Virus record (IMG/VR): IMGVR_UViG_3300042861_001875
Location: 1 to 41,712 of that record
Direction: 5' to 3' (one strand)
DNA length: 41,712 nucleotides
Origin: a virus
Taxonomy: Duplodnaviria > Caudoviricetes
The notes beneath the pieces were generated by a model. The model had not been told where the DNA came from, made no database searches, and saw only the letters and a list, made by a program, of their open reading frames with translations. Of this stretch, positions 1-41,712 are shown piece after piece (the stretch's first letter is position 1; each line of letters opens with the position of its first letter). The position numbers and the translations under genes are program-made.

Positions 1-3000
1 TGCCTGACTAGCGGGTTGGTCAATTCGCCGATTTGCTCCATTCTCGAATTGAGGGCTTTTAGCTCGTCTTTTGGCGAAACGGAACCGGCGTTGCCTGATT
101 CACTCCTGGCAGCGGTAAACGCCTTTCCAACCGCACCCCCGAAATCCTTGTATCCCGAAAACTGAGCCCGCTGATCCTCGCTTAGCGTGTGCCAAGCGTC
201 CTGAGACTGCTGTTCTGCCTGGGCGCCGGTCTGAACGTGGCCCATAGACTTGACGCGGCCAAGCCCCTTGGCAATCGCGGATTCGCGGTGCTTGGCGGCG
301 TCTTCCGGGGTATAGGTCTTGGGGGAGAAATCGTCGGGTTCGGTGGCTTTGTCGCTGCCCGCCAGAACTTTCTTTTTCATGTGATCGCCGACCTTGGGGT
401 CAATAACGCCAGACGCTATCCCGTGATCAATAATTTCGGCGATCCTTTCCGGTTCAACTCCGTTTTGCATCGCCTTTTCCCAATCGTGGCGAGACAAGTC
501 CCCGGCGGTCGTGTTTTCTCTTGGACTTCCGGTAAACGCCTTTCGCCAAACGCCGATTTTGTGCTTTCGTGCTTCCTCCTTTTGCTCGTCAATCATTTGC
601 TGATTAAACTCGCTGAGCATTTTTGAGGAAGCGACTTTTTCGTCAGCTTCTTGGATCGTTTTCGGCTTTTCTCTTGCCGGCTTAGCCTTCTCGTCCCCGC
701 TTTTCTTCCCAATCTCCCCGATCTTCATTCCATCGAATTTCCCGCCCATCCCCGCTTTAATCGTCCCGTCTTTCTTGTCGATCATCACGGGTACGCCCTT
801 CGTGCCCGCGCCGTTTGGGTGAACGGTGATCCAATCGAACATTTGCTGACCAGGGGAGGATTTCAGCTTGCGTGCGGCGTACTGCTCGACGGATAGACCG
901 AAAAGTTCCGCCATAAATCGATCGACCAAGGAATCGGCGGCGGAATACTGGGAGGATTTCGGCTTTTCAATCGTAACCATTTTGGTATTTACTCCCGTTT
1001 TCCTGAATGCGTCGCTTCCCGAAAATGACCCTTCCGGAAGCGGTTCAACCTCTCCCCCAAGGCTTTCGACCCAATCGTCAAACTCTTTCCGCTTATCGGT
1101 CCCGCCGTGGGCCATGATCGCCACCAGCCTACCGCCCGGCTTTAGTTGCTGATATGCGTGCCGAACGTGTTTCATATCGGCCCCGCCTTCAAACGGGGGA
1201 TTCATCAAAATCCTATCATACTGGCCTCTGTGCTCCATGAAGTCAGAAAACTCAACATCGTGGCCTTTGGCTCCCAAAACATCCCCAAACGTCCTGTTGA
1301 GTTCCAATGCTTTGACCTTGGCTTCCGGCTGGCTCCGCTTGATTTGATCGACGATATCGCCTTTCCCGGCAGACGGCTCTAAAACCTCATGTCCGGGTTC
1401 TAGCTCGGCCTTGGCCATCATCCTGTCGATTACGCTTGGCGGCGTCGGGAAGAATCCCTCAATTTTCTTTCCGATCAAATCCCGTTCGGCCTTAACGACC
1501 GGGTCCGCGCCGGCCTTTGCCGACTTGAGCGGAATGTATTCTCGAAGTGCTTGCCGTAATTCGTGCTCGTTATGAATTCCCGCGGCCTTGAGTCGCCTCA
1601 TTGCCGAAGACGTGCTCTCCATTTTTTGGATTAGCGACTTAACTTCGTAGCTACTGCGATCGATTGCGCCGCTTTGCCTGATTTTGTCGTAAGCGGCCTT
1701 AAATGCGTTCCAAGAGTTGTTCCCGAATTTAACAACATCGTTCGGGTCACTCGATCGATTCGCCATCGATTCCAGGACTTGCCGTTCGTAACTTACGTTC
1801 CGCTTCCCTTTTAGCAGTCCGGCCACCTTTCGAAGCTCATTTGCCATCAGCGATGGATACGGATACTGGGCGTGGTCAGCGACCTTTTCCGTAATCGGCG
1901 GGGCCGTGTATAGGTTCTCTCGCTCGCTATGCGGCGCGTTGTCGTACTTGCCGTATTTCTTGTTCAGTTCATCCTTGAGCGATTCCGTCGCGGCCCGTCG
2001 AGCCACGGCGTTAAGTTCTTCCAGGTGTGTTGACTGCGTTACCCCGTCGAGGTACTTCAGTTTGCCAGATTTGAGCCCATCAGAAATTGCCCGCATTGTC
2101 TTAGCGTGTGCAATGTCGGCCATTGCTCGCCCTTCAATACTTGCGGCCATTCCGGCCCGCCGGGACGTATTGGTCAATCGATCGCGACCTAGCGTCTCGT
2201 TGGCTCGTTCTTCGAGCCTATCGGCGTGATCCTGAAGACGTTCCGCCGTCCCCATCTGGCGATCTTTTTTCATCGCTTCCAATTCATCGGATCGATCGAC
2301 ATTGCCGCTTTGGAGCGTTAAAAACTTGTCGCGGGCTTCCTCGGTCGGAAAGTGGAAGCCTCCCGGCGTGCCGCCGAATGCCTTGTAATACCAACCGCCA
2401 AGCCTTTTGGCGGCTGAGTTCATTTCGTTGTAACTGTCCGCATCCACCCTGGCGGTCGGTGAAGCGGTGAAAATATCGTGACCGCGTTTGCTGTGGAAAT
2501 TCTTTGATAGTTCAAATCCGACCCCCTTGCCTTCACCCTTAAATTCCTGCACTTCGGCCTTTTGGGTTTCCTTAGACTTCCGCTGTTCTCGGGTGTAATC
2601 GGCGGCTAACTGGTCGTACTTCTGCCGCTGTTCAGGGGTTAAATCGAGATACTTCCTTTCCCCTAACACCTTCCGAAAGTCTTCAAGGGTTTTCGGGTCC
2701 AGTTTCGCGGATTCTTCGGCCGCCTTTTCCGCCTCTCGCTTCTGAATAGACTCTCTTTGGCTTTCGACGTGGGCGGCTAGGCTTTCCTCGGTTTGGCTGT
2801 CGATCAATGCGGAGATTCTGGCCAGCTTGACCGTATCAATACCGACCCCGCCGCCAACCTCATCGTGGCTGTAAACGTTGCTGATTCCTTTTCCGATATC
2901 GAATGCGTACCCCATCAATGCGGCGTAAATCGATTCGGCGTTCTTGTCTTTCTTCTGGTCTTTTGACCTCCAATCTCCAAGATTTGAGGCGATATTTTGA

Positions 3001-5078
3001 AGCTCTTTTGCGTTGTATCGCTTTTGCAAATCAGCAACAAACGCGCCGTGATTATCCGCGTACAACTTGTGGGCCGCTTTTAGTTCGGCTAGGGAAAGGC
3101 GGCCGGCGTCAATGTCTTTAGATAGCGCTAGCATGGCTTTGTAACCGCCGTGCTTTTCCGGATCAAAGCTTCCAAACCTGTTGGCGTCCGGCTGAACCGA
3201 TTCGGGGGATTTCGCCGCCGGTTGTGGAGTCATCGGCGCTGCGGGTTGCTGAGCGACCGGCGCCGGCCTTTCGGCTTCACTTTGCTTTTCTGTCGTTGGC
3301 TTTGCCGGCCTTGCCATTCGGCTCGCTGGCTTCTTTGGTGCTTCTGGCGGCGTGACCGCTGCCGGCTTTTCGCTGTCGCCCGACCCTCCCCGGCCGATCT
3401 CCCCGATTTTCTGCCCGTTAAACTTGCCACCCATCCCGGCGGCGATCGTCCCGTCCTTTTTGCTGATCATCACCGGATGACCAACGGTTCCAGGTCCGTT
3501 CGGGTGAACGGTGATCCATTGAAATTCCATTTGGCCGGGAGACGACTTGAGCCGGCGCCGTTCGTACTGCTCAACGGTGATCCCAAGGGCTTCGGCCATG
3601 TAGCGATCGACCCAAGCGTCAACGGCCGAATACTTTCCGCCGACTTCTTTCATAAAATCGTAGATCGACTCATCGGCTTCCGATTTCAGGTCGGGCCGCA
3701 ATCGTCCGATTTCGTCCGCCACAAATTGAGCGGTTTCGGGATTGGGGGTCGATTCGACTAATCGGGAAACGTCGGATTTTCGAAGCGATTCGATGGAATC
3801 GGCTGCGATCTTGACGTGGTTCTTGAAGTTAAAGCCCTTGGGGGGCTTGCGGGGCTGTGGCGAATTTTCTGGCGATTTCTCTGTATTTGCGGAAATGGGC
3901 TTGTAATCCGAATGGTATTTCATCAGCCACTCTTCAGCGCGATTTGACGCCTTTTCTGTAGAATCGCCTTTCTCCTTGTACCAATTTCGAAATTTTGCTA
4001 GCGACCAATCTTCGGCCGGGCTTTGCGTTCTCCTGTCCCCGACTGCATCCCTTCGAAGCGAAGAAAACAGCCCATTGATAGCATTTAGTCCTTCTTTTTT
4101 GATGTCTGCAATTTCAGAATATGTGAGAGACTTCCCCGCGTCGGTCTTTTCGTAGGCCTTGACAATCGCGTAAACACCACCAAAAGACGACCTTTTGTGC
4201 GTAGCCTCTTTACTTCCGGGCTCTCTCATCATTTCCAGCATTAAATGTTCAGCTTTTTTAGCCGACGATTTGTAGGGCGATATTGGATCCCTGCCGCTTG
4301 CAATTTCAACCGCTTCTCGCTGATGCAATTTGGAAAGCGATTCCAATTCTATGATTTCCTTCTCTAATCGCTCTTTCTTGTATTTCTCGTCTGCCGGCGT
4401 CTGGTCGAGCTTTTGCCGTGTCATTGCCAATTTGGCCATTGTGCCGGCCATTGTGCGAACCCTAGCCGCCGCCGGAGGCTCTAATCCCATTTTTTTAAGA
4501 GCGGTTTCCAGGCTGACTACGATGGTTTTCCCGCCTTCAGAAACCGCAAACTGATGGACGATGTTTCGGCTTGTTTCGGGGTTCTGTACTGCTTCTTCCC
4601 AATCGCTAACCTTGACTTCTTTTGACTCCCCCCGGCTGTCGGGCTCGCTCATGTCCCATTTCCATTTCCATTCGTAGGAATCAAGCGAAACACCGCTTGG
4701 ACTTTTGATCGGCGATTCAAACTTCTGCACCCGACTACGGCGAGCGCCAGCGTTGACGGCTTCTTTGGAGGATTTAACGCTTTTCTCGCTTTCCGCCACA
4801 CTTACCGCCCCGCCCGCCCCTGAGCCCTCCCTGGGTGCAAACTGCCCGCCCTCGCCCGTTCCGGCCGGGTGCCTGGGGTGCGACTCTTCATCCCATAGCG
4901 ACTTTTGCCGGGCCGATGTCCTGAGCAGGTTCGACTCGGTGGCCGGATCGTCCCATAGGGATAGCTGGCCAGGGGAGTTGCGGGCTCGGCGTCGTTCGTA
5001 CTGTTCGACCGAAACCCCTAGCAGGTCCGCCATGAATCGATCGGTAACGCGACCCAAAATTTGATCGTAAGCGCCCAC
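1..5078 (-). CDS. Giant polyvalent (DarB-like, probably virion-delivered) protein with N6-adenine DNA methyltransferase domain; 3' end beyond window
   Basis: Not in the ORF track because it has no stop inside the window. GTG at 5078 follows AGAGG. Manual translation found no stop, giving >1,690 codons. N-terminus MGAYDQILGRVTDRFMADLLGVSVEQYERR...HPRHPAGTGEGGQFAP. MTase motifs at ~965-1460: GFFPTP, VLEPSAGKG, ILMNPPF, LKPGGRLVAIM. Three internal repeat modules. Confidence 0.85.
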   Translation of the reverse strand, partial: MGAYDQILGRVTDRFMADLLGVSVEQYERRRARNSPGQLSLWDDPATESNLLRTSARQKSLWDEESHPRHPAGTGEGGQFAPREGSGAGGAVSVAESEKSVKSSKEAVNAGARRSRVQKFESPIKSPSGVSLDSYEWKWKWDMSEPDSRGESKEVKVSDWEEAVQNPETSRNIVHQFAVSEGGKTIVVSLETALKKMGLEPPAAARVRTMAGTMAKLAMTRQKLDQTPADEKYKKERLEKEIIELESLSKLHQREAVEIASGRDPISPYKSSAKKAEHLMLEMMREPGSKEATHKRSSFGGVYAIVKAYEKTDAGKSLTYSEIADIKKEGLNAINGLFSSLRRDAVGDRRTQSPAEDWSLAKFRNWYKEKGDSTEKASNRAEEWLMKYHSDYKPISANTEKSPENSPQPRKPPKGFNFKNHVKIAADSIESLRKSDVSRLVESTPNPETAQFVADEIGRLRPDLKSEADESIYDFMKEVGGKYSAVDAWVDRYMAEALGITVEQYERRRLKSSPGQMEFQWITVHPNGPGTVGHPVMISKKDGTIAAGMGGKFNGQKIGEIGRGGSGDSEKPAAVTPPEAPKKPASRMARPAKPTTEKQSEAERPAPVAQQPAAPMTPQPAAKSPESVQPDANRFGSFDPEKHGGYKAMLALSKDIDAGRLSLAELKAAHKLYADNHGAFVADLQKRYNAKELQNIASNLGDWRSKDQKKDKNAESIYAALMGYAFDIGKGISNVYSHDEVGGGVGIDTVKLARISALIDSQTEESLAAHVESQRESIQKREAEKAAEESAKLDPKTLEDFRKVLGERKYLDLTPEQRQKYDQLAADYTREQRKSKETQKAEVQEFKGEGKGVGFELSKNFHSKRGHDIFTASPTARVDADSYNEMNSAAKRLGGWYYKAFGGTPGGFHFPTEEARDKFLTLQSGNVDRSDELEAMKKDRQMGTAERLQDHADRLEERANETLGRDRLTNTSRRAGMAASIEGRAMADIAHAKTMRAISDGLKSGKLKYLDGVTQSTHLEELNAVARRAATESLKDELNKKYGKYDNAPHSERENLYTAPPITEKVADHAQYPYPSLMANELRKVAGLLKGKRNVSYERQVLESMANRSSDPNDVVKFGNNSWNAFKAAYDKIRQSGAIDRSSYEVKSLIQKMESTSSAMRRLKAAGIHNEHELRQALREYIPLKSAKAGADPVVKAERDLIGKKIEGFFPTPPSVIDRMMAKAELEPGHEVLEPSAGKGDIVDQIKRSQPEAKVKALELNRTFGDVLGAKGHDVEFSDFMEHRGQYDRILMNPPFEGGADMKHVRHAYQQLKPGGRLVAIMAHGGTDKRKEFDDWVESLGGEVEPLPEGSFSGSDAFRKTGVNTKMVTIEKPKSSQYSAADSLVDRFMAELFGLSVEQYAARKLKSSPGQQMFDWITVHPNGAGTKGVPVMIDKKDGTIKAGMGGKFDGMKIGEIGKKSGDEKAKPAREKPKTIQEADEKVASSKMLSEFNQQMIDEQKEEARKHKIGVWRKAFTGSPRENTTAGDLSRHDWEKAMQNGVEPERIAEIIDHGIASGVIDPKVGDHMKKKVLAGSDKATEPDDFSPKTYTPEDAAKHRESAIAKGLGRVKSMGHVQTGAQAEQQSQDAWHTLSEDQRAQFSGYKDFGGAVGKAFTAARSESGNAGSVSPKDELKALNSRMEQIGELTNPLVR

Positions 5079-5146
5079 GGCTGGCCTCTAAAAGCGTAAA
5101 GAAATCGGTTTTGAGTAGTGTACCGGCCGGGGACGATCGGCACAAA

Positions 5147-6529
5147 TTAAGCAAATCGGGCCGAAAACCGTTCTTCCGGCCTGACCGGCTCGAATAGCTT
5201 CGGATTCGGCTTGAGCTTCGCGGCCAGAATCCGGGGGATCATGTTGTTGTGCAAAATGAACGGCCGAATATCGACCCCCTGCTGCCGTGCCTCTTGAATC
5301 ATCGCCGTAAGCTTTCCAAGGTGATTCGCGACCTGTTTCGGGTCGACGCCCTGAACCGCCTGGGAAGTCTGCCGAACCCCCATTGCGACGAGTTTCGGAT
5401 CGACGCCGCCGGATTCGACATAACCTCCCCACTGACGGGCCGCAGCTTTTCGGACCGAATCGGCGAGCGTATCGCCGGGGGACGGCTCAAATTCTTGGCC
5501 GGACTTGGCCGCCCGCAATCGTTGTTCGGATTGCCTTGATTCGTGGGCCAATTTCGCCCCGTGCATCGCTTGGGCGATCGGCTGGACAATCGCTTCAGCC
5601 TCGTTTGTCCAGGCGATCAGGGGCCGCCGGATCGCTTCGGGGAGGTTTGAGTAGTGGAGGGGGTGGGATTTGCTGCCAGGGGTGGGTTCTTTGACTTCGC
5701 CCGTAGACTGAACCGGTTTTTCCTTGGCCGTTTGGTCGCCCTGCTGCATCGGCAATCGTCCTTCCAGGTCGATCCCAGTACCACCCCCCGGGTGCTTCAT
5801 CGTCTTTTTAGGTATCGCCGCCGGCCGATTTCCCGCCGGCCTCGGTGTCGATTTGATCGGGCTCGGCGGGCCGGTGATTTTCTTCCCGGTCCGGCCGATT
5901 TCTCCAGAATTCGTGAGGAAAAACTGCTGGCCGTTGTCGCCGGTGACGTATCGGCCGCGGTCGCCGAATTTCCCGGTCGTTTGGCCGTCGGCGGCGTATC
6001 GGCTGACTTGTTTATTGATTGGGGCGTTTTGCGTCCCCCGCTCTAGCCAATCCTTGAATTGGCCGATCGTCATCGTGGTCACTGGACCTAGCTTCCACCC
6101 TTTCGAGTAGCACGCTAGATAGGCTTTTTTAGCTTCGTCGGTAGTCTTAAATCCGATCAGGGCTTTGTGTTCGTCGAATTGCCCGTTCTGATTGACCTGA
6201 TCGATCACTACAACGATTTCGCTGTCGGTGTCGGGTCCGATAAAAACGTCGAAGTGGTCGCCGTCGTGGCCTCTCGTTCCTTTGACGTACCCGTAATGTG
6301 CGGCAAGTTTTGGCCATCCGGGCTTGCGAGATTCACCCCTGGGAGTCTCAATCGTGATATCCAATCCGTGGATTCTGACGTGCCCCTTGGCGTAATTTCC
6401 GGCTTCCCGCTGCGCTTCGGTAGGTGTCTGGATTTTGCGTATCACTTCGGGCGACACACCCGCCGAAAATCGGTCGATAATCGCCCTGGCAGTAAAAGCC
6501 GCGGCAATGGCGTGGGCGTTAGATATCAC
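5147..6529 (-). CDS. Polyvalent-type protein with inorganic pyrophosphatase-like (InPase) domain
   Basis: PTEAQREAGNYAKGHVRIHGLDITIETPRG...HYGYVKGTRGHDGDHFDVFIG...DQ...FDEHKALIGF...AKKAYLACY is the InPase signature of phage polyvalent/DarA-like proteins. Confidence 0.8.
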   Translation of the reverse strand: MISNAHAIAAAFTARAIIDRFSAGVSPEVIRKIQTPTEAQREAGNYAKGHVRIHGLDITIETPRGESRKPGWPKLAAHYGYVKGTRGHDGDHFDVFIGPDTDSEIVVVIDQVNQNGQFDEHKALIGFKTTDEAKKAYLACYSKGWKLGPVTTMTIGQFKDWLERGTQNAPINKQVSRYAADGQTTGKFGDRGRYVTGDNGQQFFLTNSGEIGRTGKKITGPPSPIKSTPRPAGNRPAAIPKKTMKHPGGGTGIDLEGRLPMQQGDQTAKEKPVQSTGEVKEPTPGSKSHPLHYSNLPEAIRRPLIAWTNEAEAIVQPIAQAMHGAKLAHESRQSEQRLRAAKSGQEFEPSPGDTLADSVRKAAARQWGGYVESGGVDPKLVAMGVRQTSQAVQGVDPKQVANHLGKLTAMIQEARQQGVDIRPFILHNNMIPRILAAKLKPNPKLFEPVRPEERFSARFA

Positions 6530-7986
6530 GGCGAATAAACCTGAGAAAGTGAAGCGCTAGCCGCGTTTGGCGTGGTGATCCGAATTTTAGCGATCGTCCC
6601 GTTCTGCCGCGCGAAAGAAAGGTCGTATTCCTGCTCGCGGTACAACATTAACTGAGCTAATCCCGTCGAGTCGGTCACGTCCTCGATAACCGCATTGACC
6701 GCCATTGTCCCGGATGCTACCGACCATCCGGCCGGGAATCGGGCTGTCACTGTCACGGATTCGAACGGGCTGCCGGATTGCTTTGCGACGTAAACTGAAA
6801 GCAGACATTGAGACGGCGACGGCGGGGTCGGTGCGGGGATCGCGACTAAGGTTTTTGTGACCGTCGCGTCAGCGGCGACTACCAGGGAAGAATCTGCGAC
6901 GGGCTGGTATCCCGGCGGGGGTGTCGTTCGAAGCGTATAGGTATCGGCGTCGAGATTGATCACCGCGACACCCGACGAATTCGAATAAACGACGGTTGAC
7001 GTTCCGGCGATCGAGAATTTCGTTGCGGGGACGGCGCCGGCGGTCGAAGTCGCTACCAGGGTGATTGCGTAATCGCCTTCGCCGCCGCCGCCGGAAGGGG
7101 CTTGAGATAGTGCCGTCGATTTCCACCGCCAGATGCTTGAGACGAATTCTAGCATCGTCGAGAGAGCGTAGACGACCAGCCCCATCGTGCCGGTAGCGGC
7201 TGAATACCCACCGACCAAGGCGGACCAGACACCAGACACGATTGCCGAAATAGCGTGAACGTGGCTGTTTGGATCAATTTGAATCTTGTCGCCTGCGGTC
7301 GGTGCCGATGTTAGCGGTTCTTCAATCGTGATCGTCGACGTGCCGTTGCCATTGTTTACGTAGGTTAAAATCGGGCTATTTTGGTTCGCAATCGTCGCAT
7401 CTTCCGCAAAACTCAAAACAGAGTGCTTGAAAGCTCCTGTCGGGTAATCAACCCCGGAAACGCTGAATACAGTCGTCGTTGGAGTCGGGGACGCAAGAAC
7501 GGTGCCTTCGACTAGCAGATTACTTTTTCGAATCGTGTCGAGATTTTTGCCGGTCGAATGTGCCGACAAGTGATCGCGGTTATCCTCGTCCCAGACCGCA
7601 TCGGCAATTGACCCACGCTCGCCTGTCGTCAGCGAATAGCCCGCTTTGTCGCTGTTTGCCACAGTCGTTACGGCTGGGGCTCCGACCTGCTGGACGTCGG
7701 GGATAATCACGTGGCCCGCGAGCGACCCCTCGATCGTCAATCGTGGGTTGGCGGACGCGTATGCCGCATCGGGGATCGCGATCTCGTACGATCCATCACC
7801 GACATCGGTGTAGTTTGGCGTCGGCGCACCGGTGATCGTGATCGCGACTGCTGCCGATCCTTGTCGCTTGTAGTTGATCACCGCACCGTTGCTGTGGAGC
7901 GCCAAACCAGGGGCAGGAATACCGCCGTCATCAAAGATCCGGATCGTCGCTAAGTTTCCTGTCGAACCAACGGGTCGCAGACTCAT
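6526..7986 (-). CDS. Putative virion structural protein (beta-rich, Ig/CnaB-like C-terminus)
   Basis: Thr/Ser/Ala/Gly-rich. IADAVWDE and IVSGVWSA motifs are common in phage structural proteins. ATG at 7986 follows GGAGG. Lies in the late operon. Confidence 0.55.
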   Translation of the reverse strand: MSLRPVGSTGNLATIRIFDDGGIPAPGLALHSNGAVINYKRQGSAAVAITITGAPTPNYTDVGDGSYEIAIPDAAYASANPRLTIEGSLAGHVIIPDVQQVGAPAVTTVANSDKAGYSLTTGERGSIADAVWDEDNRDHLSAHSTGKNLDTIRKSNLLVEGTVLASPTPTTTVFSVSGVDYPTGAFKHSVLSFAEDATIANQNSPILTYVNNGNGTSTITIEEPLTSAPTAGDKIQIDPNSHVHAISAIVSGVWSALVGGYSAATGTMGLVVYALSTMLEFVSSIWRWKSTALSQAPSGGGGEGDYAITLVATSTAGAVPATKFSIAGTSTVVYSNSSGVAVINLDADTYTLRTTPPPGYQPVADSSLVVAADATVTKTLVAIPAPTPPSPSQCLLSVYVAKQSGSPFESVTVTARFPAGWSVASGTMAVNAVIEDVTDSTGLAQLMLYREQEYDLSFARQNGTIAKIRITTPNAASASLSQVYSP

Positions 7987-7987
7987 A

Positions 7988-8797
7988 TCAGCCTCCAATC
8001 ACGGCAGCATGGCTCGCGGCAAAAATGGCCAGCGGGTTCGACGGAAACGCAAACAATGCGGGGACAGAGGCCGGTGTCAGCATTCCGCCGCGGCCGATCT
8101 GGTAGAGTTGCAGGATTTCACTAGAAGAAAGCGTTCGCGCCCAAAGGATTAAATCATCAAATCGACCAGCAACGTACTCATTGACTATTGAATTTGCACC
8201 ATCCAATGCACTTCCAATTGTTAGGTCGTTAGTTGTATTTCCGACCTGCGTGTTGTAAGTGAATGCAGACCCTCTTGGGAGTCCATTAACAAAACACTGA
8301 CTTCCGTTACTTACTCCAGCACGTATTTGAACAACTAAATGATTCCATAATGAATTTGCAACGTTAACTCCGCTGGAAGCGAACTGCGATGCCACCCAAT
8401 TAAAAGTCCCAAAAACATTGTTGTTTAAGGTAATTGAAAAAGTTCTATCTCGGCTAAAAACCGTTCGAAACGACGCTCCAGCGCCTGAAGTTTTTATCCA
8501 CGCTTGGATTGTTTTATCTCCGATTAATGCGTCAAATGATTGACTTTTTTGAATCAAAACGTAATCGTTCGTTCCGTCAAAATCCAAAGCGTATCGACCA
8601 CCATCGACCACCCAGTCGGTAGCCGCGTCCATGTTGGTCAGCGTACCCCAGCTTGATGGGCCGCTAAGATCCGCCAATCGTGTACCAGTCGGCCCAAGGC
8701 AGGGAGCGTAGTAAGCCCGCACGCCGTCCCACAGCTCTGGGTACGCGCTCTGCCCATGCGTTCCAAAATGCTCCCAGCTTGGCAGGTCTACGATCAC
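7988..8797 (-). CDS. LamG/concanavalin A-like lectin domain virion protein
   Basis: ALDFDGTNDYV, TIQAWIKT, WNHLVV, CFVNG, LTIG, GRFDDLILWARTLSSSEILQLY. Confidence 0.8.
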   Translation of the reverse strand: MIVDLPSWEHFGTHGQSAYPELWDGVRAYYAPCLGPTGTRLADLSGPSSWGTLTNMDAATDWVVDGGRYALDFDGTNDYVLIQKSQSFDALIGDKTIQAWIKTSGAGASFRTVFSRDRTFSITLNNNVFGTFNWVASQFASSGVNVANSLWNHLVVQIRAGVSNGSQCFVNGLPRGSAFTYNTQVGNTTNDLTIGSALDGANSIVNEYVAGRFDDLILWARTLSSSEILQLYQIGRGGMLTPASVPALFAFPSNPLAIFAASHAAVIGG

Positions 8798-9321
8798 GCC
8801 CCGATCCTCCAGCGATGCGGGACGATCTCGATCCGAGTCAAATTACCGCTAGCCGGCGACCTGTTTCGAAACGCGACGGAGAAGTTGTTGATCAGCAGCG
8901 GGGCGAGATAACGAGCTGTCGGCTGAATCCACCAGGGCTGTTGATACAACCGTGTTTCCAGATCGTTCGTAGCGACTAGGCTAAATAACCGCCCGCCCAA
9001 TTGTCGCAGGTTGGCATCGTTCGTTCCTCGCGTGTACGAGCCATCAGACCCGGTCAGCTTTGCCGGGAAACGCGTTCCGTCATGCGACCAACCGAGATAC
9101 AGATCCGCAGTCCCTCCCGCCGTTGGTGCAGTGCCGGTCTCGACGAACAGGTGGATCGCGAGCCACGGCGGAATGTTTGCGCCGAGGTCAACAAACTCAC
9201 CCTGTTGCGCAGCAGTGTTCGCCAGCGCGTTGACCGAAATGATCTTGGTCACACCGGTCCCGCCTGACGGTCCCCAGACGATCGGGGTTTGCGGCACTAG
9301 ATCAGCAAATGACGTTGGCAT
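8794..9321 (-). CDS. Hypothetical virion protein
   Basis: ATG at 9321 overlaps the upstream TGA (TGATG coupling). Beta-rich composition. Confidence 0.6.
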   Translation of the reverse strand: MPTSFADLVPQTPIVWGPSGGTGVTKIISVNALANTAAQQGEFVDLGANIPPWLAIHLFVETGTAPTAGGTADLYLGWSHDGTRFPAKLTGSDGSYTRGTNDANLRQLGGRLFSLVATNDLETRLYQQPWWIQPTARYLAPLLINNFSVAFRNRSPASGNLTRIEIVPHRWRIGA

Positions 9322-9764
9322 CAGAGATGTCCTCCGGGTCGGCGCGGCATCATTGCGACCGACACCTCGTTCGCGGAAATTGTTTGTGGCGACCACGAAA
9401 GCAGTTCGATTTCGTTAATGTCCGCCTGAGAAATCAGCGAAGCAGATAAAAGTACTTGCATCATCAATTGGACTGATTCAAGGGTGAAATCGATCGAATC
9501 ACCGGTGGCAACGTAATCAACGAGCGTTTTGCAAACGACCCGCACGGTATAATCTTTTGACGTATCCGAACACGTCAACGCAATCGCACCCCATTTCTGG
9601 TTGCGACTCGCGATTTTCATAATATCCCGCGTCGAGACGAAAACCCGAACCGGCGGAAGTATTGCCGCCATCCTTCCCGCGCATCCCTGATCGTCGCCGG
9701 CGATCGCGAGTCGCGACGCATTGGGATCGGCGTCGATTGCTTCTAGCAATTCTTCGGGGGTCAT
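9321..9764 (-). CDS. Hypothetical protein
   Basis: ATG at 9764 overlaps the upstream stop (ATGA); coupled to neighbours. Confidence 0.6.
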   Translation of the reverse strand: MTPEELLEAIDADPNASRLAIAGDDQGCAGRMAAILPPVRVFVSTRDIMKIASRNQKWGAIALTCSDTSKDYTVRVVCKTLVDYVATGDSIDFTLESVQLMMQVLLSASLISQADINEIELLSWSPQTISANEVSVAMMPRRPGGHL

Positions 9765-10018
9765 TCTTTTGGCTTCCCGGTTTTGTGTAAGCAATCAATT
9801 CGCAAATCCAGGCAATCGTTAATGATTCCCTGGTTTTTAACTGTCAATTCCAGTTCGTATAGTCTTTGCTCGACCCGCGAAAATCGACGCCCAAGATTGC
9901 ACAGCAAGCAGAATAGGAAAATCGACAGGCCGATATACCAAATCGCCGTCAAGTCACCGTTAGTTGCGCGAGACAACTCTTCATAGAGTTCCGGGCTCGA
10001 CGGATTCGGCTGCGACAT
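9761..10018 (-). CDS. Small single-TM membrane protein (holin/spanin-like candidate)
   Basis: Hydrophobic segment IWYIGLSIFLFCLLCNLG followed by a short coiled segment; AGGGGA upstream. Confidence 0.5.
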   Translation of the reverse strand: MSQPNPSSPELYEELSRATNGDLTAIWYIGLSIFLFCLLCNLGRRFSRVEQRLYELELTVKNQGIINDCLDLRIDCLHKTGKPKE

Positions 10019-10135
10019 CGGTTCCCCTCCACCATTGGACCATTCGAAGGATTAACGTGACCGGGTTTAAATCGTAGGTTGGCGCCGAAATCAACGGCTC
10101 AAAAACCCACCGATACAATAATTCGGAAAAAAGCG

Positions 10136-10447
10136 TCATTTTGTTTTTACCAAGCTTTCCAGGTGCTCAACTCGTTCCCGTAAATGTTGACGATCGGCGA
10201 TGCATTCGCTGTTTGCGGTCAGTAATGATTCGAGTTTTACTTCGATTTTTCCCTTGTACTCTACAAGAGCCGCCCGCGCGTCTACCAGATCCGCCCGCGT
10301 CTCTTTTATCTGCGACTCCATCAAGCCGAAGTTGACGCGAAACAAAAAGCCGATGGCCCCGGTCAGTGTCGAAGCCCCGACGGCGATAGCCCACGGGATC
10401 CATTCGACGATCGATTGCCCTGGGTGTGGCGGCTGCAAATCGGTCAT
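10136..10447 (-). CDS. Membrane-anchored coiled-coil protein (holin-like candidate)
   Basis: N-terminal TM WIPWAIAVGASTLTGAIGFLF, then a heptad-rich tail; coupled to the portal stop. Confidence 0.55.
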   Translation of the reverse strand: MTDLQPPHPGQSIVEWIPWAIAVGASTLTGAIGFLFRVNFGLMESQIKETRADLVDARAALVEYKGKIEVKLESLLTANSECIADRQHLRERVEHLESLVKTK

Positions 10448-12051
10448 TTCGCGAGTCCTCTGCTCTGTAGTTCGCGGCCTAAAGACTGGGCGAAAGCTTC
10501 CGGGGAGGGGAAAACGGCGCCGGCCCCTCGCATCGCTGCAAAGGCGGCCTTTGGACTTCCGGGTGGGGCGGGCTCACCGTTGGCGGCCGATCCGGGAACC
10601 ATTCCTGGCGGCATTCCGGGCTGTTGGGGCGGGTAAATCTTCGGATTGGCTAAAATTTCGTCGTCGGCGTCCGGCCGTGCCGACCCGATTATTTGGTAAA
10701 GTTCGTCCGACTTGATTTTGAGCCCCATTTCGTAGGCTTTTCCGATCGCTTCAAGTCGTTCGCGGACGTTATCGGATTCGGTGTCGATCACGAATTTGAC
10801 GCCGATATGCGCCGACTTCGGAAAATTCCAAAGCTGCAGCGGCCGTAAAATATCGGTGGTGATCGCTTCCTGCAGTTTGACCGCATCGTAACTAAGGATA
10901 TCGCCAAGCGTCGCTAAGTGTGCGTCGGCGACCCCTGAACCCATCCCGGTTGCGTCCGCTTCGCTGCTTAACGTCTGGCCAAGAATATACCGTTTGATCT
11001 TATGGCCAAAATACGTCCGGATTATCTCGATCGTCGTATTGACCCCGCCGAGCCCCGGTTCCACAAGTTGAGGCATGTACCGGTCAGAATCTTCGCCGGC
11101 GGGGATCGGTGCAAGAATCACTGTCCGCCCGCCACCCATCGCGGCGTAAGCGGCTTTTTCCGTCTCGATTTTCGCTTTTTGATTGCCGCTTTGATACGGC
11201 CAAATCTCAATCCCAAATGCGGCCCGGTCCAGGTACTCGATAACCCGCTGCAAGCACTCGATTTGAGCGTACCACGTCCAGTAAATCCGATCGCGGATCC
11301 CGACCCCGTGGATCCGTCCGGCCATGCGGGGCTGATCCCACGGACCGTCTTCGATCAGGTGCTTGTGGACCGCGACGGTGGCCCGTTCCCATCGGTTCAA
11401 CCAGTAAACCAAACCGGATTCGGTTGCCTGAATCCGGGCCCGGCCTCTTTCGTCCCGATTGCTGGGGAGTTCTGGGCGGAATGCAGACGAAACCCGGATC
11501 CCGATTTGGTCGGGGTCGATATCGTGGGATCCGTCGTCGTACCGAAAAACAAGCTTATCCCCGTGCCTTGGCTCCCATCGGCGAATAACCGTTCGCCACT
11601 TGCCGCCGATATTTTTCGCTCCGTACTGGTTGGCAATCGCATAGCGGCCATACCAAATTGCTTCCTGCATTACCCGCCGATATTCGGTGAAATACGGCGT
11701 ATTTTCCAAAATCGTCGTAAGCGCCGCGGCCAAGTCCTTTTGCTCTTGGCTCTTTTCGTCGTCGACCGCCAAGTGCCACGGGCAAAGGGCTACGGTTCGC
11801 TGCCGGCCCTCGACGCATTCCATAATCCCGCAATCGGCCCGCATCCTCTGAGCGTTCGCCCTGCTATCCTGCAGGGCTTCGTCCATGTTGAGGTAGCTTT
11901 TTGAGCTAACCCCGAACCGCCCCGATGCCGTGTGAATGTGCGGGACGACATCCATCCCGAAATTCGGCGGGGCGCCCGTTCCCCTGGCGGGGTCGCGCAA
12001 AGACGACTGAATGATCGACGCGGGAATCGTGCGGGGGTCGATTTCGGCCAT
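10444..12051 (-). CDS. Portal protein, DUF935/Mu gp29-like
   Basis: 535 aa downstream of terminase; EAIWYGRY, ILGQTLSSEA...GSGVADAH, LRPLQLWNFP motifs. Confidence 0.8.
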   Translation of the reverse strand: MAEIDPRTIPASIIQSSLRDPARGTGAPPNFGMDVVPHIHTASGRFGVSSKSYLNMDEALQDSRANAQRMRADCGIMECVEGRQRTVALCPWHLAVDDEKSQEQKDLAAALTTILENTPYFTEYRRVMQEAIWYGRYAIANQYGAKNIGGKWRTVIRRWEPRHGDKLVFRYDDGSHDIDPDQIGIRVSSAFRPELPSNRDERGRARIQATESGLVYWLNRWERATVAVHKHLIEDGPWDQPRMAGRIHGVGIRDRIYWTWYAQIECLQRVIEYLDRAAFGIEIWPYQSGNQKAKIETEKAAYAAMGGGRTVILAPIPAGEDSDRYMPQLVEPGLGGVNTTIEIIRTYFGHKIKRYILGQTLSSEADATGMGSGVADAHLATLGDILSYDAVKLQEAITTDILRPLQLWNFPKSAHIGVKFVIDTESDNVRERLEAIGKAYEMGLKIKSDELYQIIGSARPDADDEILANPKIYPPQQPGMPPGMVPGSAANGEPAPPGSPKAAFAAMRGAGAVFPSPEAFAQSLGRELQSRGLAK

Positions 12052-12117
12052 TTTGCTACCAGGGTGGGTTACGCGGCGGGGTTGATCGTATCATAAACTG
12101 CGGCCGATTTCGACAGT

Positions 12118-13086
12118 TTACCGGCCCCGATTCGGCTCTCCGCGATCGGGCTCACCTCGGTTCGGTTGCGCGAAAAGTCTTTCAGGCAGGGTTGATCGGG
12201 TGTAGGATCGTCGAATCGCCCTGGCTCGCTCGCCAACCGGCGTAAATTCTGCCTGACGAAATGGCCCTTCCCCGCCCATTCTGGCGACGGTTCGCGTTTT
12301 AAATCCGGCGGCCGTCGCTTTCCTCGGGACGTAATCGCCGTGAGACTGGATGAGGCGGTAAGTGTGCTGATGACTCCAAACCGACCCACGGACGCGAAGA
12401 TAATCCCAGACGGCCCCGCCGGCGGACTGTGCGGACGCTCTCGAAAAATCGTGGTATTTCCTGACGGGAACGTCGTAATAGGCATAGGTCTGCCCCGGAC
12501 CGGATCGGCCGCCGCTGGAAGTCACTCCCAGGAAAGTGACGTACAAAATCCCGCGGGTTCTCGATTCCGGCTCGAAGAAATACCCGTAGACGTTGGTCGA
12601 TCCGGGGGTCAGCCGCATCGCGTCCATCATTTCCGCGAATTGCTGCGGATCGTATGCGGCGCCCCTGCCGAATAATCCCCGCGGCTTTTCCGGCTCTGGG
12701 GGCGGAGGGGCTGCCGGTGATGGCGGCGCGGGTGGCGGCGGTCCCGGTGGTGGAGGGGCTGCCGTCGGCCTGCTTGGGTACGTTATCTGTGGCGGCGGTG
12801 ATGGCCATTCCCGAATCTGTATCGGCGGGGCTCCCGGCCGCCAGTCCGGCGCCCGTTCCTCCCGTTGCTCCTGCTGCTGCCTTTGCCGAAAAACAAGTTC
12901 GGCCAGCCGCCGGGCAACTGCTCTTGCAAAATCCTGAGCGGCGACCGGTCGGAACGATCGGCGGCCGATTGTTTGCCGGACATACGGCCCGGTTTCGGTT
13001 TCCGGCGGCCGTCCGGTCACTGCTTGGCTGATTATCCCGCGGACGGTTTTTCCGGCCGATCTTGCAAGGTTGAACAATCGGCTCAT
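12118..13086 (-). CDS. Proline-rich protein with KTSC-like domain
   Basis: STNVYGYFFEPESRTRGILYVTF...TYAYYDVPVRKYHDF...SAGGAVWDYLR resembles the KTSC domain. Confidence 0.6.
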   Translation of the reverse strand: MSRLFNLARSAGKTVRGIISQAVTGRPPETETGPYVRQTIGRRSFRPVAAQDFARAVARRLAELVFRQRQQQEQREERAPDWRPGAPPIQIREWPSPPPQITYPSRPTAAPPPPGPPPPAPPSPAAPPPPEPEKPRGLFGRGAAYDPQQFAEMMDAMRLTPGSTNVYGYFFEPESRTRGILYVTFLGVTSSGGRSGPGQTYAYYDVPVRKYHDFSRASAQSAGGAVWDYLRVRGSVWSHQHTYRLIQSHGDYVPRKATAAGFKTRTVARMGGEGPFRQAEFTPVGERARAIRRSYTRSTLPERLFAQPNRGEPDRGEPNRGR

Positions 13087-14486
13087 CGGTATTGCCTGTC
13101 CCTTTTGTCACGGATCCGCTGAAGGGCGACCACGGCCCCAAATCGTTGCGAGTCGACCGTCTGCCGTGTCTTCGTCGCCGGCTCCCCCGCCGACATCATA
13201 CCGCTTGCCAACTTATTGAACGCCCCGGCGGTTGCGTCTACTTGGTCATCGTGGGCGAATTCGGGAAACGCGGTTAGTTCGTCGATAAAGTCCGAATTCC
13301 ACGCCCCCGACACAATCCGGATATTTCCGGCCTCTGCCTGAGCGGAAAGACCCATCGCCCGAACGATTTTCGCTTCCCCTGGCAGTTTCTCCCCGCCAAC
13401 CATCCGGCGACTTGCACCGACCGAAACATTGTCAATAAATGCCGGAAAGCCCACCAGCATTTTGATAAACATCTGCGAAACTTCTTTCCCGCCCGATCCC
13501 CCTTCCTGCTCGCCGAATACCAGAACCTCGTTTTGGTATTTTCGTGCATCATCCCGTGCGGTCTGCAGAATGACCTGATTTCGGTCGTGATAACTCCATT
13601 GGCCACGCTGAACGTCCTCAATGTAGAAGATCCCGCGACTATCAACCGCCATCAGGACGCCTGCCGAATAATCGCCGTCCCCCTCGGTGGATGCTCGATC
13701 CCAGTACCGGACCCGTTGACAGTCCCTCGGAACGTGATCGACAAATTGAAACCACTCCCGGCGAAACATCAGCCCTTCGATATCGACAAATTCGCCTTCG
13801 AGTTCCTGGGCGGAGAGTCGAGAAGAGTATCGGCCGCGAATGTTGTCAAAGAATTCTTTCGGCAAAAACGGGTTGTCGATCGTCCTTGCCCGGATGAGAC
13901 CGGTGTTATTTTTCGGCTTGTATGGCTTGCCGTTCGCCGTTACGCATCCCTCGAAATAATCTTCATTGTGCCCCAGTGGTTCAAAGCATTCGGTAAATGT
14001 CCAGTGTTTCGTCCCCCTGGGAGTAAACGTCAGCCACAACGGCCCCATTTTGCCCTTATATCTAAGGGTTGGGATAATCACGTCAAACGCGGCGCGGCTC
14101 GTCAAGCTGGCTTCGTCGATCCAGACCCCAGCTTTTGACGGCCCGGCCAGTTTGTCCGGCACCTCGGCGGACCGAAAAACAATCGACGCGACCCCGCGGT
14201 CGGAAGTTCGCCACCATATTCGCGGGTACGGTGACAAGATTTGGCGAATGTACACGTCCGTTTGCTTGGCTACTTCCTCAAACGTCGGAAAGGTTGTTTC
14301 CCGGACGACCCCAGCGTCGGGAGATAGAGCGGTAAACTGGTCGCCCGATTTCGCGTATTTTTGGACGGCGCGAGCCCCGATAACCGTTTTACCGACACCG
14401 CGGCCCCCGCAAAAAGCACGAATCCAGGTTTTCAGGTCGATAAAACCGGCTTGCTTGCGGTAGATCGGAAACGGCCTGACTTTCAT
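13083..14486 (-). CDS. terL: Terminase large subunit
   Basis: Walker A GGRGVGKT, Walker B VWIDEA, TFTPRG, DNPFL, QELEGEF; nuclease motifs RYWDRAS...GDYSAG and HDDQVDA. Confidence 0.93.
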   Translation of the reverse strand: MKVRPFPIYRKQAGFIDLKTWIRAFCGGRGVGKTVIGARAVQKYAKSGDQFTALSPDAGVVRETTFPTFEEVAKQTDVYIRQILSPYPRIWWRTSDRGVASIVFRSAEVPDKLAGPSKAGVWIDEASLTSRAAFDVIIPTLRYKGKMGPLWLTFTPRGTKHWTFTECFEPLGHNEDYFEGCVTANGKPYKPKNNTGLIRARTIDNPFLPKEFFDNIRGRYSSRLSAQELEGEFVDIEGLMFRREWFQFVDHVPRDCQRVRYWDRASTEGDGDYSAGVLMAVDSRGIFYIEDVQRGQWSYHDRNQVILQTARDDARKYQNEVLVFGEQEGGSGGKEVSQMFIKMLVGFPAFIDNVSVGASRRMVGGEKLPGEAKIVRAMGLSAQAEAGNIRIVSGAWNSDFIDELTAFPEFAHDDQVDATAGAFNKLASGMMSAGEPATKTRQTVDSQRFGAVVALQRIRDKRDRQYR

Positions 14487-15040
14487 TGCCCGCGGGCTCG
14501 TTTGTAATCTTCGAGCGAGATCGCCCGGAATTCCTCGGCCTCTTCTCTGGTCTCGATCAGCAAATCGACCACTTCCGGCGAGTCGGCGGCTTTCCCTTCG
14601 TCGACCTTTTCAAACGTCAGGCCAAGCAATTCGCACCGCTGCCGCACGGTATTGGTTATCGTGGCCAGAAATGCCGGCGATCCGGCTTGGTTGATTCTCT
14701 TTGTGCCGGTTTTGACCGTCGGCCCCTTCGGGCTGTCGGTTTCTTCGTCGACGACCTGAACCTCGTCCTTTAATGACCTGTCCCACCCCTCCCAAGCGGC
14801 CCGCTCTACGGCGTCAAGTTTCGCGCATTCCTTCGCGATCAAGTCGTTCCGGGCCTTTTTTGTCCTGGCCCGCCATCGCTTCCTTTCGCGGGAAATGATC
14901 TTTCGGATTTCTCCGCCGTCGATTCCTTCCCGCTGAGTGATTTCGTGGATCGGATACCCGCGGACGTACATGCCAACGATCCGGCCCGCCGTGGCGGTCG
15001 TAATGTCGGCCGATTGCGTCTTATCTACGGGCTTAATCAC
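14483..15040 (-). CDS. HTH protein, probable terminase small subunit
   Basis: N-terminal HTH (MYVRGYPIHEITQREGI), helical body ending RCELLGL; directly upstream of and coupled to terL. Confidence 0.6.
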   Translation of the reverse strand: MIKPVDKTQSADITTATAGRIVGMYVRGYPIHEITQREGIDGGEIRKIISRERKRWRARTKKARNDLIAKECAKLDAVERAAWEGWDRSLKDEVQVVDEETDSPKGPTVKTGTKRINQAGSPAFLATITNTVRQRCELLGLTFEKVDEGKAADSPEVVDLLIETREEAEEFRAISLEDYKRARGQ

Positions 15041-15041
15041 T

Positions 15042-16028
15042 TCACTTCACCGCCGGGGATTCCAGCATTTTTGCGACCTTGGCCCCGGTGAGTCCGGGGT
15101 ACTCGTTTTTCAGCGCGGAGGCAATTTCGCCGGGCTTCATGCCGTCGACCGCACAAGCGGCCACCCGCTCGACCACGTTATCAATTTCGGCGTGCGGTCC
15201 CCGCTGACCGGCGGATTTTGCCCGTTGAAACTGCTCGTCCTCCTGCCGTCGCATTTCGGCCAAGCGATCGGCGGGGGAGGCTGCCAAGGAGGGTAACTGC
15301 CCGTCAATCGGCATTCCGAGGAAATCGGCCCGCTCCTTGACCTGCTCGACACTGACCCCTTTCATCCGTGCGATTTGAGCCGACGGAACCCGCTGCTCGA
15401 TCAATGAATCGATCGACTCGGGGGCGATTTTCGCCGGCTTCGGCTTGCTTGGATTCGCGTACCGATTCCGCTTTGTACGCTCGGACCACTCTTTTTCGGT
15501 CTGCTCGACCTTCCGCCGATAGGCCGGTGAAGTCCAGGTTTTCCGGTCGTAATGGGTGCCCGGCTTTTCGTATTCTTCGCGCACCATTCGGACATCGGAA
15601 AATCCGTACTGTAGAGCGATTTGACGATCGGAAACGCCCTGAACCTCGATGAGCGTCTTGATCGATTCGGGATAGACAATCTTCAACGGCTTCACGTCGC
15701 CAATCGCCGACCATGCGTTCCAAAGCTGGTGACTTCCGGCAGGATCGGTATTCGAAGCGTCAATTTCGATTCCTTGGCTCCAATCTGCCAGGGTGTGTTC
15801 AAATCGGTCAATCGCCAGGACTAGCGGCTTGGCTTCTAGTTCGGCCTCTGCCGTGTCACATAGGTCGATCAAATCGGCCCACGCATTCGCGACGGCTTCG
15901 GAAATCGTTTTTCGCTCGGCCCCCCGCCAGTTCACAAGCGGCGCCGATTCCTCGGGCATTTCGTTCCATTGATCGATCACCGCTTGGGCTTTAGCGATTT
16001 GGTCGGTTAATTGTTGTCGGGTCAGCAT
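15042..16028 (-). CDS. Protein with repeated HTH-like motifs
   Basis: PESIKTLIEVQGVSDRQIALQYG; PESIDSLIEQRVPSAQIARMKGVS; VDGMKPGEIASAL. Confidence 0.55.
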   Translation of the reverse strand: MLTRQQLTDQIAKAQAVIDQWNEMPEESAPLVNWRGAERKTISEAVANAWADLIDLCDTAEAELEAKPLVLAIDRFEHTLADWSQGIEIDASNTDPAGSHQLWNAWSAIGDVKPLKIVYPESIKTLIEVQGVSDRQIALQYGFSDVRMVREEYEKPGTHYDRKTWTSPAYRRKVEQTEKEWSERTKRNRYANPSKPKPAKIAPESIDSLIEQRVPSAQIARMKGVSVEQVKERADFLGMPIDGQLPSLAASPADRLAEMRRQEDEQFQRAKSAGQRGPHAEIDNVVERVAACAVDGMKPGEIASALKNEYPGLTGAKVAKMLESPAVK

Positions 16029-16060
16029 CGAACCATTCCTGGCAGTTTGTCGGGGGATTT

Positions 16061-16095
16061 CAAAACAAAACCCCGCCGAATTTTAGCCGGCGGGG
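16061..16095 (-). terminator. Intrinsic terminator ending the exported-protein operon
   Basis: CCCCGCCG/CGGCGGGG stem (16071-16095) followed by TTTTGTTTT on the - strand. Confidence 0.7.
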
Positions 16096-16110
16096 CGATC
16101 GATCGGCAAA

Positions 16111-16506
16111 TCAAAGCCCAAAAAGCTTCAAAATCGCCGGGAGGTATTTCATCACAAGTTCAAAAAACGCGGCCCAATCGCGAGCCATAAGCGTACCGTC
16201 GGGGGCCTCTTCGAGTTCGCCGGAAGTCTCCATTTCATGAAGAACATTGTCAACGATATTTTCTTTCAACCGCGGCCGGCGGCCGTCACGGAAAATTCCT
16301 TCCAGCCGGCGGCGCTGCATCGGCCGAAGGTCGGGATTTTGGTCGATTGACTCAAGAATCGCCGCTTCAACCTCCTTTCGATTGACCGCTTGGGGCTGGC
16401 GAATCGCCATTATTGCCGGTTCTGAGAAAATAGGAGTATCCGGCGGCACGAATGCTTGCGGCTTCGGTGCCGGCCGCTTGGGCTTCGGCTTGGATTTTGT
16501 GACCAT
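16111..16506 (-). CDS. Hypothetical protein with C-terminal amphipathic helix
   Basis: ATG 16506 lies just after the matrixin stop; ends DWAAFFELVMKYLPAILKLFGL. Confidence 0.6.
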   Translation of the reverse strand: MVTKSKPKPKRPAPKPQAFVPPDTPIFSEPAIMAIRQPQAVNRKEVEAAILESIDQNPDLRPMQRRRLEGIFRDGRRPRLKENIVDNVLHEMETSGELEEAPDGTLMARDWAAFFELVMKYLPAILKLFGL

Positions 16507-16513
16507 TTTTGCC

Positions 16514-17437
16514 TTAAAATTTGGGGGAACGGACAATCAAAAACTCTTCGCCCGTTCGCTTATCGACAATTCGAAAATCGGCAAACGGGTTCGAGGGGTC
16601 GGGAGTCGGCGGCGGGTCGACCGGATCCGGTTTCCCGCCGGGGACGCGAAGCATAATTTCGTCGGAGGGTCGCACCTTATTTTTTACGGTGTAACCCAAC
16701 GCGATCGACTGCTTAAAATCGGCTTCGGCTTGCCACGCCTTCCGGGCTAGCGATTGCTGGTTGATTTCCGGCCGCATTAGAGCCCCGGCCGCCTGGACGT
16801 GAGGATGCCCCAATGCGTGTCCGATTTCGTGCGCCATCGTTGTAGCGCCGAACCATAGTTGCCACGTCCGATCAGAGTCGATCCGCTGTTGCTTCGGGCG
16901 GCTGCACGAATTATCGGCGAGGTAAGACCATGCCAAGGTCGAACCGCTGAGGGCTGCCGCATCGCACCAAATATGGGCGCCATCTTTTGCCCATCCGGGG
17001 TTCGGAGTAAGGCTGATATCGATCGAATGATTCCAGCAATTCATAGCCGCAATAAGCATCTGATCAACTTCGGCTTGGCTCAATCCCTTGAGAGCCTTGA
17101 AGACTCGACCGTATCGAAGTTTACCGCGGCACGACTGCGGCCAGTTCGCTTCGGCCGGCTGATCCGAAGCGTAGAGTCGAACACCCGCAGAATCGACCGG
17201 GAAATCCGGGAATCCGCATCGCGGTTCTTCGAGGATCGCGGAGAATTCCGGACTATCGCCTTCGTGGTCGACTTTCGACCGCATGAAAAGCTGATAGCTT
17301 TCGATCGCCGTTTTGACCGCTTGGTCGGTCAATTTCAGGAGCGGCAAGTCTTTTTCCGCTATCCCGGTCGGGGCTACCGGATTGTTGAAATGCCCCAAAT
17401 CGAACAAGCGGCGGATAATTTCGGCGGATCGCATCAT
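16514..17437 (-). CDS. Matrixin-family (M10, MMP-like) zinc metalloprotease zymogen
   Basis: Cysteine switch PRCGFPD; zinc motif HEIGHALGHPH; Met-turn ALMRP; TLAWSYL strand. Confidence 0.85.
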   Translation of the reverse strand: MMRSAEIIRRLFDLGHFNNPVAPTGIAEKDLPLLKLTDQAVKTAIESYQLFMRSKVDHEGDSPEFSAILEEPRCGFPDFPVDSAGVRLYASDQPAEANWPQSCRGKLRYGRVFKALKGLSQAEVDQMLIAAMNCWNHSIDISLTPNPGWAKDGAHIWCDAAALSGSTLAWSYLADNSCSRPKQQRIDSDRTWQLWFGATTMAHEIGHALGHPHVQAAGALMRPEINQQSLARKAWQAEADFKQSIALGYTVKNKVRPSDEIMLRVPGGKPDPVDPPPTPDPSNPFADFRIVDKRTGEEFLIVRSPKF

Positions 17438-18042
17438 TTCTTCCCGATCAGTTCATTGACTTTGGCGGTAATCTCGACGGCTTTCTCAAGCGTCACTTTA
17501 TCGGCCGATCGCTCGACCCCCTGAGCAATGGCGATCAAAAACGTCGACATTTTGGCGGCGTCCATCGGCCCGCCCGTCGCGATTCTTTCCGCGGCTTCCG
17601 ATCCTACGCGGGTTCGGAAGGTCTCCCACCCTTTAACCAGCGACTCGGCGGCCAATTTCGTAACGTTCGCGGCATTATCCGGCTGCACTTCGCCGCGTTG
17701 AACCGCTTCGCCGACTTGCTGGTAAATCGTCGCGATGACCCCGGCCCCGGCTTTGTCGCTTTCTCCCTTCGCCCATTCATCGGCCTTGGCGCTCAAGGCT
17801 TCGTCGGGGCTCTTGGGCGGTTCCGGCGGCGTCGGTGGGTTTGGTGGGTTTGGTGGGTCTGGCGGCGTCGGTGGGGCTGCCGTCCGCAGGTCTGCAACGG
17901 ATGACGCCCTAACAAGAATCGGCGTCCCGTCGCCGGCTTGCGTCAAAACGAAATAACCCGCGTCGGTGATAACCACGGCGGGCTCGGTGGAAAACGCGAT
18001 CGCGGGGAATGCGATCGCGAACAAAATCAAGGCTCGTAACAT
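17434..18042 (-). CDS. Exported protein with Pro-rich linker
   Basis: Signal peptide MLRALILFAIAFPAIAFS; PPTPPDPPNPPNPPTPPEPP linker; helical C-domain. Confidence 0.7.
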   Translation of the reverse strand: MLRALILFAIAFPAIAFSTEPAVVITDAGYFVLTQAGDGTPILVRASSVADLRTAAPPTPPDPPNPPNPPTPPEPPKSPDEALSAKADEWAKGESDKAGAGVIATIYQQVGEAVQRGEVQPDNAANVTKLAAESLVKGWETFRTRVGSEAAERIATGGPMDAAKMSTFLIAIAQGVERSADKVTLEKAVEITAKVNELIGKK

Positions 18043-18077
18043 TGCGCGTCCGTGGGCTAGCGTCGCGGTGGTGGTAA

Positions 18078-18497
18078 TCAGCGTATCGACGTTCGGGTCG
18101 ATCCAAGCAAGCCTAGCGGCCCGCGTCTACTGACTTGATCGATTCTTTGGCGGCCAGGGGTTTGGATCGCAAGAATTCGCTGTTGAACGGAATTCTGGGT
18201 AATGCAGGCACCGCCGGCGCATTCTGCCACCCCGCTTCTTATTCGCACTCGCTGGACCTGTGCGGGTTGGATTTTGACCGCCTGGATTCTCTGGATTCGC
18301 TGAATCTGCTGGACCTGAACCGGCTGAACCCTGACTGCCTGAACGGCCTGCAATTCATAAACCGGATCGGCTTGAACCAACTGAACAACCTGATCACCGT
18401 GCCCTCCGGCTTCGGAAATCGTCGGCAGTCCAATCGCAACAAAACAGACGGCCGCAATGGCCAGCAAACCGAAAAAGCGTCGTAGTTTTCCTAACAT
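18078..18497 (-). CDS. Exported Gln/Val-rich protein
   Basis: ATG 18497 after GGAG; signal peptide; (V/I)QxVQ repeats; CAGGAC motif. Confidence 0.6.
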   Translation of the reverse strand: MLGKLRRFFGLLAIAAVCFVAIGLPTISEAGGHGDQVVQLVQADPVYELQAVQAVRVQPVQVQQIQRIQRIQAVKIQPAQVQRVRIRSGVAECAGGACITQNSVQQRILAIQTPGRQRIDQVSRRGPLGLLGSTRTSIR

Positions 18498-18498
18498 A

Positions 18499-18999
18499 TC
18501 ACCAATCTCCCAGGAACAGTAATTTAGCCACTTCACCGCGTTCCTGCTCGGTTAATGGCTCCAAATCCTTCGGCATTTCGCCGCTTAGGATCGATCGCAT
18601 GACCTTCGATTTTTGCTCGGCGGTTAGTGGTGACGAACCATCAAGCACGATTCCGCCGGCCGAATTTTGGGCAGAATGGCATTTCGCGCACTTCTGAACC
18701 AAGACGGAATTCACCGGGGCCGATCTCGATTCGGCGATTGATTTTTCGGCTTCAAGAAACAAGCGAAATTTCTTCAATAGCTCGGCGTCTTCGTGGTCCG
18801 ACGATTGTCCCATCCTGGCAGACTCGACAAGCACCTGAGCCCGATACGGCGCACCGACAAGGTAAAGCACCTGCGGGGCGGATTTCTGAACGACCGCATA
18901 CTCCACCGATCGCTGGACCTGTTGCACTTGGTAGCAATCGGTCGCGGTTGCGGGGGCGGCTGCGAGCAGGACTGCCAGGAGGGTTACAAATCGGATCAC
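18499..18999 (-). CDS. Exported mono-heme c-type cytochrome (planctomycete cytochrome C-like)
   Basis: GTG 18999 overlaps the upstream TGA, with GGAG RBS. Signal peptide. KCAKCHSAQNSAGGIVLD and distal GEMPK (His/Met ligation). Confidence 0.78.
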   Translation of the reverse strand: MIRFVTLLAVLLAAAPATATDCYQVQQVQRSVEYAVVQKSAPQVLYLVGAPYRAQVLVESARMGQSSDHEDAELLKKFRLFLEAEKSIAESRSAPVNSVLVQKCAKCHSAQNSAGGIVLDGSSPLTAEQKSKVMRSILSGEMPKDLEPLTEQERGEVAKLLFLGDW

Positions 19000-20282
19000 G
19001 GCTGCGATCTCCAATCTTGGACCGATCGCACCGCTTGGGCATAAATCGATTCCCAGGACGTTCTGGGGATCGTGAATCCGTGGGCGAGGGCGATCAACCG
19101 GGGGTGGACGGGTATCCCGCTATTCTGAGCGTATCCGATCGCCTTTGTCAAATCGTCGGGGATCACTCCGACTTCACGGGCTGCGGTTTCGATCGTCAAC
19201 GGCGAGTCGTAAAGCTTGACCGTCGAAACAAAATCGGCGACGGCTTCGCGGGGTGGCTTGCCCGTCACCGCTTCAACAATCGCCGCGAATTCCTTTCGGT
19301 TTTCGCGTAGTTCGTTTTCTAAGTCAGACAGGTGAAACGACTCGATTTTCCGCTGCGTGGTCTTGTCGCTGGCGTATAGCTCGGCCCCGGCCCCGATCAG
19401 TTCTCGGACCTCATTTGATTTCACGTCGATCAATCCCTCGGCGTGACAAGCGATACACGAAACACCGTTGCGAATTTCGTTTGCGTTGTGCCGAACTCGG
19501 GTGTAATCGCTGGCGACATCCGGCGGCGCCGCTTCCTGTCTTTGGCCGGCGGCGTTCGATAGCAAGTAAACCTGCAGAGCCCCGCGGGTGCCGGTCGCCG
19601 TGTGAATCTTCGGGATTCCGACAATCCATTCTTCGGCCTCATGCTGGAAGCTGCCATCGGGGCGAAGCGTCGGGTCGGTTCGATCGTTAATTGTCGACGA
19701 ATCCCGCGTTCCGTAGGCGTAACCCTGGCGCATCCCGAAAGATTCGATCCACCGTTTCTTGGACAGGATCACCCCGGAATTCCCTTCAATCAGGCCGAAC
19801 GATTGACCGGCCGATCGGGACACCCCGACCCGCGAAAGGAAATCATCCCTGGTAGCCGGCGGGGCGCCGAATAGCAAATCGTAATAGCTGGTCGACTCCT
19901 TCGCGTCGGTCGCGAACGTAATGAACCAATCGGCTCGGATCACCAGAGACGGGCGGCCTTTCGCAAAAACCGCGTAGGGGTTTCGGGCTGCGACGGTCGG
20001 GAATCGAGACTCCCAGCCAAATGCCGCGGTATCGATCCAGTAGAGTCCTTCGCCGGCCGGGTTTGGTCGCTGGTAGTCAACGATCGGCTCAAGTGATAAC
20101 GAAGGCAGGATCAGACGAAGGGCTGCCAGGGTGGGTTCGTGTCGATCCGGCGGCAAATGGTTGACCGAAAAATAATAAGTCGTCGCCGGGTCCAGCCCGC
20201 TAGAATCGCGGTGAGCGGTCGCCGCGGCCCCGTCGAGGACTGGGAGCACGCCGGCGAGTAAAAAATAAATTGCGGTCAGCAT
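18996..20282 (-). CDS. Exported heme c-binding (CxxCH) protein
   Basis: Signal-like N-terminus MLTAIYFLLAGVLPVL from ATG 20282. FQHEAEEWIVG...LQVYLLSNAAGQRQEAAPPDVASD...IRNGVSCIACHAEG resembles planctomycete cytochrome-domain proteins. Confidence 0.7.
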   Translation of the reverse strand: MLTAIYFLLAGVLPVLDGAAATAHRDSSGLDPATTYYFSVNHLPPDRHEPTLAALRLILPSLSLEPIVDYQRPNPAGEGLYWIDTAAFGWESRFPTVAARNPYAVFAKGRPSLVIRADWFITFATDAKESTSYYDLLFGAPPATRDDFLSRVGVSRSAGQSFGLIEGNSGVILSKKRWIESFGMRQGYAYGTRDSSTINDRTDPTLRPDGSFQHEAEEWIVGIPKIHTATGTRGALQVYLLSNAAGQRQEAAPPDVASDYTRVRHNANEIRNGVSCIACHAEGLIDVKSNEVRELIGAGAELYASDKTTQRKIESFHLSDLENELRENRKEFAAIVEAVTGKPPREAVADFVSTVKLYDSPLTIETAAREVGVIPDDLTKAIGYAQNSGIPVHPRLIALAHGFTIPRTSWESIYAQAVRSVQDWRSQP

Positions 20283-20328
20283 CGGGGATCCGTGGGCTAG
20301 TCGGACGCCGAAATCGGCTCCCCTGACG

Positions 20329-20571
20329 TTATCCGCCGACCGGCTCCCCGTCAAGCTTCCGGCGGGTCCGCTCGATTCGAGCCATCACCAACCATTGCCT
20401 GAACGGCGTCCACTCCCTGACTGCAGCATCGATCGACTCAGACTGATTCGGAGTCGACCGAAGAAACTCGGCCACGTCGCGGGTCAGGACCGCGGAAGTT
20501 TCAATTTTGCGTCCAGAACTATGTTTGGGCTTGCGCCCGGAATTCGGCCGCTTTCCGCCGCGGTTTGTCAC
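20329..20571 (-). CDS. Small DNA-binding protein (RGGxRxxxGRK, ribbon-helix-helix-like)
   Basis: GTG overlaps the upstream TGA; NRGGKRPNSGRKP...LTRDVAEFLRSTPNQSESIDAAVR. Confidence 0.6.
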   Translation of the reverse strand: MTNRGGKRPNSGRKPKHSSGRKIETSAVLTRDVAEFLRSTPNQSESIDAAVREWTPFRQWLVMARIERTRRKLDGEPVGG

Positions 20572-21200
20572 GATTTTTTCTCCGTTTTTCGAAACTCGAT
20601 CACCCAGACCCAAGGATTCGCGGCCCACGATTCAGGGCCGTTAATCGATTCCCAGAGTTCGTGAAACCAGTCGCAAGGGTTTTGCCCGTAAGCGAGGTTT
20701 GAGTGCGGGCACCCCTCGGCCATTGCGTCGCCGCGGCTGATTTCGTTCAAACGCTCGACGCGGACGGCGGTGATCTCCAGCGTGATCCGGCTTGCCCATC
20801 GCGGCATGTGGATCGATGGCTTCCACTTTACATCCGGGAATAAATGCGAATCTGTTGAACGAAAATGCGTCACGGCTGGCCTTCCAAATTCATCCCTTGG
20901 CCCATTTCCAAGAGGCGCAAGACGAAAAGCTTCTCGCACCCAAAGCCGATCGCCGGGTTTGCCGTATGGTGCTCGCCAATACGTTCCGCGCTCGTCCTGG
21001 AAGCCCCACCCTACTATCTGGTTGTCGTGGTTTTCGAGTTCGTATGGTGCGCGATTGCTTAACTGCCCACCGTGCAGTTCGTCGATCCACTCAGGCGGCT
21101 GCGGCTTAACTACCCGCCGCGTCTGCGTCTTTCGTCCGTCGAGGATCGCCCGGACCATTGGCCCGAAAAACAAAATCGGACGTTCTTTCGGTTTGTTCAT
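20568..21200 (-). CDS. Conserved phage ASCH/PUA-like protein
   Basis: ERPILFFGPMVRAILDGRKTQTRR, GDRLWVRE, WKPSIHMPRWASRITLEIT, NPWVWVIEF. Confidence 0.8.
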   Translation of the reverse strand: MNKPKERPILFFGPMVRAILDGRKTQTRRVVKPQPPEWIDELHGGQLSNRAPYELENHDNQIVGWGFQDERGTYWRAPYGKPGDRLWVREAFRLAPLGNGPRDEFGRPAVTHFRSTDSHLFPDVKWKPSIHMPRWASRITLEITAVRVERLNEISRGDAMAEGCPHSNLAYGQNPCDWFHELWESINGPESWAANPWVWVIEFRKTEKKS

Positions 21201-21478
21201 GCTGTCACCTGTGCAACGTAGCAGCGCCGGCCGTCAACCAAGATATGTCCTTCGGAGCCAGCGTTTGCCGACTCGGCGGCTTCGTCATCCGTCGCCGGAC
21301 GGATCACCAAGGCCGTTTCCGAATCATAGAGAGCAAGCCCGGCCGTAGCATTCAAGAGACGGGCCACCGACCCGCGGGCCGACCTGATCGAAGTCTCGCA
21401 CGAATCCCACCCGGCCGCGGCCAGTTCGTCAGTTAGCTGGTCGATCGTCGCGGTCGAAATTTCGCTAAAAATAAACAT
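21197..21478 (-). CDS. Small early hypothetical protein
   Basis: AGGAA RBS; second gene of cassette A. Confidence 0.65.
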   Translation of the reverse strand: MFIFSEISTATIDQLTDELAAAGWDSCETSIRSARGSVARLLNATAGLALYDSETALVIRPATDDEAAESANAGSEGHILVDGRRCYVAQVTA

Positions 21479-21508
21479 CGTTTGGTTCCTGTTGTTGGTG
21501 AAGTGTGT

Positions 21509-21529
21509 AAGCCGGAGCCCATCCCGGCG
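21509..21529 (-). repeat. Conserved intergenic hairpin, copy A
   Basis: CGCCGGGATGGGCTCCGGCTT; 20/21 identical to 22407-22427. Confidence 0.8.
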
Positions 21530-21546
21530 TGAGGCGAATCGAAAGT

Positions 21547-21771
21547 CTAGGCAAAAAACTTGCTCGGCTTATCCATGTCTGTCGCTGCGTCCGAACTCAT
21601 CCACCTATCGAACGCTTCCGCGTCGCGAGACTCAAGCTCACCCATAATCGCGCCGCGTACCGTCGGGATTGCCGCGTCTTTGTTGCCGTTTGTCAGTTCA
21701 AAGGCCTCGCAGAGCATTGCGGTTGTCATCGAGCCGACAAGGCTGTTCATTTTGAGTTGTGCGGTTGTCAT
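21547..21771 (-). CDS. Small early hypothetical protein
   Basis: First gene after promoter A; 74 aa. Confidence 0.7.
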   Translation of the reverse strand: MTTAQLKMNSLVGSMTTAMLCEAFELTNGNKDAAIPTVRGAIMGELESRDAEAFDRWMSSDAATDMDKPSKFFA

Positions 21772-21827
21772 TTTCGCTTCTCGCTTGCTTGTGTGAGGTT
21801 CTGTCGTTGTCGCGTTTGCGATGCCTG

Positions 21828-21869
21828 ATCTTAATCGGCTGCCGTTTGATTGTCAAATAGCATTTCAAA
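21828..21869 (-). promoter_or_regulatory. Sigma70-type early promoter A
   Basis: TTGACA (21856-21851), 17-bp spacer, TAAGAT (21833-21828); near-identical to promoter B. Confidence 0.8.
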
Positions 21870-21903
21870 GAAAAATCCCCCGGATTTTTAGGCCGGGGGA
21901 TTT
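21867..21903 (-). terminator. Intrinsic terminator ending cassette B
   Basis: AAATCCCCCGG/CCGGGGGATTT 11-bp stem with a U-tract on the - strand. Confidence 0.7.
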
Positions 21904-21923
21904 GGTGTCGATTAGTTCACTAA

Positions 21924-22373
21924 TTACCGTCGCTTCGCACACGTCGGGCCGATCCCGCTCTTGATCGACTCGGGAGTCGTCAGCACCCGGTTGCATCGGC
22001 GGCATCGGCCTTCGTAGTGGTAAACCAGCCCGATCGACTTGAAGTGTTCAACCTTCTGCAGAACGCGAACCAGGGCGTGGTACTGCTCGGTCTGGTATCG
22101 ACGCCAGAGGATCACCCGGCCGTCATCCTTGACGAATCCGATCCCAAGGTAGTCAGATCCGTTGTCCGCACCGATCAGGAGCGACAGGATCCGCTCGCCT
22201 GGGGCGAATCTTGCGTCCGCCGGCTGCGTTTCAATCCGGAACGTCCGGTGAGTCCCGCGGGCGGGGTTTTCGACAGTGATGATCCCGTTGTGGGTCTCGA
22301 TCGCGAAGTGACTGACGACTTCGGCGAATTCGGCGGTTTCGGCGGTTTCGATTTCTGCGATCATGCTTTTCAC
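21924..22373 (-). CDS. DUF6011-like zinc-finger protein
   Basis: C-terminal GRCRRCNRVLTTPESIKSGIGPTCA. Confidence 0.75.
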   Translation of the reverse strand: MKSMIAEIETAETAEFAEVVSHFAIETHNGIITVENPARGTHRTFRIETQPADARFAPGERILSLLIGADNGSDYLGIGFVKDDGRVILWRRYQTEQYHALVRVLQKVEHFKSIGLVYHYEGRCRRCNRVLTTPESIKSGIGPTCAKRR

Positions 22374-22406
22374 GTTTGGGTTTTAGAGGGGAGAGAGGAA
22401 GGGGAA

Positions 22407-22427
22407 AAGCCGGAGCCTATCCCGGCG
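22407..22427 (-). repeat. Conserved intergenic hairpin, copy B
   Basis: CGCCGGGATAGGCTCCGGCTT. Confidence 0.8.
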
Positions 22428-22442
22428 GGGGCGGGGGGGTGT

Positions 22443-22643
22443 CTATCGAATTACCTGCGGCTTTTTTTCTCCATAGCTCGCTGCCGCCTCTTTTGCGGCC
22501 CGCAAAGTGCGAAAACATTCGACTAGGCGTCCGTTAAGGCTCACCCACCAGTCATAGCATGGCGTCTGCGTGTCAAAGTTTCCGCTGCGCGGGTAATGTT
22601 GATTTAACGAAATCTTGCGTTCAATCTTGACCGTCATTGTCAT
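22443..22643 (-). CDS. Small early hypothetical protein
   Basis: First gene after promoter B; 66 aa. Confidence 0.65.
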   Translation of the reverse strand: MTMTVKIERKISLNQHYPRSGNFDTQTPCYDWWVSLNGRLVECFRTLRAAKEAAASYGEKKPQVIR

Positions 22644-22684
22644 TTTTGCGTTCCGTTGTTTGGGGTTAACTGTCTGACTCCCTA

Positions 22685-22726
22685 ACTATAATCGACCGCC
22701 CTTTGATTGTCAAATAGCAAATCAAA
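22685..22726 (-). promoter_or_regulatory. Sigma70-type early promoter B
   Basis: TTGACA (22713-22708), 17-bp spacer, TATAGT (22690-22685); TTTGAT...ATCAAA inverted repeat brackets the -35. Confidence 0.82.
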
Positions 22727-22757
22727 CATTTTTCCCGAAATACCTCCCGGCCCGCCT

Positions 22758-23255
22758 TTATTCAGCAAATCGGCCCGAAAGCCTTTGTTCTTCCGCTTTT
22801 CTTTCGGCTTTCACCCGCTCATATTCCGCTTTTACCGATCCCCCCGTCGCCTTCACACCACACACCGCACACCGCGTATCCGTCGTCCCGTTTGAGTAAT
22901 GCTGTTCAGCCAGCATCGACGACCAGCACCTAACGCAAACCGGCTCGAAACACTGGAGCCAGTTCCGGCCAGTCTCCCAGATGATCGCGGGGACGCTGCC
23001 AGGGGTGGTTTCTCTGCTCGTTGTTGGCTCGGGCGTCGGATCGGACGGGATTTCAGCCAGGATAGGTTCCTCGGTCGCGTCCTGGGGCCGTTTTTCGCGG
23101 CCTAGCGTGATCGGCAGGGCGTCCGGTCCGCGGTCGATCGCTGCCAGGGTGAGTTCGTCGTCCGGGGTCAGGATCGGCGACGATCCGGCCTGGGTCGGTT
23201 TCGCGTCCGGTTTCGCGGCTGGTTCGAACCGCTTGAAGTTTGGGAAAAGACTCAT
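22758..23255 (-). CDS. Hypothetical protein with CxxC...CxxC zinc ribbon
   Basis: CVRC...CAVC; AAGG upstream of ATG; adjacent to the putative origin. Confidence 0.6.
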   Translation of the reverse strand: MSLFPNFKRFEPAAKPDAKPTQAGSSPILTPDDELTLAAIDRGPDALPITLGREKRPQDATEEPILAEIPSDPTPEPTTSRETTPGSVPAIIWETGRNWLQCFEPVCVRCWSSMLAEQHYSNGTTDTRCAVCGVKATGGSVKAEYERVKAERKAEEQRLSGRFAE

Positions 23256-23302
23256 CGAAAACCTTTAAGGGAAAACTGCTAAGGGAAAAGTGCAAAAATC
23301 TC

Positions 23303-23750
23303 GTGCTCGTGTGCGCGTTTTTGCGCAGGAAGCTCAGCTACTAGCTATTTTAGGCCAAAACACCAAAAACGGCCAAAAGGCTCCCTGACACTCTTTCCTC
23401 AGCAATATCGAGCACACGAGCACAGAATTTCTTAGAATAATCAATTGAAAATCAAAAAGTATCATATTTACGGGCATTTTAGCGTTTTTTCGTCCGGTAG
23501 TCAATCAAAAACTTTTGTGCTCGTTTTTTTTGCATCGAGCACGTGCGAGCACAATCGAGCACAAAATTCCTTCGCCCGGCCGCCAGGATCGGGTTTTTTC
23601 TTCATCTGAAAAACTATTGCCGTTTCAAGCGTCCAAAAACTCAACTTTTTCGCTTCGGTCGTAAATAAAATCGACTCAGACCGCCTGGCCGGTCAAAATC
23701 TGTGCTCGTTCTGTGCTCGTTTGTGCTCGATCGACCAATTTTGCGAGCAC
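23303..23750. repeat. Iteron cluster, putative replication origin
   Basis: 11 copies of CGAGCAC/GTGCTCG (23303, 23409, 23417, 23517, 23536, 23546, 23556, 23702, 23713, 23723, 23744) in AT-rich non-coding DNA downstream of the primase-helicase operon. Confidence 0.75.
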
Positions 23751-23810
23751 ACGAATAGCGGCGGAAATCTTCACTTTATTTGTTTTTCTGTTACCGCTTG
23801 AACACTAAAC

Positions 23811-23846
23811 AAAAACCCGGCGGACAAATCAATTTTGTCCGCCGGG
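23811..23846 (-). terminator. Intrinsic terminator ending the primase operon
   Basis: 13-bp perfect stem CCCGGCGGACAAA/TTTGTCCGCCGGG followed by TTTTT on the - strand. Confidence 0.8.
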
Positions 23847-23876
23847 CTCGGTTTTGTCCGTCGTGTTTGCCTTCAA

Positions 23877-24158
23877 TCAGGAATAGCTTGCCCGGTGAAT
23901 GACCGGCCACGAAAAGAAAGCTGTGTCTATGCCGTGCTCATCGAATTCGATCCGAAGTTCGTCCGGCCCGTAAAAATCACGAAGCCTTTCCGGATCGAAT
24001 CGAAGCATGTCCGCGGCGATCATATATCCCTGTTCGTGCTCGAATATCCTCCGCCTCTCAAACTCGAACCAGTGATCAAACTCGTCGAGGATCCGGAACG
24101 GGTTCTTGCCGATATAGCGATTCCAGCGACGTTCACGAAATTTTTGAAATCGGCTCAT
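23877..24158 (-). CDS. Hypothetical protein
   Basis: ATGA-coupled to the upstream gene. Confidence 0.55.
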   Translation of the reverse strand: MSRFQKFRERRWNRYIGKNPFRILDEFDHWFEFERRRIFEHEQGYMIAADMLRFDPERLRDFYGPDELRIEFDEHGIDTAFFSWPVIHRASYS

Positions 24159-24394
24159 TCCTGGGTAACCTCCTGCGGTTCCTCGATGAACTCAGTCCCG
24201 TACTCAGAACCGAACGCATGGGGCCAGTGATCCCACTTGACCCAATGACCCTCCGGGCAATTGTGGCCGGTAACGACCCCGCCGTCGTCTTTTTCGGCGT
24301 AAATGCAAGGCGGGCAATCGCCGGAAGCTGATCCGTATATACTTTTCACAAAGCGGATCCGCGTGCCGACTGGTAGTTGCTTTGTGTCGCTCAT
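24155..24394 (-). CDS. Hypothetical protein (SH3-like)
   Basis: ATG 24394 overlaps the upstream TGA; LPVGTRIRF...GVVTG...WVKWD. Confidence 0.6.
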   Translation of the reverse strand: MSDTKQLPVGTRIRFVKSIYGSASGDCPPCIYAEKDDGGVVTGHNCPEGHWVKWDHWPHAFGSEYGTEFIEEPQEVTQE

Positions 24395-24831
24395 CCCGCC
24401 CCCCCCAGCCATTTTGCATTGACCATATCTTCCAGCCGCTTGGCCTTCGCTATCTCTTCCGGCGTTAGCAGTCCAGCCGCTTTGATTTCCTCTTTGGTTG
24501 CCGGTCGGCATTGTCTCCAGCTTGCCGCGCCCCTTCCGTCGACCTTTGAAGTAATAAAATAATCGCCTTCGATTGCCACAAGTTTCTGGGGTCCGTGCTC
24601 AGCGTATTCATCGCTATCACGAACCATAACCAACCGACGATTTTTCACGTCATCCTCGGTCAATTTCGGCTCGACATATGGGAAACCATCTGTCGTGTTG
24701 TTTTCAATAATGCGATTCAAAACCGAAATCACGCAATCAACATCAACACCGCCGTTTTTCAGACTCAAAAGTCCTCCACAAATAGACCTTGCGTAGCTTA
24801 TTTCGTCTTGCGTCAATCTTCTCTGTCCCAT
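24391..24831 (-). CDS. Hypothetical protein
   Basis: VMVRDSDE...WRQCRP motif; in the operon. Confidence 0.6.
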   Translation of the reverse strand: MGQRRLTQDEISYARSICGGLLSLKNGGVDVDCVISVLNRIIENNTTDGFPYVEPKLTEDDVKNRRLVMVRDSDEYAEHGPQKLVAIEGDYFITSKVDGRGAASWRQCRPATKEEIKAAGLLTPEEIAKAKRLEDMVNAKWLGGAG

Positions 24832-24835
24832 CGTC

Positions 24836-25390
24836 TCACCCCTCTACTAATTGAAAAGAATCCCCACCGTCCAAAAGCTCGATCATGTACGGTTCGGCCA
24901 TCCCGGCCCTAACCATTGCGTCATTGATCGAATTTCCATGCGGGTCGAACAGGAAAGCGATATACCGGCCGAATGTACGCTTCTGCTTCCGCAGGATCGG
25001 TTCCGGCGTCTTGTTCTGGATTGTTCGAATCCAAATATATGTCCAAAAGCCAATCAGAAAATCAAGCTCGTCTTGAGCGGTCTTGCCGGCAAGTATCGTT
25101 TCCCCTTTCATTTCCGGGGCGTTGATGCTTGCCAGCCTTACCGAAGCCCGGACCAGCGAGTCCATTGTTAGCTCGATCGCTCCTTGAATCGTGTCGCCGT
25201 CAACTGCCGAAACTGACCCCTTGGGCTGCAAGTACCAAAACCGATCAGGCCGAAAGATAGGCAGTTCCCTAGACGGAACCACCCCTGGCGGCATGTCCGA
25301 CTGCCTAGCGTACTGTTGGGCGTGCAGCATCGCCGACGCCGATCCGACCTGAAACTCTTCCCCGCCGGAAATTACCCTAATTTCTCGCAT
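24836..25390 (-). CDS. Thermonuclease (staphylococcal nuclease-like)
   Basis: VDGDTI, VRLASINAPEMKG, FGRYIA, SINDAMVRAGMA; GGAGG RBS. Confidence 0.85.
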   Translation of the reverse strand: MREIRVISGGEEFQVGSASAMLHAQQYARQSDMPPGVVPSRELPIFRPDRFWYLQPKGSVSAVDGDTIQGAIELTMDSLVRASVRLASINAPEMKGETILAGKTAQDELDFLIGFWTYIWIRTIQNKTPEPILRKQKRTFGRYIAFLFDPHGNSINDAMVRAGMAEPYMIELLDGGDSFQLVEG

Positions 25391-25680
25391 TTCTGCCTCC
25401 TTAGAACGTCCTCAATCTTGCTCGACACCGTATTAAGCTTTTTTACGAATTCAAGAAAATCAGCCCGATCCCCCTCATTAACGACTTTGCGACCCGCTGT
25501 CGCGATTACGTCGAGTTCGTAAACCGCGGCACTCAAATCGGCTTGATCCCGTTCGGTAAACAATCCCGTAACGTTTATATTTTCAACGGATGACACGAAC
25601 GCCACCCATGAATTGTCCGCCGACATCACCGACGAAAAATACGGGTATTTCCGCGGCATTTCCGACACTAATTCTGCCAT
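25372..25680 (-). CDS. Hypothetical protein
   Basis: Follows the primase stop; GAGG RBS. Confidence 0.6.
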   Translation of the reverse strand: MAELVSEMPRKYPYFSSVMSADNSWVAFVSSVENINVTGLFTERDQADLSAAVYELDVIATAGRKVVNEGDRADFLEFVKKLNTVSSKIEDVLRRQKCEKLG

Positions 25681-25681
25681 T

Positions 25682-27709
25682 TCAAAACCTCTTCATCTCT
25701 TTTTCTATCACTGGTTTCAAGCTTAACCCGATCCACTCACGCCAAAAGTAATCGCCATCCCGGCCTCTAGCGACTTCAATCTTCGGGACAATCGACCGAA
25801 CCCGTTTTGCGAATGCCTGCCGTGTCGATCGGTCGACTAGATCATTCGATCGGCACCAGTTTTGATAAGCTTCAAAACAGTCCGCCGCATTGACTTTGCC
25901 GCCTTCCTGGCAACATTCCCAAACAAAAGCCGATACCGGGGAAGTCTCAATTCGCATCCAGTTAACCGAATCGGTCCCCGATTTCGGCTGCTTGATCTTC
26001 CCATTCTTTTCGGAGTAGAGCCGATGGCGCCCCAAAATCGCCCAGTTAAGTATCCCCGACAATTCCGACTGAATCCGCATTTCGACCCGCGGATCTTCTT
26101 TCCCTGCGTGAGTCTTATTCATGACCAAGATGATAATTCGGTTCAAGATCGCGTCGGATGAATCCTTGAACAGCGGGATTTCGTTACTGAACAACATAAA
26201 CCGAATCGGCAGATTTACCCCCGATAGACTCGGCTTGTACTTCCTTTCAATCTCCTGGGGATCTTCCCCGACGATCGACAAGACACGTTCGGTCAGGACC
26301 GTGTAATCGATCCGGTCGCCGATTCGAGCATCGGGGATAACTGCCAGCGATTTCCCAATCAGCGACGCAAGGCCGAATTGACCCGATAGCGTGGTCGGGG
26401 TCGGGCTAGCGACGGACGAATGACCGATCATCGCTTTGACAAGCCGCATGATCGTACCCTTGCCTGACCGGGATTTTCCGATCACACACAAGAACCGTTG
26501 CATACTTGTATCTTGGGTTAGCAAGTAGCCAAACCACTCCTGGAGGGCGTCTATTGCTTCCTGGTCGCCCTCGAATTGCTCCCAGAGCCATTCTTGCCAA
26601 TAAAGACATTGGGCTTCGGGGTCGAAGTCGTAATCCAGCTTCAGGGCCGAAAACCATTCGTGATTGTGCGGCCGAAGCGATCCGGCTAGATCGCCCGACA
26701 GTACCGCGTCGAGGTCGAGCAGTCCGTTTCGCATCGACACCCAATTCCGCCGCCGCCTGTCCGATAGGTGCGACGGCATTTCGACCGATCCGGACAATGC
26801 GACAAGCGATTTCATCGCGGTCACGACATCGCGGATCAGCCGGGTCGATACGTTTCGAACCTTCTTGGGCTTTTGCGGCTCCCCGGTTTCAAGTTCCTTC
26901 CTGGCCCGTTCTTCCTCCTGGATTCGCCACAATCGCTCGAATTCGGCCCGAATCACCTTGAATAGCTTGGCCTGTAGGTCGCTGTCGCTGATCGGCGACC
27001 ATAGGCCAGACTTCCACTTCCAAAATTCGTCCCGCCAAAAAACCAACTTTCCGCCGGCAAACTCCGAGTAAAATTGCAAATTTAGCCGGGCAAGCCGGGT
27101 GTGGTCGTCGTCCGATTCGTCGATATCTACGCTGCCAGGGGTGAATTCTCTCGGCCCCTCTGGTATCGCTGCGATCGCGGTTTCGGCCGTCTGAATTCTG
27201 ACCGGACCGTCGATTTCCGCCGGTTGCTGAATCTGGCCCGATCGACCAATCGCAAGCAATCGAGCGTATATCTCCTGGTCGTCGAGTCCTTCGAGTCGCT
27301 GATCGGCGATCCAGTCCCGAACGTCTTTCCCGTCCGTCGGGGCGATTGGATAAGGGAGAATCGCATTCCGAACCGTCTTCGCAAATTTCGCGATCACCGG
27401 CCCCCATCCCGGCCGCTTCCCGCCGTTCGGCTTGCTCACCCAGGTCGCGCCGTCCTGTCCGGGCACGTCGCAATCGTGAATCACGATCACTTCGTCGGCA
27501 CCCGCAAATCGCGAGCAATATTCGACCGCTTCGGGCTTGGTCGCGTTTTCGGTCGATCCGTAAATGTTGGTCGTGACGATATGCCGCGGCCGCCGATCTT
27601 CGGGGAACGAGAAAATCAACGAACGGATCGCCGCGGCGTCTGGGAAACCCTCGCACTTCCAAATCAATTCCGCCGGCTCTGACGGATCAAAGATAAAGCC
27701 AAAGCTCAT
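25682..27709 (-). CDS. P4/D5-family primase-helicase, Toprim + SF3 helicase half (no zinc finger)
   Basis: Toprim KCEGFPD and IHDCD; MRNGLLDL; LQEWFGYLL; Walker A GKSRSGKG; VGEDPQEIERKYK; FSNEIP. ATG 27709 has GGAG RBS and ATGA coupling. Confidence 0.88.
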   Translation of the reverse strand: MSFGFIFDPSEPAELIWKCEGFPDAAAIRSLIFSFPEDRRPRHIVTTNIYGSTENATKPEAVEYCSRFAGADEVIVIHDCDVPGQDGATWVSKPNGGKRPGWGPVIAKFAKTVRNAILPYPIAPTDGKDVRDWIADQRLEGLDDQEIYARLLAIGRSGQIQQPAEIDGPVRIQTAETAIAAIPEGPREFTPGSVDIDESDDDHTRLARLNLQFYSEFAGGKLVFWRDEFWKWKSGLWSPISDSDLQAKLFKVIRAEFERLWRIQEEERARKELETGEPQKPKKVRNVSTRLIRDVVTAMKSLVALSGSVEMPSHLSDRRRRNWVSMRNGLLDLDAVLSGDLAGSLRPHNHEWFSALKLDYDFDPEAQCLYWQEWLWEQFEGDQEAIDALQEWFGYLLTQDTSMQRFLCVIGKSRSGKGTIMRLVKAMIGHSSVASPTPTTLSGQFGLASLIGKSLAVIPDARIGDRIDYTVLTERVLSIVGEDPQEIERKYKPSLSGVNLPIRFMLFSNEIPLFKDSSDAILNRIIILVMNKTHAGKEDPRVEMRIQSELSGILNWAILGRHRLYSEKNGKIKQPKSGTDSVNWMRIETSPVSAFVWECCQEGGKVNAADCFEAYQNWCRSNDLVDRSTRQAFAKRVRSIVPKIEVARGRDGDYFWREWIGLSLKPVIEKEMKRF

Positions 27710-27909
27710 TTTTGCCGCTCCAATAAACACCGGCAAATTGCAAACCCGAAAAGCTCTATCACCAAATAAGGCCAAATAGCGGCAAGAGCAATCGCCATGA
27801 ACATGTTTATGTCGCTATTTTTTGAATACTTTTTAATGGCAAAGCAAAGCTCAAAGGCGATAAACAAATAGAAGTAAAGTAATAATTCCACAGATGAGAC
27901 TGACATCAC
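27706..27909 (-). CDS. Small two-TM membrane protein
   Basis: Two hydrophobic segments, AAIWP motif; AT-rich. Confidence 0.6.
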   Translation of the reverse strand: MMSVSSVELLLYFYLFIAFELCFAIKKYSKNSDINMFMAIALAAIWPYLVIELFGFAICRCLLERQK

Positions 27910-27918
27910 TTCACCAGT

Positions 27919-28110
27919 CTATTTTGACCTGAAAAACAAAAGCTTGACCGCGGCCGATAAAATCGCCACGATCGCGATTAGCACCGTCGCCGGCCAAAAA
28001 GTCGCGAGTAAAACCGTTGAAACAAGGCCGATTCGTCCGCCGCGCGGAGAATCAAGAGCCCAGAAAAACAAACAGCCGACTACCCAGTAAATCGCACTCA
28101 GAATTGGCAT
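27919..28110 (-). CDS. Small two-TM membrane protein
   Basis: Two hydrophobic segments, ATFWP motif; GGGGAA RBS. Confidence 0.65.
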   Translation of the reverse strand: MPILSAIYWVVGCLFFWALDSPRGGRIGLVSTVLLATFWPATVLIAIVAILSAAVKLLFFRSK

Positions 28111-28337
28111 TGTCTTCCCCTTGCGTTAGAGTTGCGGCCGGTTAATCTATCGGCCGCACCGTCCACAATCAACCACATTATCCACAATGTCCACAACTCG
28201 ACAACGCGAAAAAAATTTAACCCTTTGCCGCCCAAAGACTTGCGACACAATATTTTTTTCTTGTCCGATTTTCTGCTTGTCGGTACCGATACCCGTTGCT
28301 AGATTTTCCGCGTCAACACTATCCACAGCGTCAACAG
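28111..28337. promoter_or_regulatory. Divergent control region with hairpin and ~9-bp-period repeats
   Basis: Strand switch of all genes; hairpin 28133-28158; RTCMACA-like repeats at 28161-28203 and 28312-28336. Confidence 0.6.
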
Positions 28338-28550
28338 ATGGCTCAATACCTTAAATCGAAATGTCTCACCCCTGGCTGTCGCCGGCCGTCACGGGCTCGC
28401 GGTTGCTGCGAATCGTGCTACCGGTCGCACCTGCGGGCCGTTCGGTCGGGCAAAACGTCCTGGCGTCGACTGATCGCGGAAGGGCTGGCTAGGGGTTGTG
28501 ATCGAGTCTTGGCGCTGCGGGCTCGAATTGCCGCGGGGGTCCAGAAATGA
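28338..28550 (+). CDS. Small zinc-finger putative DNA-binding protein
   Basis: CLTPGC...RGCCESCY; first gene of the right arm; ATGA-coupled to the GNAT gene. Confidence 0.6.
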   Translation: MAQYLKSKCLTPGCRRPSRARGCCESCYRSHLRAVRSGKTSWRRLIAEGLARGCDRVLALRARIAAGVQK

Positions 28551-29098
28551 TGACGGAATTTTGTACGATCCTGCCGATGGCTCAGTCGGTTGTCCGCGGG
28601 GTCCATCTTTTAGAAACAAAGACTTTTCAATACCCCGTCACTGTTGCGTTTCTAGGATCGATGGCAGGCGAGTTTTCTCCGCATTCGGCATGGATTATAC
28701 CGGCCAGCAAAAATGTGATTGCGGGCTACATTGCGATTACCCGCGGGTTTGGAATTGATGGTAAGCCGGTCGTCTCGATTAACTCGATAGCGGTTGACAA
28801 GCCTTACCGCCGCAACGAAATCGGCGCGTCGCTTGTGGGTTTTGTGGTCGGAAGGGCGGCCGGTGGCGTGCGGGTTACCGCGACGGTTCCGGATTGTTCG
28901 GCCGGCGCTCAACAGTTTTTCAAGGCTTGCGGCTTTACTTGTGTCGCTATTTTGCGCAATTGCTACGACGAGGGCGGAGACGGGCTGTTGTTCCTCTACC
29001 CTGGCAGTCAAGAACCACAGCCGAGGTTTTCCGGATCGGTCAATTGTGATTCTCCGATCAGGCTCCGTTCCCGCATAGAATTTAAGGGTCGCCCATGA
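28547..29098 (+). CDS. GNAT (RimI-like) acetyltransferase
   Basis: INSIAVDKPYRRNEIGASLV, AQQFFKACGF, LRNCY. Confidence 0.75.
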   Translation: MMTEFCTILPMAQSVVRGVHLLETKTFQYPVTVAFLGSMAGEFSPHSAWIIPASKNVIAGYIAITRGFGIDGKPVVSINSIAVDKPYRRNEIGASLVGFVVGRAAGGVRVTATVPDCSAGAQQFFKACGFTCVAILRNCYDEGGDGLLFLYPGSQEPQPRFSGSVNCDSPIRLRSRIEFKGRP

Positions 29099-29880
29099 CT
29101 TCCGCACCGATTATTTTCGACATTGAAACCGGCCCGCTTCCAGTCGATGCGCTCAAGACGATTTTGCCGCCGTTTGATCCGTCGTCGCTGGGAAAGCATC
29201 CAGGGGTGTTTGATCCCGCGTCGGTCAAGCTGGGGAACGTGAAGGATCCGGCCAAAATCGAAGCCAAGATTGCCGAATCGGCCGCGAAGCACGCCGCCGA
29301 GGTCGCTGATTACGAAAAGCGACTGGCCGAGGGCGAGCCTACACACTGGCAGAGAATCGTCGATTCTGCGGCATTGTCCGCCGTGACCGGCGAAGTCCTG
29401 GCGATCGGGTTGTCGGGAAAAACTGATCAAATCATTTACCAAGACGCTGAAGCCGGAATTGATGAGACAGTTCTGATCGAGCGCTGGTGGAAGATTTACC
29501 GCGACGCGCGAGGATCACAGCGAAAGCTTGTCGGGTGGAATTCGAAAAACTTCGACGTTCAGTTCCTCGTCCAGCGATCATTCATCTTGGGGGTCGCCGT
29601 CCCCGATTCGATTTTGACCCCGACCGGTTATCTCAATCCGATATTTGTCGATCTTCGCGAAATCTGGTTGTCCGGGAATAAATTTGGAGCACAGCCAGGG
29701 ATGACGACGCTAGACACCGTGGGCCGAGCCTTGGGGTTTGGCGGAAAAATGGAGGGCGTCACCGGTGCCGATTTTGCTCGATTGTTTAGCAATCCCGAAA
29801 CCCGGTCGCAAGCCATTGAGTATTTACAAGGCGATATCGCCCTGACCCGTGCAATCGCCGAGCGTTTCGGCGTCGCTTAG
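29095..29880 (+). CDS. DEDD 3'-5' exonuclease (PolB-exo-like)
   Basis: IFDIETGP, LVGWNSKNFDVQFL, FVDLREIW, EYLQGDI. Confidence 0.85.
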   Translation: MTSAPIIFDIETGPLPVDALKTILPPFDPSSLGKHPGVFDPASVKLGNVKDPAKIEAKIAESAAKHAAEVADYEKRLAEGEPTHWQRIVDSAALSAVTGEVLAIGLSGKTDQIIYQDAEAGIDETVLIERWWKIYRDARGSQRKLVGWNSKNFDVQFLVQRSFILGVAVPDSILTPTGYLNPIFVDLREIWLSGNKFGAQPGMTTLDTVGRALGFGGKMEGVTGADFARLFSNPETRSQAIEYLQGDIALTRAIAERFGVA

Positions 29881-29903
29881 TTGTTAGTTTGGAGCATGAG
29901 AGC

Positions 29904-30902
29904 ATGAAAAGTTACGTTGAACTCGCCGGCAACATGCCGGCAATTGAAACCCTCGGCAAGTGGATCGCAGCTTCCGGGATGTTTGGAACGCTAACTTTGG
30001 CCCAAGGCCAAGTGATCGCGGCCCATTGCTTTATCACCGAAACCCCCCTGCTGGACTATCAGCGCCGTAACATGCTGGTCGGCAATCGGCCGGGAATTCC
30101 CTATGACGCAATGGTCGCCGCGTTTCAAGAGGGTGGCGGGTCGCTAAAAGTTGTCGAAAAGTCGGCAAATGCTGCCAGGGTAGAGCTAACCGTTGGTGGG
30201 GTGACGACGCCATTCGCGCTGACCTGGGACGAAGCCAAGCGAGAGCCGTTTGTTTATGGCGAAAAGGGGACGACCGAAAAAGAAATCGTACAGATGATTC
30301 GGGCCGAAAAATGGGCCGAACTTGAGAAGATCATGAAGCCGAAATATGCTTCGCCTCGATCCCGTGCTATCATGCTATGGGCTCGGTGTATTTCCGATGC
30401 GATCCGCACGGTTGATCCGAAGGCGAATTTCGGGACGTACACCGAAGAAGAACTCGAAGATATTCCGTCTTCAACACCTGCACCCACCGCACCCGCGGCG
30501 GCCTCTACTACGCAGCCGGTTCACCCTCCGGCGCCGCCGCGGGTGCCTTTATCCACTGTCTCGACGCCGCCGGCGCAGGCTGAGCCGGAAGTCATGCGCC
30601 CGGTTCTGCCGGCGGCCGTCGAGATGATCGAAGCCCCGGTTTCTGAGCGAATTGACGGTCCGGCAAGCGAAGAACAGCGGGTCCGATGCCTCGAATTGCT
30701 GGCCGAAATCGAGCCCGCGTTTCCTGGGATCAAGGCTAAGCTAGCCGAAAAGCTCAAGTCGGCTGGCATCCAGGGAGGAATTCGGGGATTGTCGGTCGCC
30801 GAGGCTGGCTCGCTTGTCAAATCGCTGGAAAATCGAGCTATAGACGCATTTTTTACGCTTGATCTAAAGGGGCACTATCAGCCCCCTTTCGACGCAAAGT
30901 AG
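29904..30902 (+). CDS. RecT/Red-beta-like single-strand annealing protein
   Basis: MLWARCISDAIRTVDP...GTYTEEELED motif; sits between the exonuclease and SSB. Confidence 0.65.
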   Translation: MKSYVELAGNMPAIETLGKWIAASGMFGTLTLAQGQVIAAHCFITETPLLDYQRRNMLVGNRPGIPYDAMVAAFQEGGGSLKVVEKSANAARVELTVGGVTTPFALTWDEAKREPFVYGEKGTTEKEIVQMIRAEKWAELEKIMKPKYASPRSRAIMLWARCISDAIRTVDPKANFGTYTEEELEDIPSSTPAPTAPAAASTTQPVHPPAPPRVPLSTVSTPPAQAEPEVMRPVLPAAVEMIEAPVSERIDGPASEEQRVRCLELLAEIEPAFPGIKAKLAEKLKSAGIQGGIRGLSVAEAGSLVKSLENRAIDAFFTLDLKGHYQPPFDAK

Positions 30903-31075
30903 GCGCGGATCTGTTCCGCGATTGTTCGCCCCATGTCGCGAACTTGGTTGATCGGTTTGGAGCCGAGCGGGTATGGGCCGCCGGTATTGAAGTTCTTGGT
31001 TGTCCGCCTACCTGGGCACCTGATGGTTTTGAAATCCTCACACTTGCAGAAAGGTTAAAAAATGGCAAAGCGTAG
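30884..31075 (+). CDS. Candidate -1 frameshift extension of the annealase
   Basis: Slippery heptamer C CCT TTC at 30884-30890; -1 frame open to TAG 31073-31075; no ATG. Confidence 0.45.
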   Translation, partial: PFRRKVGADLFRDCSPHVANLVDRFGAERVWAAGIEVLGCPPTWAPDGFEILTLAERLKNGKA

Positions 31076-31667
31076 CCTCACGACTCCCACCGCTGACGAC
31101 CTCGCAGATAGCGGACGCCTCGACGTTCCGGGCGTGTATCACGTTCTAGTGAAGTCGGTCAAAGATATGGAGCGAATCAACGGTGAAGCCGGCGAAGGCT
31201 TTACCGTTGAACTTCAAGTCCTGGCCGGTCCGCAGCAGGACAAGACAATCAAACAATGGTTCTCCGACGGCCAGCCATCGGACCGAGACGGCGGCGAATT
31301 CGCACGCAAACGGCAGACGGTTTTCTTGATAGCTGCTAACGTGATTACCCCGGTTCAATTGAACGGCGAAGCGGTCGAGTTTGATCCGGAAGAGGCGAGC
31401 GGATCGCAATTGGTCGTGAAATTCAAGTCGAACGAATACACGAACAAAAAAGGCGAAAAGGCTACCTCGATCGAAGTTGCCTATCTCGACATTTTTCACG
31501 TTGACGACCCGCGAAAACCCGCTTGCGATATTAACGCCGGCGCGTTGAACCTGATCGACAAAAAGCTTCGCCGGGACGCGACGTTTTTTGCCCCGCTTGC
31601 GTCTTCGTCGAGCCGATCGTCTAAGCCGGCACCCCCGGCCCAAACGTTCGATTCGTCGGACCTATAG
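31062..31667 (+). CDS. Phage SSB-like protein (DUF669-like)
   Basis: PGVYHVLVKSV OB-fold-like start; acidic tail FDSSDL; follows the annealase. Confidence 0.6.
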   Translation: MAKRSLTTPTADDLADSGRLDVPGVYHVLVKSVKDMERINGEAGEGFTVELQVLAGPQQDKTIKQWFSDGQPSDRDGGEFARKRQTVFLIAANVITPVQLNGEAVEFDPEEASGSQLVVKFKSNEYTNKKGEKATSIEVAYLDIFHVDDPRKPACDINAGALNLIDKKLRRDATFFAPLASSSSRSSKPAPPAQTFDSSDL

Positions 31668-31673
31668 CGGCCC

Positions 31674-31841
31674 GTCCTCACCGTCTTAGCGCCGCCGGGG
31701 AGCAAGTGAGGGCTCCCGCCGTGTTCATGCTCCCACGGCACCGGCGGCGCGTTTTTCCCAGCCAATACAAGGCTAGGCGGTTGGACCTCCGAAAAGCCGT
31801 CGCGTTCCGTTCGTTAAGCCAGCGCGGCGGCCTGCCTTTTT
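31674..31841 (+). ncRNA. Candidate structured RNA (two tandem multi-stem elements)
   Basis: 10-bp stem 31689-31698/31741-31750 enclosing two hairpins; second element 31776-31837; each followed by a T-run. Confidence 0.4.
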
Positions 31842-31855
31842 ATGGATTAAATGCG

Positions 31856-32095
31856 ATGCCGCTTAGAGATTACCAGACAAAGCCGAAGGGTGACGAAATC
31901 CGAATTCGATTGGACAGCGGCGCCAACATCCAAAGCGAAAATTGGGAAATAGTCTTGCCTCCCGATCTTGGTTTTGACACCAAGGCCGACTGGGACGCTG
32001 CCAGCGAAGACGAAAAGCTCAAGGCTGTTCAAGAGTATTTTTATGGCAATGGTTACCCCGATTGGTCATGGGATGACGAAAGCACCGCAAAATAG
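31856..32095 (+). CDS. Hypothetical protein
   Basis: ATG 31856 after GGA; acidic 79-aa product. Confidence 0.55.
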   Translation: MPLRDYQTKPKGDEIRIRLDSGANIQSENWEIVLPPDLGFDTKADWDAASEDEKLKAVQEYFYGNGYPDWSWDDESTAK

Positions 32096-32107
32096 GAATT
32101 TTTTACG

Positions 32108-32449
32108 ATGGACCTCAACGGACCAATTAACGTTCAGCAATTTCAGGACCGGGCCGCGAACACCGTTGACGACCTTCTAAGTCTTCAAGGGCCGAACGGC
32201 GCGTCGGCGGTCGATCGGATTCAAATTGAGGTTCGAAAACTGGTTGAGGCCCGCAAGTCGGGAGACCTGCCCGGCGCCGTCGCTTCGTCGGCTCTGATCA
32301 CCGTTTTTTTATCGTCGGTTTTGCACGATTGCGGGTTCGAGCTAGAACGGGCGATGGCGATGGGGTTGTGGGCGGTCGAACACGAAATCGCGTTTCTAAA
32401 TCGAGACGATGCGCCGCTATCTAATCGAATTCGGATGCCGAAGGGATGA
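32108..32449 (+). CDS. Hypothetical helical protein (possibly degenerate MazG-like fold)
   Basis: AGGA RBS; coupled to the MTase gene; lacks the acidic catalytic motifs. Confidence 0.55.
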   Translation: MDLNGPINVQQFQDRAANTVDDLLSLQGPNGASAVDRIQIEVRKLVEARKSGDLPGAVASSALITVFLSSVLHDCGFELERAMAMGLWAVEHEIAFLNRDDAPLSNRIRMPKG

Positions 32450-33798
32450 AGCCGCACTTTGAAAGCGAATCGGCGACCATCTATTACGGCGATCGTCTGG
32501 ACGTGTTGCGTTCGATTCCGGATTGCAGCGTCGACTCCGTTGTCACCGATCCGCCTTACGGATTAAGGTTTATGAATAAGCGTTGGGATTGCGACGTTCC
32601 ACCTGTTGAAGTTTGGCAAGAGTGCTTGCGAGTACTCAAGCCTGGCGGACACTTGCTCGCCTTTGCCGGTACGCGCACCCAGCACCGAATGGCGGTGCGG
32701 ATCGAGGATGCAGGATTTGAGATCCGCGACATGATCGCTTGGGTCTATGGGTCGGGCTTCCCTAAGTCGCTAGACGTGTCAAAAGCGATCGACAAGGCTG
32801 CGGGGGAATTGCGGGAGGTGGTTGGTATTTCTTCAGTGACAGGTGCTCGACAGTCACGAACCATGGACGACGGCAACAAGGGAACGCGACGCACCTACCA
32901 GAACGATGAGCCGGTCGTGAACAACATCACAGCTCCCGCCACCGACGCCGCCCGCCAGTGGTCCGGCTGGGGAACCGCCCTCAAACCGTCGCTAGAGCCG
33001 ATCACCGTAGCCCGCAAGCCGCTTATCGGCACGGTAGCCGAGAATGTGTTGGCGCATGGCACGGGGGCGATCAATGTCGATGGGTGCAGGGTGGGGATTG
33101 ACGCTTCCGACAATGATTATCGGAAAAATTGCTCCGGCGATCGCGGCCACGAAGGAACAAGGAACAAATCAGAAACGGGATTCACCAGCATCAGAACCGG
33201 CGGCGGATCGTCTTCATTTGGCCGATGGCCAGCAAACCTAATACACGACGGCAGCGACGAGGTTTTATCCTGCTTCCCGCAGTCAAACGGCCAGCAGGGC
33301 GACGTGACCGGAAGCGAGCCGAGCCACACGGGGACGGCAAACTGCTACGGCGAATATGGGCGAGTCCCGGCAATGAAGCGGGGCGATTCCGGGTCAGCCG
33401 CTCGATTCTTTTATTGCTCAAAGGCCAGCAATAAAGACCGAAACGACGGAATGGACGGGGCGGAAGATAAAGTCCTGGCGAGATCAAATCAGGCACAGGC
33501 AGAAGCTTCCAGGGGAAGTGCCGTTGATAAGTCCAGCGGGGCGTACAACAAACCTGGAATCCGGAAAAATAATCATCCGACTGTAAAGCCGACGGATCTG
33601 ATGCGTTATTTATGCCGACTCGTAACTCCCCCTGGCGGCATCGTAATCGATCCGCACATGGGATCGGGATCGACCGGCCGCGGTGCGATTCTCGAAGGGT
33701 TTCGGTTTATCGGAATCGACAACGAATTCCCGTATTGTGAAATTGCGATCAGAAGGATTCTTGCTTCGGTCAAGGAAAGGCGGTCGAAGCTGTTTTGA
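32446..33798 (+). CDS. DNA methyltransferase, N6-A/N4-C, beta class
   Basis: VVTDPPYG, RVLKPGG, YGSGFPKS, NNHPTVKP, DPHMGSGSTG. Confidence 0.92.
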   Translation: MKPHFESESATIYYGDRLDVLRSIPDCSVDSVVTDPPYGLRFMNKRWDCDVPPVEVWQECLRVLKPGGHLLAFAGTRTQHRMAVRIEDAGFEIRDMIAWVYGSGFPKSLDVSKAIDKAAGELREVVGISSVTGARQSRTMDDGNKGTRRTYQNDEPVVNNITAPATDAARQWSGWGTALKPSLEPITVARKPLIGTVAENVLAHGTGAINVDGCRVGIDASDNDYRKNCSGDRGHEGTRNKSETGFTSIRTGGGSSSFGRWPANLIHDGSDEVLSCFPQSNGQQGDVTGSEPSHTGTANCYGEYGRVPAMKRGDSGSAARFFYCSKASNKDRNDGMDGAEDKVLARSNQAQAEASRGSAVDKSSGAYNKPGIRKNNHPTVKPTDLMRYLCRLVTPPGGIVIDPHMGSGSTGRGAILEGFRFIGIDNEFPYCEIAIRRILASVKERRSKLF

Positions 33799-33832
33799 TG
33801 AACCGCAAGCAAGGTTTAACCAAGAAAAACCA

Positions 33833-34120
33833 ATGACCAATAAATTGAACCAGTCCGACAAAGCCGTCCTGTCGCTGCTCGAAGCCGGAAACGGCGCATT
33901 CGTAACTTGCGAATCCGGGCCGGTGGGTCGGGCAAGAGTCGTCGTGAGGTTTCCGAGTGTTGAGCACGCTCAAGCATTCCATCGAGCGTTGATCAAATGC
34001 GGCGACGCTGCCAGGACATTGATACAAGACGAGATTCGAGAGCAGGAGAAAGTGTCGATGGCAACTCCGATTGTTTACAGGGTGCAGTCGGAAGACGGCG
34101 CAGAATACGACATTCCCTGA
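33833..34120 (+). CDS. Hypothetical protein
   Basis: ATG 33833; in the operon. Confidence 0.55.
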   Translation: MTNKLNQSDKAVLSLLEAGNGAFVTCESGPVGRARVVVRFPSVEHAQAFHRALIKCGDAARTLIQDEIREQEKVSMATPIVYRVQSEDGAEYDIP

Positions 34121-34200
34121 TCGGAATTACTTGCTAACCTATCACCCCGCCGAATGCGTAAAACGGCAGCCCCGCAACACCCGAACCCCAGGACAGTCCG

Positions 34201-36840
34201 ATGAGCACCCTCGAAATAATCGCCCGCTACCAAGGCGAGCGCATGCGCTGGCCGATCGACGACCCGGAATCTCCGGGAGACTTTACTTTGATCGGTCTGG
34301 CGGCCGTCTGCGAACAATCGCGCGAAATCTGCAAATCCGCCGGGATCGACACCGATGAACCGGTCACGATTAAAGGGATCGCAAACGACGAAGAATTGGA
34401 GCGAAACGGCTCTTACCGTTTTTTTGGCTCGTTTTCGTATTACACAAATCGCCGGACCGGCGACCGTGAAAAACAATTTCATTTTCGATCGTTCACCCGC
34501 CACGTCCCGCACGATCCGGACGGGCTGGCCGACTATCTGACCGCGGCGGGGAAGGGTAACGGGATCGGACACCGAAAGGCGATGGCGTTAGTCAGGGCGT
34601 TTGGGTGCGAGTCGGTTCTGTCGAAATGCAAAGACGATATTCGCGCGGTAATGGCAGAGACTGGGATCAAGGAAGAACAGGCGAAAGCGTTTGCCGAACT
34701 ACTCAGAGCCCGCCAAGCGACCGAGAACTCCACCCTGGAAGTGGAACGGATCTTAGCAAAGAAGAAATTCCCCCGCGCCCTAACCCGCAAGTTGATAAAG
34801 ACCTGGGGCGCCGAAGCCCCGCAGCGAATTCATGACGACCCATTTTCGTTGATGCAGTTTCGCGGCGTCGGGTTCTTGTTGGCCGATCGCCTCTGGGTCG
34901 ATTTAGGCAAAGACCCCGCAGCAATTCGCCGACAGTCCGCGTATATCTGGCATGAGGTCCACACGTCGCGGGACGGCCACACGTGGCACGACGTAGAGGC
35001 GATCGCCGCGAAACTCCGTCGAGCGATCGGCGCAAAGGCCAGCCCCCGCGACGCCATACTTTTCGGGAAAGAAATCTTCGCGAAATCACCGAAGGAGTTT
35101 GGGGCAATTGCGACTGCCAGGAGTGATTCAAGCGGCCGATACGATCCGAAGGGCGGGAAAGTCTGGGTTGCTGACGGAAAAGACGAAGAATCGGAACGGT
35201 GGGTCGCTGAATTGGTTTCAGCCGCGGTAACGGAAGTCCGGCCGGTTTACTACTATCGCCAGGACGATCCTCAGCCGACGGCGGCGAAAATACTCGATTC
35301 GGCGCGTTGCCAGCGATGTTATCGGCCGCTTACCGCCCCCGAAATTCACGTCCTTCATGGCCGACCGTATGGCCCGACGTGCATCACGCACGTTGACCCG
35401 AAAGGGACCGCGGAAATCGTCACCCAAGAAGAATGGAACGAACGAAACGAGATCGGGTCGCAAGAAGTCTCGCCGGCGAAGCTGGTCAGCGTCCCCGAAG
35501 TTTCGCTCTGGCCGGACGAATCGGAAATCGAAGGGATAAGCGATCATCAGCGGGAGCAAATCGGCAAGTCGCTGACTGCCAGGGTGGGTTTACTCGGGGG
35601 CTCACCGGGGACCGGAAAAACGTACACGATTGCCGCACTAATCAAGGCGATTGCAAAAAGCGGCCGGGTGCCGCTCGACCAAATCGCGATCGGGGCGCCG
35701 ACCGGGAAAGCCGCCGTCCGATTGACCGAATCCCTGCACGCTTGCGGACTCAGCGTCTACGCTCGGACGTGGCATTCCCTCCTGGGAGTCGCGAAGGCCG
35801 GCGACGGCGAATCGGAAGAATGGGGTTTCGTTCACGGGCTCAAACAGCCGTGGAGCTATCGAGTCATAATCGGCGATGAGACTTCGATGGTCCCTGCCGG
35901 TTTGATGGCGTCGATTCTCAAAGCCCGGCCGAACGGCTGCCACGCTCTTTTCGTGGGCGACGCAAATCAACTCGCCCCCGTTGGGGTCGGCGCCCCGTTC
36001 CGAGATTTCATCGGGGCCGGGCTGGCTTACGGTGAACTCCGCGAAATTAAGCGCAATTCCGGCGGGATTGTCGAAGCCTGCGCCGATATTCGCGACCAGC
36101 GACCGTGGGCCGCGAATTACTGCGACCCCGGCCAGAATCTTTGGATCACCGGTGACCGAACACCGGCAAGTCAAATCGCAAGGATTCTATCTTTGATCGA
36201 AAGCTGCCCTGGTGATCCGGTTTGGGATTGCCAAGTTTTAACCGCAGTCAACCAGCGGTCGGAGCTATCGCGCGAAGTTTTAAATCATATCCTTCAGGAT
36301 CGTCTAAACCCGAATCCGCCGGTCGAAGGAACCGACTTTAGAATCGGCGATAAAGTCGTCTGTCTTTCGAACGGCGGATACGATCCGACCGACGACACCG
36401 AATCAGAGGGCCAAATCTACGTTGCCAACGGCGAGATCGGCCGGGTTCGTGAAATCATGCCGGGCCGGATGATCGTAACGCTCGAATCCGGCGAGCGAGA
36501 TAAATCGATCGTCGTTTTACGCGGACCGAAGAATACCGAAGGTGACGCGACCAACGGTTGCCCGTGGGATCTTGCTTACGCGATGAGCGTACACAAGTAC
36601 CAAGGGAGCGAACAAAAGACGGTTATCGGAGTTTTGGATAACTATTTCGGCGCGAAGATGCTCTGCGATCGGGCGTGGATTTACACGCTAATCAGCCGGG
36701 CCAAGCACTTTTGCCAGTTGGTCGGAACAAAGGAAACCGCCGAGTTATTTTGCAAAGTATCGCGAATGCACCTGCGAAAAACGTTTCTTGCCGATCGCAT
36801 TCGCGAAAAACTCTACTCACACGACGCGGAGGGGTTGTAA
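34201..36840 (+). CDS. recD2: RecD2/TraA-family SF1B helicase
   Basis: HhH motifs GNGIGHRKA and FRGVGFLLAD; GSPGTGKT; APTGKAA; DETSMV; VGDANQLAPVGVG; LAYAMSVHKYQGSE; IYTLISRAK. Confidence 0.9.
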   Translation: MSTLEIIARYQGERMRWPIDDPESPGDFTLIGLAAVCEQSREICKSAGIDTDEPVTIKGIANDEELERNGSYRFFGSFSYYTNRRTGDREKQFHFRSFTRHVPHDPDGLADYLTAAGKGNGIGHRKAMALVRAFGCESVLSKCKDDIRAVMAETGIKEEQAKAFAELLRARQATENSTLEVERILAKKKFPRALTRKLIKTWGAEAPQRIHDDPFSLMQFRGVGFLLADRLWVDLGKDPAAIRRQSAYIWHEVHTSRDGHTWHDVEAIAAKLRRAIGAKASPRDAILFGKEIFAKSPKEFGAIATARSDSSGRYDPKGGKVWVADGKDEESERWVAELVSAAVTEVRPVYYYRQDDPQPTAAKILDSARCQRCYRPLTAPEIHVLHGRPYGPTCITHVDPKGTAEIVTQEEWNERNEIGSQEVSPAKLVSVPEVSLWPDESEIEGISDHQREQIGKSLTARVGLLGGSPGTGKTYTIAALIKAIAKSGRVPLDQIAIGAPTGKAAVRLTESLHACGLSVYARTWHSLLGVAKAGDGESEEWGFVHGLKQPWSYRVIIGDETSMVPAGLMASILKARPNGCHALFVGDANQLAPVGVGAPFRDFIGAGLAYGELREIKRNSGGIVEACADIRDQRPWAANYCDPGQNLWITGDRTPASQIARILSLIESCPGDPVWDCQVLTAVNQRSELSREVLNHILQDRLNPNPPVEGTDFRIGDKVVCLSNGGYDPTDDTESEGQIYVANGEIGRVREIMPGRMIVTLESGERDKSIVVLRGPKNTEGDATNGCPWDLAYAMSVHKYQGSEQKTVIGVLDNYFGAKMLCDRAWIYTLISRAKHFCQLVGTKETAELFCKVSRMHLRKTFLADRIREKLYSHDAEGL

Positions 36841-37340
36841 TGCAAATCTACGCTTTGAACGGCTACCTTTATCCGATCGAGCCGCGGCTAAAACCCGCCC
36901 TGGCGGATTACGTTGTGCAATTTCCATATCACGCAAACTGGACCCCAAGACGGGCAGAGGCATTATCGGCGACGATTCGGAGCCCCTGCATCCTGATCGG
37001 ATTTTCCGACGGGGCCGACGCGGCGGCTAGGATCGCGAAATCGAACCAGAATGTTAAAGCCCTGTTTTTTCACTCTGGATTAGACAGCGGGTTAAAACTC
37101 CCCGATTCGGTCGATTTTGTCGCGTATCGAACGACCGGCGATCGTACACCGACCTACCAGCAAACCAAGCGGTTTTACTGGCGGCAGAGAGACGGGGCGA
37201 TGGTCGAACTTGCTCCCGTTGAGTTTGACAATCCGACCCGATTTGAGCGGACGTTCTTGAATCCGCTTGGCCATCAGTTTCACAACGCGATCCCGCATTT
37301 AGTTTCGGCGATCGGGGAGGTCATGAAAAAATGGTCCTAG
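36840..37340 (+). CDS. Minimal alpha/beta-hydrolase-like protein
   Basis: TAATG coupling; ILIGFSDGA nucleophile elbow; TGD; GHQF. Confidence 0.55.
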   Translation: MQIYALNGYLYPIEPRLKPALADYVVQFPYHANWTPRRAEALSATIRSPCILIGFSDGADAAARIAKSNQNVKALFFHSGLDSGLKLPDSVDFVAYRTTGDRTPTYQQTKRFYWRQRDGAMVELAPVEFDNPTRFERTFLNPLGHQFHNAIPHLVSAIGEVMKKWS

Positions 37341-38128
37341 ACTCGAAATTCAAAATTCTGGTTGACCATTTTGGGATTCTTGATCCCGAAGATTGGCAGG
37401 CGATCCGGCCGGCGGAAATATCGGCCGTTCCGTCTATCGGTCCATCGACGCTGAATCATCTTCGAGTGATGCTGGCGAACCGAGGGCTAACCCTCCTGGG
37501 GGATCGGACCCCCGAACACTGGCAAGCGGAACTTGGACTGAAACGAGGGGCGACGGAGATATCGCAAACCGATAATGCGATCGCTTCGGAGTTTCGAATT
37601 TTGATCGACACAAGAGAACAAAATCCGTTCACCTTTGCAGGAATTAAGGCCGACGCCCGCCAGGGTGGAAAACCCATCCTGGTAGCTACAGAGCGGGCTA
37701 CGCTTGGCGAATCACACGGGGATTACACCGTTCCCGAACTGATCGACTACTGCCACGTCGAGCGGAAAAGCCGCGAGGACGCATGGGGGACGGTACTCGG
37801 TTGGGGTGATCGCCGGGAAGCATTTCAGCGGACGCTTGAGTATTTAGCAGAGATCCCGGTTGGGCTCGTCGTCGTTGAAGCGACGTGGGGCGATTGCCTA
37901 AATAACATGCCCGAACACGGCACCCGTACAAAATCTAGTAACCAGAAGATTTTCAATCGGCAAGTGTTAGCATGGGGCCAAGATTACGGCGTCCAGTGGC
38001 ATTTTTTTGACGATAGACGACTGGCCGAAGTCAATACGTTTCGAATCCTCGAACGACAATGGAGGAAGCAAAAAGAAGCACAGAAAAGAGCACAAAAAGA
38101 AGCAAGCGAAACCGATTACGAACTATAG
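37331..38128 (+). CDS. ERCC4-domain nuclease with N-terminal HhH
   Basis: ILIDTREQNPF, GDY, VERKS, VVVEA; VPSIGPST HhH-like motif. Confidence 0.85.
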   Translation: MVLDSKFKILVDHFGILDPEDWQAIRPAEISAVPSIGPSTLNHLRVMLANRGLTLLGDRTPEHWQAELGLKRGATEISQTDNAIASEFRILIDTREQNPFTFAGIKADARQGGKPILVATERATLGESHGDYTVPELIDYCHVERKSREDAWGTVLGWGDRREAFQRTLEYLAEIPVGLVVVEATWGDCLNNMPEHGTRTKSSNQKIFNRQVLAWGQDYGVQWHFFDDRRLAEVNTFRILERQWRKQKEAQKRAQKEASETDYEL

Positions 38129-38157
38129 ACCGAATCCCTCACACAAAAGCCCAAACG

Positions 38158-39954
38158 ATGAAACGAACGTTACAGCCAGGAAAGATTGTCAAGTCACAAG
38201 CCCCGCAAGTGGAGCCGGCCGCCGAAGCGAAACCCGAAGCAAAGCCCGAAGCGAATACCAAACCGGCGGCCGTCGGCGTCAATTTCTTAGACGAAATCTA
38301 CAGCGATCAGAAGTTGATTTTGAGCCTGCAAACGAAGATAGCCGGGTTGGTTGAGCAGATCGAAACCACGAAAACCCAGTTATCAGAGGCAATGACGAAA
38401 CAGGCCCGATTCCTTCGCTCTCTTCCAGCCGCGGTAATTGCGGCTCACGAAGGCCGAAGCGTCGAGGACGTTCAGCAGGAGATCGACGGCGCGGTGATGG
38501 ATGGCGCCAGAAGTCGACATCCAGAAGCGGTCATTTATCGCGGTGTAACGATCAGGGGCGAGGGATCGATAATCGGCACGGCGATAGAATCCGGCGAACC
38601 CGATGAACTCATCAAGATTGCCATCCCGCCGCCGATCGTCGTTACCGAATCGGAACCTGCCGGCGGGCCAGTTGTCGCCAAACCGGCGGCCGATACCGCG
38701 ATCGTCAGCAGCACCGAACCCCACCCGGAAGGCTGGAACGAAATTCCGACGCAATCGATTCTAGCCGATGTTCGCGGGTTAGGCCCGAATCGGATTGACT
38801 TCATTGTCGAGAAATTTCCGAAGCTTTCCGACCTGCACAACTCGCGAGTTTTGGCCGAGTCGCAAAGCCGATTTTGGTACAACGAATTTCCGAAGGGAAC
38901 CGGAAAAAACATCGTCGCCCGAATTGCGGAATTGATGGACCAGCTTAAGGCCAAGCAGGATGAACCAGAGGCCGAGACCGCCGATGTTTTGATCGACGAA
39001 TCGGCCGCGGAATCACCAAAGGCCGATTCCCCGCACGTCCGGCGGGTCAAATCGGTTTACAAGTCGGTTATGTCCGATCCGAGTTTTGAGTCACTTTCCG
39101 GCGGCGAAAGTGACCTGCCGTGGGTTGCCGGCTGGGATGCGGCGATCGATGGCTATGATTACACGCAATGTCCCGAGGAATTGGGGATTGCCGAGGTAAC
39201 GGCATGGATCAAAGGGTGGGCGTGCTGGTATGAGCACGAAAAACCGAAGCTTGAATCGGTCGAAGCGGCCGAGCAAGGCAAGGTTACCGCGGAAGTTACC
39301 GACGAAGTTACCGCGGAGGTTACCAAACTGTTATTTGAACCGGTTGCCGAAGCCGATCCTGACCAAGACCTGATCGAACACCGGGCGTTTATCGTTCGGA
39401 CGATGGGATGGCTTCGCGAAAATCAGGGAGAAATCGGGAAACGTTCGGCAAATGACCCTGCGTGGTGGGATCGTGGTTACGCGGCGTTTGCAAAGAACGA
39501 AAGCTTCTACACTTGCCCCGATGCTGAATTGCCGGGCTACGATTTCGAAATCGACGAAATCGACCAAATCGACTGGATCCGCGGGTGGGTTGCCGGGCAG
39601 ATCGACCAAATCGACTGGATCCGCGGGCGGGTTGCCGGGCAGATGGAGCAAGCGGCTAAGGTCGATGAGGTTACCGATGAGGTTACCACGGAGGTTACCA
39701 CGGAGGTTACCGACGAATCGCCGATACTGTCTTTTGATCAGAAGAAAGCGACCGCCTACAGCCAAGCGTCAAGCGATTTGTCACCGCGACGGCCGAAGGT
39801 CAGCAAAAAAGCCTACACCGACGGGTATTCGGCCGCACTTCGCGGTATCGAGTCGCCCGATCCGGCTCAATACGAGGATAGCGAATCGATCCCGCAGCTA
39901 GCGGATTGGTATCGTGGGTGGCTCGACGGTCGCGAGCTTGACGCGGACCTATAA
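38158..39954 (+). CDS. Large acidic protein with three RMF-like motifs
   Basis: Coiled coil; HhH-like VRGLGPNR; three G(Y/W)xA...CP...WxxGW-like units; VT(D/A/T)E repeats. Confidence 0.65.
   Translation: MKRTLQPGKIVKSQAPQVEPAAEAKPEAKPEANTKPAAVGVNFLDEIYSDQKLILSLQTKIAGLVEQIETTKTQLSEAMTKQARFLRSLPAAVIAAHEGRSVEDVQQEIDGAVMDGARSRHPEAVIYRGVTIRGEGSIIGTAIESGEPDELIKIAIPPPIVVTESEPAGGPVVAKPAADTAIVSSTEPHPEGWNEIPTQSILADVRGLGPNRIDFIVEKFPKLSDLHNSRVLAESQSRFWYNEFPKGTGKNIVARIAELMDQLKAKQDEPEAETADVLIDESAAESPKADSPHVRRVKSVYKSVMSDPSFESLSGGESDLPWVAGWDAAIDGYDYTQCPEELGIAEVTAWIKGWACWYEHEKPKLESVEAAEQGKVTAEVTDEVTAEVTKLLFEPVAEADPDQDLIEHRAFIVRTMGWLRENQGEIGKRSANDPAWWDRGYAAFAKNESFYTCPDAELPGYDFEIDEIDQIDWIRGWVAGQIDQIDWIRGRVAGQMEQAAKVDEVTDEVTTEVTTEVTDESPILSFDQKKATAYSQASSDLSPRRPKVSKKAYTDGYSAALRGIESPDPAQYEDSESIPQLADWYRGWLDGRELDADL
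39559..39642 (+). repeat. 42-bp in-frame tandem duplication
   Basis: ATCGACCAAATCGACTGGATCCGCGGGYGGGTTGCCGGGCAG twice, one mismatch. Confidence 0.9.
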
Positions 39955-39977
39955 CCCGGCCAATCGGAGGTCGGGCT

Positions 39978-40712
39978 ATGGCGAAGTATGAAATCAAAGC
40001 GCTCAAGGCCGCGGCCCTGGGCGCTTGGCCAGCGATCGTTGAGCGGGTCGGTGGGATATCCGACGACTACTTGGCGAATCGGCACGGCCCTTGCCCGCGG
40101 TGCGGCGGGAATACGCGGTTCCGGGTGTTCGAAGATTTTGACCAGACAGGCGGCGCGGTGTGCTCTCATTGCGGGAAATTCGGCGACGGTATCGCGCTCG
40201 TCCAGTGGGCGACCGGCCAGAGCTTTTTACAAACGGTGGAAGCGATCGGGGATTTTCTGGGGGTCGCACCGGCAGGGAAGACTGCCAGGGGTGGTTCAAC
40301 AAAGACGAAACCGGCCGAGACGGCTGGGAAATTGACGAAGGAACCGAAAAGGGAAGCGACAAAGGAAAAAGAGCCTGATGAAGCCCCGAAAACGGGCCAG
40401 GACGAGACGAAAGCCGATCCGATGCGGAATATCCAGTGGGTCGGATGGAATCACCCCCTGGTAGCATTCTGGTGTTTTAGAAAGGGGCTAGCGATTGAAT
40501 CGCTTCCGGCGGGGTCGAGACTTTGCACCTATCGCAAGCGGTACACCTGCCTTGCGGTTCCGGCGAGGTCGATCGGTGGGGACGTGTGCGCGTGGTTGGT
40601 TTATGAGATCGGCGGGGGGCGTCTCCCGCATTTTGAAAAAGGGTCAAAAGAGGTAGCGGAATGGTTAAAAGTGAAAATAATCAAGGTGAAATTCGAAGGT
40701 TTGCAAATGTAG
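39978..40712 (+). CDS. Primase zinc-binding domain protein (N-terminal half of a P4-type primase)
   Basis: HGPCPRCGGNTRFRVF...AVCSHCGKFGDGIALVQW...VEAIGDFLG; GGAGG RBS; ends before any Toprim motif. Confidence 0.82.
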   Translation: MAKYEIKALKAAALGAWPAIVERVGGISDDYLANRHGPCPRCGGNTRFRVFEDFDQTGGAVCSHCGKFGDGIALVQWATGQSFLQTVEAIGDFLGVAPAGKTARGGSTKTKPAETAGKLTKEPKREATKEKEPDEAPKTGQDETKADPMRNIQWVGWNHPLVAFWCFRKGLAIESLPAGSRLCTYRKRYTCLAVPARSIGGDVCAWLVYEIGGGRLPHFEKGSKEVAEWLKVKIIKVKFEGLQM

Positions 40713-40960
40713 ACGGATTTGATGAATGGCACGAATTCTCGGGATTAACTTATGTTGAAACCGCTAAAATGGCGGTTCGGAAAGAGCTTGAAAGGCTACG
40801 CTCCGACAGGGCGTGCATTTGGTTTTCTAACCTTCGCTTCAAAGGTTTTTCAACTTTCGTCCTTGTTCGCGATTATGACGAATTTGAATATCGCAGTATC
40901 AAGGTAACCGTCTCGCTCAAATTCGAGTTTTCTACTCGTCCACCGGAGGCGAACGAATGA
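40661..40960 (+). CDS. Hypothetical protein
   Basis: GAGG RBS; ATGA-coupled to the next gene. Confidence 0.5.
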   Translation: MVKSENNQGEIRRFANVDGFDEWHEFSGLTYVETAKMAVRKELERLRSDRACIWFSNLRFKGFSTFVLVRDYDEFEYRSIKVTVSLKFEFSTRPPEANE

Positions 40961-41298
40961 ATCTCGACATCGACGCCCCGTTTTTAAAGATCGGAAACGC
41001 AACGCTCAAACGGGTTGCGAACGACGACTTACTTACCGAATGGGAAGTATGGGAAGGAACCGAGGAAATCGGGGCGATCCACATTGTCGACGGAACGCTG
41101 TTGGCCAAGAAGGTTAATTCCTACGGCGACCTGCTTTACATGGTGACAGGATTGTCAGGTTGGCGACGAATCGACCCCGCATTTATGCGTGACCGGATCG
41201 TCGGCGGTCTAATCGCAATTTTTGCAGCGAACGGGATTTTGTGGCGTGAAAACCGATCGACGATTGACTCCACTTTTACAGCGGCGATTCAACCTTGA
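40957..41298 (+). CDS. Hypothetical protein
   Basis: GGAGG RBS. Confidence 0.6.
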   Translation: MNLDIDAPFLKIGNATLKRVANDDLLTEWEVWEGTEEIGAIHIVDGTLLAKKVNSYGDLLYMVTGLSGWRRIDPAFMRDRIVGGLIAIFAANGILWRENRSTIDSTFTAAIQP

Positions 41299-41329
41299 AA
41301 ACTGAATCGTGATTCATTATTGTAAAATC

Positions 41330-41401
41330 GGATCGGTGGACTAGCGAGGATCAAGTCGCCCCGTGACCGGGGAAACGCAGGTTCGAATCCTGCCCGATCT
41401 A
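41330..41401 (+). tRNA. tRNA-like element with 4-nt anticodon loop (pseudo-tRNA or mimic)
   Basis: Acceptor GGATCGG/CCGATCT; D-stem GACT/AGTC; CCCCG-TGAC-CGGGG; T-arm GCAGG-TTCGAAT-CCTGC; no encoded CCA. Confidence 0.7.
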
Positions 41402-41424
41402 TTGCCATTGTTTGGAATTGAAAA

Positions 41425-41712
41425 ATGAACCTGAATGATTACGCGAAAGAATCCCACAAAGCTAACCGGCAATGGTGGATCGATATCAAAACCGGCCAGC
41501 CCATTCAACGAAATAAGGCCGAACAGCTTTGTCTGATCCACAGCGAAATCAGCGAGTGCCTGGAAGGCGTCCGCAAGGATCGGATGGACGATCATTTACC
41601 GAATCGAAAAATGGAAGAGGTCGAACTAGCGGACGCTCTGATTAGGATTTTCGACTACGCGGGCGGGCACGGGCTGGACCTGGAAGGGGCATATCGAGAA
41701 AAAAACGGCTTA
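41425..41712 (+). CDS. MazG-like nucleotide pyrophosphohydrolase, partial
   Basis: Not in the ORF track (runs off the window); LCLIHSEISECLEGVRKD...EEVELADALIRIFDYAG. Confidence 0.82.
   Translation, partial: MNLNDYAKESHKANRQWWIDIKTGQPIQRNKAEQLCLIHSEISECLEGVRKDRMDDHLPNRKMEEVELADALIRIFDYAGGHGLDLEGAYREKNGL

Follow-up and report, generated by a model that had tools for sequence, protein, structure and literature searches.

Polyvalent proteins are predicted to be packaged and injected (Iyer et al. 2017, PMC5512222), and for their entry into the head and their separation into activities the published model, in the portions of that paper drawn on here, leans on embedded metallopeptidases. According to excerpts from the literature on other phages, internal proteins of T4 and SPN3US are cut by the prohead protease (PMC7411985, PMC5694885), processing varies among the giant-phage homologues (PMC5694885), and DarA of P1 is believed to be processed (PMC9024508). 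The locus described below, around a giant polyvalent protein gene called gene B, offers exactly placed candidate cut sites, a protease candidate and naturally occurring swap variants.

The gene B locus and its repeated element

The window, i.e. the whole stretch of 41,712 nucleotides analysed here, represents most of a tailed-phage genome, in which terminase, portal, gene A and gene B are all encoded on the minus strand. The features of the locus and of the gene B product are as follows.

13083..14486 (-), terminase large subunit (domain and family match)
10444..12051 (-), Mu-type portal (PF06074)
5147..6529 (-), gene A, 460 aa, InPase domain at aa 38–163 (PF18823, E 2e-43)
3..5078 (-), gene B, giant polyvalent protein with 1692 aa inside the window, its 3' end open at the window's left end
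4953..5069 (-), junction 1, aa 4–42, helix with DRFMA and EQYE sites, basic patch, SPGQ, clamp-like motif QLSLW
4836..4910 (-), second clamp-like motif QKSLW and W..E.HPR..GGQF tag, aa 57–81
3636..4781 (-), cargo 1, aa 100–481, no family or fold found
3519..3635 (-), junction 2, aa 482–520, KYSA, DRYMA and EQYE sites, basic patch, SPGQ
3390..3518 (-), WITVHPNG tag copy 1, aa 521–563
951..3386 (-), linker and cargo 2, aa 565–1376, a unit of ~740 aa with a C-terminal NPPF-type adenine methyltransferase at aa ~1205–1372
834..950 (-), junction 3, aa 1377–1415, QYSA, DRFMA and EQYAA sites, basic patch, SPGQ
705..833 (-), WITVHPNG tag copy 2, aa 1416–1458
3..704 (-), cargo 3, aa 1459–1692+, no Pfam family, differing from L001 and from the X2 variant

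Complete relatives of gene B encode 1538–2187 aa. Gene B itself likely continues past the window into an end like that of the related locus L001, about 490 aa or more, no contig bridging the two; in L001, genes for protease, capsid and a gp36-like protein follow downstream. Window DNA was found in lake metagenomes, and contigs of four runs were compared, runs with a share below 0.2 being left out. Since relatives of the clade protease sit in Planctomycetaceae and Pirellulaceae assemblies (5/6 genome loci), the phage host is likely a planctomycete.

Several other features of the window were recorded. A KTSC-like protein is encoded between terminase and portal (12118–13086, minus strand) and is conserved in L080, L090 and L101, and upstream of the terminase (16514–20354, minus strand) lie genes for a matrixin-like peptidase, a cytochrome c-like protein and several secreted-looking proteins. 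The primase-helicase is apparently split into a zinc-ribbon half (39978–40712, plus strand) and a primase/D5 half (25682–27775, minus strand), ~12 kb apart and with no inverted repeat at the ends, possibly by an inversion or an assembly join. An intergenic 38-base direct repeat (87%; 21832–21869 and 22689–22726) is perhaps a regulatory site.

The preliminary description of this DNA had reported that the N-terminal motif of gene B recurs twice, and we located the three copies at aa 11–38 (nt 5048–4965), 482–516 (nt 3635–3531) and 1377–1411 (nt 950–846), the full repeat being 39 residues long in three copies. By phmmer, each copy detected both of the others (domain E 1e-6 to 2e-10), and in the other frames of the window the three leader queries found no domain better than E 2. 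A blastp self-comparison gave no off-diagonal match for either real or shuffled gene B, an uninformative control. Pairwise identities amount to 18, 17 and 20 of 31 aligned residues (55–65%), with a DNA identity of only 58–60%; the repeats are thus old copies maintained as protein sequence. As also described earlier, copies 2 and 3 lead into the WITVHPNG module (WITV tag, aa 521–563 and 1416–1458), and copy 3 begins just past the methyltransferase cargo, where homology to P0069/P0071 ends at aa 1372–1373. Copy 1 leads not into WITVHPNG but into a W-DEESHPR..GGQF tag. The WITV tag matched no Pfam family and nothing in the Atlas, and only 5 records of cultured phages match it, 0 of which cover the junction.

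A tandem-domain reading of the repeats was rejected, the copies lying 470–900 aa apart with unrelated sequence between them. The preliminary description had instead read them as cassettes copied from the N-terminal leader of the protein, by which concatenated cargo would be targeted to the head and cut apart. This reading was supported in part, in that the cargo is variable, the repeats contain the motif of the clade's protease-scaffold and they form no tandem domain. The copied leader was not supported, the element being N-terminal only in the window's gene B, P0082 and P0085. Its first copy begins at residue 87 in L001, P0077 and P0079, and it is internal in L102, L096 and L080. The gene B repeat is best described as a junction element and no true N-terminal leader. 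When a profile of ten copies was compared with 1.84 billion protein representatives, 21 matches were obtained, 17 of them with the element, and two or three copies were present in 8 of the 17. The remaining four (P0088, P0090, P0091 and P0096) were dropped as low-complexity or unrelated.

Cargo modules and their exchange between phages

Cargo 1 matched no Pfam family, nothing in the Atlas and nothing in BFVD at E <0.001, and its single-sequence model reached a pLDDT of 53. It is replaced in L001 and in the lake runs X2 and X5, and its last ~70 aa are unchanged in P0077 and P0079. Cargo 2 matched phrog_15406 (E 2e-181) and MTS (E 7.8e-5, just under the cut-off); the unit is 68% identical in P0086, and in further phages more distant copies follow different leaders. 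The window's gene B itself yielded a single named domain. The named conflict domains are InPase (gene A) and the NPPF methyltransferase (gene B), with LPD1, GNAT, DdrB-ParB and ART-PolyVal in relatives. Among the cargo of the giant proteins of L115, L093, L095 and L005, sigma-70 region 2-like and DdrB-ParB domains were observed. In the cyanobacterial P0069 and P0070, Phe-centred motifs flank the methyltransferase cargo of gene B and the leader in front is another one, a hint that a fourth code exists besides the three described below.

Variation of the cargo between repeats across phages, which the preliminary description had proposed to look for, was found among close relatives as well as in other lake metagenomes, and the breakpoints fell at the junctions or close to them. 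Between L001 and the window, DNA identity is 87–97% at the ends of gene A and in three blocks of junction plus tag (aa 12–99, 491–562 and 1374–1457 of the window's gene B), and the sequences that separate these are unrelated. In place of the methyltransferase, L001 has LPD1 and other cargo, and it lacks the InPase between the two sites that flank this domain. In run X5, cargo 1 is replaced and ~1.3 kb of extra sequence is inserted at the VEQY codons. In run X2, junction 1 is doubled around 1378 bases, cargo 1 is replaced, the InPase is gone from between its two flanking sites, and a different sequence directly follows both WITV tags. P0079 bears a hybrid junction, with a beginning like that of copy 2 and an end like that of copy 3, slot 2 being missing, and its WITV part is identical to copy 3 at 42/43 residues and to copy 2 at 34/43. 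The LPD1 cassette occupies different slots: it follows the first junction detected in L001, P0083, P0087 and P0097, and the second one in L102 and P0080. Breakpoints occur inside cargo too (nt 3737 and 346), and the architecture is variable among gene B orthologues. Conserved junction DNA may serve as a homology arm for the exchange of cargo between co-occurring phages.

The Tyr/Phe motif, the predicted protease and the tag

The gene that comes after gene B in L001 and L080 encodes 544–577 aa and precedes the decoration and capsid genes. In the product of this gene, H83, H129 and S185 are invariant across 57 aligned homologues, and a comparison of its model with BFVD gave annotated prohead proteases (E 9e-8 and weaker). 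The N-terminal domain matches T4 gp21 (Z 6.2, rmsd 4.3, 116 aligned) and VZV protease (Z 5.9), which are the only rows covering this domain among the structural matches listed and have middling scores. Foldseek against the PDB gave nothing at E <0.001, and no Pfam family was matched. The gene is predicted to encode a serine prohead protease of the gp21/assemblin fold. It lies outside the window and no contig joins it to the window; in the probable source run, a protease gene ~98.5% identical to that of L001 is present at similar depth.

The scaffold parts alone of 32 dereplicated sequences (from 60 protease-scaffolds) were used to define the scaffold motif. ERY, YSA, EQY and RYS were among the top enriched 3-mers, and the motif E-[RQK]-[YF]-[ASQEG]-A has 1–6 sites per scaffold. 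All of its matches in gene B (5/5) fall inside junctions and all of those in gene A (3/3) at module borders, and counted over the whole of gene B the excess is modest (5 seen, 1.7 expected, p ~0.04). No excess was observed in 21 other window genes (5 seen, 5.1 expected), nor in the L001 capsid-region proteins or in 17 giant proteins of other phage groups. Twelve other clade proteins showed a two-fold excess, yet 5 of these 12 have no strict match. Since Ala is common at +2 (94/141 scaffold sites), cutting after the Tyr/Phe or after that Ala are both possible. In the protease gene itself, the motif is placed directly after the protease domain, where self-release is expected.

We also observed that the capsid N-terminal sequence PG[GQ]xNT[YF] recurs in the protease-scaffold just past the first Tyr site (L001:10253-11941 and L001:12831-13883). 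It is present in 16/32 scaffolds by the strict pattern, and in the alignment G, G, N and T hardly vary. With a cut at this point, the scaffold would be left with an end that resembles the N-arm of the capsid protein.

In gene A, the InPase domain is flanked by DRFSA and SRYAA sites, and the C-terminus lies shortly past an ERFSA site. In the window, gene A thus ends only a few codons downstream of an ER[FY]A site, and gene B opens anew with the element. In the other proteins holding the last domain of gene A (11/11), this domain runs on through the ER[FY]A site into further cargo; 10 of these 11 had been collected for holding the junction, and two (L102 and P0078) are near-identical. A stop and restart between genes A and B can replace a junction. 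In L101 and L005, the portal itself runs through such sites into tags and cargo; these portal fusions (L101:4843-7974 and L005:8270-11962) comprise Tyr-site, tag and cargo modules, with InPase in L005.

HK97-type proteases cut after Lys. The residues before the WITV tag were tabulated for 70 distinct tags, of which 9 are from loci classed by portal only and 13 from loci with neither protease nor portal. At loci with a DUF2213 (Pfam) protease, Asp occurs at −2 to −4 before the tag in 34/34, and at those with a second protease type hydrophobic-K-[AS] precedes it in 10/10; in the gene B clade, [DE][RQK][YF] is found within 30 residues before the tag in 3/4. The Lys pattern is also present in 7/34 Asp-class and 2/4 Tyr-class rows. 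DUF2213 scaffolds are enriched in DSA, AMD, TGD and AQD, and second-type scaffolds in KSL and KSI. The residue code before the WITV tag appears to follow the phage's own protease type, an agreement that is strong in kind and thin in independent cases because the rows come from three clades. As separate observations, L066 (a 737-aa frame) and other DUF2213 loci (L002–L075) contain internal WITV repeats after an Asp motif, and many DUF2213 loci have an AFxLG-type helix before the tag.

In distant members, the helix before the last site varies, and the basic residues, SPGQ, QxxL[FW] and WITV or HPR are kept after the site. Because it is located after the likely cut, the best-conserved part of the junction would likely stay on the cargo.

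QxxL[FW] recalls the bacterial sliding-clamp-binding motif QL[S/D]LF, generally QxxLF (PMC12309361, in the parts of that paper used here). QxxLF was seen 37 times against 2.9 expected in 19 clade proteins, position 1 being strongly enriched for Gln only, and the pattern is absent from the 32 protease-scaffolds. Fourteen of 47 matches lie 11–14 residues past a Tyr/Phe site, and the copies are in flexible regions. The clade QxxLF thus resembles the clamp motif in its enrichment and flexible setting and differs from it in that the window's own copies (QLSLW, QKSLW, QMEFQW and QQMFDW) are degenerate, being Trp-ended or hexamer-like. Many clade copies have Gly at position 3, and the same source reports that this residue weakens clamp binding in E. 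coli (PMC12309361). Because many copies are homologous and the window's own deviate, tethering of some cargo to the host sliding clamp by the QxxLF-type motif is proposed only tentatively.

Candidate mechanism and comparison with known systems

Since the junction motif is repeated in the predicted head protease, the gene B product is likely packed into the head and cut into injected pieces. In the mechanism that we favour and regard as moderately probable, the polyvalent gene B chain would dock on the scaffold core and be cut at its junctions by the head protease, and the tagged pieces would be ejected with the DNA. Gene B would encode a chain of interchangeable cargo modules linked by the repeated junction. 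Once packed inside the prohead, this chain would dock on the scaffold core by the helix that precedes the sites. The predicted maturation protease would then cut at E/D-[RQK]-[YF]-x-A, with the scissile bond behind either the aromatic residue or the Ala, and each product would keep an N-terminal tag composed of the basic patch, SPGQ, QxxL[FW] and the WITV or HPR mini-module. After injection, the tentative clamp tether would act on some cargo, and the methyltransferase cargo would protect the incoming DNA from restriction.

An alternative that we judge unlikely is that the Tyr/Phe motif is no cut site but a docking signal in common with the scaffold, its several copies serving as anchors for a protein that is packaged and ejected whole. 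The sites do lie on a predicted amphipathic helix and several scaffold matches fall in well-folded helices; precedents, as excerpted, are N4 vRNAP, which is packaged uncut (PMC5512222), and DarB, which has a 30-residue N-terminal packaging signal (PMC9024508). Against this reading, the motif directly follows the protease domain, at a place expected for self-release; the kind of residue in front of the WITV tag shifts with the protease family, and a stop codon can stand in for a junction. Less probable still, the repeats could be leftovers of gene fusion that act as recombination arms only, without a role at the protein level. Clustering of breakpoints at junctions and the 89–97% identity of same-slot junctions between phages are as this would have it, but the gene B copies share 55–65% of residues at 58–60% DNA identity, the core is kept in 17 library proteins, and the motif recurs in the scaffold and at the borders of gene A. 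Least probable is a cut made by a zincin peptidase, either embedded in the protein or encoded next to it, or by a protease of the host once the protein has been injected: L001 has HExxH domains in both gene A and gene B, such domains also occur in 5/10 library proteins checked, and MPTase processing has been proposed for polyvalent proteins in the part of the paper seen (PMC5512222), but HExxH is absent from the window's gene A, from the 1692 residues of gene B (an incomplete ORF) and from the junction-bearing P0077, P0079 (complete), P0084, P0086 and P0089, the HExxH cassette is itself swappable cargo, and the motif of the junctions corresponds to that in the scaffold of a protease of the serine type.

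If cutting at the junctions is right, the borders of unnamed injected effectors are marked in the sequence (cargo 1 and cargo 3, both without family), and there would be a Tyr/Phe-centred prohead protease code together with a tag that stays on the product and may promote its ejection or its tethering to the clamp. More speculatively, temperate-sized tailed phages may share a cargo grammar made up of a protease-specific cut code, a universal WITV/HPR tag that remains at every new N-terminus and marks the pieces for ejection, and a clamp-binding peptide that parks cargo at the replisome, an extension we consider doubtful; that the cut code (Tyr/Phe, Asp or Lys) is swapped along with the head protease is, as a part of it, equally conjectural. 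If true, wild populations would trade anti-defence cassettes through junction DNA, injected effectors could be recognised directly in the sequence, and foreign proteins could be loaded by means of the WITV/HPR tag.

No description of the gene B junction was found in the literature, of which mostly the open-access part was covered. The comparisons that follow refer to the sections of the cited papers used here. Like the polyvalent proteins of PMC5512222, the gene B product is large, multi-domain and mosaic, is encoded beside portal and terminase, and has relatives fused to the portal. There, however, processing is ascribed mainly to embedded MPTases and no repeated junction is described, whereas the borders in gene B are formed by a defined element; nor do 'sliding clamp' or 'clamp binding motif' occur anywhere in that paper (PMC5512222). 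As with IPI-III and Alt of T4, SPN3US and phiKZ, a short motif is common to scaffold, protease and cargo, and the protease is of the gp21/assemblin fold (PMC7411985, PMC5694885). The CTS of T4, on the other hand, is a single N-terminal propeptide that is discarded, while the gene B element is repeated and mostly internal and its conserved part would stay on the product (PMC7411985). The CTS is cut after Glu (x-x-E), whereas the scaffold motif of the clade, E-[RQK]-[YF]-x-A, is Tyr/Phe-centred (PMC7411985), and unlike in T4-type systems the capsid protein of the clade has no motif site. Like the Dar system of P1, gene B would represent a packaged anti-restriction giant with a methyltransferase and a short packaging signal, N-terminal in P1 (PMC9024508), but Dar has one signal per protein, and neither repeated junctions nor cassette exchange are described for it there (PMC9024508). 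What the gene B locus adds is junction swapping at the population level, the exchange of a stop for a junction, and one tag under three protease codes. Taken by analogy with these systems, gene B is best read as polyvalent proteins combined with T4-style head processing.
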